From: Vulcanimicrobiaceae bacterium
GTDB lineage: Bacteria; Vulcanimicrobiota; Vulcanimicrobiia; Vulcanimicrobiales; Vulcanimicrobiaceae
Length of the DNA: 44,512 nt
Assembly (NCBI GenBank): GCA_050733775.1
Contig: JBOHTT010000242.1
Coordinates: 1-44,512 of the forward strand
Reading direction: 5' to 3'
Every line of letters begins with the position of its first letter. Position 1 is the first letter of the stretch. Below the pieces are notes generated by a model. It searched no databases and was not told the DNA's origin. It was given only the letters and a program-made list of their open reading frames with translations. Shown here one piece after another: positions 1 to 44,512 of the stretch. Made by a program: the position numbers and the translations under genes.

Positions 1-1
1 A

Positions 2-1294
2 TCCAGCTACAATCTCGACTGGACGCACGGCTGGCGCGGCGGCCAGCTCACGATCGACGCGTACCGGCAAAATCAAAGCGGCCAGACAATCAACGGTTAT
101 ATCAATGCTCTTGGCGAGCCGCCGGGATACTTGCCCGGCGGCTACCTTTATGAGTTGCAGATCGCATGGTCGCAAGCGTCCGTGTGCGGCGCCGCGTCGT
201 TTTTGCCGGTCGGCTTTTACGTCAACCAGCCGATCAGCGGCACGACGCGGCTCTATCAAGGCATCGATGCCAGCGCGCGCATTCAGCTCGGCCCGAACGT
301 CGTGCTGCTCCCGACGTATGCGCTCAACGTCGCGACGCTCGTCGCCGCCGATGCGCGCTTTGCCGTTCCCGGCTCCGTCCTGATCGTCGGCTCGCAGCTT
401 CCCGGCCATCCCATTCATCGCGCAGCGCTGACGGCCGACGTTCTGGTGCCGAAAACGCGCCTCGAGCTTCTGCTGTCGGGCCAATACACCGGCTCGAACA
501 ACAACCGCGAGCTCGCGCCGTTTACGACGGTTGCCGCCGGTCTTTCGCATCCGCTCGGCCCCGGTCACCTTACGCTGTTCGCGACGAATCTGTTCAATAC
601 GGAAGCCGGCACGTTTTCGACGCTGCAATTCGCGCAGCCGATTCCGCTCGCGGGCGGCGGCGTTACGTCATTTGCGGCGTATCCGTTGCCGCCGCGCACG
701 TATAACATCAGCTACACGTTTGCGCTCGGCAAAGGGGCGACGGCGAGCTCGACGCTCGAAGAGCAAGCGCAGGAAGCTTCGCGCGCCAACGTCGCACCGT
801 CCGAACCCGGCGGACCCGGCTCCGGCACCGGCATGGGTGGACCCGGCGGTCCAGGGTCAGGGACCGGCGGCGGGCGCTTCCGCAACGTGCTGCCGCAAGG
901 CGGCGATCCGTTCGCGCTCGCGCGCAATGCAAACTGCACCGAGCAAGCGCAAGACACCGCGCGGCCGGTGCTGCAGATGATGCGCGATTACGTGAAGGCG
1001 TACGAAGCGCGCCAGCCGCTTCCGCAGACGCCGAATTTCACCGTGACCGCACATCCGGGTTCCACGCCGCCGTACTGGCTCGACTTCGAGCCAACCGATC
1101 TGCAATCGAGTCCGCTCGCGGGCCGCGTGCGTTACATCTTCGCGTGCGCGTACGTTGCGATCTTGACGCCGCAGCAAGCGCAAGACCACGGCATTACGAC
1201 GGACAAAGGCGTGTTCTTCGGCTACGCACCGGGAGTCGGCATCTTCCGCGTGTTACCGCGCGAGCTGCCCTCCGGCGGCGGCCAGGTGCGCTAA
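2..1294 (+). CDS. TonB-dependent-receptor-like outer-membrane beta-barrel, C-terminal portion (5' end outside window), with a ~185-aa non-barrel C-terminal extension
   Basis: The frame is open from base 2 (SSYNLDWTHGWRGGQLTIDAYRQN...). It shows the alternating amphipathic beta-strand pattern typical of TBDT barrels, ending PRTYNISYTFALGKG near base 732. A Gly/Pro-rich tract (GPGSGTGMGGPGGPGSGTGGG) and ~150 more residues follow. The 131 ATG in the ORF track is internal. Confidence 0.55.
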   Translation, partial: SSYNLDWTHGWRGGQLTIDAYRQNQSGQTINGYINALGEPPGYLPGGYLYELQIAWSQASVCGAASFLPVGFYVNQPISGTTRLYQGIDASARIQLGPNVVLLPTYALNVATLVAADARFAVPGSVLIVGSQLPGHPIHRAALTADVLVPKTRLELLLSGQYTGSNNNRELAPFTTVAAGLSHPLGPGHLTLFATNLFNTEAGTFSTLQFAQPIPLAGGGVTSFAAYPLPPRTYNISYTFALGKGATASSTLEEQAQEASRANVAPSEPGGPGSGTGMGGPGGPGSGTGGGRFRNVLPQGGDPFALARNANCTEQAQDTARPVLQMMRDYVKAYEARQPLPQTPNFTVTAHPGSTPPYWLDFEPTDLQSSPLAGRVRYIFACAYVAILTPQQAQDHGITTDKGVFFGYAPGVGIFRVLPRELPSGGGQVR

Positions 1295-1383
1295 GAGATT
1301 ACCTGGCGCACGTCCGATAGTCTCATGGCCTCAATACGGCGCAAAGGGCCGCCGCTGGGCACGATTTCGGCATTGTCATGGTG

Positions 1384-1403
1384 AGCGGGAGTGCTCCCGC
1401 TTT
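1384..1403 (+). terminator. Possible weak intrinsic terminator for the barrel gene
   Basis: GC hairpin gcggga-gtgc-tcccgc followed by ttt, about 90 nt after the stop at 1294. The T-tract is short and it merges into the adjacent repeat unit. Confidence 0.3.
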
Positions 1404-1437
1404 GTCATCCCGAGCGTAGCGTGCCGCAAGCACGCGT
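1401..1437 (-). repeat. REP-like palindromic repeat, copy A, left part (interrupted by the IS)
   Basis: tttgtcatcccgagcgtagcg plus hairpin gcgtgc-cgcaa-gcacgc. The first 21 nt are the exact reverse complement of 2755-2775. Confidence 0.8.
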
Positions 1438-1443
1438 TGAGCC

Positions 1444-2319
1444 TCACCCGGAATCTAGGCCGCCGAGCGCAGGGGAAAATCGGCTCGTAGATTGACTTCG
1501 AGCTGCGTCTGCAAACTCTTTCGGTGTTTTGTTAGCCAGCATTGAGTGCGGTCGGAAGATATTGTACTCTTGGCGCCAAATCCGCGCAGCTCGACGAACG
1601 TCTTCGATGGTTTCGAAGTAGGATGGATTCAAAAGTTCCCGGCGGACACCGCCGTTAAACGATTCGATGAAAGCATTATCGGTCGGCTTTCCCGGGCGAG
1701 AAAAATCTAAAGTCACCTTGTTCCAGAATGCCCATTGATCCATGGGCTGAGCAACGAATTCGGCGCCATTATCGCACCGCAGCATTTTCGGAGCGGCTCG
1801 CTCTCTTGAAACACGCTGAAGCACTTTGACGACGTCGTTGGAACAGAAACGAGGAGCGACCTCGAGAGCAACGCATTCGCGCGAATAAACATCCAGAACC
1901 GTCAAGAGCCGGTAGGAGCGGCCGTCGGATAGTCGATCGTGCATGAAGTCCATCGCCCAAAGCTCGTCGACCATTTGAGGAACGAACCGCTCCGATCGCG
2001 GAGTTGCTGCTCGCCGGCGATGTGGCATTTTTGCCCGTAAACTAAGGCCTTCCAAGGCGTAGAGACGGTAGACGCGTTTGTCGTTGATCGCAAACCCCTC
2101 ACGGCGCAGAAGCACGCTAATGCGGCGGTATCCATAGCGAACGCGAGCTGCGGCGATTTCCTTGATACGCTCACGCAAGATGCCGTTGAGCGGACCAGCT
2201 TTCGATTTGCAGTAGTATGTTGCGCGATTAAGCTGGATGAGATCGCACGCTCGACGTATCCCAACGCCGAAGGTGCGCACCAGAAAGCCGACACGCTCGC
2301 GCTGCTGAGCCGGCTTCAC
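1444..2319 (-). CDS. IS3-family transposase OrfB (DDE/rve integrase core)
   Basis: Contains WAMDF..., LRCDNGAEF and TDNAFIESFNG (D, D, E region of the rve domain). A GTG start overlaps the orfA stop, and the stop lies inside the terminal IR. Confidence 0.9.
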   Translation of the reverse strand: MKPAQQRERVGFLVRTFGVGIRRACDLIQLNRATYYCKSKAGPLNGILRERIKEIAAARVRYGYRRISVLLRREGFAINDKRVYRLYALEGLSLRAKMPHRRRAATPRSERFVPQMVDELWAMDFMHDRLSDGRSYRLLTVLDVYSRECVALEVAPRFCSNDVVKVLQRVSRERAAPKMLRCDNGAEFVAQPMDQWAFWNKVTLDFSRPGKPTDNAFIESFNGGVRRELLNPSYFETIEDVRRAARIWRQEYNIFRPHSMLANKTPKEFADAARSQSTSRFSPALGGLDSG

Positions 2320-2585
2320 AGTTTTTTTGCGATGATCTCCTGAAGCATCTTGCGATCGAGACTGAGATCAGCGACGATCTGCTTGAGCTTGGCGTTCTCT
2401 TCACGCAACTGCCGCAGCTCGCGAACTTCTGGCGTTCCCAAGCCTCCATAGCGCCGCCGCCAAATGTAGAACGTGTTCTCGTGGATCCCAAGCTTGCGAA
2501 CGATCTCGGCCACCGGCGTGCCGGCCTCGGCTTGCCGTAAAGCGGTCGCGATTTGATCCGGGGAGTGACGTTTTCGCACGGGCAA
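2316..2585 (-). CDS. IS3-family transposase OrfA (HTH plus leucine-zipper-like region)
   Basis: MPVRKRHSPDQIATALRQAEAGTPVAEIVRKLGIHENTFYIWRRRYG... is the typical IS3/IS911 OrfA N-terminus. A coiled-coil LRQLREENAKLKQIVADLSL follows. Confidence 0.9.
   Translation of the reverse strand: MPVRKRHSPDQIATALRQAEAGTPVAEIVRKLGIHENTFYIWRRRYGGLGTPEVRELRQLREENAKLKQIVADLSLDRKMLQEIIAKKL
2322..2328 (-). promoter_or_regulatory. Programmed -1 ribosomal frameshift site (A AAA AAA) joining orfA to orfB
   Basis: The minus strand reads gcA AAA AAA ctg tga. A -1 slip continues as ACT GTG AAG CCG, which is the orfB frame (TVKPAQQ...). Confidence 0.75.
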
Positions 2586-2660
2586 AGCCTCCGGGTTTTG
2601 GATCGGAGTTTTGCCGACCTTTCGCGAGTCTCGCCGGTCCAGAATTCCGGTTCAGGGTCA

Positions 2661-2676
2661 CGCGTAGTCGAGGGAC
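2661..2676 (-). repeat. REP-like repeat, copy A, right part (after the IS)
   Basis: cgcgtagtcgagggac is the reverse complement of 2728-2743. Joining 1401-1437 to 2666-2676 rebuilds a full unit colinear with copy B. Confidence 0.8.
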
Positions 2677-2727
2677 AGCGAGACCGTTCATAGGCAGCCG
2701 TCACCGTGGCCTACTATTATTGAGGCG

Positions 2728-2781
2728 GTCCCTCGACTACGCGCCTCTTCGAGGCGCTACGCTCGGGATGACAAACTGATC
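2728..2781 (+). repeat. REP-like palindromic repeat, copy B (complete unit)
   Basis: gtccctcgactacgc, then hairpin gcgcctc-ttc-gaggcgc, then tacgctcgggatgacaaactgatc. Confidence 0.8.
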
Positions 2782-2792
2782 AGGCGCCCTGT

Positions 2793-2813
2793 GCTCGGGA
2801 TGACAAACTGATC
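2793..2813 (+). repeat. REP-like repeat, copy C (3' half only)
   Basis: gctcgggatgacaaactgatc is identical (21/21) to 2761-2781. Confidence 0.8.
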
Positions 2814-2907
2814 GATGGCGTCGTGAACAAGCATGAAATGCCCGTGCTGTGGGGGCTCGGCCCACCTATCGCGACGCTGAGATCTCGTCAATCGGGACGT
2901 TTACCGC

Positions 2908-2958
2908 GCTCCCTCGACTACGTTTACCCTGAGGAGTCGAATGGGCTCGGGATGACAA
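2908..2958 (+). repeat. REP-like repeat, copy D (diverged full unit)
   Basis: gctccctcgactacg ... gggctcgggatgacaa, ending 2 nt before the stop codon of the CDS at 2961. Confidence 0.7.
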
Positions 2959-2960
2959 CG

Positions 2961-3746
2961 CTAGTCCGCTGAGATTATCGTGCCGACGTCTTCGCCGGCG
3001 AGGGCGCGCGTCACCATGCCGGGTTTGAGGCCGTTGACGATCTGCAGCTCGCGGCATGCGCGTGCGCGCGGCAGATACTCGATGACGACGCGCTCTAAGA
3101 TAAGATCCTGAAGATCGCGCCGCAACAGCTCGCGCGCGCCGATTCGCGGGATGAACCGCGCGGACGGATTCTTCTTGGGGTCGTCATCGTAGAGTCCGTC
3201 TTCGTCTTTGACGAAGATGGCGCGCTTCACGCCGAGCACTTCCGCGGTCAGAAAAACGCCGGCATCGGTGCGATGGCGAGGAATGCGCCCGTTCTCGGTC
3301 GGCTTTTCCCAGTAGCCGAACGGCGGCATGCCGGTCATGATGGGGATGCAGCCCATGTTGAAGTAGAGCGGCAGCTTCTCGAAATCGTCGTGCAGCATAA
3401 AAATGCCGCCGTGCTTGGCGAGCAGCATCTGCAGCATCCGCGCGTTCTGGCGCGGCACGTATCCGCCGAGCGCTGCGAGCACGCCGGTCGGCAACTCGAG
3501 ATCGGACGCCATCGCGTAGATGTGCCGCGCGCGCGTCCCGCCGCCGCAGCAAAGCAATAATTTGTGGCGATCCTTGGCCGCAACGATCTCGTCCAATATC
3601 GGGAAGAGCGCCGAACGACCGCGATCCATGATCGACTGCCCGCCGACCTTGAGGACCTTGACGTCCGGGATCATCGCGACCGCGTCATAATTCAGCCGCG
3701 GTGCGTCACCGGTGAGCGACGCTTCGCCGAGAGCGCTCGCGATCAC
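2961..3746 (-). CDS. Molybdenum storage protein (MoSto) beta-like subunit, amino-acid-kinase fold
   Basis: From memory, it matches Azotobacter MosB motifs: KVGGQSIMDRGR, GGGTRARH, IFVKDEDGLYDDDPKKNPSARFIPRI, NGLKPGMVTRALAGEDVGTIISAD. The start is uncertain. GTG 3746 lies 7 nt after the upstream stop; alternatives are ATG 3806 (overlapping) and ATG 3674. Confidence 0.7.
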   Translation of the reverse strand: MIASALGEASLTGDAPRLNYDAVAMIPDVKVLKVGGQSIMDRGRSALFPILDEIVAAKDRHKLLLCCGGGTRARHIYAMASDLELPTGVLAALGGYVPRQNARMLQMLLAKHGGIFMLHDDFEKLPLYFNMGCIPIMTGMPPFGYWEKPTENGRIPRHRTDAGVFLTAEVLGVKRAIFVKDEDGLYDDDPKKNPSARFIPRIGARELLRRDLQDLILERVVIEYLPRARACRELQIVNGLKPGMVTRALAGEDVGTIISAD

Positions 3747-3753
3747 ACGGCGG

Positions 3754-5763
3754 CTATGCACCGGCGGCCGCTGCCTCGAGCGAGAGAACGCTGGGCACGT
3801 CGCCATGCCGCAGGATCACCGTTCCGACATCTTCGCCTGCAAGCGCGCGTGTCAGCTCGCCCGGCTTCAAGCCGTTCACGATCTGAATGCGCTCGACGTG
3901 ACGCGACGTCTTCCATGCATCGAAGAGCTGACGATCGAGGATGAGCTCCTCCGGCATGTTTGCGAGCAATTCCGGCAGCGTGGTGCGCCGGATTAGCTGC
4001 GCGTCGGCGTGCTTCTTCGGATCTTTGTTGTACAGCCCGTCTTCGTCTTTTACGAAGATGATGCGCCGCATGCCGAGCACTTCCGCGTGGATGAACAATC
4101 CGAAATCGGAACCGTGCGTCGGGAGGGGGCCTTCCTCCGGCGGCGGTTCCCAAAAATGATAGGGCGGAATCGAGATGACGATCGGCAGCATGCCGCCGTC
4201 GAGATAGAGCGGCAGCTCCCAAAAGTGCTCGCGCTGCATGACGATCGAACCCTTTTGCGCGAGCAGCGCGTTGAGGAAGATCGCGTTGGCTTCCTCCATT
4301 GCGCCGATCAGCTGCGCGATGCCGCCGGTCGGCAAACCGAGATCGACCGCAATCGAGATCGTGTGACGCACGCGCGTGCCGCCGCCGACACCGACGATGA
4401 TCTTGTGCTTGCGATGCAATTCGCCGAGCTCGGCAGCGAGCGGTATCACGGCGGTACGCCCACGATCGAAGATGGATTGTCCGCCGATACCGAGGAGCGT
4501 CACATCCGGTAAGATCGCGAACTCATGCTCTGATGCGGTCTTGGCGATGACTTTGCGGTCGACGAGCGACTCCCGCATGAGCGGCGAGGCAATATGCGTT
4601 CGACCGTCGTCGGAAACGAGCTGGCTCATAACGGGGGCAGGTACGCTCGACTTACCGGAAAGACCTTGCATTGCCCGGACCAAGTGGTAGGTGACGTAGC
4701 CGGACGCGAGGCCGAAGAACGTGTGCACGGCGAATCCCGGTATTAAGATTACGTAAGCAAAGGCGGGGGCGATTGCGATGGCCGTCATCGCTAAAATCGT
4801 CGTGAAGCGTGCCGCGCCGATCACACCGCCGAGAATTGTCCATGCCAAAGGGCCCGTGCGATTCGGGTTGCGTGCCATAAACGGAACGCATATATCGCAA
4901 ACGACGCCGGGTGTGACGTGCTTGACGATCTCGAAAATTCCGAAGCGGCCGTCGCCCATCATGAACGCCGCGGTTCCCATGACCAGGCCCGTGAGCGTCG
5001 CACCAAAACGCGAGCGCGTCTTTAGCGCGGCAATGATGTAGAGCGGCGTAAGTATGACGAGCTTGTGTCCGGGCGCAAACGGAATGCTCGGCAAAATTTT
5101 CAACGCGCGAATGCCGAGCATCGAAAGCGCCATGCCGGCGATAACCGCGGCATCGTGTCCGGCGGCGCCGTGCGTTGCTGCGAGATATTCTTCCGCGCGC
5201 GCGATTTGCGAATCGATGCGGCGAACGATCGGCGACACTTCGCCGCGCGCGAGTTTTCTCGCGGACTCCCAAAAGCTTTCGTGCGGTTGCTCGTCTGCGC
5301 CGCCGCGTCCGCCACCGGTTCCGCGTCCGCCGCCCATCCCGCGACCGCCACCGCCGCCTTGCGCGACGAGCGTCAACACCGCGTCGATGCACGCGGAGAT
5401 CAGCACCGGTGCGCCGAGTTTCTGCAGTCCGGAGGCGATCGCGCGCGGATCGCCCGCTCGCGCAATTTGCGATGCGAGAATAATGGAGAGAATGCGCAGC
5501 GTCATGAACGCGCCGTCGATAGCACTTGCGACGCTCCAGCCGGTGATCGCGTACGTCACGATCAGAAAACCGGCAAAGCTCGCAAACTTCACCAGCTGGC
5601 GTAAGAATGCGCGCGGCGTGAGCCCGACCGCGAACCAGAGCGCCACCTGCACGAGCAGTACCGCAACGATCGCCGTAGGCGCGTGGACGAAGAACACGCC
5701 GACTGCGACGGCGAGAAGGTAAAGAATGCGTAAGCGGGGATCGAGATCGAACTGCCGGACCAT
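3754..5763 (-). CDS. Fusion protein: N-terminal polytopic membrane module (~aa 1-365, CbiQ/EcfT-like start) plus C-terminal MoSto alpha-like amino-acid-kinase domain (~aa 385-669)
   Basis: A single uninterrupted 669-aa ORF. The N-terminus has DPRLRILYLLAVAVGVFF and about 10 hydrophobic helices, split by GGGGGRGMGGGRGTGGGRGG. The C-terminus is a paralogue of the next gene (GIGGQSIFDRGR, GGGTRVRH, IFVKDEDGLYNKDPKK, NGLKPGELTRALAGEDVGTVI). Confidence 0.75.
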   Translation of the reverse strand: MVRQFDLDPRLRILYLLAVAVGVFFVHAPTAIVAVLLVQVALWFAVGLTPRAFLRQLVKFASFAGFLIVTYAITGWSVASAIDGAFMTLRILSIILASQIARAGDPRAIASGLQKLGAPVLISACIDAVLTLVAQGGGGGRGMGGGRGTGGGRGGADEQPHESFWESARKLARGEVSPIVRRIDSQIARAEEYLAATHGAAGHDAAVIAGMALSMLGIRALKILPSIPFAPGHKLVILTPLYIIAALKTRSRFGATLTGLVMGTAAFMMGDGRFGIFEIVKHVTPGVVCDICVPFMARNPNRTGPLAWTILGGVIGAARFTTILAMTAIAIAPAFAYVILIPGFAVHTFFGLASGYVTYHLVRAMQGLSGKSSVPAPVMSQLVSDDGRTHIASPLMRESLVDRKVIAKTASEHEFAILPDVTLLGIGGQSIFDRGRTAVIPLAAELGELHRKHKIIVGVGGGTRVRHTISIAVDLGLPTGGIAQLIGAMEEANAIFLNALLAQKGSIVMQREHFWELPLYLDGGMLPIVISIPPYHFWEPPPEEGPLPTHGSDFGLFIHAEVLGMRRIIFVKDEDGLYNKDPKKHADAQLIRRTTLPELLANMPEELILDRQLFDAWKTSRHVERIQIVNGLKPGELTRALAGEDVGTVILRHGDVPSVLSLEAAAAGA

Positions 5764-5814
5764 TCCAGCTACGTTCGGTGCCCGTTACCCCGCTCTTCTG
5801 CGCGTCGATAGGTC

Positions 5815-5864
5815 GGGACAGCGGCTGCGACGGGGGCTCGGATCCCCGGCACAGCCACTGTCTC
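5815..5864 (-). promoter_or_regulatory. Two-tier RNA stem-loop in the narG to MoSto-fusion intergenic region
   Basis: Outer arms 5817-5827 and 5852-5862 pair over 11 bp, with one G-U in the minus-strand RNA. Inner arms are cgggg (5831-5835) and ccccg (5844-5848). No U-tract follows. Confidence 0.4.
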
Positions 5865-5878
5865 CGTTTAGGCCGTCC

Positions 5879-8800
5879 TTACCACTCCAGTTTTTCGAGT
5901 GCCCGGACGACGCAATGCGTGTCGCGCGTCAAGATGCCGATCGGTCCCCAGTAGTTGAACCCGTACGTCCACTGTCCGTAGCCGCCGGCTAATTGCAGCG
6001 GATTGATGCGTGTTCGCGTAAGGCTATTGTGACCGCCGGCGCGCCTGCCGCCGCGAATTTGCGACTTCGGCATCGAGATCGTGCGATCGGGGGCGTGATA
6101 GATCATGCACGTTCCCGGTTGCACGCGCGCGCTTACGGCTGCGCGCGTGACCATGACGCCGTTGTCGTTGTAGACCTCGACCCACTGATTGTCGACGATG
6201 CCGATCTTCGCCGCATCCTTGTCGTTGATCCAACACGGCTCCATGCCGCGCGACAGCGTGAGCATGCGGAGATTGTCGTAGTAGGTCGAGTGGATGTGCC
6301 ACTTGCCGTGCGGCGTGATGTAGTTCAGGATCAACGACCTGTCGTCGACAGGGCTGTTGACGATGTCGCCGGTCAAGTGCGGGTCGAGCTTCGGCTTGTA
6401 CGTCGGGAAGTTCTCGCCGAAGTCGATGTACCAAGGATGATCCATGTAGAACTGCTCGCGGCCGGTAACCGTGCGCCACGGGACGAGCATGTCGACGTTG
6501 ATGCACCACGCCGAGTACGCGCGGCCATCGTTGATCATGCCGGTCCAGCACGGACTGATGAGCAATCTGCGGACTTGCCTCGTAAGGTCTCCGAATGTCG
6601 TCCGGGCTCCGCGGATCCCCTCCGCAAGCTGCGTGAGCGGAAGCCCGGTGACGTGTTCCTCATGCTCGAAGCCGGAGTACGAGACGTCGCCGTTCGTTTC
6701 GGGCGCGAGGTGGAGGATCGTGTTGCAGACGTCGAGCGGATCGTCGAGGCTCGGGTACTTCTTCCCGTCCCACTCGACGCAACGCAGTTTGCGCGAATCG
6801 GGTGAGATCGAGACCGGCGCTTCGAGCATCTGATCGTAGAATTTTGCGACGTCGATTTGCACGCCGTTGAAGCTAATCCCGTCGGATTTGACGTTCGGTC
6901 CGAGTGTGATGTATTTGTTGTAGATTTGCCGATAGTCGCGCTCGAGGACGCGCAAGTGCGGCATCGTTTTGCCCGGAATCGCTTCGCACTGACCATCCCA
7001 CCAGTTGAGGACTTGCGGCTGCGCGCACTCATCCGGCGTGTCGTGCTGCAACGGGAACGAGTTGATGTCTTTAACCGGCGCGGGGAAGACGAGCGGCGCC
7101 AGCTCGCTCACCTTCTTGGCGAACGTCTTGAAGATGTCCCAATCGCTCTTCGACTCCCACACCGGCGGCACGGCTTGGCCGAGCGGGTGGATGAACGAGT
7201 GCAGGTCCGTGGAGTTCAGGTCGTTCTTCTCGTACCACATCGCCGTCGGCAGAACGATGTCGGAGTAGAGTGCCGACGTGTCCATGCGGAAATTGATGTC
7301 GACGACGAGATCGAACTTGCCGCGCGGCACGGGCTCGCGGAACTTCACGCGCTTGACTTTGTCCCGCGCATGCTCTTCGGCAACCGCGTTGTCGTGCGTG
7401 CCGAGGTAGTGCCGCAGGAAGAACTCGTGGCCTTTGGCGCTCGCCATGATGGCGTTGCCGCGCCAGATGAACCACACGCGCGGCCAGTTCTCGGGCGCGT
7501 CCGGATCTTCGACCGAGAATTTCAATTTGCCGGACTTGATTTGGTCGGTCGCCGCTTTGACGATGTCGGCGTCCGTCTTTGCACCGGATTCTTGCGTCTC
7601 ACGCACCCAATCCAGCGGGTTGCGGTTGAACGCAGGATAGTGCGGCATCCATCCGCGCTTCACGGAGTCGCAGAAGATGTCCATCGCATGGCCCTTTGCA
7701 AACTTCGCATCGGGCGGCACGGATGAATACTCCGTGAAGTCGCCTTCGTAGCGCCACATGTCGCCGTTTGTGTAGTGCCAAACCGGCGACTGCGTGCGGC
7801 GGGGTGGCTTCTGCCAGTCGAGCGCAAACGCAATTGCGGACCACGGAGCGGCCGGCGCAAGCTTTTCTTGGCCGACGTAGTGGTTCAGACCGCCGCCGTT
7901 GACGCCGCAGCAGCCCGTGAACATCATCGCCGTGATCGGTCCGCGATAGCTGAGACCGTTGTTGTACCAATGGTTGAGGCTGGCGCCGGTGATGCACATC
8001 GAGCGGCCGTTGGTGTGCTCGGCGTTGGTTGCGAACTCGCGCGCGAAGCGAATGACCGTGTCGCGGCCGATGCCGGTGTACTGCTCTTGCCAGGCCGGCG
8101 TGTACGGCATCTTTTCGTCGTTGTAATCCTTCGGATAATCGCCGGGCAGGCCGCGGCCGACGCCGAAGTGCGCGTTGAGCAGATCGAAGGTCGTCGTGAC
8201 GGGAATGCGTTGCCCGTCTTTCGTCTCGATGTACTTGATCGGCACGCCGCGCAAGGACGTCTTACGCGACGCGAACTCGAAGAATTCGACCTGCGCGACC
8301 TCGTCACTATTGTTGAGGAAGCTCAGTGCGGGATCGATCCGGCTTCCGTCCTTGCCGTCCTCGAGCTTGAGGTTCCACTGCCCGGCTTTCTTCTGCCATC
8401 GGTGACCGGCGAAGCCCATCGGCATCTTTGGCGCGCCGGTTTGCTGATCCCACATCAGCATCTTCCAATCGCCGAGCTCCTCGTCGGCGTACTTTGCGAT
8501 GCGGTTCGCGCGGAACAGTTGACCGGGTTTGAGACCCTTCGTGCCTTTCGTCAATTCGATCAGCAACGGCGCGTCGCTGTACTGCTTGACGTACTTGTCG
8601 AAGTACGGCACTTTACGATCGAAGTGATACTCTTTGAGGATAACGTGGTTAACTGCGACCCATAAGGCCGTGTCTTGGCCTGCTTTGATCGGGATCCACA
8701 TATCCGAGTACTTGGCAACTTGGTTGAAATCGGGCGAGATCACGACGAACTTCGAGCCGTTCGCGCGCGCCTCGGAAATGAAGTGCACGTCGGGCGTGCG

Positions 8801-9529
8801 CGTCATGTTCAGGTTCGCCGCGATCGACACGATATACGACGAGTTGTACCAGTCGGCACCCTCGCACACGTCGGTCTGGTCTCCCCACACTTCGGGGAAC
8901 GAATTCGGCAGATCGGCGTACCAATCGTAGAAGCTCATGTTCACGCCGCCGATGAGCTGCAGGAAGCGCGCGCCACCGGCGTACGATGCAAACGAGAACG
9001 CAGGGATCGGCGCGAAGCCCATGATGCGATCGGGGCCGTACGTCTTTGCGGTATATAATGAGGCGGCGGCGATTAGCTCGGTCGCCTCGTCCCACGTGCT
9101 GCGTCGATAGCCGCCCTTGCCGCGCGCGCGCTGCCAGCGCTTGCGCTTGGTCTCGTCTTGTACGAGCGAGCCCCAAGCCTCGATTGGGTTGTTGTGTTGA
9201 GATTTCGCTTGCCGCCAAAAATCGAGCAGCTTACCGCGAATGTACGGATACTTGACGCGAATGGGGCTATAGACGTACCACGACGCCGAAATGCCGCGCT
9301 GACATCCGCGTGGCTCGTACGGCGGAAGACCTTTTTCGAGCAGCGGATAGTCGGTCTGCTGCATCTCCCACGTGATGATGCCGTCCTTGACGTAGACCGC
9401 CCAAGAACAACCACCCGTGCAATTGACGCCGTGCGTGCTGCGCACGACCTGATCGTGCTGCCACCGGTTACGGTAGAATTCTTCCCAGCGACGAGACTTC
9501 GGATCGACCAGGTCCTGAATCCATCCCAT
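5879..9529 (-). CDS. narG: Respiratory nitrate reductase alpha-subunit-type molybdoenzyme (NarG/NxrA-like, DMSO-reductase family type II)
   Basis: 1216 aa. The N-terminus [43 protein letters not shown] carries the H-x3-C-x3-C FS0 motif, with EPRGC downstream. FYDWYADLP matches the E. coli region holding the Mo-ligand Asp. A GAGGA RBS lies upstream. Confidence 0.9.
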
Positions 9530-9581
9530 GTGCTTATCCTCATCAAATGGGGGCGCGGTAGGGAACCGAGACGGTCACCTA

Positions 9582-9630
9582 TGTTGACGTTTACTCTAAC
9601 ACGTAGTTTTATACAGTCAACAATGTTGAC
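9582..9630. promoter_or_regulatory. Candidate operator set in the narG / marR-like divergent intergenic region
   Basis: A perfect 7-1-7 palindrome gtcaaca-a-tgttgac lies at 9616-9630. An extra tgttgac half-site at 9582-9588 is 42 bp from the one at 9624. The region is locally AT-rich. Confidence 0.45.
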
Positions 9631-9679
9631 CATATAGCAGGCATGTCAGACGGAGGTTCCCTCTGGGTTCCGTGCCGAA

Positions 9680-10189
9680 GTGATGCTATGCGGAGGGCGA
9701 ACGATGCAGACGATGCAGACCCGCACCCGGCGCGCCAAACCCTCCGGCGATGGCGCGTTCGAACGTCACCGCGATACCAATTTGCGCCGGCTGCTTGTGG
9801 CCGCTACGCGGGCTCTCAACCGGCACATCACCCAGGAGCTCAACCGGCAAGGTTATCGGGACACCCGGCCGGGCCACGCCGCACTCCTTGCAAACCTCGA
9901 CCTCGCCGGTAACAGCGTGACCGAGGTCGCCGAGCGAGCGCAGATCTCCAAACAGGCCATGGCGCGGCTCGCCGTCGAGCTGGAAGACATGGGGATCATC
10001 TCACGACGCGTCGACGGCTCGGACAAACGCGCGCTCACGCTGTCGTTCACCAAACGCGGTCGCGATTTGATCAAGAGCACGGTGTCGATCGTCGACGAGA
10101 TCGAGCGCGAGCTCTCGCAAGCAATCGGCGACCGTTCGATGACGACGCTCAAGCGTAGCCTCGTAACCGTCGCAAAGCTCGATCGCTAG
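9680..10189 (+). CDS. MarR-family transcriptional regulator
   Basis: Winged-HTH pattern NSVTEVAERAQISKQAMARLAVELEDMGIISRRVDGSDKRALTLSFTKRG. The start is ambiguous: in-frame ATGs at 9680, 9683, 9704 and 9713. Confidence 0.8.
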   Translation: MMLCGGRTMQTMQTRTRRAKPSGDGAFERHRDTNLRRLLVAATRALNRHITQELNRQGYRDTRPGHAALLANLDLAGNSVTEVAERAQISKQAMARLAVELEDMGIISRRVDGSDKRALTLSFTKRGRDLIKSTVSIVDEIERELSQAIGDRSMTTLKRSLVTVAKLDR

Positions 10190-12339
10190 CCGGAAGCTCT
10201 TTCTCTTTTCGTAACCCGGTACACGGTGCGCACGCCCTTGACGCTCTCGAGCTTGCGCAACAGCTTGTGAAGCTGATCGAGATTTTCGATTTGCAGCGTC
10301 AGAGAGGTGATGGCGATGTCCTTTTTCACGCGCGCCGTCACCGACGATGCCGAGCTCTTCAGCTCGGCGCACACAGCCATGATGTCTTGCAGCAGACCGG
10401 CACGGTCGAGCGCTTCGACTTCGATATCGACCGCGTGCGTCGCCGTGATGTTCTCGGCCCAGCTAGCTTGCAATATGCGCTCCGGCTGCGCGTTCATGTA
10501 GGCGACGTTGGGGCAGTCCGCGCGATGGACCGACACGCCCTTGCCGATCGTCACGAATCCCATGATGGGATCGCCCGGAACCGGGCTGCAGCACTTCGAG
10601 AGCCGCACGAGCACGTCGTCGACGCCGGCGATGCGGATGCCGGAACTATTGCGCGCGACGCGTCGCGGCGCCGGGCGCGGTACCGTCGTGATGTCGACGA
10701 TATTCGAGCTTTTCAGCTCTTCGCTAAGACGCTGCGCGACCGACACCGCTGACGCATCGCCGAACCCCATCGCGGCGTAGAGATCGGCCGGCGTCGCATA
10801 GTTCATCTTGTGAGCGATGCGCTCGAGCGCTTCGCCACGCGCGGCGTCGGGACGAATGTGCTGGCGAACGAGCTCGGCTTCGAGCGCTTCCTGACCGGCC
10901 AGCACGTTCTCTTCCTTGCGCTCTTTGCGGAACCACTGCTTGATCTTGTGTTTGGCGCTCGACGTGCGAACGATGCCGAGCCAATCCAGCGACGGACGCG
11001 CGGCCTTCTGCGTGAGAATTTCACAGATGTCGCCGTTGCGAAGCTGGTAGTCCAGCGGAATGATCTTGCCGTTCACCTTTGCGCCGATGCAGCGATTGCC
11101 GACGTCGGTGTGGACGTGGTAGGCGAAATCGAGCGGCGTGGACGCGCTCGGCAGCGAGAACACGTCACCTTTGGGCGAGAAGATGAAAACCTGATTCTCG
11201 AACAGATCGAGCTTCAGGTTTTCCATGAACACCCGGGAATCGCGCGCGTCGCTTTGCCATTCGAGGAGCGAGCGCAGCCACGCGAGCTTGTTCTCAAACG
11301 TGTCTTGCTTGCCGCCCTCTTTATAGCGCCAGTGCGCCGCGATGCCGTACTCGGCGGTGCGGTGCATGTCCCACGTGCGAATCTGCACTTCGAGCGGATC
11401 GCCGCCGGGCCCCACGACCGTCGTATGCAACGACTGGTACATGTTCGGCTTCGGCATCGCGATGTAGTCTTTGAAGCGGCCCGGAATCGGCTTCCAGCGC
11501 GCGTGGACTTCACCGAGGGCGCCGTAGCAATCTTTGACCGAATCGACGATGAGGCGAACGGCCGTAAGATCGAAGATCGTCGCGAAATCGCGACCCTTCT
11601 TCATCTTATTGTAGATCGAATAGAAATGCTTGGGGCGCCCCGTCGTCTCGTTCTGGATGCCGACGTGATCGAGGCTTTCCCGCAGTACGGTAATGACGCT
11701 ACCGACGGCTTCTTCTCGTTCGCTCTTCCGCTTCGCGACGCGTTCGGCGATATCGCGATATGCATCGGGATCGAGGTAGCGCAGGCACAAATCTTCGAGC
11801 TCGGAACGGATTTTCCAAATACCGAGCCGATGCGCGATCGGTGCGTAGATCTCGAGCGTCTCGCGCGCAATGGCTTGACGCTTCTGCTCCGGCAAGCTCG
11901 AAAGCGTCCGCATGTTATGGAGGCGGTCGGCGAGCTTGATAATGATGACGCGGATGTCCTTTGCCATCGCCAGGAACATCTTGCGCAAATTCTCGACCTG
12001 CGCATCTTCCTTCGATTGATACGGAATGCGCGTCAGCTTCGTGACGCCTTCGACGAGGGTCGCGATCTCGGTGCCGAATTCGGCCGCGACTTGCTCGCTG
12101 GTGACGACGGTGTCCTCGACGACGTCGTGCAACAGGGCCGCCGCGATCGTTGCGCGGTCCAATTCCAGCTCCGCGAGCTCCTCCGCGACGGCGAGCGGGT
12201 GCTCGATGTATGCCTCGCCGGAGGCCCGCTCTTGGTCCCCGTGCGCCTGATCGGCCCAGTCGTAAACGCGCCGCAGCCACGCCCCGTCGAGGGACGTGTC
12301 ATAGGCCTGGACCTTACCGATCAGCGCTTCTATCGACAT
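10186..12339 (-). CDS. rel: Bifunctional (p)ppGpp synthetase/hydrolase (RelA/SpoT family)
   Basis: 717 aa with an HD hydrolase motif (HPLAVA...LLHDVVEDT), a RelA/SpoT synthetase region, a TGS region and a C-terminal ACT-like region. Confidence 0.92.
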   Translation of the reverse strand: MSIEALIGKVQAYDTSLDGAWLRRVYDWADQAHGDQERASGEAYIEHPLAVAEELAELELDRATIAAALLHDVVEDTVVTSEQVAAEFGTEIATLVEGVTKLTRIPYQSKEDAQVENLRKMFLAMAKDIRVIIIKLADRLHNMRTLSSLPEQKRQAIARETLEIYAPIAHRLGIWKIRSELEDLCLRYLDPDAYRDIAERVAKRKSEREEAVGSVITVLRESLDHVGIQNETTGRPKHFYSIYNKMKKGRDFATIFDLTAVRLIVDSVKDCYGALGEVHARWKPIPGRFKDYIAMPKPNMYQSLHTTVVGPGGDPLEVQIRTWDMHRTAEYGIAAHWRYKEGGKQDTFENKLAWLRSLLEWQSDARDSRVFMENLKLDLFENQVFIFSPKGDVFSLPSASTPLDFAYHVHTDVGNRCIGAKVNGKIIPLDYQLRNGDICEILTQKAARPSLDWLGIVRTSSAKHKIKQWFRKERKEENVLAGQEALEAELVRQHIRPDAARGEALERIAHKMNYATPADLYAAMGFGDASAVSVAQRLSEELKSSNIVDITTVPRPAPRRVARNSSGIRIAGVDDVLVRLSKCCSPVPGDPIMGFVTIGKGVSVHRADCPNVAYMNAQPERILQASWAENITATHAVDIEVEALDRAGLLQDIMAVCAELKSSASSVTARVKKDIAITSLTLQIENLDQLHKLLRKLESVKGVRTVYRVTKRERASG

Positions 12340-12397
12340 ACGCGTTAACGCTTATCTAAGCACAACCCGTCGTCGCCCGGAAAGGGTTAGGCCCGGC

Positions 12398-12919
12398 TTA
12401 GTACTTCATGAAGGCGGTGACCGAGTGCCGGCCCAGCGCCTTCCGGCCGGCCAGCGCCTCGAGCTCGATAAGGAAGGCAAACTCCACGATCTCGGCCCCG
12501 AGGCGCTCGACCAGGCGGCCGGTCGCCGCGGCGGTCCCGCCCGTCGCCAGCACGTCGTCGACGACGAGAACCCGCTTGCCGCGGCCCACCGCGTCGTCGT
12601 GGACCTCGAGCGAGTTGGTGCCGTACTCGAGGGCGTATTCCTCGGTCATTTTCGAACCCGGAAGCTTGCCCGGTTTGCGGACGGGGACGAAGCCGGCATC
12701 GAGCTCGTACGCGATCGGTGCAGCCAAAATATAGCCGCGGGCCTCGATACCGACCACGACGTCGATTCGCTCCTTTTGAAAGCGCTGCACGAAGAGGTCG
12801 ATCGTCGCGCGAAAGCCCTGCGGGTCTTTGATCAGCGGCGTGATGTCCCGGAATTGTATTCCGGGGATTGGGAAATCGGGGATCGTTCTTATCAACCCCT
12901 GGAGATCGGCGATTTGCAC
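12398..12919 (-). CDS. apt: Adenine phosphoribosyltransferase
   Basis: IPDFPIPGIQFRDITPL and the PRPP-binding motif VLVVDDVLATGGT. 173 aa, immediately downstream of rel. Confidence 0.9.
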   Translation of the reverse strand: MQIADLQGLIRTIPDFPIPGIQFRDITPLIKDPQGFRATIDLFVQRFQKERIDVVVGIEARGYILAAPIAYELDAGFVPVRKPGKLPGSKMTEEYALEYGTNSLEVHDDAVGRGKRVLVVDDVLATGGTAAATGRLVERLGAEIVEFAFLIELEALAGRKALGRHSVTAFMKY

Positions 12920-13033
12920 GCGCGGCGCTTCGCTCGATGTCCGAGAGAACCATTCGCCCGGGCCAGGCGTTTAAGAAAGCAGAGTCTCCCGGCACTGCGC
13001 CGCGTCGCGCACGCCGGGTAGAAAGGGATTGCT

Positions 13034-13336
13034 GTGAAGCTGAAGATGCTGACGACCGGCGTGTTGTGCGCCACGCTTGCAATCGGAACCGTATCGCCCG
13101 CGCTCGCCGACGGCGGCGCCGCCACGCGGAATTTTGTGCTTTTGGGCGCCGCAGCCGCGATCGGCATTACGAATTGGAATCACAAGCGGCATATCAAGCA
13201 AGAAGAGATGCACGAGCAGGGCCGGCGACAGGAAGCGTACCGCGAGTGGTATTACAAAAAATACGGCACGTACCCGACGGACGCACAATTTCACGACTGG
13301 TACGTGAAGACGTACGGGGTCCCGCCGTCTAACTAG
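13034..13336 (+). CDS. Small secreted/membrane protein with a tandem aromatic motif
   Basis: GTG start with AAGGGA upstream. Signal peptide ...SPALA-DG, a hydrophobic stretch, then REWYYKKYGTYP and HDWYVKTYGVPP. Confidence 0.55.
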   Translation: MKLKMLTTGVLCATLAIGTVSPALADGGAATRNFVLLGAAAAIGITNWNHKRHIKQEEMHEQGRRQEAYREWYYKKYGTYPTDAQFHDWYVKTYGVPPSN

Positions 13337-13342
13337 AATGGG

Positions 13343-14212
13343 TTGACCCTCGGGAACCCTGATCCTAAATATCGCCGTCGTCTCCTCATCGCGCTCGCCC
13401 TCGCAGTTGCTGTCCACGAGATTGTGATCGGAGCGGGCGGATTTTTGCGTTTTCCCGAAGCGCGCGAGCCGTCGTCGCCGCAGCGCGTGATCTTGATCGA
13501 GCGTCGCGTTGCGGTCGTGACGCCCGCGCCGACACCGACGCCGACCGCGCCCCCGCGCGTGACACCCGCACCGAAGCGTGCCGTCGCAGCACCGCGCGCG
13601 ACGATGCTTGCGCGTACGCGAAGCGGCGGCTCGCGCGGCGGACCAAAGCTGGAAATTCACACGCCGAAGCTCGTGCATCACAATACGCCGATGCCGGTCG
13701 TTCGCGCGACGGAACAACCGTCAAAGAAGCTGATCGCGCAGACGGGTAGCGGCGCAACGCCTGCGCCCGGAATCGGCAGCTCCTCGGGAATCGGAACGGG
13801 GCAAGGCGCAGGTGCCGGCAGCCAGCAAGGCCCCGGAGGCGGGACGGGCGGCACCGGAAGCGGTTCGCAAAATTCCGACGCGCCGTGCGGCGAGCCGCTC
13901 TTCTACGGCTTGCACGCACAGTTCAATCCCAAAGACGGCAGCTTTGATGAGGCGGTCCGGGTTCAACTGCGACTGTCCAACGGACAAACGGTCACCGGTG
14001 AGTTTCACTATCCGTGGCACTATGCAAGCGAGCGCGAAAACCCGTTCTCCCCGAACTACGGCGGCAGCCCCGACGACGCCATTCCCGCCAAACTTCCGCC
14101 GCCGGGCTTCGACCTCTCCAAGGAGCCGCTCGCGGTGCAGTTGACCTTGCAAAAGACCTTGCCGAACGGCAGGACGCTGTTCCAGCCTTGCCCGACCGCA
14201 AAGGTGCCGTAA
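13343..14212 (+). CDS. Membrane-anchored Pro-rich/Gly-rich protein with TonB-like layout
   Basis: N-terminal TM LLIALALAVAVHEIVIG, then a Pro-rich spacer TPAPTPTPTAPPRVTPAPKR, a Gly-rich tract and a ~110-aa C-terminal domain. The TTG start is uncertain. Confidence 0.5.
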   Translation: MTLGNPDPKYRRRLLIALALAVAVHEIVIGAGGFLRFPEAREPSSPQRVILIERRVAVVTPAPTPTPTAPPRVTPAPKRAVAAPRATMLARTRSGGSRGGPKLEIHTPKLVHHNTPMPVVRATEQPSKKLIAQTGSGATPAPGIGSSSGIGTGQGAGAGSQQGPGGGTGGTGSGSQNSDAPCGEPLFYGLHAQFNPKDGSFDEAVRVQLRLSNGQTVTGEFHYPWHYASERENPFSPNYGGSPDDAIPAKLPPPGFDLSKEPLAVQLTLQKTLPNGRTLFQPCPTAKVP

Positions 14213-14256
14213 AGCACACAGTCCCATACGCTTGCTTGCCGAAGATAGAGACTGAT

Positions 14257-14931
14257 ATGTTTGCGGACCTCATCGATTGGTTCGGCTCGCGCACCCAAGA
14301 AAAACGCGAAGCGCCACGGACGCGGCAGCCGTTCAAAGTCGCCTTTTCGACGAACGGCGTGACGTGGAATCAGGCCACGGGCATCGATATCGGGGTCGGC
14401 GGTATCTCCGTCTTATCGGCGCAGGGGTTTCACAAGACGGAGCTCGATTTCAAGCTGACGATCGAGCGCCGCGAAATCCCCTGCCGTGTCGCGGTCATTC
14501 GTCACGAAGGCGCGATCCAGCAAGGCAGAAAGCTGCACAAGTACGGCCTGAGGTTCGTCTCGATGAAAAAAGACGATCAGGACGCCGTGATGCGCTGGCT
14601 GCACGGCAAGCCGCTCGAGCCGGTCAATCGTGCCAAAGAAGAGCTGACGGCAGTTCGCATGGCGCCCGACGACGTCGCGCGGCTGTTTCCGAAAGCCGTG
14701 CAAGCGCGATTGCATGACGAGCTCATCAATCGGCACCGGCTCGCGCCGCACAAACACAAGCACGAACCGTTGGTTGCGTACTACTACGGTGGCGCGACGA
14801 TGGTCGCGGACAAACGGCTGCATCGGCTGACGATCGAATCGAAGGTCGTTCACCACGATCACACGGAAGCTCGATTCCGCACCCGTTTCGCATTCGACGA
14901 CAACGGAAGCGAGATTACGGTTCTAGACTAG
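14257..14931 (+). CDS. PilZ-domain protein (paralogue 1)
   Basis: REAPR (RxxxR) and DIGVGG (DxSxxG with Ser replaced by Gly). Its C-terminal half is homologous to the neighbouring gene. ATG 14257 is preferred over the 14014 extension, which overlaps the previous CDS. Confidence 0.7.
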   Translation: MFADLIDWFGSRTQEKREAPRTRQPFKVAFSTNGVTWNQATGIDIGVGGISVLSAQGFHKTELDFKLTIERREIPCRVAVIRHEGAIQQGRKLHKYGLRFVSMKKDDQDAVMRWLHGKPLEPVNRAKEELTAVRMAPDDVARLFPKAVQARLHDELINRHRLAPHKHKHEPLVAYYYGGATMVADKRLHRLTIESKVVHHDHTEARFRTRFAFDDNGSEITVLD

Positions 14932-15647
14932 GTCTTCTCCGGAATCTGCTGCTCCATCGGAATCGTCACGATGCGTGCCAGCTTGTCGTCGAAATACAGC
15001 TGGGTGACGTAGTTGTTGACGCTGTGCGGGTGCACGACGCGAGACTCCACGCGAAGGGCGTGCATCTCCAGACCCTGCCGCTGCGTCTTTCCGAGATAGC
15101 GCAACTTCACGAGCGGTTCGGTACCTGAGTTCATCGGGGCGAGGCGCTTCATCTTCACAAGCTCGCCGAGCAAGCGCTCCAGCGCCGCCTTCGGCAGCAA
15201 TCGCGCGGCGTCGTCGGGACGCGCCTGTAACTGCGTGAGATCGAGCGTCAATCGATCGTTGGCCTTCACCGGCTGGTTTTGCACGAATCGTGCCAGCGCG
15301 TCCCAATGATCGGAGGTAATGCCGACGAACTTACCGCCGACGCGCCATGCATTACCGCCGCGCAGCTTACCAGGGACGGAGTCCCCGGCCTTTTGTACCA
15401 GTGCGGTCACCGTATGCTCGTCGAGCGTCAAGAGCACCATAAACTCGTCATGCGTGACCTCGTCGTTCGTCAGAATGCCGAGGCCGCCGACGCTGATGTC
15501 GACCGCGAGCGCGGGCAGCAACGTGGTGCCGCGATCCAGCGAATACTGAACCTTAAAAGGCTTTTTCACACGAGGGTGTGCGCGCTCGACGTGACCGCGT
15601 TTCTTGTTACGGTCGGAACCGAAAAAAGGCACTGGCAAAAACCGCAC
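14928..15647 (-). CDS. PilZ-domain protein (paralogue 2)
   Basis: RAHPR (RxxxR) and DISVGG (DxSxxG). The C-terminal region PDDAARLLPKAALERLLGELVKMKRLAP...LRVESRVVH parallels paralogue 1. Confidence 0.75.
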   Translation of the reverse strand: MRFLPVPFFGSDRNKKRGHVERAHPRVKKPFKVQYSLDRGTTLLPALAVDISVGGLGILTNDEVTHDEFMVLLTLDEHTVTALVQKAGDSVPGKLRGGNAWRVGGKFVGITSDHWDALARFVQNQPVKANDRLTLDLTQLQARPDDAARLLPKAALERLLGELVKMKRLAPMNSGTEPLVKLRYLGKTQRQGLEMHALRVESRVVHPHSVNNYVTQLYFDDKLARIVTIPMEQQIPEKT

Positions 15648-15754
15648 CCGTTGAGTGTGGCGGGGAAGCCTGCAGTTTCGGCTGCGTACCGTCCGCCCCC
15701 CTGCCCGGGCAGATAAAAAGGCGGAGTACGGCCCCGACCGATAGTTATTCCATA

Positions 15755-17605
15755 GTGACCATCTCGACGCGCCTCTGGTTATCGGCGGCGGTTTCTCTTA
15801 TTGCCTTGGTGGCCTTTTGTGCTGCGCTCGTCGCCGAGCTGGGCGTGGCTCGAACGGCCGACGCAAACCGGGCGAATGCACGGGAGACGATTGGTGCGGC
15901 ACGCGCCGTTCTTTCTCTGCTGAAGGACCTGGAGACGGGTTCGCGCGGATTTGCGCTCACCGGCCAAGACCGCTATCTCGAGCCGGTGGCGGCCGGGCGC
16001 AAAGCACTGCCTGACACACTGCGCTCGCTGACGGAGCTCACGAGACTTGCGGATCGGCAAACGCGCGACGACGTCTTCACCCTCGAGCGGCTCGTGGTTC
16101 GAAATAACGCCGACATCGATCAGACCATCGCGTTGCGCCGTCATGGAACGAGCTCGTCTGACGTGCCGGTTGCGGCACTCGATCGAGGGAAGCGCGATAT
16201 GGATTCCGCGCGCGGCCTGGTCGCGAGAATCGACGAGCGCGTCCGGAACCGTCTTTCGGAAATCACCGCCGAGCTCGAGCGGACTCGCAACGCCTTGCTC
16301 CTCATCGTGCTCGGGGGCGCCGGCTTCGTCGCGTTCGTCGTCATCACGGCGACGGCACTGTCGCTGCGCGCTTTCGGCGCGCGATTGACTCGCTTGCAGC
16401 GCGCGCTCAACGATACAGGCCGCATTGGCGGCGGCAACGAGCTCATCGATACGGACGAGGCGGATTTCTCCGGCGTCGCGTCGGCGTTCAACGATATGGC
16501 GATTCGCCTGTCGAGCGAAGAGGTGCGGCGCGACGAGGCCGAGCGCAGCTTGCAGGTACTCAACGAATCGCTTACCTCGAAAGCGTCGGAGCTCGAAAGA
16601 TACTCGAGGACGGTGAATGTCGTTCGCCGCATGGCGGACCGGCTGCCCAGCTGCACCGACGAAGAAGAATTTTCAGCCGTCATTCGCAGCTTCGCACCGC
16701 AGCTCACAGGCGGGCGCGCCGGGGTGTTGTACTTGCTGAACAATTCGCGAAACTTGCTGCACGCGGGGTCGACCTGGGACAGCCCGGCGTCGAGTCTTGA
16801 CGAATTCACGCCGGAAGAATGCTGGGGGCTTCGCCGGGGACAAGAGCACGTCAGCGGCACAGGCCAAGTTGAGGTGACGTGCCCGCACATCGTGCAGAAC
16901 GGCAAGACGCATTGGTGCATGCCGCTGATCGCACAAAGCGAAACGGTCGGCTTACTGTATTTGGAGGGCGTCCCGCAAGAGAACGTCGACCACTACTCGC
17001 AAGACGAAGACGTCACGTACATGCTTCGCGAAACCGTCGCCCTGGGTCTCGTCAACCTGCGCTTGCGCGAAAAGCTGCAATCGCAGTCGGTCCGCGATCC
17101 GCTGACGGCGCTCTTCAACCGCCGCTATCTCGACGAATCGTTGGAGCTGGAATTCGCGCGAGCGATTCGTTCCGAGGAGCCGATCGCGGCCATCATGCTG
17201 GATATCGATCACTTCAAGAAATTCAACGATACCTTCGGACACGATGCAGGCGACGTGGTACTCAAAGAAGTTGCCGCCGTGCTCGCGCGCTCGACGCGCA
17301 AAGGCGATATTGCCGGACGCTTTGGCGGCGAAGAATTTCTTCTGATAATGCCGGGCGCCGACGCCGAGCGAGCGCTCACGCGAGCAGAAGCGATGCGCCG
17401 CGGAATCGCGTCTATCGACCTTCGCTTCGGAACTCAGCCGCTCGGACGCGTCACGGCGTCGTTCGGCGTTGCGATCTTTCCGACGGACGGCGACACGAGA
17501 GAAACGCTATTACACGCCGCCGATCAGGCGCTCTACGCGGCGAAGGCAGCCGGCCGCGACCGAGTGACTGCAGCCGCGTACGGCGGCACCGTCGTAAACG
17601 GCTAG
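15755..17605 (+). CDS. Diguanylate cyclase, CHASE3-HAMP-GAF-GGDEF
   Basis: N-terminal TM plus a CHASE3-like region (SLLKDLETGSRGFALTG). A second TM and a HAMP-like region follow, then a GAF-like middle. The GGDEF domain has active-site GGEEF and I-site RKGD five residues upstream. GTG 15755 was chosen because the 15578 ATG lies inside the divergent PilZ gene. Confidence 0.8.
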   Translation: MTISTRLWLSAAVSLIALVAFCAALVAELGVARTADANRANARETIGAARAVLSLLKDLETGSRGFALTGQDRYLEPVAAGRKALPDTLRSLTELTRLADRQTRDDVFTLERLVVRNNADIDQTIALRRHGTSSSDVPVAALDRGKRDMDSARGLVARIDERVRNRLSEITAELERTRNALLLIVLGGAGFVAFVVITATALSLRAFGARLTRLQRALNDTGRIGGGNELIDTDEADFSGVASAFNDMAIRLSSEEVRRDEAERSLQVLNESLTSKASELERYSRTVNVVRRMADRLPSCTDEEEFSAVIRSFAPQLTGGRAGVLYLLNNSRNLLHAGSTWDSPASSLDEFTPEECWGLRRGQEHVSGTGQVEVTCPHIVQNGKTHWCMPLIAQSETVGLLYLEGVPQENVDHYSQDEDVTYMLRETVALGLVNLRLREKLQSQSVRDPLTALFNRRYLDESLELEFARAIRSEEPIAAIMLDIDHFKKFNDTFGHDAGDVVLKEVAAVLARSTRKGDIAGRFGGEEFLLIMPGADAERALTRAEAMRRGIASIDLRFGTQPLGRVTASFGVAIFPTDGDTRETLLHAADQALYAAKAAGRDRVTAAAYGGTVVNG

Positions 17606-17970
17606 CGGCACTCCGGCGGAGACAGCGTGACGACGTGCTGACCGCGCGCGTTCAATACTTCGACGAACGTGAACGTTCGATACGGGTCGCGCGGATTGTT
17701 GCTGTTGTACGTCGCCGCCCACACCGCGCGCATCACGCCTGACGGCCCCGGGGTCTTCGACCACTTACCGGTATCGGGGCCCGAGAGCGCACCGTCGCGA
17801 ACGATCGCGAGCCTGCCCTTCACGCCCGTGACGTTGACACCGGCGAGCCCACCAGTGTCGCCGACTTTGTCGCGCAACGCCGCGAGATCGATCTGATCTC
17901 GCGAGATCGCGACCATCGGGTTGCACGCGGCGCTTACGGCAACCATGAAAGCGGCGCTCGCCAAAAACAT
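17602..17970 (-). CDS. Putative lipoprotein, unknown function
   Basis: The signal peptide has a lipobox-like VSAAC. 122 aa. Confidence 0.55.
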   Translation of the reverse strand: MFLASAAFMVAVSAACNPMVAISRDQIDLAALRDKVGDTGGLAGVNVTGVKGRLAIVRDGALSGPDTGKWSKTPGPSGVMRAVWAATYNSNNPRDPYRTFTFVEVLNARGQHVVTLSPPECR

Positions 17971-18000
17971 GGGAGGCCAGGTTGTTGGCCCTGGCCTCCC
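17971..18000 (-). terminator. GC-rich hairpin (11-bp stem, 8-nt loop) after the small CDS, abutting the next start codon
   Basis: gggaggccagg-ttgttggc-cctggcctccc. On the minus strand it is followed directly by ATGTTTTTGG, so the T-run is the first codons of the 17970 gene. Confidence 0.5.
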
Positions 18001-18021
18001 ATACCTCTCGCCTTCTTCGAA

Positions 18022-18243
18022 TTAGCTCTTGTTGCGAATGTCGCGCTTGCCTTCGTCGACCTCTGCCTCAACGTTGTGACGCGTTTCGTTCAGTGCCGAA
18101 CGTAGACGCTCGCCTTCCGTCATCGTGCCCGGATCGGAGTCCCGTTTGGCGCGCTCCATCCCCGCGGCCGAACGATGCTTGGCTTCGTCAACGGCATCGT
18201 GCATGTTTTTCGCAGCCTTCTCTAACTCTCGCTCGAGGCCCAT
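18022..18243 (-). CDS. Small highly charged protein (general-stress/CsbD-like in composition)
   Basis: 73 aa, MGLERELEKAAKNMHDAVDEAKHRS..., with a GAGGAG RBS 7 nt upstream. The longer 18651 ORF is rejected. Confidence 0.55.
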   Translation of the reverse strand: MGLERELEKAAKNMHDAVDEAKHRSAAGMERAKRDSDPGTMTEGERLRSALNETRHNVEAEVDEGKRDIRNKS

Positions 18244-18337
18244 GATGATTCTCCTCTCGTCTTGACGGTCGCGTTCTACCCCGAGTGATGGAGGCGGCAA
18301 ACCCGGTTGCCTGCGCAAGAGGCGGGGGAGGAGGGCG

Positions 18338-19102
18338 TTACTTGCGGGCGACGATGACGCCGAGCGGATGATGGAATCGGATTGCCGTGCCGTCGCGAAA
18401 CGGCTGTAATCCGGTAGCTTCGCCGCCTTCGATCTCGCGTTCGAAGACAGCGCGAAGCTCGTCGCGATGCGCGGCACCGGCAAGGTCGAGCCAATCTTCG
18501 AGATCGCGTATGCGATCTTGCGTGTACGCATCCACGGTTGCGATGCGATTCTGCGCAACGATTGCTTGAAGCTGCGACCATGAGAGCGTCGTGGCATGAG
18601 AGGGATCGCGCCGCCGCTCGAGCACGTTGGCGCGTGACGCCAGCTGCGCATCCTCAGGAGCCAAGAGATCGATGATTGCGATGCGCCCGCCCTTTCGAAC
18701 GACGCGTGTCATTTCAAGAACGGCGCGCTGCGGATCGGCAATGTGATGCAGCGAGAAGCGCGTGACGGCCAGATCGAACTCGCCGTCTTGGAACGGAAGC
18801 GATTCCGCTTCGCCTTCGACGAAGCGAACGTTCGTTATCCCTTCGCGCGACGCCGCCTGACGCGCGTTCTCGAGCATCGCCGGCGTGATGTCGACTGCCA
18901 CGACCTCACGTGCGCGCGGCGCGAGCGCCCGGCTCAGCAATCCACTTCCCGCCGCAACGTCCAAGACGCGATCGTTCTTGCCGACGTCGATGCGGTCCAG
19001 TATGGAGAGCAGGTCGTCCGTTACGGGGAGATGCCCCCAATGCTCGGCTTGTCGCGTAAAGCGCTCCAATACTGCTTCTTGCTGGCGTGACTGCGCGTCC
19101 AT
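18338..19102 (-). CDS. Class I SAM-dependent methyltransferase
   Basis: Motif I VLDVAAGSG and a Methyltransf_11-like core FDLAVTRFSLHH...GGRIAIIDL. ATG 19102 lies 1 nt after the upstream stop. Confidence 0.8.
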   Translation of the reverse strand: MDAQSRQQEAVLERFTRQAEHWGHLPVTDDLLSILDRIDVGKNDRVLDVAAGSGLLSRALAPRAREVVAVDITPAMLENARQAASREGITNVRFVEGEAESLPFQDGEFDLAVTRFSLHHIADPQRAVLEMTRVVRKGGRIAIIDLLAPEDAQLASRANVLERRRDPSHATTLSWSQLQAIVAQNRIATVDAYTQDRIRDLEDWLDLAGAAHRDELRAVFEREIEGGEATGLQPFRDGTAIRFHHPLGVIVARK

Positions 19103-19103
19103 A

Positions 19104-20534
19104 TTACCTCGTTCCAAGGCGAATGCCGAAAATCTTCGGGAGGGCGGCGCCGGCGCGAGCAAGCAACGGTGCGGGCTCTTCATCTTCGTCGGCTTCTTCG
19201 CAGCGGATGATTGCCGAGCGCACGAGGCGCGCGACGACCGTGCGAAAGGGTTCGGGAAAAATCATCGGGACTCTTCGGCGGCAAAAGAACGAGCGCGTCC
19301 ATTCGTCGTCCTGGCGCAAAACGAGCGACGCGAGAATATTTCCGCCGATCCACGACGGGTTGACGCCATGACCCGAATAACCGCAGCCATAGTGTAAGCC
19401 GCCGGGCTTCAGCGTGCCGAAGAACGGAACGCCGTCCGCGGACACGTCGATGGCGCCGCCCCATGCGTGCGTGACCGCGACGTTCCCGAGTCCGGGCAGC
19501 AACCGTCTCAATCCGGTCTCCGCGCGCGCCGCCGCGTCCGGACTGTTGTTCGTCCACGCGAGGCTGCCGTTGAAATCGATCGGTCCGGAACCGCTCCCCA
19601 TCGCGACGCGACCGTCTTCCGTCGTGCGGAAGTAGTGCAAGAACATCCGCGCGTCGTCTAATCCTTCACGGCCGGTCCATCCTATTTCTTGCAGCCGCTC
19701 GGGCACGGGCTCCGTGAGCACCATGAAGCTGCTGAAGTTCATCATGTGCGGTTGAAGGTCGGGCCGCGACGTCAGACGCGCATTGAGCGCGAGGACGACG
19801 TCGGGCGCGCGCAGCTTTCCATGCGGCGTAAGGACGACGTGCGGCGGGCCGACGCGGACGTTGTCGACCGGCGTGTTCTCGTAGATCTGAATGCCGCGCT
19901 GCAGTGCGGCGCGTCGCAACGCGCGCACGAGCCGCGCCGGTTGAACGGTTCCGGCCTCGGTGAGCCAAACGCCGGCGCGAAACACCGGCGAGATGCAGCG
20001 CTGCTGCACTTCTTCGGGCGTCAGCGGGACGGCTTTGTCCACGGCGCCGAGACGCTTCGCTGCGGCAATGGTTTGCTCGACGAAGACATCCTGCGCAGGC
20101 GAGCACGCGATCTTGACGATTCCGTTCTCGTGCCACCACACGTCGACGCCCGGCGCCGTGCAAAACGCACGGATCGCGTCCTGCGCTCGCGAACCCATGT
20201 GCGCGATCTCGAGCGCTATCGCATCGCCGAACCGCTGAGAGTATTTGGCCATGCCGTGCCAATAGCCGTGCACGAGGCCGCCGCTCTTGCCGCTCGCGCC
20301 CGCGCCGCATACGTTCGCTTCCACGAGCGCGATGCGCAGGTTCGGTGCCCGCTCGCGGAGGGAAAGCGCGGTCCACAACCCGGTGTAACCGCCGCCGACG
20401 ATCGCGACGTCGACGTCGAGCTTTTCTTCGAGCGAAGCGAGCGGGGGCGGATTACCTTCGAATGCGAGGGCTTCTTGCAGCCACCACGAGGGTTCGGATC
20501 CCGGACGGACGCTGGGGTAAAGGAGGCGCTGCAC
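19104..20534 (-). CDS. FAD-dependent oxidoreductase (DAO family, PuuB/OrdL-like)
   Basis: Dinucleotide fold VAIVGGGYTGLWTALSL. 476 aa. Confidence 0.75.
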   Translation of the reverse strand: MQRLLYPSVRPGSEPSWWLQEALAFEGNPPPLASLEEKLDVDVAIVGGGYTGLWTALSLRERAPNLRIALVEANVCGAGASGKSGGLVHGYWHGMAKYSQRFGDAIALEIAHMGSRAQDAIRAFCTAPGVDVWWHENGIVKIACSPAQDVFVEQTIAAAKRLGAVDKAVPLTPEEVQQRCISPVFRAGVWLTEAGTVQPARLVRALRRAALQRGIQIYENTPVDNVRVGPPHVVLTPHGKLRAPDVVLALNARLTSRPDLQPHMMNFSSFMVLTEPVPERLQEIGWTGREGLDDARMFLHYFRTTEDGRVAMGSGSGPIDFNGSLAWTNNSPDAAARAETGLRRLLPGLGNVAVTHAWGGAIDVSADGVPFFGTLKPGGLHYGCGYSGHGVNPSWIGGNILASLVLRQDDEWTRSFFCRRRVPMIFPEPFRTVVARLVRSAIIRCEEADEDEEPAPLLARAGAALPKIFGIRLGTR

Positions 20535-20575
20535 GCGGGCTCATTCGCTGCGCGCCTCGCAACTTCTCCAGGCGG

Positions 20576-21658
20576 CTATGCCGAGATCAGCCGTCGCTCT
20601 TCGGCGCTGATACGGTTGCCGGCCAGTCGCGCGTCGATCAGGGCAACCATCTCGTCGACGATCGGTGAGTGCATGTCGACTTGTGTCGCAATCGCCTGCA
20701 CGAGCCGGTCGGTGCGTTCGATATTGGTCGCGCCCTCGAAGAGCGCGCGCGCAGCAGAGCTGGGCGTCGAGAGATTCTGCGCTGCATCGGCATACTTCTC
20801 GAAGGGGACGAGGTCGCTCGGCGACGCGCCGAGCCTGATGCACAACTCGCAGACCCAGTTGAAAATGTCGCGGGAGACGTCGATATCGTTATGCACCGCT
20901 TCGCGGATCGAACGTGGTCCGCGCACCTGCACGCAGCGATAATTGCCGGCGATCAGCATCGGCCACTTCGCCAGCGGCACGAAAACGGAATCGAAGACCT
21001 TCAGCTTGACCGGAAGCTCCATATGATCGTGATAGCGCGCGACCGAAATATGCGCTTGGATCGTGCGCAAGATCTCCGTGTAGTCGTCGGACTCGAAGCG
21101 CGCCGCTTTGAAGTTCGTCGGCAGCGTCACTTGGAGAACGTTGATGTTTTGGCCGGAGTGCCGGAAGGCTTGCGGATCGGGACTGCACAGCGTCATGCAG
21201 GCCGGATCGAAATTCTCCCACACGGAGGCGTCGGTAAAACATGAGGACAGCGCATCGACGTCCAGGCCCGGAATGCGGCGCAGATACGGCGGCGGCGGCA
21301 TGTTCATGATCGACACGCACGGCACGCGCGCCTTCGCGATCTCATCCAGCAGCTCGCGAACGCCCGGGCTCGAATATTGCGGCTCTTGCATCGCCAGCGC
21401 GATGAGATCGTAATTCTTCGGATCGACGTCACCGGGTCCACACGCTGCAAGCGTGCCCGGCAATTCGCGGGAGTCGATCTCGAGCGGTTCGTGTTTGCCG
21501 CTGATGGGCAACCGCAGACGCAAACCGTTTCGGTTGATCGCTTCAGCGGTGCCGGGACGACAGACCAGCGTCACGTCGTGTCCGGCAAGCAGCATCTTGC
21601 TGCCAAGCAGTGAGCCATACGAAGCGCCGAGGATCAGAACGTCATAGGAAGTATGCAC
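20576..21658 (-). CDS. NAD(P)-binding oxidoreductase, ketopantoate-reductase (ApbA)-like N-terminus
   Basis: YDVLILGASYGSLLGSKMLLAGHDVTLVCRPGTAEAINRNGLRL resembles the ApbA/PanE N-domain. Function is uncertain. Confidence 0.5.
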   Translation of the reverse strand: MHTSYDVLILGASYGSLLGSKMLLAGHDVTLVCRPGTAEAINRNGLRLRLPISGKHEPLEIDSRELPGTLAACGPGDVDPKNYDLIALAMQEPQYSSPGVRELLDEIAKARVPCVSIMNMPPPPYLRRIPGLDVDALSSCFTDASVWENFDPACMTLCSPDPQAFRHSGQNINVLQVTLPTNFKAARFESDDYTEILRTIQAHISVARYHDHMELPVKLKVFDSVFVPLAKWPMLIAGNYRCVQVRGPRSIREAVHNDIDVSRDIFNWVCELCIRLGASPSDLVPFEKYADAAQNLSTPSSAARALFEGATNIERTDRLVQAIATQVDMHSPIVDEMVALIDARLAGNRISAEERRLISA

Positions 21659-21790
21659 CGCTACACTCCAAACCGGTCACCCGGCGGACCTCGTCGCCGA
21701 AGCGATTAGCCCCTCGAGAACGACGACATCCGGCCGCCGGGTTCACCCGCTTAGCGTACCCAACGGCAACGGCGGCGTCAGCGAAGTGTG

Positions 21791-21831
21791 CGCGAAATGC
21801 AGAAAAGGGCCCGCGAAATGCGGAAAACGCC
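21791..21831 (-). promoter_or_regulatory. Direct repeat with 21-bp period, candidate LytTR operator
   Basis: cgcgaaatgcagaaaagggc (21791-21810) and cgcgaaatgcggaaaacgcc (21812-21831) match at 17/20. A partial third copy, gcgaagtg, is at 21781. They lie between the LytTR gene stop and the next gene start (21658). Confidence 0.4.
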
Positions 21832-22548
21832 CTATAAGTCGAACGCGCTCCGAACGACCGGTGCGAAGTTGCGGCTGACGGGCACTTCCGAACGGGTTCG
21901 ATCGTCCACCCGTATGACGTAGGTGCCTCCCAGAAAGCCGTTTACCTCGACGACGTGCCGCGGGTTGACGATATAGGCGCGATGCACGCGCAGGAAGCCG
22001 TGGCGTTCCAAGCGCGTCGCGCACTCGCCGAGCGGTCCGCGAAAGCGGTAGGACTGATCGAACAGCTTCACCGTGACGATATGATCGCGCGCTTCCACAA
22101 AACGAATGTCCTCGATGCGCAGGAGCAACGTGCGTCCTTCATCGACCACCGGCAAACGCGCGTGTTCCGCCTGTTCCGGTTTTTTCTGCTCCGGTTGCGA
22201 ATGCAGGCGCCGCAGCGTATCGGTCAGTCGTTCCTCGCTCACCGGCTTGAGCAGATAGTCCGATGCTGCCACGTCGAACGCGCTTAGCGCGTAGTCGGGA
22301 TATGCCGTTACGAATACGACGTTCGTACGCTTCGGCAAGCGATTGATCACGGCCGCGGCATTGAGTCCGTCGAGACCCGGCATGCGGATGTCGAGAAAGA
22401 CCACGTCGAATTGCGCGTTTTGCAGCAAGGCCAGCGCTTCGACTGCGCTTTCGGCTTCCTCCACTTTCCAATCCGGCGCAACCCGTCCGAGCGTATAGAC
22501 GAGGTCCTTGCGGACGACGGGTTCGTCGTCGACGACGAGCGCTCTCAC
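21832..22548 (-). CDS. LytR/AlgR-family response regulator (REC + LytTR)
   Basis: ALVVDDEP...FLDIRMPGLDG...LKP receiver, with a C-terminal LytTR region (FLRVHRAYIVN). The GTG start overlaps the kinase stop (GTGA). Confidence 0.85.
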   Translation of the reverse strand: MRALVVDDEPVVRKDLVYTLGRVAPDWKVEEAESAVEALALLQNAQFDVVFLDIRMPGLDGLNAAAVINRLPKRTNVVFVTAYPDYALSAFDVAASDYLLKPVSEERLTDTLRRLHSQPEQKKPEQAEHARLPVVDEGRTLLLRIEDIRFVEARDHIVTVKLFDQSYRFRGPLGECATRLERHGFLRVHRAYIVNPRHVVEVNGFLGGTYVIRVDDRTRSEVPVSRNFAPVVRSAFDL

Positions 22549-23660
22549 GGCTTGCCGTTTTTCGGACCCGAAATCGGAATCCAAAAGCGTGCCGTCGTTC
22601 CGAGGCCTTTGCGGCTCTCGATTTGCAAGCCGCTCGCAGGACCGAAAAGCCCGACGAGGCGCTTGTGCACGTTGCTGAGGCCCATGCCCAAACCCGAGCC
22701 GGTGCCTCGTTCCAAAAGGCGACGCTGTTGCGTCTTCGCGATGCCGACGCCGTTGTCGCTCACGCAAATCTCGAAGCCGCCGTCGCGCTCTTGCGCCGAA
22801 ATGCGCACGCAACCGACGCCACTCTTCGGCGCGATGCCGTGCACCATCGCGTTCTCCACAAGCGGCTGCACGGTCAGCACCGGCACGAGAAGCCGCCGCG
22901 CGCGATCGTCGATCTCGTGTTCGACCATCAACCGGTCGCCGAGACGCGCCTGCTCGAAGCGAAGATAGCGCTCGATGTAGTCGAGCTCGTCTTGCAGATG
23001 CATCAGCTCCCGGTGCTGGGAGAGCGTCTCGCGAAAGAAATCCGCGAAATCGACGATGAGGCTGTGCGCGCGCTGAGGATCCGTTCGCGTAAAACCGGCG
23101 ATCGTCGTGAGCGTATTAAAAAGAAAATGCGGAGAGATCTGCGCGCGCAGCGCCTCGAGCTCGGCGCGGGTCACGAGCGCGGCTCGCGCGTCCAGCTCCG
23201 CAAGCTCGAGGTAGACGCTAAACACTCGGGCCAGCGCGCGGGCGACAGTCTCGTCGCGGTCGATGATGACGCGACCACGCGAATGATACAGTTTGAGCGC
23301 ACCGACGACGCTGCCGCGGACGATCAGCGGCGCAACGAGCGCCGACTCGAGCGGACAGTCGTCGTTCGGACAGCCGATCTCGTCGCGATCCGAGGTTCGT
23401 GCGACTTCACCCGTTTCAAGCGCGTGCAGCGTGAGCGTCGTGATGTTCGGACGGCCGGCGCGATGATGATCCGAACCCGTTCCGACGAACGCCAGAATTC
23501 GATCGCGAGAAACTACTGCGGCCGCATCCAGGCGCAGACGCTCGTACAGCAAGCGCGCGGTGAACTTTGCGGAATCCGCACGCAAACCGCCGCGTAAATG
23601 CGGCAGCGCTTCTACAAGCAGATTGAGGACAGCGTCGTCTTGCGGAGCGGCAAGCACCAT
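22545..23660 (-). CDS. Soluble sensor histidine kinase, GAF + LytS/YehU-type His_kinase + HATPase
   Basis: ISPHFLFNTLTTIA matches the PF06580-type motif. The ATPase region has VENAMVHG and GSGLGMG. No hydrophobic N-terminal domain is present. Confidence 0.8.
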   Translation of the reverse strand: MVLAAPQDDAVLNLLVEALPHLRGGLRADSAKFTARLLYERLRLDAAAVVSRDRILAFVGTGSDHHRAGRPNITTLTLHALETGEVARTSDRDEIGCPNDDCPLESALVAPLIVRGSVVGALKLYHSRGRVIIDRDETVARALARVFSVYLELAELDARAALVTRAELEALRAQISPHFLFNTLTTIAGFTRTDPQRAHSLIVDFADFFRETLSQHRELMHLQDELDYIERYLRFEQARLGDRLMVEHEIDDRARRLLVPVLTVQPLVENAMVHGIAPKSGVGCVRISAQERDGGFEICVSDNGVGIAKTQQRRLLERGTGSGLGMGLSNVHKRLVGLFGPASGLQIESRKGLGTTARFWIPISGPKNGKP

Positions 23661-23687
23661 CGTGGCGGCAAGTATAACATGCCCCGA

Positions 23688-24686
23688 CTAATAGCCGCGA
23701 GAGGGATCGACTTGGTTTGCAAGCGGCTTTCCGGCAAGCAGGCGCGCGAGATTCTCGCAGACGAGGTCGAGCGTCAGCGCCATGTAGGTGTCGACGTCGT
23801 CCGAAGAAACGTGCGGCGACACAATGAGGTTCGGCGTCGACCATAGCGGCGAGCTCGACGGAAGAGGTTCCGGATCGAACACGTCGAGGATGGCTCCTGC
23901 CAACTCTCCCGCAATGAGTTTCTCGCGCAGAACGTCGTAGTCGATGACGCCGGCGCGCGACACGTTCACAAGGCTCGCATCGCGCTTCATCGCGTCGAGC
24001 TGTGCCTTTCCTATCAAGAAGCGCGTCGCCGGCGTAAGCGGGACGCTGACGTACACGAAGTCTGCGCGCGGCAGGACGCTCATCAGCTCGGACGTCGGGA
24101 ACATTTCGTCGACGTCGTCGTGCGGCCGCACTTCCCGGCGAACCCCCAACACGTGTAACCCCAGCCGCTTACCACGATTCGCCGCCGCACCACCCATGTC
24201 TCCGACGCCGATCACCGCAAGCGTCTTGCCTTCGATCGACGGCGTGAAGACTTGCTGCCAGCGCGCTTCGCGCTGATTGTTTAAGATTTGCGGTACGCGC
24301 GCGTTCAGCATCAGCAATGCCATTTGCGCGAACTCGCGCGTCTTCCGAACGTGAACGCCGCTGTTGTTGGTGAGCGTGACTTTCGGGGGCAGCCACGACA
24401 GCGGCAAGAGCGGTTCGAGCCCCGCACCGATCAGGTGAATCCAGCGCAGCGACGGTGCGTATTCGGCCAGACGTTCGCGCGGAAAACGCGGGTCGCGCAC
24501 GACGTCGTTTGATGTCACGAGGACGTCGGCGGTCTTGAGCCCTTCGAGATCTTCCAGGTCGTGATCGATGCTCACGTTGACGCGCGCGGCAACGTCCGAG
24601 TGCCGCCGCATCGCTTCTGCGATCAGGCCATCGTCGAACTGGAAGATGCGAGGCTTCGTGCGGTAGTTTGCAAATCGGACCTTCAT
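23688..24686 (-). CDS. D-isomer-specific 2-hydroxyacid dehydrogenase family protein
   Basis: NAD-binding motif AVIGVGDMGG and the C-terminal catalytic region NLIVSPHVSS. ATG 24686 overlaps the upstream stop (ATGA). The 547-aa ORF extension is Arg-rich and rejected. Confidence 0.8.
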   Translation of the reverse strand: MKVRFANYRTKPRIFQFDDGLIAEAMRRHSDVAARVNVSIDHDLEDLEGLKTADVLVTSNDVVRDPRFPRERLAEYAPSLRWIHLIGAGLEPLLPLSWLPPKVTLTNNSGVHVRKTREFAQMALLMLNARVPQILNNQREARWQQVFTPSIEGKTLAVIGVGDMGGAAANRGKRLGLHVLGVRREVRPHDDVDEMFPTSELMSVLPRADFVYVSVPLTPATRFLIGKAQLDAMKRDASLVNVSRAGVIDYDVLREKLIAGELAGAILDVFDPEPLPSSSPLWSTPNLIVSPHVSSDDVDTYMALTLDLVCENLARLLAGKPLANQVDPSRGY

Positions 24687-25279
24687 CCGATCAGAGCCAC
24701 CTCGACCGGGCGCGGCGTGCAATCGGCGCCGTTGACCGGAATCAAATCCTGCGGACAGGACGAGAACGCAACGAAGCAATCCATCTCGGCCCGGAAAGCG
24801 ATGTATTGCCCCGGCTCTGATACCGGCGCAAGCGCCTCCATCGTGCCGTCGTCGTGGTACGCGACCTTCATGAAGAGGTTGAACGGACACGGCGTTTGCG
24901 CCGCCGCGCGCCCGTGCTCTTCGAGCACGGCGGCCAAATTGTCGGTGCAGTTGTCGTGATAGACGGGGTGCCCGAGCAGCTCGTAGCGATAGCGGTCGCA
25001 GGCCGCAAATGCGGTGTCGTGAATGCCGGGCGTCGTGTCCGCAACGATGGTCACGATCGGACGGCGCCGGTTCGTGACGAAGGTGCCGCCGACGGCCGGC
25101 AGCCATCGTCCCATCGTGACGCGCGAGTGTTCCATCGCCATGAATTCCGATGGATCGGTCTCGTTGAACGCCCACATGTCGACGACTTGGGTGCCGAACA
25201 GATTGACGACGCGAAACTCGGCGCCGCGCGACACGGACAGTCCGTTGCCGCGCCGAGCGGGTACGGTAATGGTTTTCAT
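24683..25279 (-). CDS. DUF1989 / urea-carboxylase-associated-family protein
   Basis: MKTITVPARRGNGLSVSRGAEFRVVNLFGTQVVDMWAF... resembles this family from memory. ATGA overlap with the permease stop. Confidence 0.6.
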   Translation of the reverse strand: MKTITVPARRGNGLSVSRGAEFRVVNLFGTQVVDMWAFNETDPSEFMAMEHSRVTMGRWLPAVGGTFVTNRRRPIVTIVADTTPGIHDTAFAACDRYRYELLGHPVYHDNCTDNLAAVLEEHGRAAAQTPCPFNLFMKVAYHDDGTMEALAPVSEPGQYIAFRAEMDCFVAFSSCPQDLIPVNGADCTPRPVEVALIG

Positions 25280-26100
25280 ATGTGCTCCGTCCATGGGCAG
25301 AAATACCGCTCGGCCGCAGATACGAGCGCAAAGAGTGAGTTGCCGAGTATCGACAGCAGGGCGATTGCGGCGAAAACGAGTGCGGTGCGCACGTTGGTCG
25401 ACATCGTGAGGATGAAGTAACCCAAGCCGCGGTCCGAGCCTACGAACTCGGCAACGACGGCGCCGATCACGGAAAGCGTCATTGCAACCTTCATCGCGCT
25501 GAAGACGTACGGCATCGACCACGGCAAGCGCACTTTCCAAAAAACTTTGAGCGTCGGCGCATTGAGCGAGCGCGTGAGCTCGAGGAGCTCGGGCTCGACG
25601 GATGCCATACCGGTCGACGTATTGATGATGATCGGAAAGAACGCGGTAATCATCGCAATGAGAACTTTAGAGGACGCACCGTAGCCGATCCACAGCAGAA
25701 TGAGCGGCGCGAGCGCGACCTTCGGCACGGACTGAAAGATGAGCAGGAGCGGCATCGTGACGCGGCGAGCGAGATTCGAATAGACGATGAGCACCGCGAG
25801 TGGGATGCCGACCGCGACGGCGAGCAAGAAGCCAAGCACGACTTCGTAACAGGTCACCCACAAATGGCCGGCGAGCACGCCGCGCCAGGCCCACGTCGCT
25901 TCGGCGATTTGACTCGGCGACGGCAAGAGATACTGCGGGATCTTTCCCGTGTCGCACAGCAGCTCCCAAATCCCGAGCAACGCCGCAAAGACGACGTACG
26001 GCAGCAGCACTTCGCCCCACGCCCGCGCTCGCGGCGTGCGCCGCTCAGCGCCGGACGGTTTGTGCGTTACCGGTAATGAGATTTCGGATTTCACTTGCAT
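25276..26100 (-). CDS. ABC transporter permease (NitT/TauT family)
   Basis: About 6 TM helices and a BPD_transp_1-like core. The annotated ATG overlaps the ATPase gene by 56 nt, so the start is uncertain. Confidence 0.8.
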   Translation of the reverse strand: MQVKSEISLPVTHKPSGAERRTPRARAWGEVLLPYVVFAALLGIWELLCDTGKIPQYLLPSPSQIAEATWAWRGVLAGHLWVTCYEVVLGFLLAVAVGIPLAVLIVYSNLARRVTMPLLLIFQSVPKVALAPLILLWIGYGASSKVLIAMITAFFPIIINTSTGMASVEPELLELTRSLNAPTLKVFWKVRLPWSMPYVFSAMKVAMTLSVIGAVVAEFVGSDRGLGYFILTMSTNVRTALVFAAIALLSILGNSLFALVSAAERYFCPWTEHI

Positions 26101-26824
26101 ACGTGCCGAACTTGGGTGTAGCGACCATTGCGAGCTCGCGCGGCCGCGGAAGATCGATCTCGAGGGACGCGACGATCCGGCCGGGGCGCGGCGACATCAC
26201 GAGGACGCGGTCCGCGAGCAGAACGCCTTCTTGAATGCTATGCGTCACGAAGAGGATCGTCTTGCGGCGTTCGCTCCAAATACGCAGCAGCTCCATGCCG
26301 AGCTCTTCGCGCGTCAATGCGTCGAGCGCGGCGAACGGCTCGTCCATGAGCAGTAAATGCGGATCGTAGATCAACGAGCGGCAAAGCGAAACGCGCTGCT
26401 GCATACCGCCGGACAGCTCGCCCGGATACGAGCGCTCGAAGCCGGACAGTCCGACCAGCTCGATCAGCTCTTGCGCGCGCGGGCGATATTCGCGCACGCT
26501 GCGCCCAAGCATTTCAATCGGAAACAGCACGTTGTCTATCACCGAACGCCAAGGTAAGAGCACCGGTCGCTGAAAGACGAGACCGATGCGCTCGGTCGGG
26601 CCCTCCATGCGCGCACCTTCGTAGAAGATCTCGCCGCTCGAGGGCGCGATGATGCCGGAGATGAGCTTCAACAGCGTACTCTTACCGCATCCGCTCGGGC
26701 CGACGATCGTCACGAATTCGCCGGCACCGAGGGACGTGGAAATATCGACGAGCGCGGTTACCTTCTCGCCAACCTTCGTCGAATAGACCATCCCAAGGTC
26801 GCGGATATCGACGACGGCGGCCAA
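26045..26824 (-). CDS. ABC transporter ATP-binding protein (NitT/TauT family)
   Basis: Walker A GPSGCGKS, signature LSGGMQQR, Walker B LLLMDEPF. Confidence 0.9.
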   Translation of the reverse strand: MAAVVDIRDLGMVYSTKVGEKVTALVDISTSLGAGEFVTIVGPSGCGKSTLLKLISGIIAPSSGEIFYEGARMEGPTERIGLVFQRPVLLPWRSVIDNVLFPIEMLGRSVREYRPRAQELIELVGLSGFERSYPGELSGGMQQRVSLCRSLIYDPHLLLMDEPFAALDALTREELGMELLRIWSERRKTILFVTHSIQEGVLLADRVLVMSPRPGRIVASLEIDLPRPRELAMVATPKFGTYASEIRNLITGNAQTVRR

Positions 26825-26830
26825 GGTCGT

Positions 26831-27868
26831 TTAAAGATTCGCGGTCTTGATGACCGGCAGATCGGCGTCGGTGAAGATTTCGCCCACCGGAATCTTGCGT
26901 TTGAGCTTGAGCGCTTCCGTCACGACGTCGCGCACGTGCTCCATATGCTTCGAGTCGACGTAGCCGTAGCCGTGCGCCGCGGTCTCCGGCGTAATCGACA
27001 GCTCTTTTGCGTCCTGGAGCTCCGCCTCGCCGATGTCGGCTTCCACCTCAGGGTTCGTCTTTCGTAAGATTGCAATCGCATCGGCTGGGTGCTCGTACGA
27101 CCACAATGCCGCCTTGATCGTGGCCGTCATGAAGCGACGGATGATGTCGGGCTTGCTCTTGAGCGCATCGTTGTTGACGATGATGCTGTCACCGTAAAGG
27201 TCGAAGCCATAGTCGGCAAACCGGAAAGCCTTGAGCGTGATGCCGATGTTTTGCGCCGCGGAGTCTTTACGGTAGCGGCCGAGATACGAGCTCTGATCGA
27301 GCACTGCATCGACCTTTTTCGAGAATAGCAACGGCTCGAAGGCCGAACCCGGAGCGACGACTTCCTTGATGCTGTTGCGATCGATGTGATTCACGGCAAG
27401 GAAGCCGGGATACATGTTGACCGACGCTCCCGCGGCGGAACGGCCGAGCGTCTTGCCGACGAGATCCTGCGGTTTGCGTATTCCGGACTGCTCGGAGTAA
27501 ACGATCGCGACGGACGATTTTCCATTGATCATGCCGACGATCGTGACGGGAGCGCTGTCGTTGGCTTGCGCGGCGATGACGGTCGCCGTATCCGCAAGGC
27601 CGAATAACGATTCGCCGACCGCAATGCGCTTTACGGTATCGCCGGAGCCGTTACCGCGCGAAATCGAAACGTTCAGTCCTTCGGCGGCATAATAGCCCTT
27701 GTCGACACCCACGAAGAACGGCGAGTTTCTTCCGCTGACCAGCCAATTGAGTGCGAGCTTTACGTCTTCGGTGCCGGCAGCCCGCAACAATCCGCTTGGT
27801 GCAAGCGTCAGTGCCGTTGCGACAGGTGCGGCGACCTGCGCGAACTGGGAACGCGTCAACTTTCGCAT
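26831..27868 (-). CDS. ABC transporter substrate-binding protein (NMT1/THI5-like)
   Basis: Signal peptide. Adjacent to the ATPase and permease. 345 aa. Confidence 0.75.
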   Translation of the reverse strand: MRKLTRSQFAQVAAPVATALTLAPSGLLRAAGTEDVKLALNWLVSGRNSPFFVGVDKGYYAAEGLNVSISRGNGSGDTVKRIAVGESLFGLADTATVIAAQANDSAPVTIVGMINGKSSVAIVYSEQSGIRKPQDLVGKTLGRSAAGASVNMYPGFLAVNHIDRNSIKEVVAPGSAFEPLLFSKKVDAVLDQSSYLGRYRKDSAAQNIGITLKAFRFADYGFDLYGDSIIVNNDALKSKPDIIRRFMTATIKAALWSYEHPADAIAILRKTNPEVEADIGEAELQDAKELSITPETAAHGYGYVDSKHMEHVRDVVTEALKLKRKIPVGEIFTDADLPVIKTANL

Positions 27869-27877
27869 GAGCCCCTC

Positions 27878-29074
27878 CTAAGTTTTAGCGACGTCGAGGT
27901 CTTGAACTCTGAAGCCGAGGTGCGTCGGTGTCGGATTGACGACGCCGAGGACGTGGTCGAGCACCCAGTTGTCGAACGCATGAACGAGCGGCTCGTGCTC
28001 TGAGAGCCGTCCCGGGCGGCTGAACGGCGATGAAATACCTTCTTGCTGCAGCACGCTGATCTCGAGGTCTTCCGCCGTCGTGAGGTCCCAACGCTTGTAA
28101 TAGTTCTTTGCGATCTCTTCGAAGTCGGCTCGCTCCGTAATCTCTTTCGGAAAGCACGAACCGACGACGAGCTCGATCTTCGCCGGACCGAGCGGACGGA
28201 TCTCGAGGAACCACACGGCGTCGACGGTGCAGCCGAGCATCGTACTCGGATAGATGAGCGGATAAAACGTACCGAGCGCCGCTTTGCCGCTGAGCGACGG
28301 GATGCGCGGAAACGTCGCCTCTCCCATCAGCACGGCACGGCTACCTTCGTGCTGCTTGTGCATCACGACCCAGTTGCCGCGTGTCGAATCGAAGGTGCGA
28401 TCTTCTTTGACGTTGCCCTTTTGCTGATTGATGGTCGCTTTGTGCACGTGCGGCACGTGGAACGCTTCCATCGCGTTCTCGACGTAGATCTTCCAATTGC
28501 AAGCGACCTCGTAGTTCTTGCGTCGCGTGCAGCGAAGATTTTCCATGTTGTAGGATTCAAAGACGCCCGGCAAGTCGCCCAGGAATTTCGTCAGGCTATC
28601 GCTGTCCGGATCGAAGTTGACGAAAAGAAATCCGCCCCACGTTTCGAGCTTGATCGGAACCAAGGGATATTGGCTCGCGTCGAAGTCGTGCGCGGTGCGC
28701 ATGCCGGGCGTTCCGATGAGCTTTCCGTCGAGAGCGTACGTCCAGCCGTGATACGGGCAGCGAAAGTTCTTGCAGTTGCCGTCAGCCAGCGCGACTTTCG
28801 AGCCGCGATGCCGGCACGAGTTCGAGAAGGCACGTACCTGTCCGTCGCTTCCGCGCGCGACGAGGAGCGGTACGCCGGTAAAATCGAGCGTAAAGTAATC
28901 GCCTGGATTTGGAATGTAATCGGCGCGTCCGATGAAATTCCAAACCTTGAAGAAGATCGTCTCGACTTCGCGGCGATAAAACTCTTCCGAGGTGTAACAC
29001 CATGTCGGAAGCGTCTCAGCATCGAGCAACGGCTTGCGAACGTCGCGATAAGAATCGGCGTCGAAAATGTGCAT
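27878..29074 (-). CDS. Rieske [2Fe-2S] non-haem-iron oxygenase, alpha subunit-like
   Basis: Rieske motif CRHRGSKV...CPYHGW, with a catalytic region containing EAFHVPHVH. Confidence 0.85.
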   Translation of the reverse strand: MHIFDADSYRDVRKPLLDAETLPTWCYTSEEFYRREVETIFFKVWNFIGRADYIPNPGDYFTLDFTGVPLLVARGSDGQVRAFSNSCRHRGSKVALADGNCKNFRCPYHGWTYALDGKLIGTPGMRTAHDFDASQYPLVPIKLETWGGFLFVNFDPDSDSLTKFLGDLPGVFESYNMENLRCTRRKNYEVACNWKIYVENAMEAFHVPHVHKATINQQKGNVKEDRTFDSTRGNWVVMHKQHEGSRAVLMGEATFPRIPSLSGKAALGTFYPLIYPSTMLGCTVDAVWFLEIRPLGPAKIELVVGSCFPKEITERADFEEIAKNYYKRWDLTTAEDLEISVLQQEGISSPFSRPGRLSEHEPLVHAFDNWVLDHVLGVVNPTPTHLGFRVQDLDVAKT

Positions 29075-29109
29075 GGGGACGGTAAACTATGACGCGCTTG
29101 CTGTGATTC

Positions 29110-30351
29110 CTATGCAAAGCGTGCGAGATCGAACGGCCGCAGATCGAACGGCGGTGTTTCTCCCGTAACGAGCGCGGCAATGGCACGTGCCGACGTGGCC
29201 GATTGCGTCAGGCCGAGATGGCCATGACCGAACGAGTAATAGAGGTTCGCATGGCGCCCCGCGCGGCCGATCATCGGCACGTCGTCGGCACTGACGGGAC
29301 GGACGCCCATCCATGCCGTCGCATTCGCGCGCTCCAGTCCCGGCAAGTATGGCAGCGCCAGCTTGTAAAGATTCTCGGCGCGGCGCATGTCGGGCGGCGT
29401 GTCGGCGGGCGCAAATTCCATCGTGCCCGCCAGGCGCAATCCGGCGCGCATCGGGGTCACGCCGAAATGGGCTTCCTCGACGATGACGGCGCGCTGTAAC
29501 TGCACGCCCGGATTCGCCAGCATTAAATGGTAGCCGCGGGCGGGCGCCAGGGGCACGCGGTAACCGAGCGGCCGCAGCAGTTTGGCCGACGCGTGGCCGG
29601 CCGCCACGAGCACACGTCCGACGACGACACGCTCGCGGCGACCGTAGGTCACCGACCACGCGCCGCTCTCTTCGGGAACGATGCGGTCTGCTGCGGCGAG
29701 CACGACGTTGCCGCGCTCGCGAACGCGCGCGCCCAGGCGTCGCCCGAATTCGGCGAGATCGACGCAATGCGCGGAGTGCGGAAAATACATTCCGCCGGCG
29801 AGCCGATCGCTCAGCGCGGGCTCGAGCGCTGCAAGCGCGCGTGCGTCGAGCATTTCCGCCGGTATTCCGGCGTCCTCGAAATAGTGCAAGTTGCGTGAAA
29901 GCCCATCGAGCGTACGAGCGTCGCGACAAGCTTTGAGTCCGCCGTTTCGCACGATGAGGTCGTCGGCGCCGGCCGCGCGAGCCATATCGACGAGCGTATC
30001 GACGGACGTCTTGTTCAACTGAGAGAGCGCGGCGATGCCGATCTCGTACCGTTCCTTGCGCATCGCGCGCAAAAACTGCGCGCTCCATCCCGTCAGCTGT
30101 GGAATGTACGACGAACGAAACACGAGTGGGCCGAGCGGATCGAGCAGCATCCGCGGAACTGCGGTCAATAAGCGCGGATGCGGAAGCGGAAAGATCTCGC
30201 CGTCGTGCAGGAATCCCGCGCTGCCCTCCGCCGTCCACGCACCGACCTGAACAGGATCGAACGTAATGGTACGCAGGCCGGCGTCTTGCAGCGCGAGCGT
30301 CGCAGTCGTCCCGATGATGCCGCTGCCGACAATCGCAATATCAGCGTCCAC
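29110..30351 (-). CDS. FAD-dependent oxidoreductase (DadA/DAO-like)
   Basis: N-terminal IAIVGSGIIGTTATLAL. 413 aa. Confidence 0.8.
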   Translation of the reverse strand: MDADIAIVGSGIIGTTATLALQDAGLRTITFDPVQVGAWTAEGSAGFLHDGEIFPLPHPRLLTAVPRMLLDPLGPLVFRSSYIPQLTGWSAQFLRAMRKERYEIGIAALSQLNKTSVDTLVDMARAAGADDLIVRNGGLKACRDARTLDGLSRNLHYFEDAGIPAEMLDARALAALEPALSDRLAGGMYFPHSAHCVDLAEFGRRLGARVRERGNVVLAAADRIVPEESGAWSVTYGRRERVVVGRVLVAAGHASAKLLRPLGYRVPLAPARGYHLMLANPGVQLQRAVIVEEAHFGVTPMRAGLRLAGTMEFAPADTPPDMRRAENLYKLALPYLPGLERANATAWMGVRPVSADDVPMIGRAGRHANLYYSFGHGHLGLTQSATSARAIAALVTGETPPFDLRPFDLARFA

Positions 30352-30353
30352 GT

Positions 30354-30764
30354 TTATTTCTCGAAAACGATGCCGGCTTTCTGTACTTCTTCGTACGGCA
30401 ATAGCCAGACCATGGACTCATCGTGTAAATCGACGACCTGCACGCGATTCCCGAACGGATCGATGAAGTCACACCCGAACGGCGGAATGAGCTTGATGCC
30501 ATATTTGCTCGTGAGCTTCTTTTTGACTTCGTCGAGCTGCGTCGCATCGCGTACCATCAAGCCGAAGTGCCGCATGCCGGTCGGCGAGACTTTCTCGACT
30601 TCGAACATCGCCAAGAATTGGTGCTCGCCCAGTTTGAAAAACGCGTCGCCTTCGCCCTCATCGAGCTTCTCGAGATTGAAAACGTCTCGATAAAAGGCCA
30701 CGGCTTTATCGATGTCGTCGACTTCTATCGCAATGTGATTGCACCCATAAACCTTAACTGCCAT
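30354..30764 (-). CDS. VOC-family (glyoxalase/bleomycin-resistance/dioxygenase fold) protein
   Basis: MAVKVYGCNHIAIEVDDIDKAVAFYRDVF... Internal ATG 30764 with GGGAGA upstream. The longer ORF overlaps the divergent gene. Confidence 0.7.
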   Translation of the reverse strand: MAVKVYGCNHIAIEVDDIDKAVAFYRDVFNLEKLDEGEGDAFFKLGEHQFLAMFEVEKVSPTGMRHFGLMVRDATQLDEVKKKLTSKYGIKLIPPFGCDFIDPFGNRVQVVDLHDESMVWLLPYEEVQKAGIVFEK

Positions 30765-30813
30765 ATCTCCCGGAACCCGGGAAAAGCAGGAAAAGCGGCG
30801 TAAGGCTCGCTCC

Positions 30814-31461
30814 ATGGAAAGAGTGGTCGAAACGAGCCGGCGGAAAGCGCCGTTCGAGAAGCCGCAGTCGGTCGCATTTGACGGGACGTCGCTGTGGATC
30901 GGGTCGATTGCGACGAGCAAAGTCTATTGCCTGAATCCCCAGACGTTGGCCGTATCGCACGAGGTCGATGCACCGGGGAAACCGTGGGGCATGGCGCACG
31001 TCGCAAACGAATTTCGCGTGATCTGCGGCGAAGGAGCGGACGACGATCGTTTCGTGCGGCGCCTTTCGGCGGAGGGCGGCTTCGCCGGCAGCGACGGGTT
31101 CCGTTGTCCCGACGGTACGGGCTCACAGCTGAGTTTCGACGGAAAGCAACTGTTCGTCAGCCAGTGGTATAACCGGCGCTTACTCGGAGTCGACGATCGC
31201 GGCAACGTTACCGAGACGATCGGCATCCCGCACCAAATCTGCGGGCAGACGTATGCCGACGGCGCCTTCTATCTGGTCACCACCGAAGACGAGAGCACGG
31301 CCGATTATTGGATCACGCGCGTCGTTCGCGAGAAGGGCAAGCCGAAGATCGAAGATGTCGCGCACGTGCCGTTTGCCGCGCGGGCACTCGCGTTCGACGG
31401 CAAACAGTTTTGGACGAATCATCGCGAGGCGGGCGAGATCGTCTCTTTCCGTCTTCCGTAA
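30814..31461 (+). CDS. Beta-propeller-like repeat protein, unknown function
   Basis: Four spaced repeats of the FDG-x-x-L/F-W/F type: AFDGTSLWIGS, SFDGKQLFVSQ, YADGAFYLVT, AFDGKQFWTNH. Confidence 0.55.
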   Translation: MERVVETSRRKAPFEKPQSVAFDGTSLWIGSIATSKVYCLNPQTLAVSHEVDAPGKPWGMAHVANEFRVICGEGADDDRFVRRLSAEGGFAGSDGFRCPDGTGSQLSFDGKQLFVSQWYNRRLLGVDDRGNVTETIGIPHQICGQTYADGAFYLVTTEDESTADYWITRVVREKGKPKIEDVAHVPFAARALAFDGKQFWTNHREAGEIVSFRLP

Positions 31462-32327
31462 TGAATCCACCGAAGAGGCTCAATCCGCTCATCGCAGCGC
31501 TCGAATCGGGTAAGCATGCGTTCGCGACGTTCTGCCCGCCGGATACGGAAAGTGCGCTCGCGCTGAGCACGTCAAAATACGACGGTCTGGTATTCGAGAT
31601 GGAGCACAATCCGTGGGACCCTCGTTTGCTGCGCGACTGCTTGCAATATTTGCTCAATCGCGGGCAAATCGCACGCGCGGGTTCGGTCGTGCCCGCAATC
31701 GCGCCACTGGTGCGCGTTCCACCGAACGGCGCCGAGAAAGCGCAATTTCAAGCCAAGCAGGCACTCGATCTCGGCGTCTACGGCATCGTGTGGCCGCACA
31801 TCGCAACCGTGGATGAAGCATACAATGCGGTTGCGGCGTGCCGCTATCCGCGCCTTCCCGACAAGCCGCGATACGAACCCGCCGGCGTGCGCGGCGACGG
31901 CCCGACCGCGGCCGCGCGCTATTGGGGCCTCGGCAGTCAAGAATATTATCAGCGCGCCGACGTGTGGCCGCTGGATCCGAACGGCGAGCTGCTCGTCGTC
32001 ATCATGATCGAAGATACGAAAGGCATCGAGAACTTGCCGCAAATTCTCGCGAAGGTGCCCGGCATCGGCGTCGTCCTCATCGGTGAGGGCGATCTTTCGC
32101 AAGAGTTGGGGCTTCCACGGCAATACGAGCACCCCACGGTTCTCCAGTGGATGGCGCGTGTCGTGGAGACGTGCAAGAAACACGGCGTCGCTGTGGGGCA
32201 TCCGCATGCCGAAGCCGCGAACATGCAGCGCTTAATCGACGAAGGCTATCGTTTCTTGATGTCGGCTCCCGCGCGAACCTACGCCGGTTTGGAAGCGGGG
32301 CTTCGACTCGCCGGACGCAGCGCATGA
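31461..32327 (+). CDS. HpcH/HpaI-family (class II pyruvate) aldolase
   Basis: DGLVFEMEH, LVRVP and IMIEDTKGIENLPQI fit the family. The start overlaps the previous stop (TAATG). Confidence 0.7.
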   Translation: MNPPKRLNPLIAALESGKHAFATFCPPDTESALALSTSKYDGLVFEMEHNPWDPRLLRDCLQYLLNRGQIARAGSVVPAIAPLVRVPPNGAEKAQFQAKQALDLGVYGIVWPHIATVDEAYNAVAACRYPRLPDKPRYEPAGVRGDGPTAAARYWGLGSQEYYQRADVWPLDPNGELLVVIMIEDTKGIENLPQILAKVPGIGVVLIGEGDLSQELGLPRQYEHPTVLQWMARVVETCKKHGVAVGHPHAEAANMQRLIDEGYRFLMSAPARTYAGLEAGLRLAGRSA

Positions 32328-33334
32328 TCGTCGATTGTCACGTTCACTTCACCACCGAACCAAAAGCGCTGCTCGACTTTCGGGAACGCCAAATCGCTGC
32401 GTTAAAAGATTCTGCTAAGCCGCCCGATCCGAAGGCCGTCGAGATCACGGACGACGATCTTCGTGCGTGCATAGAACCGGCGCAGCTCAAGGTACAAAGC
32501 GAGCGCGGTATCGACCTCACGCTGCTCTCCCCGCGTGCCTCCGGAATGGGGCACCACATCGGCGATTTCGACACGAGCCTCGCGTGGTCGCGCTTGTGCA
32601 ACGATCTCATCGCCCGCGTGTCGCGGATTTTTCCGGGCCGTTTCGCCGGCGTCTGCCAGTTACCGCAATCGCCCGGCGTTCCACCCGAACGGTGCATCGA
32701 CGAGATCGAACGTTGCGTGCACGAGCTCGGGATCGTCGGTTTCAACCTGAATCCCGATCCGTCCGGTGGCTATTTCAACTCGCCTCCGCTGACCGATAAG
32801 TGGTGGTATCCGATTTACGAGAAGCTCGTCGAGCTCGACGTGCCGGCCATGGTTCATGTGAGCGCGTCGTGCAATCCGGCGCTGCACTTCAGCGGCTCGT
32901 ACTACATCAACGCCGATACCATGGGGTTCGTGCAGCTCATTCTTTCGGATCTCTTCGAGAAATTTCCGAAGCTACGCCTCATCATCCCGCACGGCGGCGG
33001 TGCAGCACCGTTTCATTGGGGGCGCTATCGCGGCATCGCGCTGCAGAGCGGAAAGCCGGAGCTGAGCGAGATCGTCGCGCAAAACATCTTCTTCGATACC
33101 TGCGTCTATCACCAAGCCGGCATCGACCTGCTCACGCAAATCGTTCCCACGGACAACATTCTCTTCGCTTCGGAGCTGATCGGTGCAGTCAAAGGTGTCG
33201 ATCCCGCGACGGGATACTATTTCGACGACACGCGCCGCTACGTCGAAGCAGCCCCGATCACCGACGCGCAGCGAAGGAAGATCTTCGAGCAGAACAGCCG
33301 GCGCGTCTATCCGCGCTTAGGCGCGAAGCCATAA
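32324..33334 (+). CDS. Amidohydrolase_2-family hydratase, 4-oxalomesaconate hydratase (LigJ)-like
   Basis: MIVDCHVHFTT..., DVPAMVHVSASCNP, IIPHGGGAAPFHWGRYRG and FFDTCVYHQAGIDLL agree closely with my recollection of Sphingobium LigJ. ATGA overlap with the aldolase. Confidence 0.7.
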   Translation: MIVDCHVHFTTEPKALLDFRERQIAALKDSAKPPDPKAVEITDDDLRACIEPAQLKVQSERGIDLTLLSPRASGMGHHIGDFDTSLAWSRLCNDLIARVSRIFPGRFAGVCQLPQSPGVPPERCIDEIERCVHELGIVGFNLNPDPSGGYFNSPPLTDKWWYPIYEKLVELDVPAMVHVSASCNPALHFSGSYYINADTMGFVQLILSDLFEKFPKLRLIIPHGGGAAPFHWGRYRGIALQSGKPELSEIVAQNIFFDTCVYHQAGIDLLTQIVPTDNILFASELIGAVKGVDPATGYYFDDTRRYVEAAPITDAQRRKIFEQNSRRVYPRLGAKP

Positions 33335-34069
33335 CGCAACCGAGCTATACGCGGCCATAAGCGAGAAGAGCGTGCGAAGCGCGCGCTCCGGCATGCGGTG
33401 CGCGAGATGCACGCCCCAACCGATCGCGACGATTCCGCCGATCGCGAGCGCGATTCCGGTATGCCATACGACGTCGCCCGCGGCGGCATAGATTCCGAGG
33501 CTTACGAACGTTCCCGGGCCGACGAGCGCGAGCCCGAGTCCTTGCGCTGCCGCTTGCGACACGCCGAAAATCGCAGCAACCAGCGGCACGGCGAAGACTG
33601 CGCCGCCGGTCGAAAACATGCCGGACATGGCGCCGCCCGCCGCACCGATTGCAAGCGCAGCGGGCCAGCGCTCGGGATGCGGTTGCGGCGGAGCGGTGCG
33701 ATGACGCGCGCCGAACGCAAGCCAAAGATAATAGGCGGCAATCACGAGCATGAATACGGCGAAGCTGCGTCGGAGCGGCGTGCTCGCCGTGTGTGTCGCA
33801 ACGTGTGCAGCCAAATACGTGAGCGGCAGGGCGCTAGCGGCGAGCGTCGCCGCGACGCGCAAATCGAGCTTGTTACGGCGAAAATATTGCCAGATCGCGA
33901 TTATCGTGTTCGGGATGATCATCGCAAGCGCAGTTCCCTGCGCGTGCTGTTGATCGAAGTTGTAGACAAAACCCAATACCGGGATGACGAACAGGCCGCC
34001 GCCTAAACCGAAAAGGCCGCCCAAAAAACCTACGGCGACCCCCAGCGCGATATCGAGGAGAAATTGCTC
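33317..34069 (-). CDS. TauE/SafE-family anion exporter (sulfite exporter family)
   Basis: Two-fold repeat of GxxGGxxGxGGG-type helices (GFLGGLFGLGGGLFVIP; AAGGAMSGMFSTGGAVFAVP). No ATG/GTG/TTG lies near the expected N-terminus, so the start (CTG 34069?) is unresolved. Confidence 0.65.
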   Translation of the reverse strand, partial: EQFLLDIALGVAVGFLGGLFGLGGGLFVIPVLGFVYNFDQQHAQGTALAMIIPNTIIAIWQYFRRNKLDLRVAATLAASALPLTYLAAHVATHTASTPLRRSFAVFMLVIAAYYLWLAFGARHRTAPPQPHPERWPAALAIGAAGGAMSGMFSTGGAVFAVPLVAAIFGVSQAAAQGLGLALVGPGTFVSLGIYAAAGDVVWHTGIALAIGGIVAIGWGVHLAHRMPERALRTLFSLMAAYSSVALWLRA

Positions 34070-34074
34070 CAGAT

Positions 34075-34587
34075 TTATGCCCTGGCGCGCTGCGGCAGCT
34101 TCCAGTTGGGCCGCACGAAATGACAGGTGTAGCCGTGAGGATAGCGCTGCAGATAATCCTGATGCTCGGGCTCGGCTTCCCAGAACGGACCCGCGGGCGC
34201 GAGCTCGGTCACGGCCTTGCCGGACCAAATCCCCGACGCGTTCACGTCGGCGATCGTGTCTTCCGCCGTTCGCCGCTGTTCGTCGCTGGTGTAATAGATC
34301 GCCGAACGGTAGCTGGTGCCACGATCGTTGCCTTGACGGTTCAGCGTCGTCGGATCGTGGATTTGAAAAAAGAACTCCAGCAGCTGCCGATAGCTCAGCC
34401 GGCTCGGATCGAAAACGATTTCGATGGCCTCGGCGTGCGTTCCATGATTGCGGTACGTCGCATTTTGGACGTCGCCGCCGGCGTAACCCACGCGCGTCGA
34501 CATCACACCGGGATAGTCACGCAATAGCTCCTGCATCCCCCAGAAGCAACCACCCGCTAAGACTGCGCGTTCAGTATGTGTAGCCAT
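34075..34587 (-). CDS. msrA: Peptide-methionine (S)-S-oxide reductase
   Basis: Active-site GGCFWGMQ. 170 aa. Confidence 0.92.
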
Positions 34588-35062
34588 GTCTTCTCCATCT
34601 TCTACGCCGGCTGCAGATCATCGTTATCTAGAAGACTTCTCGGTCGGTGAAAGTTTCACGACCGCGGAGGCAACGCTCACGCGCGAGGAATGCCTCGCCT
34701 TTGCGGAGCGCTACGATCCCCAACCGTTTCATCTCGACGATGAGGCGGCGAAGCAGAGTCTGTTCAAGCGGCTTTCCGCGAGCGCGTGGTTGACGCTCGC
34801 CGTCGCAATGCGCCTCATCGTGAAATCGGGATTCTTGCACCACAGCGGCATCGTCGGCGCAGGCGCGGACGAGCTGCGTTTTCTCGCGCCGGTTTATCCC
34901 GGCGATACGCTGCGCGTCGAAAGCGAGATCGTGGAGTTGTTACCCGCGCCGAGCGGAAAGCGCTTTGGGCGCATGCGCGTGCAAAATCGCGTTCTCAATC
35001 AGGACGGCGTTTGCGTCGTCAGCTTCATGCCGAATCTGACGGTGCCTATGCGACCCGGCTAG
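34586..35062 (+). CDS. MaoC-like (R)-hydratase / hotdog-fold dehydratase
   Basis: [13 protein letters not shown]..., YDPQPFHLD and [13 protein letters not shown] fit the MaoC_dehydratase pattern. Confidence 0.75.
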
Positions 35063-35111
35063 CTACGGTCTTGCAGGCGAAGGCGGGATGTGACGAGTAG
35101 CCTGCGGCTCA

Positions 35112-35852
35112 GTGTCCATCATCGAATTCGCGGCCGTAAATAAGTGGTTTGGGCGCAATCATGTCCTGATCGATATCGATCTTTCAGTCGAGAAGGGCGA
35201 GGTCGTGTGCGTGATCGGACCGTCGGGATCCGGAAAGAGCACGCTCATTCGCTGCATCAACCGCCTGGAACCGATTCAATCCGGGCGGCTTACCGTTGAC
35301 GGTAAAGAGGTAAGCGACAAGAGCACCGACATCGGGGCCGTGCGCGCCGACGTCGGGATGGTGTTCCAAGGCTTCCACCTCTACCCCCATATGACGGCGC
35401 TGCAAAACGTCACGCTTGCTCCGATCAACGTGAAGCACGCCCCGAAAGCTGAAGCCGACAAAGCGGGCCGTGAGATTCTCGCGCGTGTCGGGCTCGCAGA
35501 CAAGGAGACGTCCTACCCGGCGCAGCTCTCCGGAGGGCAGCAGCAACGCGTCGCGATTGCGAGAGCGCTGGCGATGCAGCCGAAGATTCTGCTTTTCGAT
35601 GAGCCGACGAGCGCTCTCGATCCCGAGATGATCAAGGAGGTCCTTGACGTCATGGCCGCGCTCGCGACGACGGGAATCACGATGATCGTCGTAACCCACG
35701 AGATGGGCTTCGCTCGGAGCGTCGGTCATCGCGTCATCTTTATGGATGGCGGTCGCATCGTCGAATCGGGTCCACCAGAACACTTCTTCAAGAACCCGGA
35801 GAGCGATCGTACCAAGATGTTCCTCTCCAAGATTTTAGCCCACCACGTCTAA
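35112..35852 (+). CDS. glnQ: Polar amino-acid ABC transporter ATP-binding protein
   Basis: Walker [10 protein letters not shown], signature [15 protein letters not shown], Walker [15 protein letters not shown] start. Confidence 0.9.
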
Positions 35853-35862
35853 GGAGAACCGT

Positions 35863-36738
35863 ATGAAGAACGCTCTTACACGACGCACGTATCTTGCGCT
35901 TGCCGGAGGCGCAGCCGCTGCAACGTTGATTCCAACCGCCGCCTTCGCTGACAGTACGCTCGCCGCCATTAAGCAGCGCGGGATGCTCAAGATGGGCGTA
36001 AAGTACGACAACCCGGGATTCGGCTACCTCAAGCCGGGCGAGAGTGAGCCGACGGGTTTTGAAATCGATCTCGCGCACGAAATCACGAAGCGCATACTCG
36101 GCGACCCGAAGAAGGTCCAGTTCACGCAAGTCATCACGTCAAATCGTATCCCCATGGTGCAAAACGGGGACATCGATATGTTCATCGCGACGGCGACGAT
36201 CACGCCGCCGCGCTTGAAGCAGATCGCATTCTCGAACGTCTATTACTCGGCCGGACAATCGCTGCTGGTAAAATCGAGCTCGCCGATCAAGAGCTACAAA
36301 GATCTCGACGGTAAGTCCGTATGCACCGCGAAAGGCTCGACTCCCGAGCAGACGATCCAGAAGCTCGTCCCCAGCGTGCACGTGCAGACGTTCGACGGTT
36401 ACACGCCCTGCTATCAGGCATTGCTCGACGGTCGCACCGATGCAATCACGACCGACAACACGATCCTGATCGGGTTCCAGGACCAAAACCCGAAGGAGCT
36501 CAAGATGGTCGGCGGATTGTTCACGTTCGAGCCCTACGGAATCGGGATCGCGTTGGGCAACGACACGCTGCTGAAGGCGGTCAACGACGCACTCGTCTCG
36601 ATCGGCAACGACGGCACGTTTGCGAAGATCCACCAGAAGTGGCTGCACGAACCGCTGCCTTCGAACTGGAAGACCTGGTACTGCATGCCCGCAGAAAAAG
36701 CGGCGGAGGAATTCGCCAACCAGCCTGCGCGCAAGTAA
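35863..36738 (+). CDS. Polar amino-acid ABC substrate-binding protein (family 3)
   Basis: AAGGAG RBS and a signal peptide ending AAFA. GVKYDNPGFGY and GFEIDLA fit SBP_bac_3. Confidence 0.85.
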   Translation: MKNALTRRTYLALAGGAAAATLIPTAAFADSTLAAIKQRGMLKMGVKYDNPGFGYLKPGESEPTGFEIDLAHEITKRILGDPKKVQFTQVITSNRIPMVQNGDIDMFIATATITPPRLKQIAFSNVYYSAGQSLLVKSSSPIKSYKDLDGKSVCTAKGSTPEQTIQKLVPSVHVQTFDGYTPCYQALLDGRTDAITTDNTILIGFQDQNPKELKMVGGLFTFEPYGIGIALGNDTLLKAVNDALVSIGNDGTFAKIHQKWLHEPLPSNWKTWYCMPAEKAAEEFANQPARK

Positions 36739-36768
36739 GAGAAGCCGAACGAGGAGCTAGTCGAAGCG

Positions 36769-37431
36769 ATGGACTGGGGACTCCTGGGCCAAAACTGGAG
36801 ACTGCTCCTCTCCGGACTTCAAATTACGATCGAAGTCTCGGCGTGCGCGTTCGTGCTTGCGTTCGCGCTCGGGACGGTCATCGCGACGTTGCGGTTTGCG
36901 CCAAACCGTTTACTTCAAGCAGTGGGAACGGCGTACGTTGAGTTCGTTCGCAACGTACCGTTGCTCTTACAAATCTTCTTCTTCTATTTCGGACTGCCGT
37001 CGATCGGCATCCGCTTCACCGCCTTCGAATGCGGATTTCTCGGGCTCGGCATCTACACTGCCGCATTTATCGCCGAGACGATTCGCGGCGGAATTCTCTC
37101 TATCCATCGCGGGCAGATGGAAGCCGCGCTGGCTTCGGGCATGAGCTACACGATGGCGATGAGGCTCGTCATCTTGCCGCAAGCATTCCGTGCCGTAATT
37201 CCACCGCTCGGAAATCAGACGCTCAACCTCATCAAGAACAGCGCGCTGGTGAGTACGATCGCGGTTTACGACGTCTTACATGCTGCGGATACGATCGGTT
37301 CGCAAACGTTTGCCTACAGCACCGCATATACCGGCGCGGCGATAATGTATCTGATCTTGACGTTGCCGTCCGCCTATTTCGTCAACCGGCTCGAACGCCG
37401 TATGAAAACCGCCGCGCTGCAAGTCGTATGA
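36769..37431 (+). CDS. Polar amino-acid ABC permease (His/Glu/Gln/Arg/opine family)
   Basis: Contains the EAA-loop region (GQMEAALASGMSYTMAMRLVILPQA). Confidence 0.85.
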   Translation: MDWGLLGQNWRLLLSGLQITIEVSACAFVLAFALGTVIATLRFAPNRLLQAVGTAYVEFVRNVPLLLQIFFFYFGLPSIGIRFTAFECGFLGLGIYTAAFIAETIRGGILSIHRGQMEAALASGMSYTMAMRLVILPQAFRAVIPPLGNQTLNLIKNSALVSTIAVYDVLHAADTIGSQTFAYSTAYTGAAIMYLILTLPSAYFVNRLERRMKTAALQVV

Positions 37432-38072
37432 GCTGGCTCTTCAACGCCCCGACCATTATTTTTCTCTTAGGCGGCCTGGGCGTTACGATCAAGCTCGCCG
37501 CCATCGCGATTGCGATCTCGTTCATCGTCGGCATACTTCTCGCGCTCGCCCGTCTGTCGAAGCATCCGTGGGTTCACTGGCCGGCGACGGTTTATATCGA
37601 GGGCATGCGAGCCCTGCCGATGCTGCTCGTGATCGTGTATGTCTACTTCGTCATTCCGCGCGCCGTCGGCCTCAAGCTCACGCCGTTCGCTGCGGGCATC
37701 ATCGCGATGTCTGCGTTCGAAGCGTCCCTCATCGCCGAAGTCGTGCGGTCGGGAATCTTAGCGGTGCCCCGCGGGATCGTTGAAGCTGCGGAATCGCAAG
37801 GGCTTCGTGGAACGACGATCATGCGACTCATCGTCCTCCCGATCGCGCTGCGAAACATGATGCCGGCAATCGTGGCGCAGTTCGTGTCCCTGCTCAAAGA
37901 TACGTCGCTCACCGCGATCATCACGATTCCGGAGCTCCTCGGCCGCGGTCAGATCGTCTATGCGGCTCCGCCGTTCAAGCCGTTGCCGGTCTTTGCGCTG
38001 GTCGCGGTTATGTATTTCGTCGTGAACTACGTGCTCGGCCAAGCCGGCCGCCGCCTCGAAGCAAGAACGTAA
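37428..38072 (+). CDS. Polar amino-acid ABC permease, second subunit
   Basis: ATGA overlap with the previous permease. GIVEAAESQGLRGTTIMRLIVLPIA. Confidence 0.85.
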   Translation: MSWLFNAPTIIFLLGGLGVTIKLAAIAIAISFIVGILLALARLSKHPWVHWPATVYIEGMRALPMLLVIVYVYFVIPRAVGLKLTPFAAGIIAMSAFEASLIAEVVRSGILAVPRGIVEAAESQGLRGTTIMRLIVLPIALRNMMPAIVAQFVSLLKDTSLTAIITIPELLGRGQIVYAAPPFKPLPVFALVAVMYFVVNYVLGQAGRRLEART

Positions 38073-38134
38073 CCCACAACACGGTCGGCCTCGCCCGGCG
38101 GGGGTCGCAAACGCGGAGGTGAACATGGCAAGTA

Positions 38135-38509
38135 ATGCCCGACGCGTCTATCGGAAAGCGCATCCTCATCGTCGACGACGCTAGTACGACGCGCGTTCTG
38201 CTGCGCAGGCTGCTGGACGCGCAGGGTTTCATATGCCTTGAAGCTTCCAGCGGCGAACAGGCCGTCAAAGTTTTCCACGAGCAGCGCCCCGATCTCGTGA
38301 CGCTGGACATCCACATGGACCAGCTTTCCGGGATGGGGGTCATCCAAGTCTTGCTCAAGATCGATCCCAAGACCAGAATCGTCGTTATCACTTCTGAAAC
38401 CGAAAAGAGAATCATCGACCAGCTCTACAAGATGGGCGTCAAAGAGGTCGTGAACAAGCCGTTCCAGAGCGAGCGTTTTCATGAGGCTATCGCGCACGCA
38501 CTCGAGTAG
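38135..38509 (+). CDS. Stand-alone CheY-like receiver protein
   Basis: RILIVDDAS, DLVTLDIHMD and NKPF give the acidic pocket, phospho-Asp and Lys. 124 aa with no output domain. Confidence 0.85.
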   Translation: MPDASIGKRILIVDDASTTRVLLRRLLDAQGFICLEASSGEQAVKVFHEQRPDLVTLDIHMDQLSGMGVIQVLLKIDPKTRIVVITSETEKRIIDQLYKMGVKEVVNKPFQSERFHEAIAHALE

Positions 38510-39287
38510 CGTAAAGATTGCTTTTTCCGGCGTGCAGAAACTCTATGAAGTCAAGCACGCGGCGGGCGGAAACACGCTGGCTCTCGACCATCTCGATTTG
38601 GAGATCGGCGCTTCCGAGATCGTCTCGATCGTCGGGCCGACCGGTTGCGGAAAATCGAGCGCGCTCAATCTGGTCGCAGGCTTCGAGCGCGCGTCGGCCG
38701 GCAGCGTTACGGTCGACGGAATGCCGGTCTCAGGTACCGGTGGAAATCGCGCTGTCGTCTTTCAACAAGCGTCGCTCTATCCGTGGCTCACGGTACTCGA
38801 CAACGTAACCCTTGGACTGAAATGCCACGGGGTCGCGCGCGACGAATACGAGCCGAAAGCGTTGCATCTTCTCCAAGAAGTCGGCCTGGCAGGCTTTGAG
38901 AAACATTTCCCCTACCAGCTTTCCGGCGGCATGCAGCAGCGCACGCAAATCGCCCGCGCACTGATCGGCCAACCCGAGATTCTGCTGATGGACGAACCGT
39001 TCGGCGCGCTCGACTATCAGACGCGTCTTCTCATGCAGAAGCTCCTGCTCAAGCTTTGGGGATATTTCAAGCCGACGATCCTCTTCATCACGCACGACGT
39101 GGGTGAAGCGATCTTCATCTCGGATCGGGTGGCCGTCATGACGCGCAGACCCGGACGCGTGAAGCTCGTGGTCGAGGTTCGTGCGCCCAAACCGCGCGAT
39201 TACGAATATCTTGCGTCGTCTGAATTCACGACGCTCGAGCACGAGCTGATCCTCGCGGTACAAAGCGAGGTCGCGTCGGTCGCATGA
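38481..39287 (+). CDS. ABC transporter ATP-binding protein (NitT/TauT family)
   Basis: Walker A GPTGCGKS, signature LSGGMQQR, Walker B LLMDEPF. The ATG start overlaps the CheY gene by 29 nt. Confidence 0.85.
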   Translation: MRLSRTHSSSVKIAFSGVQKLYEVKHAAGGNTLALDHLDLEIGASEIVSIVGPTGCGKSSALNLVAGFERASAGSVTVDGMPVSGTGGNRAVVFQQASLYPWLTVLDNVTLGLKCHGVARDEYEPKALHLLQEVGLAGFEKHFPYQLSGGMQQRTQIARALIGQPEILLMDEPFGALDYQTRLLMQKLLLKLWGYFKPTILFITHDVGEAIFISDRVAVMTRRPGRVKLVVEVRAPKPRDYEYLASSEFTTLEHELILAVQSEVASVA

Positions 39288-40111
39288 TTACGAACCTCGA
39301 AGCCACCGTTGAGGTCGCGCCGCCGAGGCCGAGTCGCACGCGCGACGCGCGCATCCCCGACGTCGCGTATTCCGCCGGTGCGATCGCCGTACTACTTCTC
39401 ATCTGGATCGCCGGGTGGAAGACGCAGCTCATCAACGCGCAATATTTTCCGACACCGCCGGGTCTTTGGTCCGCATGGACCGAGCTGGTGCGGAACGGTT
39501 ACTCCGGCCATCCGCTGTGGCAGCACATCTCGATCAGCCTCTTTCGCACGCTGATCGGCTTCGTCATCGGCGTGGCGATCGGCGTGCCGGTAGGATTGCT
39601 TGCAGGCTATCAGCGCCAATCCGGAGCCATCATCTCCCCGATCATGGCGTTCATTCGCCCGATCCCGCCGATTGCGTTCATTCCGATGAGCGTGCTGTAT
39701 TTCGGCCTTGGCGAAGTCGGCAAAATCGTGCTCATCGTCTTCGTCTCGTTTAACTACGTTCAGGCAAACGCTCAAGCCGGCGCTGCGAACGTCTCGATCA
39801 TCTACTTGCGCGCAGCGGAGTCGCTCGGGCTCTCCCGCCTGCAGACGTTCTTCCGCATCGTTCTGCCCGCAGCACTGCCGCAGATTTTCACCGGTCTGAA
39901 GGTCGCGCTGGCGCTCAGCTGGGCGGTCGTCGTCGCGGCAGAGCTCGTCGGCGCACAGATGGGCCTTGGGTTCATGATCGCGGATGCTGCGCAGCTGTTC
40001 AGGATTTCCGTCGTCTACATCGGTATCATTTTGATCGGGGCCATTGGCCTCTTGATGAATATGTCACTGAGCTTCATAGAGAACCAAGTCGTACACTGGC
40101 GAGGCCATTAG
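39284..40111 (+). CDS. ABC transporter permease (NitT/TauT family)
   Basis: ATGA overlap with the ATPase. Polytopic, with the EAA-type loop AAESLGLSRLQTFFRIVLPAA. Confidence 0.85.
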   Translation: MITNLEATVEVAPPRPSRTRDARIPDVAYSAGAIAVLLLIWIAGWKTQLINAQYFPTPPGLWSAWTELVRNGYSGHPLWQHISISLFRTLIGFVIGVAIGVPVGLLAGYQRQSGAIISPIMAFIRPIPPIAFIPMSVLYFGLGEVGKIVLIVFVSFNYVQANAQAGAANVSIIYLRAAESLGLSRLQTFFRIVLPAALPQIFTGLKVALALSWAVVVAAELVGAQMGLGFMIADAAQLFRISVVYIGIILIGAIGLLMNMSLSFIENQVVHWRGH

Positions 40112-40117
40112 GAGGTA

Positions 40118-41173
40118 ATGATGCGTCGGGTTGCATTGTTTGCCGCACTTTTCTCACTGCTCATTTCTGCTGGGCCGCCGGTTGCAGCGCAGCAGACCAT
40201 GCTGGACTTCAACTACGGTATCCCTAACTCGGATCAGACCGCGATTTACGTCGCGCAAGATCTCGACCTATACGGCAAAGTCGGGCTTCGGCCGAATTTC
40301 TATCTCTTCCAGTCGGGTGCACCGCTTCTGGCGGGCCTCAAGAGCGAAAGCATCGACGTCACGACGACCGGCCTAGCCATCATGTTTGCGCTCGGCCAAC
40401 ACATTCCGTTGAAGATGCTGTTTTGGTCGGCAAACGACGGCGGTGCAGAGGGTCTCGTCGTCAATCCTAAGAGCGGCATCAAATCCTATAAGGATATCGT
40501 CTCGGGAACGCGCATCGCCGCCGCATCCGGAACCTGCGCGCAAGTCGCGCTCTACATGATCTCCAAAAAGCTCGGCATCGACTACGCAAAACTAAACGTT
40601 ACGAATATTCCGGCGCCGCTTTTCCACAACGCGTTCTTGAGCAATTCGATCGACGCGGGCATTGCCTGGTCGCCGTATTCATTTGCGCTGAAAGAGGACG
40701 GCTTTCCCATCGTGCAGTTCGATCCGGCGTACACGGTGCCCGGTGGCGATTGTCCGCGCACGACGGCGGTGCGGCCGGCATTCCTTAGCGCGCACCCCGA
40801 AATTGCAACGAAGCTGATCGAAGTCGAAGTCCTTGCGATGGAGGCGATCAAGAAGAATCCGCAGCTTGCGATAAACGCGCTCATGAAGCATCTCTCGCTG
40901 ACCGAGAGCGTTGCGCGCGCCGATTACGAGAACAACTACCTCAAGCGCCCGACGTTTGAAGAGCAGGTTTCGCCGTCATCGCCGTTTTCGATGACCGCCA
41001 AAGACGGAGGTTTAGCGAAGAAACTCTTTCTCGCCGGTCAAGCGCTTTACGAGGCTAAAAGCATCCCCGAGCCCGTTCCGATGAGCGTCATCCAAGACTC
41101 GATCGACGCGTCGTTTCTCATCGCGTACGAGAAGTCACACAAGCGTCTCGTGCTTGGGAAGCCAGCGCGCTAG
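40118..41173 (+). CDS. ABC substrate-binding protein (NMT1/SsuA-like)
   Basis: GGAGG RBS at 40111-40115 and signal peptide MMRRVALFAALFSLLISAGPPVAA. Last gene of the ABC operon. Confidence 0.75.
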   Translation: MMRRVALFAALFSLLISAGPPVAAQQTMLDFNYGIPNSDQTAIYVAQDLDLYGKVGLRPNFYLFQSGAPLLAGLKSESIDVTTTGLAIMFALGQHIPLKMLFWSANDGGAEGLVVNPKSGIKSYKDIVSGTRIAAASGTCAQVALYMISKKLGIDYAKLNVTNIPAPLFHNAFLSNSIDAGIAWSPYSFALKEDGFPIVQFDPAYTVPGGDCPRTTAVRPAFLSAHPEIATKLIEVEVLAMEAIKKNPQLAINALMKHLSLTESVARADYENNYLKRPTFEEQVSPSSPFSMTAKDGGLAKKLFLAGQALYEAKSIPEPVPMSVIQDSIDASFLIAYEKSHKRLVLGKPAR

Positions 41174-43165
41174 GGCCTGACGTAACTCGCTCGCCTGAAT
41201 CGGTTTCGGGACGTAATCATCCATACCGGCCGCGAGACACGCATCGCGGTCACCCTCGAGTGCGTTGGCAGTCATTGCGACGATCGGAACGTGACGCCCG
41301 GTAAAATTCTCGGCGCGGCGAATTGCTCGCGTCGCCGCGAAGCCGTCCATCACGGGCATCTGACAATCCATCAAAACGAGATCGAATTCACCGGTCTTGA
41401 CGGCTTCAACGGCCTGCTGCCCGTCCGAAACGACCGTGACCTCACCGTCACATACACTCTGAAGCTGATGCCGTGCAACGCGCTGGTTCACCGAGTTATC
41501 CTCGACGACCAAAATGCGTCCGCGCCACCGTTCGCCGTTCAGCTGATCCGGCGCGCTGGCGATGACCGTTGGTTGCGGCCGCTGAAGCACACCGGCGATA
41601 CAATCGAAGAGGTTTGACTGCCGAATCGGCTTGATGAGCACGGCCGAAAATCCTCGCGCTATCGCATTCTTGCGTACGCTCCCCGAATCGTATGCCGTAA
41701 TCAGGATCATGCGAAGGTTCGCAAGATTCGGGTCTTTCTGGATCTCCGCGGCCAGCTCAAACCCGTCGTGCTCCGGCATGCGCAAATCGATCAGCGCGAC
41801 GTCGAACTGTTTGTTCTCGGCCTGCAAAGCCACGAGTGCGTCCGTCGTGCTGGGATAGCTCGCCGGTTTGAGACCCCACGACTCGAGCTGTCGAGCGAGT
41901 ATCTGCCGCGCGATTGCGTCGTCGTCGACGATCATCGCATTCAGGTTGCTCAGATCCAGCGTTTGGTCGACTTGCGGACGGTGCGGAGCGTTTGCAAACC
42001 GCGCCGTAAAACCGAACGTCGAACCCACGCCCTCTCGACTCTGCACGGTGATCGAGCCGTTCATCAGCTCGACGAGTCGCTTTGTGATCGATAAGCCTAA
42101 GCCGCTCCCACCGTAACGCCGCGCCATCGTTCCATCGGCTTGCGTGAACGGCTGGAAGAGTTTTTCGACCGCTTGCCGCGACATACCGATGCCGGTGTCC
42201 CCGACTTCGATGCGGAGCAATACTTCGTCGTCGGTAACCTCCTGCAGCGTCGCCACGATCGACACGGCTCCGACCTCGGTGAATTTGACGGCGTTGCCGG
42301 CCATGTTGATGAGAACCTGGCGCAGGCGATTGGGATCGCCCAACAAACGGCGCGGAATCTTTGGATCGACGTACGTCATCAAGGAAAGCCGTTTTACATG
42401 CGCTTGTGACGCGAGAAGATCGGCAACGCTCTCGATGACGCGAATCGGCTCGAACTCGAGGATCTCCAGACGCAGCTTGCCGGCCTCGATCTTCGAGAAG
42501 TCGAGGATGTCGTTGATGATCGAAAGCAACGAATACGCGGAATCGCGAATCGTTACCGCAAATTCGCGCTGCTCGGCCGTGAGACTGGTCTGAATCAATA
42601 GATCGCTCATGCCGATTATGCCGTTCATCGGCGTTCGGATCTCGTGGCTCATCGTTGCGACGAATTCGGACTTGAGGTTGGCCGCTTCGACGGCCTGATC
42701 GCGCGCAGCAGCGAGCTCTTTGCGCGTGCGCTCTCGCTCGCTCATGTCGCGGACGACGTTGATGAACACTTCCTCACCCCCGAGGAATGCGCGCTGCGCC
42801 GCATTTTCGGCCGGGAACGTCGTCCCGTCTTTGCGCACCTGCATCAGGTCGAAGCGCGCGGCTCCCGTCTCCAGGGACTCCATCGCCGCCGACAGGTCTT
42901 CTCCGCGCGACTCAGCCGCCCGCAGCTCCGGCGGGGTCATTTTCAACAGCTGGTCTTTGGTGTATCCGTAGGCCCGTTCCGCCGCCCGGTTGGCATCAAC
43001 GATACGGAGATCCGAGGCGCGAGCGATAAAGACGACGTCGTTGACGATCTCGAAAAGCACGCGATACCCGGAGAGCGCGGACACGCGGCGGCGGAGCGAC
43101 CGTACGACGAAGAGCAGGACGCCAACGGTAGCTACCCAGCCGATAGCAAGAGCCGCAATCAACAT
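41135..43165 (-). CDS. Hybrid sensor histidine kinase (TM-PAS-HisKA-HATPase-REC-REC)
   Basis: H-box SHEIRTPMNGIIG and G-boxes GDTGIGM/GGSGLGL. Two receiver domains (IVDDD...LIDLRMPEHDG; LVVEDN...LMDCQMPVMDG). Its 3' end overlaps the convergent SBP gene by 39 nt. Confidence 0.88.
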   Translation of the reverse strand: MLIAALAIGWVATVGVLLFVVRSLRRRVSALSGYRVLFEIVNDVVFIARASDLRIVDANRAAERAYGYTKDQLLKMTPPELRAAESRGEDLSAAMESLETGAARFDLMQVRKDGTTFPAENAAQRAFLGGEEVFINVVRDMSERERTRKELAAARDQAVEAANLKSEFVATMSHEIRTPMNGIIGMSDLLIQTSLTAEQREFAVTIRDSAYSLLSIINDILDFSKIEAGKLRLEILEFEPIRVIESVADLLASQAHVKRLSLMTYVDPKIPRRLLGDPNRLRQVLINMAGNAVKFTEVGAVSIVATLQEVTDDEVLLRIEVGDTGIGMSRQAVEKLFQPFTQADGTMARRYGGSGLGLSITKRLVELMNGSITVQSREGVGSTFGFTARFANAPHRPQVDQTLDLSNLNAMIVDDDAIARQILARQLESWGLKPASYPSTTDALVALQAENKQFDVALIDLRMPEHDGFELAAEIQKDPNLANLRMILITAYDSGSVRKNAIARGFSAVLIKPIRQSNLFDCIAGVLQRPQPTVIASAPDQLNGERWRGRILVVEDNSVNQRVARHQLQSVCDGEVTVVSDGQQAVEAVKTGEFDLVLMDCQMPVMDGFAATRAIRRAENFTGRHVPIVAMTANALEGDRDACLAAGMDDYVPKPIQASELRQALARWLPKHETLV

Positions 43166-43244
43166 TTGCGAGACTATGTACTTTTAGTACACACGATAAC
43201 CGCGATTGACACGATCCCCATAACCAAGGAGAGTTGGGCGTTGG

Positions 43245-44510
43245 TTACGGGCCCCGTTTTCGTCTGGTAAGCATGCCGCGGACGGCATCGTAAATACGCT
43301 GGACGTGAGGTAAGCGGTAGCGCCAGCGTTCCTCGTCTTCCGGCTCGGGAACGATCATCGTCGCGTTCGCCTCGAAGACGACGACGCGGCCATGGGCGTC
43401 GATCGAAAAGTAAATGCCGCCATAATCCAGATTGAGTATCTTTGCGGCGCGCCCCAGTGCATCCATTGCGCGGGCACCCAAGACCGCCGGCATATCGCGC
43501 AAGAACGCCTCGTCTTCGGCGCGATGCTCCGCATTCTCGGTCATGTCAGCGGAAAAGTAGTGCACCTTCCAATGGTCCGACACCGCAAGATGCAGCGGAA
43601 AGATCTCTCCGTCGACGATCACGACGCGATACTTTCGCACCTTGCCGTCGGCATTGCGCACGTCCAAGAACTCGATGAGCGTGAGCGCGCAGCCGGGAAG
43701 ACTCGGTGCTTCTCGCAGCTCTTCGGGCGAGTCGACCCGCAAGAAATATTCGCCGGTGTGGAAACCGGGCGAGCGGAGTAAGAACGGGTACTGCAGGCCG
43801 AGCTCGGCGACCGTGCTCGCGGCGCGTTCGGCAGCCAGCTCTTCGCGAGGAACGCTCCAGATACGCGGCGTCACGATGCCCTCGATGCCGGAAAAGCGCT
43901 GCGCCATGTCCGCCCGCGTCGTCCCTTGCACGCTGTGCGGCGCGTTCACGACGGGTGCGGTGCTGCGCGCCAGAATCGACGGCGCGACGGCCAACAGATT
44001 CGGGCATCGCTCCGCGTCGCCGATGGCGCTCCAGATCACGTCGTGTTCGGGCAACGGGACGCTCTCGTTCAAATGCTCGAGAAATACTTGGGTTTTGCGG
44101 AAGGCCGGATCGGCGAGAAAGTCGTGCGTGAAAACGTTGCCGCCGATCGCCGCTTCGACGACGAGAACCTCGATCGGACCGCCGGCGTACGCAAAAGGCG
44201 CGAGGAGGCTGCTCTTGCGCGGGGCGGCGGGTTGAGCGCGACCCAGTACCGTGCGCATACCCTCGTGCGCCATCGTGTTTTCAGGGTCGAATTTCAATGC
44301 GATCTCGAAATGCCGCCGCGCCGCATCGAAGTCGCGCTCGCTGACGTAGAGGCAACCCAGATTTGTGTGACCGAGCGAATTCTCAGGATGCCATTTCACC
44401 GCTTCGGTGAGGACGAGCATCGCCGCTTTCTTGTTGCCGCTCGAAAAAAGGAACGTCGCAAAGTCGTTCAGGATGCCGAAATGCTGGGCATCGTAACCGA
44501 GGAGTTCCAT
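43245..44510 (-). CDS. TPR-repeat protein with a C-terminal ATP-grasp-like domain (N-terminus may lie beyond the window)
   Basis: TPR-like N-terminus (GNKKAAMLVLTEAVKWHPENSLGHTNLGCLYVSERDFDAARRHFEIALKFDPEN). The C-terminal ~250 aa suggest an ATP-grasp topology (YPFLLRSPGFHTGEYF..., YRVVIVDGEIFPLHL, DYGGIYFSIDAHGRVVVFEANA). The frame is still open at the window edge. Confidence 0.6.
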   Translation of the reverse strand: MELLGYDAQHFGILNDFATFLFSSGNKKAAMLVLTEAVKWHPENSLGHTNLGCLYVSERDFDAARRHFEIALKFDPENTMAHEGMRTVLGRAQPAAPRKSSLLAPFAYAGGPIEVLVVEAAIGGNVFTHDFLADPAFRKTQVFLEHLNESVPLPEHDVIWSAIGDAERCPNLLAVAPSILARSTAPVVNAPHSVQGTTRADMAQRFSGIEGIVTPRIWSVPREELAAERAASTVAELGLQYPFLLRSPGFHTGEYFLRVDSPEELREAPSLPGCALTLIEFLDVRNADGKVRKYRVVIVDGEIFPLHLAVSDHWKVHYFSADMTENAEHRAEDEAFLRDMPAVLGARAMDALGRAAKILNLDYGGIYFSIDAHGRVVVFEANATMIVPEPEDEERWRYRLPHVQRIYDAVRGMLTRRKRGP

Positions 44511-44512
44511 GA

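Follow-up and report, generated by a model that had tools for sequence, protein, structure and literature searches.

A stand-alone narG-type alpha subunit gene beside a membrane-linked MoSto-like cassette in an Eremiobacterota lineage

A 44,512-nucleotide stretch of bacterial DNA (the window), whose nearest relatives belong to the phylum Eremiobacterota, carries a narG/nxrA-type alpha subunit gene followed by genes resembling the molybdenum storage protein (MoSto). The arrangement is genuine and has been kept in a close relative, and is best read as a spare subunit beside a metal-supply cassette, not as a new type of enzyme. We consider it probable that two independent Mo-related units were juxtaposed by rearrangement in one Eremiobacterota lineage, namely a functional spare alpha subunit with its partners encoded elsewhere, and a MoSto-like heteromer. 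The first unit would be the stand-alone alpha subunit of a Nitrobacter-type cytoplasmic nitrate reductase/nitrite oxidoreductase, which matches operon-borne copies at conserved positions and has its own divergent MarR regulator and conserved 3′ hairpin. The second would be a heteromer in which the alpha-like subunit and an ECF-transporter-like membrane protein make up one chain. The narG, fusion and MoSto beta-like (mosB) genes all lie on the minus strand, in the order narG, a 115-nt spacer, the fusion, mosB and an IS3 element. The features are as follows.

5879..9529, minus strand: stand-alone narG/nxrA-type alpha gene, 1216 aa (TIGR01580, E. coli NarG match, ligand motifs, dN/dS)
5764..5878, minus strand: narG-mos spacer, 115 nt, with GC-rich hairpin (fold and conservation in L008 and L172)
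3754..5763, minus strand: fusion gene, 669 aa, membrane plus MoSto alpha-like (2ogx match, membrane helices)
4609..5763, minus strand: putative membrane domain of the fusion, aa 1-385 (AlphaFold, Foldseek, Pfam matches of the family)
3754..4608, minus strand: MoSto alpha-equivalent domain of the fusion, amino-acid-kinase fold (2ogx_B, 2ogx_A, Mo8 ligands)
2961..3806, minus strand: MoSto beta-like gene (2ogx_B match, dN/dS)
9680..10189, plus strand: MarR-family regulator gene, divergent from narG (PF12802)
9593..9620, minus strand: sigma-70-like promoter candidate, TTGACT-16-TAGAGT with TG (consensus scan only, no proof of function)
1401..2775, minus strand: IS3-family insertion sequence (NF033516, rve domains, inverted repeats)
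2783..2961, unstranded: extra solo copies of the IS end repeat, GCTCGGGATGACAA, in the interval separating the IS from mosB (repeat search)
2..1294, plus strand: CarboxypepD_reg/TonB-receptor-like gene, 3′ part, truncated by the contig end (79% nt identity to L008 12883-14174)

The promoter candidate sits in the divergent intergenic region between narG and marR.

The initial annotation had described a full-length, motif-intact NarG/NxrA-like gene, and profile searches bear this out. The product matches the TIGR01580 narG equivalog over its full length with 1411 bits (cut-off 1084), falls far under the cut-offs of the sister models DMSO_red_II_alp, EbdA and DmsA, and matches E. coli NarG (1q16_A) with 1187 bits over residues 12-1216. 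All of the motifs were found, HGVNCTGGC (H-x3-C-x3-C), EPRGC and FYDWYADLP, and they align with the E. coli FS0 [4Fe-4S] ligands (His-x3-Cys-x3-Cys ... Cys) and the Mo-ligand Asp region (DWYADLP). The N-terminus shows no hydrophobic stretch of a Tat signal peptide; the alignment with E. coli NarG begins at residue 28, and the N-termini of operon-borne clade members are identical. Judged by its sequence, the gene is a genuine member of the NarG family and belongs to the cytoplasmic Nitrobacter-type Nar/Nxr clade, with a predicted cytoplasmic orientation.

The genes downstream were also as first described, with the membrane-MoSto fusion, the MoSto beta-like gene and a repeat/IS cluster all present on the same strand. 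Residues 392-651 of the fusion match MoSto beta (2ogx_B) with 218 bits and MoSto alpha (2ogx_A) with 164 bits, and the beta-like product matches 2ogx_B with 252 bits (E-values for fusion and beta-like product of 1.6e-63 and 5.7e-74 to 2ogx_B, and of 5e-47 and 2e-42 to 2ogx_A). Both match PF00696, the amino-acid-kinase fold. The true start of the beta-like gene is probably GTG 3761, giving an 8-nt overlap with the fusion stop as in the ortholog; the orthologs are 266-267 aa long. Glu129 and His156, covalent Mo8-cluster ligands of MoSto alpha (PMC4504029), are kept in the first subunit in the window and in four other loci (QREHF, PPYHFWE). The MosA reference sequence was checked against 2ogx_A. 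The position equivalent to alpha-His140, which we take to be the ligand of the three-fold-axis cluster, is Tyr in every cassette sequence compared. For that cluster, the published description states only “three histidines” (PMC4504029).

Residues 1-385 of the fusion form membrane helices, modeled by AlphaFold with a pLDDT of 85.9. In the model, an EcfT/CbiQ-like N-terminal half is joined through a Gly-rich linker to a half with six helices that resembles an ECF S component. Stand-alone homologs of this domain are about 400 aa long and roughly 50% identical. PF02361 (CbiQ) was matched by 40 of the 78 members of the membrane-protein family (best E 2.6e-10) and PF09605 by four; the window domain itself has no Pfam match and reaches only E = 0.0018 against TIGR02454, far below the cut-off. 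In Foldseek searches, for which the E-values for ECF likeness are weak (0.03-1), the N-terminal half matched the EcfT structure 4huq_T (probability 0.97, E 0.8). The best six matches of the six-helix half were all S components, including 5edl, ThiT and 4huq_S (TM 0.51-0.63, probability 0.96-1.0, E 0.03-0.5). Thus modeled, the membrane partner looks like the T plus S component of an ECF transporter, and this is the more novel part of the locus. At the least, the MoSto alpha-equivalent would not be a free soluble protein, since it bears a 385-aa membrane domain.

About 79 metagenome loci carry a cassette of membrane protein, mosA-like and mosB-like genes, 59 of them unfused. As a rule modABC comes next, and in no case narG: a ModA-like gene was present in 26 of the 33 cassette loci with enough downstream sequence, and a representative modA and modB scored 193 bits against TIGR01256 (cut-off 62) and 221 bits against TIGR02141 (cut-off 183), respectively. 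The mos cassette is therefore an independent, widespread unit, normally found with modABC rather than narG, and in most bacteria the second unit would be an unfused three-part cassette followed by modABC. No description of a membrane protein-MoSto-like cassette was found in the searchable literature, and the cassette appears undescribed. Homology and gene context point to molybdate uptake or storage at the membrane as the most likely role of the MoSto-like heteromer. A more ambitious proposal, which we regard as speculative and rather unlikely to hold in full, is that the cassette is an undescribed molybdate (or tungstate) uptake-and-storage machine made up of a membrane protein with EcfT-like and S-component-like parts and two MoSto-like subunits. 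Its ECF-type module would be powered by ATPases of the amino-acid-kinase fold rather than by ABC ATPases and would load metal directly into a membrane-docked storage cage; in this Eremiobacterota lineage, the machine would have become a single-chain fusion controlled by the promoter of an additional NarG. If true, a nitrate- or nitrite-converting enzyme would have its own metal feed.

The narG-mos junction recurs in independent JGI, ENA and NCBI assemblies (L008 to L010), and thus is not an assembly artefact. Synteny of relA-marR-narG-fusion-mosB extends to all three of these loci. Recurrence of the linkage in relatives is otherwise incomplete: L172, whose marR-narG stretch is 95% identical to that of L008 in nucleotide sequence, possesses the stand-alone narG together with its hairpin but no mos, and L171 has mos without narG. 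A repeat similar to the IS terminal repeat lies at the L172 deletion junction. The TonB-receptor-like gene adjoins mos in both L008 and L171, and is part of a mos-linked block in relatives. The position of marR next to the stand-alone narG is kept in all three loci that have this narG (the window, L008 and L172). In the window, mosB and the convergent TonB-receptor-like gene are separated by an inserted IS3 element; in L008, the orthologous gap measures 94 nt and has no such element. The IS3 element has perfect 21-nt terminal inverted repeats (1401-1421 and 2755-2775, outer ends 1375 nt apart) and a transposase at 1444-2319 (NF033516, 230 bits, cut-off 160; rve domains), and two further solo copies of its terminal repeat lie beyond the element. 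Since L172 has narG without mos and L171 the reverse, the two units need not be functionally coupled and may be neighbors by chance. The link between narG and mos is useful at most, not obligatory.

The spacer, described beforehand as structured and 115 bp long, is exactly 115 nt and contains a hairpin of 25 pairs (about 5814-5866, -53.3 kcal/mol, z = -2.97) that has no U-tract and matches no Rfam family. It is conserved in L008, where both arms are substituted and the stem is still near-perfect, and its retention in the mos-less L172 indicates that it travels with narG and not with mos. Consensus scans found no promoter-like or terminator-like site in the spacer and no promoter-like site in the 50 nt ahead of the mos start. 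The upstream region of the lone mos in L171 and L092 is absent ahead of the window mos; in the window and its sister species, the cassette lies 115 nt behind narG and lacks that region. We suggest that transcription from narG probably reads through the hairpin into mos, in which case Mo storage would increase in step with an enzyme that needs Mo. The hairpin may nevertheless terminate despite lacking a U-tract, and mos would then need a promoter missed by the consensus scan. On that reading the two units are neighbors by rearrangement only, the hairpin ending the narG transcript, mos using its own promoter and no functional coupling existing between them. The persistence of the hairpin with narG in L172, the occurrence of mos without narG in L171 and about 79 other loci, and the movement of the mos block with the TonB-receptor-like gene rather than narG are all in its favor. 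We nonetheless judge it unlikely, as adjacency and the exact spacer are retained between the window and L008 despite a dS of about 0.6-0.75, neither a U-tract behind the hairpin, a promoter-like site ahead of mos nor the L171/L092 upstream box is seen, and both units need the same metal.

As the initial annotation had stated for 2961-5878, NarH ferredoxin motifs, NarJ and NarI are lacking, and this holds for the whole window: tblastn found no narH, narJ or narI homologs in the 44.5-kb contig, and no open frame contains the CxxCxxCxxxC Cys motif. The gene thus departs from the narGHJI/nxrABJI layout, with no beta, chaperone or gamma genes behind alpha. The order cytochrome c-narG-narH-narJ-narI is found in most of the 91 loci examined in the clade at 60-85% identity and in nearly all of those with enough flank to judge; among relatives at 60-88% identity, likewise, most are followed by narH/narJ/narI, as are nearly all with adequate flank. 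An operon of the form cytochrome c-nxrA-(nxrX)-nxrB-narJ-narI has been described (PMC12823411). In the gene tree, the stand-alone copies form one clade (100% bootstrap) that is sister (98%) to P0250 and P0001. P0250 is located in a cytochrome c-narGHJI operon (L173), and so is the next clade out (L174). The stand-alone copies therefore nest among operon copies, and the tree indicates that they descend from the alpha gene of a sister-lineage cytochrome c-narGHJI operon.

A beta gene was expected to follow alpha directly in characterized nar/nxr loci. This does not hold generally, as Nitrobacter is known to carry nxrA paralogs that stand alone (PMC13101473). In Nitrobacter sp. TKz-YC01, one chromosome bears both a full operon (L072) and a stand-alone alpha gene (L082), and Nitrococcus mobilis likewise has both (L080 and L081). 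Because of the phylogeny, the conservation and this precedent in Nitrobacter and Nitrococcus, the best reading is that narH, narJ and narI are encoded elsewhere in the genome. NarG would then most likely mature with NarJ and dock on NarH/NarI in trans, as is assumed for the stand-alone nxrA paralogs of Nitrobacter. Partners elsewhere had been proposed together with a dedicated Mo supply; the former is the better of the two readings offered, whereas “dedicated” does not fit a cassette that occurs independently with modABC. It is also conceivable, if distinctly improbable, that the window narG is the only alpha gene of its genome, moved by an IS out of a cytochrome c-narHJI operon, so that the enzyme assembles from two loci. 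The gene tree alone cannot separate a relocated ortholog from a paralog, and the region is bordered by the IS3 element and by IS-derived repeats, which are also seen at the L172 deletion junction. Nor did composition tie a second narG to the same genome: the canonical operon L174 and the stand-alone narG contig L172 come from the same metagenome, but their flank GC differs (66.4% against 63.3%) and they correlate in tetranucleotide composition no better than different genomes (r 0.967). Against a recent break, stand-alone alpha genes coexist with full operons in Nitrobacter and Nitrococcus (PMC13101473), and relA-marR-narG is stable in three lineages with its own regulator, which fits an established extra copy better.

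The other reading offered at the outset was a new wiring, in which alpha works without NarH/NarI and exchanges electrons with another partner, possibly the membrane-MoSto complex. The lack of beta, delta and gamma genes within 44.5 kb and the retention of the arrangement in two species speak for it, yet we found nothing to support it and consider it very improbable. Columns were scored if conserved to 97% or more across 74 further NarG sequences from the clade, the majority of which are shown in full operons. Window NarG retains 449 of the 451 near-invariant columns; both changes are conservative (M291V, E929D), and operon-borne copies have 0-4 changes. Residues 1-75 contain the FS0 ligands and correspond to the segment of E. 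coli NarG that adjoins the NarJ-binding tail; over this stretch, window NarG and the operon-borne copies of Eremiobacterota are 100% identical. Nothing here suggests an altered partner interface, which should leave lineage-specific substitutions. Moreover, the MoSto-like proteins have no redox cofactor motifs, and L172 has this narG but no mos.

Pairwise dN/dS against the orthologs in L008, which represents another species, was 0.076 for narG, 0.093 for the fusion and 0.075 for mosB (0.037 for relA and 0.095 for marR in comparison), indicating purifying selection on narG, fusion and mosB alike. A decaying duplicate, for which dN/dS near 1 or loss of ligands had been named as signs, is refuted by the dN/dS and conservation results: the lost operon context and nearby IS might have hinted at an incipient pseudogene, but the 1216-codon frame and ligands are intact, comparison with L008 and L012 gives omega values of 0.076 and 0.09-0.10, respectively, and NarG has lost no more conserved columns than operon-borne copies have.

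The spare alpha subunit proposed here is closest to the stand-alone nxrA of Nitrobacter and Nitrococcus, which belongs to the same NarG/NxrA clade (66-67% identity) and also lacks an adjoining Fe-S subunit gene. There, a full operon exists elsewhere in the genome (L072/L082, L080/L081), whereas for the window such an operon is putative. The phylum also differs, and the Nitrobacter and Nitrococcus genes have DabA, SulP, transposase or SNF2 genes as neighbors in place of the MoSto-like genes of the window. The alpha subunit of E. coli NarGHJI can be aligned end to end with window NarG, and the FS0 His/Cys, the EPRGC Cys and the Asp Mo ligand are common to both. E. coli has narH, narJ and narI behind narG, which the window does not. 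The N-terminus of window NarG is about 16 residues shorter, a clade-wide feature, and its canonical relatives have a cytochrome c gene upstream, unlike E. coli NarGHJI.

The MoSto-like pair resembles Azotobacter vinelandii MosA/MosB (PDB 2OGX, 4F6T) in being encoded by adjacent paralogous amino-acid-kinase-fold genes, alpha then beta. In a multiple alignment, the cassette subunits are 33-37% identical to MosA and visibly closer to MosB (about half of the aligned positions), with E-values against the A. vinelandii proteins from 1e-42 to 1e-74; both score higher against MosB than MosA. The MosA ligands Glu129 and His156 are retained in the first cassette subunit, while His140 is replaced by Tyr. 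MoSto is a soluble (alpha-beta)3 cage that loads polyoxomolybdate with the help of ATP. Unlike in A. vinelandii, the alpha-equivalent is tethered to (window) or encoded beside (elsewhere) a membrane protein of about 400 aa. The Azotobacter protein feeds FeMo-co synthesis (PMC6448029), whereas the host genes of the cassette point to Moco enzymes and modABC, and no nitrogenase genes were seen in the window or among annotated neighbor genes. Compared with ECF transporters, the cassette membrane protein combines T-like and S-like parts in one chain. The sole ABC ATPase near the cassette in relatives is a ModC-like gene paired with modB. No EcfA/A′ ABC ATPases adjoin the cassette, and in their place stand two MoSto-like ATP-binding subunits.

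A stand-alone narG adjoins two MoSto-like genes on the minus strand of the window, in a region with the following features:

1401-2775, minus strand: IS3 element bounded by 21-nt perfect inverted repeats, with two further solo copies of the repeat
2961-3806, minus strand: MoSto beta-like gene (mosB-like), 252 bits to 2ogx_B
3754-5763, minus strand: fusion gene of 669 aa, with membrane helices in the first 385 residues and a MoSto-like domain at residues 392-651
4609-5763, minus strand: membrane domain of the fusion, ECF-T-plus-S-like, with an unfused counterpart of ~400 aa
5879-9529, minus strand: narG, 1216 aa, 1411 bits to the NCBIfam equivalog TIGR01580 (cut-off 1084)
9620-9593, minus strand: promoter-like site upstream of narG, from a scan

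Placed among the type II DMSO reductases, as the initial annotation had suggested doing, the narG product passes TIGR01580 and falls far under the cut-offs of the other NCBIfam models for type II alpha subunits. The alignment to E. coli NarG runs end to end (1187 bits); the matches to perchlorate reductase (436 bits) and ethylbenzene dehydrogenase (181 bits) are much weaker, and periplasmic anammox-type NxrA scores 102 bits. The FS0 H-x3-C-x3-C motif, the EPRGC Cys and the DWYADLP Asp are all present and aligned with their E. coli counterparts. The closest NarGs come from Eremiobacterota/Vulcanimicrobiaceae metagenome-assembled genomes (82-87% identity among the matches listed). A scan of GTDB representative genomes yielded 80 loci at 61-85% identity, with hosts that include Eremiobacterota, Chloroflexota, Actinomycetota, Nitrobacter, Nitrococcus and Methanoperedens, among others. 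These comparisons assign the gene to the “cytoplasmic NarG/NxrA” group, which includes the Nitrobacter nitrite oxidoreductase; the sequence gives the group and not the catalytic direction. Homologs of NarH, NarJ and NarI are absent across the whole 44.5-kb window, as is a ferredoxin-type Cys motif from any of its open frames. Within the window, this confirms in full the earlier description of an intact, full-length NarG with MoSto-like genes and no narH, narJ or narI alongside.

The arrangement is real and extends beyond one contig. A second-species contig of 167 kb from JGI (L008) encodes an ortholog with 92% identity to the window NarG, in the same gene order: PilZ, PilZ, ..., relA, a divergent marR, narG, fusion and mosB. 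The narG-mos junction was also found in ENA and NCBI assemblies, and its recurrence in all three sources argues that it is no chimera. The L010 ortholog is carried by GCA_037025125.1. Beside narG lies a signaling cluster (window 10186-17605) composed of relA/spoT, a pair of PilZ-domain genes and a CHASE3-GAF-GGDEF diguanylate cyclase. Synteny of relA, PilZ-PilZ and marR extends to L008 and to L172, a relative with a stand-alone narG and no mos genes.

Against L008, at a dS of ~0.6-0.75, the three genes have dN/dS values of 0.076 (narG), 0.093 (fusion) and 0.075 (mosB); relA and marR, taken for comparison, have 0.037 and 0.095. Across 74 other NarGs of the clade, the majority with a demonstrated full operon, 451 alignment columns reach at least 97% conservation. 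Only two of these columns differ in the stand-alone NarGs, both conservatively (M291V and E929D), and individual operon-borne Eremiobacterota NarGs carry 0-4 changes in the same columns. Over residues 1-75, the window NarG matches operon-borne copies at every position. A pseudogene or decaying duplicate, the case that the initial annotation had named as refuting its reading, is thus ruled out by the dN/dS value, the conserved columns and the identical N-terminus. The comparisons indicate instead a conserved gene copy under selection, probably a paralog. The further suggestion of a new way of wiring a NarG-type subunit found no support, since the stand-alone sequences give no sign of a remodeled partner interface.

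Where a locus has enough flanking sequence, its alpha gene almost always lies within a cytochrome c-narG-narH-narJ-narI operon; in Eremiobacterota this operon is often extended by a formate/nitrite transporter, moaA and moeA. The Eremiobacterota operons (L001-L007, L012-L020, L024, L068, L090, L173, L174) are of the Nitrobacter style, for which either direction, nitrate reduction or nitrite oxidation, is possible; they have a GAF-BTAD regulator and often moeA on the 5' side, and the formate/nitrite transporter and moaA on the 3' side. In two long-read assemblies, narH falls into two tblastn segments (L015 11654-13154 and L016 11682-13186), probably through sequencing frameshift errors rather than as pseudogenes.

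A third stand-alone narG, in L172 (1216 aa), occupies the same relA-marR locus. In neighbor-joining trees, the three stand-alone NarGs are monophyletic (200/200 bootstraps) and sister (98%) to P0250 and P0001, the latter a NarG of 87% identity, with P0243/P0245 next out (100%). Both P0250 (contig L173) and P0245 (contig L174) are housed in complete cytochrome c-narGHJI operons, and the nesting of the stand-alone clade beside them argues for its derivation from an operon-borne alpha gene of the same family. L174 and L172 come from the same metagenome, but GC and tetranucleotide composition do not link them to a single genome: the tetranucleotide correlation, r = 0.967, is like values between different genomes. 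A NarG fragment (P0254) from SRR5579875, a run that also yielded the fusion, was considered as a second canonical copy and rejected, being nearest to the stand-alone type; it looks like the same stand-alone gene with an assembly gap.

Full operons and stand-alone alpha genes coexist on one chromosome in Nitrobacter sp. TKz-YC01 (L072 and L082), and likewise in Nitrococcus mobilis (L080 and L081). On the strength of this precedent in the same clade and of the conservation pattern, we infer that the NarH, NarJ and NarI partners of the window NarG are encoded elsewhere in its genome. The gene is best read as a case of a stand-alone alpha paralog, a phenomenon already known in this enzyme clade. 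The Nitrobacter and Nitrococcus copies differ in having unrelated neighbor genes, and MoSto-like genes were not found beside them.

The linkage of narG to the mos genes, which the initial annotation had proposed to check in relatives, is kept in L008 and absent from two others. L172 shares 95% DNA identity with L008 from marR through narG and a hairpin, stopping 7 nt short of the mos start. There, L172 13652-14071 aligned against L008 9993-17961 makes a precise 7.97-kb jump to a leuA-like gene, and the mos genes and a TonB-receptor-like block are absent from L172. The junction carries a repeat, GCTCGGGGTGACAA, that resembles the terminal repeat of the window IS3 element, GCTCGGGATGACAA. The window is more distant and yet has the narG-mos order in common with L008, so a deletion is the simplest explanation for the missing mos genes of L172. 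Tandem arrays of related ~35-nt repeats are present at L008 17600-17960. The IS3 element of the window is inserted where the sister species has a gap of 94 nt, before a convergent TonB-receptor-like gene truncated by the contig end. In L171, a contig of 3.27 Mb whose fusion is 77% identical, fusion and mosB lie by the same TonB-receptor-like genes, without narG. L172 thus keeps the hairpin without mos and L171 keeps mos without narG, indicating that the hairpin belongs to narG and that mos is a separate unit.

The narG-mos spacer is 115 nt long. Its hairpin is kept in L008, with substitutions on both arms and a stem that is still near-perfect, and has no U-tract. A scan of the spacer gave no site resembling a terminator or a promoter, and neither the spacer nor the whole window contains a Moco riboswitch or other Rfam RNA at gathering thresholds (matches at E up to 5 were at chance level). 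The upstream region of L171 and L092, where mos stands alone, is not shared by the window. Given the missing U-tract, the spacer scan, the unshared upstream region and the promoter-like site upstream of narG, the most economical reading is that narG and mos are probably co-transcribed by read-through, in which the hairpin would act as a damper.

The mos pair was compared with Azotobacter MoSto, using a MosA reference identical to 2ogx_A. Residues 392-651 of the fusion match 2ogx_B at 218 bits and 2ogx_A at 164 bits; exact-sequence look-ups found neither the whole fusion protein nor P0001 on record. The position of alpha-His140, which we take to be a ligand of the cluster on the three-fold axis in MosA, is Tyr in the first cassette subunit (here membrane-fused). 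This subunit retains alpha-Glu129 and alpha-His156, the reported covalent ligands of the Mo8 cluster (PMC4504029), and the second subunit is beta-like at the compared ligand positions. These features therefore identify the pair, by alignment, as a genuine MoSto relative in alpha-then-beta order with one diverged cluster site. The mosB-like gene probably starts at GTG 3761 rather than ATG 3806; its product would then have 266 aa, like the orthologs, and its 5' end would overlap the stop of the fusion gene by 8 nt, the very arrangement of the ortholog. This overlap suggests translational coupling to the fusion.

A metagenome scan with the fusion protein found 79 loci (L092-L170), and all with enough sequence have the order membrane protein, mosA-like, mosB-like. 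Identity to the window cassette is 70-80% for the Mos subunits and ~50% for the membrane protein. The genes are unfused in 59 of the loci; the fused form is confined to close relatives of the window. Apart from the L008 contig, no scanned metagenome locus has narG near the cassette. Among the 33 loci with at least 900 nt past mosB, as called with a GC3-aware method for these GC-rich sequences, 26 have a ModA-like gene, in most cases with ModB-like and ModC-like genes after it. Representatives pass the equivalog models for modA (193 bits, cut-off 62) and modB (221 bits, cut-off 183), and the third gene matches ModC best, under its cut-off. This context independently supports a molybdate-handling role for the cassette. 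In the window, L008, L171 and L172, we found no modA or modB and only generic ABC ATPase matches. The window has two NitT/TauT-type ABC transporter sets with NMT1 binding proteins (23688-30351 and 35112-41173), adjoining a Rieske oxygenase, FAD oxidoreductases and an amidohydrolase; these transporters are not of the molybdate type.

The cassette is common in soil and freshwater metagenomes (for example L097 7992-13235). The names of stand-alone membrane homologs and an upstream MYXO-CTERM protein point to Myxococcota as hosts of many unfused cassettes. Upstream of these, on the same strand, are recurrent genes of ~427 aa and ~592 aa without a family match, the latter ending in one case in a MYXO-CTERM sorting signal, with one or two c-type cytochrome-like genes alongside. 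Such upstream genes occur in 9-16 of 35 long loci (L097 3921-7966; L126 7338-7856; also L114, L116, L130, L146 and L147).

An AlphaFold model of fusion residues 1-385 (pLDDT 85.9) has as its best PDB matches, with weak E-values, EcfT chains and the S component ThiT. For the C-terminal half alone (pLDDT 86.5), the top six matches are all S components (TM 0.51-0.63). Across the family, 40 of 78 members match Pfam CbiQ and 4 of 78 match PF09605. The membrane partner therefore looks like T-like and S-like modules in one chain. A Gly/Arg-rich, low-complexity linker, GGGGGRGMGGGRGTGGGRGG (window 5334-5403, minus strand; aa 121-143 region), joins the membrane-domain halves; it has low model confidence and a variable length among relatives, and its position is kept across the family. 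The membrane partner, of predicted function, is the most novel element of the region.

The best-supported picture is of a selected stand-alone alpha paralog adjoining, and probably co-transcribed with, a widespread Mo-storage cassette. In soils, where Eremiobacterota are common, gene-centric counts of nitrate reducers and nitrite oxidizers are inflated by stand-alone NarG/NxrA genes; the conserved, selected status of these genes bears on the interpretation of narG/nxrA surveys. Most worth attention in the region are the cassette and its ECF-like partner. The searchable literature yielded no description of the cassette or of a MoSto-ECF transporter link, and the widespread cassette appears to be undescribed there. 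MoSto has so far been regarded as peculiar to Azotobacter and linked to nitrogenase. The MoSto-like family is small, with 84 cluster representatives at E ≤ 1e-30 among 1.84 billion, and an Azotobacter study described MoSto as having no known homologs (PMC6448029). That the cassette includes a membrane partner and occurs with modABC, and that in one lineage it follows a gene for a Moco enzyme, suggests that Mo storage likely serves molybdopterin enzymes too; the cassette also provides a concrete system for asking how molybdate passes from a transporter into the storage cage. Whereas an ECF transporter relies on ABC ATPases, the cassette appears instead to pair its membrane protein with MoSto-like ATP-binding subunits.

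Follow-up and report, generated by a model that had tools for sequence, protein, structure and literature searches.

What is a subunit of a soluble metal store doing at the end of a membrane protein? The molybdenum storage protein (MoSto) is a soluble cytoplasmic protein whose cage holds some 100 atoms of Mo or W, and the window analysed here, a 44,512-nucleotide stretch of DNA from a Vulcanimicrobiaceae bacterium, encodes a MoSto-type subunit joined in frame to a polytopic membrane module, with a free paralogue in the adjacent gene (Table 1). MoSto is an (alpha-beta)3 cage whose loading with Mo needs ATP hydrolysis (PMC6448029); it is described there as a soluble ATP-driven 'molybdate pump', essentially without known relatives. 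A first-pass annotation had described the locus as one unbroken reading frame combining these two parts and had noted that it knew of no described membrane-embedded MoSto. Both points stand: the ORF listing for the minus strand gives an ATG-initiated frame with no interruption, the domain matches bear out the two parts and the free paralogue, and the searchable literature returned no membrane-embedded MoSto, no membrane partner for MoSto and no T–S fusion of the present architecture. We propose that the fusion and its partner may together carry out membrane-docked uptake and storage of Mo.

Table 1. Features of the fusion locus and its surroundings (positions in the window).
Feature	Position	Strand	Residues (aa)	Basis or remark
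Fusion ORF	3754..5763	minus	669 in all	ECF T-like + S-like membrane module + MoSto-type subunit
EcfT/CbiQ-like scaffold	5170..5763	minus	1-198	TIGR02454, EcfT profile, Foldseek
Disordered Gly/Arg-rich loop GGGGGRGMGGGRGTGGGRGG	5275..5355	minus	137-163	pLDDT <50
Predicted S-component-fold domain, six helices	4648..5169	minus	199-372	AF2 + Foldseek
Junction and conserved N-terminal arm of MoSto-type subunit (DDGRTHIASPLMRESLVDR...)	4519..4647	minus	373-415	Comparison with unfused operons; MosA/MosB arm alignment
MoSto-type amino-acid-kinase-fold domain (gene 1 orthologue)	3757..4518	minus	416-669	PF00696, PDB MoSto
Free MoSto-type subunit (gene 2 orthologue), putatively beta-type	2961..3761	minus		2ogx_B match, residue alignment
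narG, respiratory nitrate reductase alpha	5879..9529	minus		TIGR01580
IS3-family insertion sequence	1444..2585	minus		orfA 2316-2585, orfB 1444-2319; HTH_Tnp_1, rve and rve_3 matches

The in-frame gene fusion is genuine. Full-length homologues (P0002–P0006) share 60–87% identity with it, and JGI, ENA, NCBI and Logan assemblies contain about seven sequence clusters of the fusion, over 15 sequences in all, one of them on a 3.27-Mb contig; a second, divergent fused clade is represented by P0016 and P0124. When the junction is compared with unfused operons, Met379 of the fusion is the ancestral start codon of a once-separate kinase gene, and this position is Val or Leu in P0003 and P0006. The first-pass annotation had asked for a check on a hidden frameshift, a worry that is answered because the same fusion recurs in independent assemblies and the ancestral ATG has been replaced in some of them. 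A single-base error could in principle fuse the two genes, given that in the unfused operons L004–L006 the membrane gene and the first kinase-fold gene lie in different frames with a 4-nt start/stop overlap (ATGA), but against this recurrence, the conserved junction and the second fused clade an assembly or frameshift artefact is hardly credible.

The unfused counterpart is an operon consisting of a membrane gene followed by two MoSto-like genes (gene 1 and gene 2). These three were contiguous in 68 of the 71 informative species genomes, mostly Myxococcota, and the three modules form a near-invariant operon in more than 100 species, within a branch of more than 130 species-level genomes that are again mostly Myxococcota. 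At two loci (L068 and L074) the 6 kb downstream of the membrane gene contain no kinase pair. Two other MoSto-like representatives, P0122 and P0125, lie on contigs that are too short to show a gene context. The fused forms come from Vulcanimicrobiaceae/Eremiobacterota and are rare, the operon of three separate genes being the widespread arrangement; neither this operon nor its link to modABC, described below, had been part of the first-pass annotation.

The MoSto identity of the C-terminal domain, previously proposed from shared motifs, is clear. Residues ~392–652 match the A. vinelandii MoSto beta subunit (2ogx_B) with an E-value of 1.6e-63 (218 bits), the alpha subunit (2ogx_A) with 5.3e-47 (164 bits) and PF00696 with 4.8e-15, and the free subunit matches 2ogx_B and the alpha subunit with 5.7e-74 and 2e-42 respectively, whereas UMP kinases reach only 1e-5 to 1e-8 against either kinase-fold product. 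The fused domain and the free subunit are 47% identical to each other, and they are 73–77% and 74–82% identical to gene 1 and gene 2 of the unfused operons respectively, with which they form two separate clades in a neighbour-joining tree (bootstrap 100 each). The arrangement is thus like that of A. vinelandii MosA/MosB (2OGX, 4F6T, 6GU5) in having two paralogous kinase-fold subunits with genes side by side. The window products are 42–50% identical to MosB, and by overall score both are closer to MosB than to MosA. Two approaches to assigning alpha and beta character were dropped: the neighbour-joining tree, whose deep nodes had bootstrap values below 50, and gene order, which is reversed in the window but carries no assignment because the canonical order, both at the canonical locus (L089) and in the published description for A. 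vinelandii (PMC6448029), is mosB before mosA. For the free subunit there are three candidate starts, at 3806 (longest ORF), 3761 (an 8-nt overlap, as in relatives) and 3746 (261 aa, the NCBI call), and either of the latter two is likely.

The signature residues are more informative. The catalytic ATP site of MoSto beta comprises the K-x-G-G lysine and the motifs G-x-G-T-R-x-R-H, R-T-D-A-G and D-G-L-Y, with Met-beta149 as a gate, and the polyoxomolybdate ligands are alpha-Glu129, alpha-His140 and alpha-His156; a 2019 study in PNAS by Brünle et al. is said to have dealt with the roles of the beta-ATP, the alpha N-terminal arm and Met-beta149. Covalent ligation of the cluster by His and Glu has been mentioned for MoSto (PMC6294228). 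In an alignment with residue numbering verified against the PDB sequences, the fused subunit has lost the K-x-G-G lysine (Gly) and the beta-Met149 equivalent and keeps the alpha-His156 equivalent, His536, and an alpha-like N-terminal arm, and the free subunit and its orthologues keep the lysine, GGGTRARH, RTDAG, KDEDGLY and the beta-Met149 equivalent. Unlike in MosA/MosB, neither subunit keeps alpha-Glu129 or alpha-His140, the covalent ligands of the cluster; the former position is Gln in the fused and Leu in the free subunit, the latter Tyr in both. The chemistry of the cage may therefore differ, or storage may be absent. The 'alpha-like' label given to the fused domain in the first-pass annotation stands on the signature positions but not on overall score, which is higher to MosB, and retention of the MoSto residues, which it had put up for checking, extends to the ATP site in the free subunit and to His156 in the fused one but not to the other two ligands. 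Judged by the signature positions, the fused subunit more probably acts as alpha-type and the free one as the catalytic beta-type; loss of the catalytic lysine in the former would fit an alpha position with a structural or gating role.

The membrane also separates this pair from MosA/MosB. Canonical MoSto is soluble and its locus, L089, lacks a membrane gene, whereas the subunit in the window is fused to a 375-residue membrane module and that of its relatives is translationally coupled with one. Solubility is not common to the window form, because its subunit is fused to at least 10 transmembrane helices. These N-terminal 375 residues are modelled by AF2 as a helical membrane module of 14 helices (pLDDT 86), which together with the hydropathy profile agrees with the polytopic region seen earlier, and counts of positive-inside residues on the AF2 helices predict that the N-terminus, the coupling helices and the C-terminus are cytoplasmic. 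The MoSto-type domain itself ends in a short C-terminal tail.

The first half of the module is homologous to the EcfT/CbiQ component of ECF transporters (4HUQ, 4HZU, CbiMNQO). Residues 1–198 comprise four transmembrane helices followed by coupling-helix-like helices that carry Ala172-Arg173-Gly174 and Arg189. TIGR02454 matches residues 7–119 of the window protein (E 0.0018; 18.1 bits against a curated cutoff of 111.8), and a profile of the family matched EcfT 4hzu_T (E 4.7e-4) and no S-component among PDB sequences. The window protein has no Pfam CbiQ (PF02361) match at E<1, and 71 of 113 family members do match this profile, several of them above its gathering score of 25 bits (38 bits, and 39.9 bits for the highest), within profile positions 7–145 of 216. 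The resemblance to CbiQ/EcfT noted at first sight for the initial ~140 residues is therefore upheld. An Ala-Arg-Gly signature in the cytoplasmic coupling helices docks the ABC ATPases in canonical EcfT (PMC11109136), and the corresponding [AGS]-[RK]-G motif is well occupied in the family (A/G/S in 99, R/K in 100 and G in all 113 of 113), as is the Arg of a second motif, x-R189-A (106 of 113). The differences from EcfT/CbiQ are that the match stops short of the final third of the CbiQ profile and that a Gly/Arg-rich loop (residues 137–163), presumably cytoplasmic, interrupts the coupling-helix region. This loop is not a frameshift artefact, as a Gly-rich segment occurs in the consensus of all 113 relatives.

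In Foldseek searches with the whole membrane model, EcfT chains ranked among the best matches, but E-values were weak (0.5–3) and EcfT and S-component matches were mixed; a separate model of the second half cleared up the mixture. Residues 199–376 alone gave a model of pLDDT 88 whose best matches were 5edl, ThiT 4tkr, RibU 5kbw and 4huq_S (TM 0.49–0.69, probability 0.92–1.00). Only S-components exceeded a TM of 0.4, the best other match reaching 0.36, and on this model the second half of the membrane region has the six-helix fold of an ECF S-component, a feature absent from the first-pass annotation. By sequence the domain lies below the curated cutoff of every S-component family, with collinear, sub-threshold matches to TIGR02185, the MptD family of putative ECF transporter S components (17.6 bits against 76.45), and to PF09605 (11.9–18.9 bits against 28.7). 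An AxxxA motif in helix 1 of S-components is known as an EcfT-docking motif (PMC11109136); in the window a motif of this type is A205-x3-A209, position 205 is Val in most relatives, and what the family conserves is A206-x3-G210. Within the membrane protein, conservation is highest in the S-like domain, which has at least 20 invariant residues, many of them charged, and invariant polar motifs (PFAPGHK, GDG[RK]YG, FE..KH..PG..CD and R319). The invariant His, Lys, Arg, Glu and Asp residues are predicted to lie in the outer half of the membrane. Like an ECF transporter, the system would be built from four modules, namely T, S and two different cytoplasmic nucleotide-binding subunits, but here T and S are on one polypeptide, no ABC ATPase is linked and the cytoplasmic partners are MoSto-type proteins of the kinase fold.

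The genomic neighbourhood points to molybdenum. ModA is encoded after the operon in 35–43 loci and ModB/ModC in about 32; modABC comes directly after the operon in about half of the loci, and both ModA and ModB score above their NCBIfam equivalog cutoffs. ModABC has the same presumed substrate as the unit and shares its neighbourhood in Myxococcota, although its architecture, a periplasmic binding protein with a type I ABC importer, is unrelated. No modABC lies near the unit in the window, at L087 and L088 or at many Myxococcota loci. In the window, narG (1411 bits to TIGR01580, cutoff 1084) lies directly upstream of the fusion on the same strand, and this order is repeated in L001–L003. NarG is a Mo-bisMGD enzyme. 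Since the promoter scan placed a promoter-like site solely upstream of narG (9620–9593), narG and the fusion gene are probably in one transcription unit; a terminator scan showed no excess. Genes for narH, narJ and narI were not found among the large ORFs of the window, and neither a Moco riboswitch nor another RNA element was found in the window or six related loci. The IS3-family element directly downstream of the gene pair is absent at the corresponding place in L001; it lies at the border of the unit and does not belong to the machine. CarboxypepD_reg genes are also among the neighbours in the window. They had suggested an acidobacterial origin, which was rejected because the proteins that cluster with RelA, NarG and LeuA at 90% identity or more carry the names Vulcanimicrobiaceae or Eremiobacterota.

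On balance we favour, by a little over even chances, a membrane-docked, ATP-driven machine for the capture and storage of molybdate. The same parts are adjacent in more than 100 other species, and so the supposedly soluble metal store seems to have a membrane-docked form. The last helix of the S-like domain leads directly to the MoSto-type subunit's conserved N-terminal arm. In the proposed machine, the two kinase-fold subunits would assemble a MoSto-like (alpha-beta)3 cage, and three T–S modules would hold the alpha face of this cage at the membrane. The S-like domain would bind molybdate (or tungstate), the next gene would supply the catalytic beta-type subunit, with the fused alpha-type subunit being structural or gating, and ATP hydrolysis in the beta-type subunit would load the oxyanion into the cage, just as the soluble 'molybdate pump' of A. 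vinelandii does. If the S-like domain binds the oxyanion and the beta-type ATPase fills the cage, uptake or capture at the membrane would be coupled directly to storage, and the molybdoenzyme NarG would be what the store supplies in the present genome. The modABC neighbours and the upstream narG in the window and L001–L003 count for this machine; that a second importer looks redundant where modABC adjoins counts against it, as do the two missing cluster ligands, the conserved ABC-docking signature, the sub-threshold scores of the S-like domain, the lack of a Pfam CbiQ match in the window protein and the two loci that have the membrane gene but no kinase pair downstream. A bolder form, which we think less likely than not, is a new class of primary transporter in which an ECF-type T–S module is powered by a hexameric MoSto-type ATPase cage, not by ABC ATPases, and would take molybdate from the periplasm into a polyoxometalate store in one coupled step; the coupling element might be the tethered alpha-type N-terminal arm or the Ala-Arg-Gly helices.

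The alternative that survives best, though we think it unlikely, is that the T–S protein is dead for transport and only anchors a MoSto-type cage to the inner membrane face beside ModABC, which alone transports, so that molybdate is caught as soon as it enters. The direct succession of operon and modABC in about half of the loci would fit such an anchor, as would the failure of the S-like domain to reach any family cutoff and the treatment of uptake and storage as independent in the A. vinelandii literature (PMC6448029). It does not account well for the units that stand without modABC, in the window and elsewhere, and the invariant charged residues in the predicted outer half of the membrane, within the best-conserved domain of the protein, are unexpected for a mere anchor.

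Somewhat less probable again is a conventional ECF transporter with a client, in which EcfA/A' encoded elsewhere energise the T–S protein, the import is of molybdate or some other micronutrient, and the MoSto pair acts only as acceptor downstream. Because the conserved Ala-Arg-Gly is the docking signature for ABC ATPases, an unlinked EcfA/A' could still be the motor, and sharing of modules between separate loci is established for group II ECF systems. However, across 80 loci the flanks of ±6 kb contain no ABC ATPase other than ModC, which is always beside ModB, and the three that the window encodes belong to taurine/nitrate-type and GlnQ-type systems. To our knowledge, known ECF systems encode the T component together with its A components, and the covalent partner here is a kinase-fold subunit, not an ABC domain. 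We also know of no ECF system for molybdate, and literature searches found none.

There is little to recommend the idea that the kinase-fold pair phosphorylates a small molecule imported by the ECF-like module, as metabolic trapping, with the resemblance to MoSto reflecting ancestry. The fold is indeed common to UMP and isopentenyl-phosphate kinases and two of the cluster ligands are not conserved, but the 44–50% identity to MosB (E-values of 1e-63 to 1e-74, where UMP kinases reach about 1e-5), the retained beta-Met149 and alpha-His156 equivalents and the recurrence of modABC and narG as neighbours all argue against it.

Decades of work on MoSto have treated it as an Azotobacter peculiarity. 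A large branch of MoSto-type proteins is linked, gene by gene, to a membrane protein made of ECF-transporter parts, and in the window this link is covalent. The proposed membrane-docked machine offers a concrete, testable account of the place and manner of molybdate entry into a MoSto store and gives a candidate function to a conserved gene annotated as 'hypothetical protein/EcfT'; it also raises the possibility of an ECF-type translocator driven by a non-ABC ATPase. It may be of relevance to the supply of Mo for nitrate reductase in soil bacteria and to the engineering of Mo storage.

The first-pass annotation read this ORF as a membrane module fused in frame to a molybdenum storage protein (MoSto)-type kinase domain, and that reading is confirmed by the single 669-aa ORF, the MoSto matches of both the fused domain and its neighbour, and the presence of narG upstream (see table). 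AA_kinase is the sole Pfam domain of the protein (aa 422-601). Against PDB sequences, aa 392-651 matched Azotobacter vinelandii MoSto beta with E 1.6e-63 (218 bits) and alpha with E 5.3e-47 (164 bits), while UMP and isopentenyl-phosphate kinases did no better than 1e-5, which places the domain with MoSto rather than an ordinary kinase family, as had been suggested. The free subunit, 47% identical to the fused domain, likewise matched MoSto (E 5.7e-74 to beta, 2e-42 to alpha).

Features of the window and of the compared loci
Feature	Position	Strand	Description
Fusion ORF	3754-5763	-	Single ORF, 669 aa
Gly/Arg-rich low-complexity loop	5275-5355	-	aa 137-163 of the fusion, GGGGGRGMGGGRGTGGGRGG
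Free MoSto-type gene	2961-3806 (longest ORF)		Immediately downstream of fusion; MoSto match
narG	5879-9529	-	Full-length, TIGR01580 1411 bits; directly upstream of fusion, same strand
IS3-family insertion sequence	1444-2585	-	orfA HTH_Tnp_1, orfB rve/rve_3; directly downstream of free MoSto-type gene
CarboxypepD_reg/Plug gene portion	131-1294	+	Seemingly the C-terminal portion
ABC ATPase genes	26045-26824 (-), 35112-35852 (+), 38481-39287 (+)		Taurine/nitrate/sulfonate and GlnQ types
Signalling genes	15578-17605 (+), 14014-14931 (+), 22545-23660 (-), 41135-43165 (-)		CHASE3-GGDEF cyclase, PilZ protein, GAF histidine kinase, hybrid PAS histidine kinase with two receiver domains
Canonical MoSto locus (L089)	1662-4860		Gene order mosB-like (270 aa), mosA-like (277 aa); the MosA orthologue scores 473 bits against 2ogx_A
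Upstream sets of unfused operons	L004 2944-7918; L005 4025-7946		Extracytoplasmic-looking, without Pfam family

A search of 5.8 billion proteins recovered the same fusion elsewhere, as full-length homologues P0002-P0006 (658-730 aa, 60-87% identity) and one further protein of 767 aa (41% identity). These were drawn from independent JGI, ENA, NCBI and Logan assemblies, on contigs including ones of 167 kb and 3.27 Mb, and every one is followed by an AA_kinase gene of 266-278 aa. Exhaustive searching of the representatives turned up another, more divergent fusion, P0124 (732 aa; Pfam CbiQ 39.9 bits plus AA_kinase), which has a second Gly-rich linker ahead of its kinase-fold domain. Met379 of the window protein ('PAPVMSQLVSDDGRTH') occupies the position of the separate kinase gene's start codon in unfused relatives ('MSKLVTDDGRTH'); it is Val in P0003 and Leu in P0006, so those proteins cannot arise from an internal start. 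In unfused relatives the membrane and kinase genes lie in different frames with an ATGA overlap. Since fused homologues come from independent assemblies and some have lost the start codon, the hidden frameshift raised as a concern in the first-pass annotation is very unlikely.

The unfused arrangement was found in Pendulispora albinea and two MAGs, where a stand-alone membrane gene is followed, with 4-nt overlaps, by two AA_kinase genes (gene 1 and gene 2). Scanning one genome per GTDB species gave membrane-module relatives in 134 genomes; operon counts rest on 80 of these loci, nearly all from Myxococcota (Polyangiaceae, Labilithrix, Haliangium, Kofleriaceae), with a few Usitatibacter, one Bradymonadia and one Terriglobia. 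Of 71 loci that extend far enough downstream, 68 have the three genes side by side by tblastn, and in none of those is the membrane gene fused to gene 1. Two loci (L068, L074) have the membrane gene and no kinase-fold genes within 6 kb, an insertion of about 2.1 kb separates it from gene 1 in L086, and matches in L075 and L076 are fragmented and may represent pseudogenes or masked sequence. The fused domain is 73-77% identical to gene 1 and the free subunit 74-82% identical to gene 2, the two clades having bootstraps of 100 each. On this sequence evidence the fused domain is orthologous to gene 1 and the free subunit to gene 2, and the window ORF is therefore the first two genes of a widespread three-gene unit merged into one protein.

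ModA-type genes come next in two of the three unfused loci, Pendulispora having a full modABC with ModA and ModB above NCBIfam equivalog cutoffs; across the 80 loci tblastn placed ModA downstream in 35-43, with about 32 loci having ModB and ModC. A less favoured rival to the mechanism proposed below is that the membrane protein is a passive tether adjoining ModABC. Another is a conventional ECF transporter powered by unlinked EcfA/A'; tblastn found no ABC ATPase other than ModC linked to the operon within 6 kb on either side in the 80 loci, and the three ABC ATPases in the window are not specific to EcfA and lie away from the fusion. The Myxococcota operons also carry a conserved upstream set (about 46-49 of the 80 loci), comprising a lipoprotein-like protein of ~395 aa, one of ~600 aa that carries a MYXO-CTERM sorting signal and one of ~326 or 265 aa, often with a 183-aa cytochrome-c-like gene and, in L004 and L005, a TonB-dependent receptor. 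This set may be the outer portion of the same Mo acquisition locus.

The CbiQ/EcfT resemblance noticed at the N-terminus was borne out. About 110 homologues are strongly conserved stand-alone proteins of ~400 aa, ~50% identical to aa 1-375. NCBIfam CbiQ matched the window protein at E 0.0018, Pfam CbiQ matched 71 of 113 relatives (several above the gathering score, all confined to profile positions 7-145 of 216), and the family profile found EcfT in 4HZU and in 4HUQ (E 5e-4). An AlphaFold2 model built from the alignment of relatives (pLDDT 86, pTM 0.84) contains 14 helices; aa 137-163 form a disordered Gly/Arg-rich loop, which splits the EcfT-like coupling helix and is present in 113/113 relatives. 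EcfT is typified by an Ala-Arg-Gly motif (PMC11109136). The Gly-rich insert is followed by 'SFWESARKLARG'; the positions of an [AGS]-[RK]-G triplet are occupied in 99, 100 and 113 of 113 relatives, and a second conserved Arg, Arg189, lies on the following helix.

Modelled separately, aa 199-376 form six helices (pLDDT 88) whose best PDB structural matches are all ECF S-components: 5edl (E 0.035, probability 1.00), ThiT 4tkr (TM 0.56-0.61), RibU 5kbw (TM 0.61-0.66) and the S subunit in the complete transporter 4HUQ (TM 0.64/0.69, rmsd 4.1 Å), against <=0.36 for unrelated folds. PF09605/TIGR02185 ('MptD family putative ECF transporter S component') gave weak, collinear matches in 13 of 113 relatives and to the window protein itself (E 0.0033). 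With an EcfT/CbiQ-like first half and an S-component fold in the second, the membrane part appears to be a single-chain T-plus-S module of ECF type. A Lys and Arg tally over the model's loops puts the N-terminus, coupling helices, Gly/Arg loop and C-terminus on the cytoplasmic side. With this topology, the outer half of the S-like domain is predicted to hold the family-invariant PFAPGHK, GDG[RK]YG, FE..KH..PG..CD and R319. S-components bind substrate in their outer half, and an oxyanion site may be formed by these invariant residues.

Both subunits score better against MosB than MosA, and the deep nodes of the subunit tree have no resolution. In alignments with MosA and MosB taken from PDB entries, residue numbering checked, the free subunit retains the K-x-G-G lysine, GGGTRARH, RTDAG, KDEDGLY and the Met-beta149 equivalent. 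The fused subunit has Gly or Ser for that lysine, HGSDFG for RTDAG and no Met149; it keeps the alpha-His156 equivalent, and its N-terminal arm (H-I-x-S-P-L-x-R-E-S-L-x-D-R) is nearer to that of MosA. Both subunits lack alpha-Glu129 and alpha-His140, which bind the cluster covalently. From the work of Kowalewski in 2012 and Brünle in 2019, ATP and molybdate are reportedly bound in beta, at a site locked by the alpha N-arm and gated by Met-beta149. These marks point to a division of labour between the subunits, and given the residue pattern and those reported roles the 'alpha-like' label is acceptable in a functional sense, though it does not name the nearest sequence relative. A kinase-fold pair with a non-metal kinase function is a further alternative.

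Automated annotation names the parts 'molybdenum storage protein' and 'hypothetical protein / EcfT'; a literature search found no MoSto tied to a membrane protein or ECF components, and molybdenum and amino-acid kinases both go unmentioned in a 2024 survey of the S-component fold. The component families are known; their combination is undescribed. Characterized MoSto forms an (alpha-beta)3 cage whose loading with >100 Mo atoms depends on ATP hydrolysis (PMC6448029); a title cited there names it a soluble ATP-dependent molybdate pump. In contrast to the membrane-linked operon, the canonical locus has the order mosB-mosA, also written mosBA for A. vinelandii (PMC6448029), without a membrane gene; an IS110 transposase lies just upstream of its MoSto genes. 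We propose that three T-S modules, joined to the N-terminal arms of the alpha-type subunits, would anchor a MoSto-like cage to the membrane, that the S-like domain would bind molybdate or tungstate, and that ATP hydrolysis in the catalytic beta-type subunit would drive the anion into the cage. Coupling would run through the arm so tethered or through the Ala-Arg-Gly helices.

Proteins that cluster with the RelA, NarG and LeuA of the window at 90% identity or above bear the names Vulcanimicrobiaceae or Candidatus Eremiobacterota. The signalling genes abundant elsewhere in the window are unrelated to the fusion. At the position of the IS3 element, the related contig L001 runs directly into a CarboxypepD_reg/Plug outer-membrane gene. 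narG stands alone: narH, narJ and narI neither adjoin it nor appear among the other large ORFs in the 44.5 kb of the window. The fused relatives L001-L003 share the gene order narG, fusion, free subunit and have a divergent MarR gene upstream of it. As these three genes run head to tail, and the sole promoter-like site lies upstream of narG, NarG is the likely client of the proposed Mo store in this genome.
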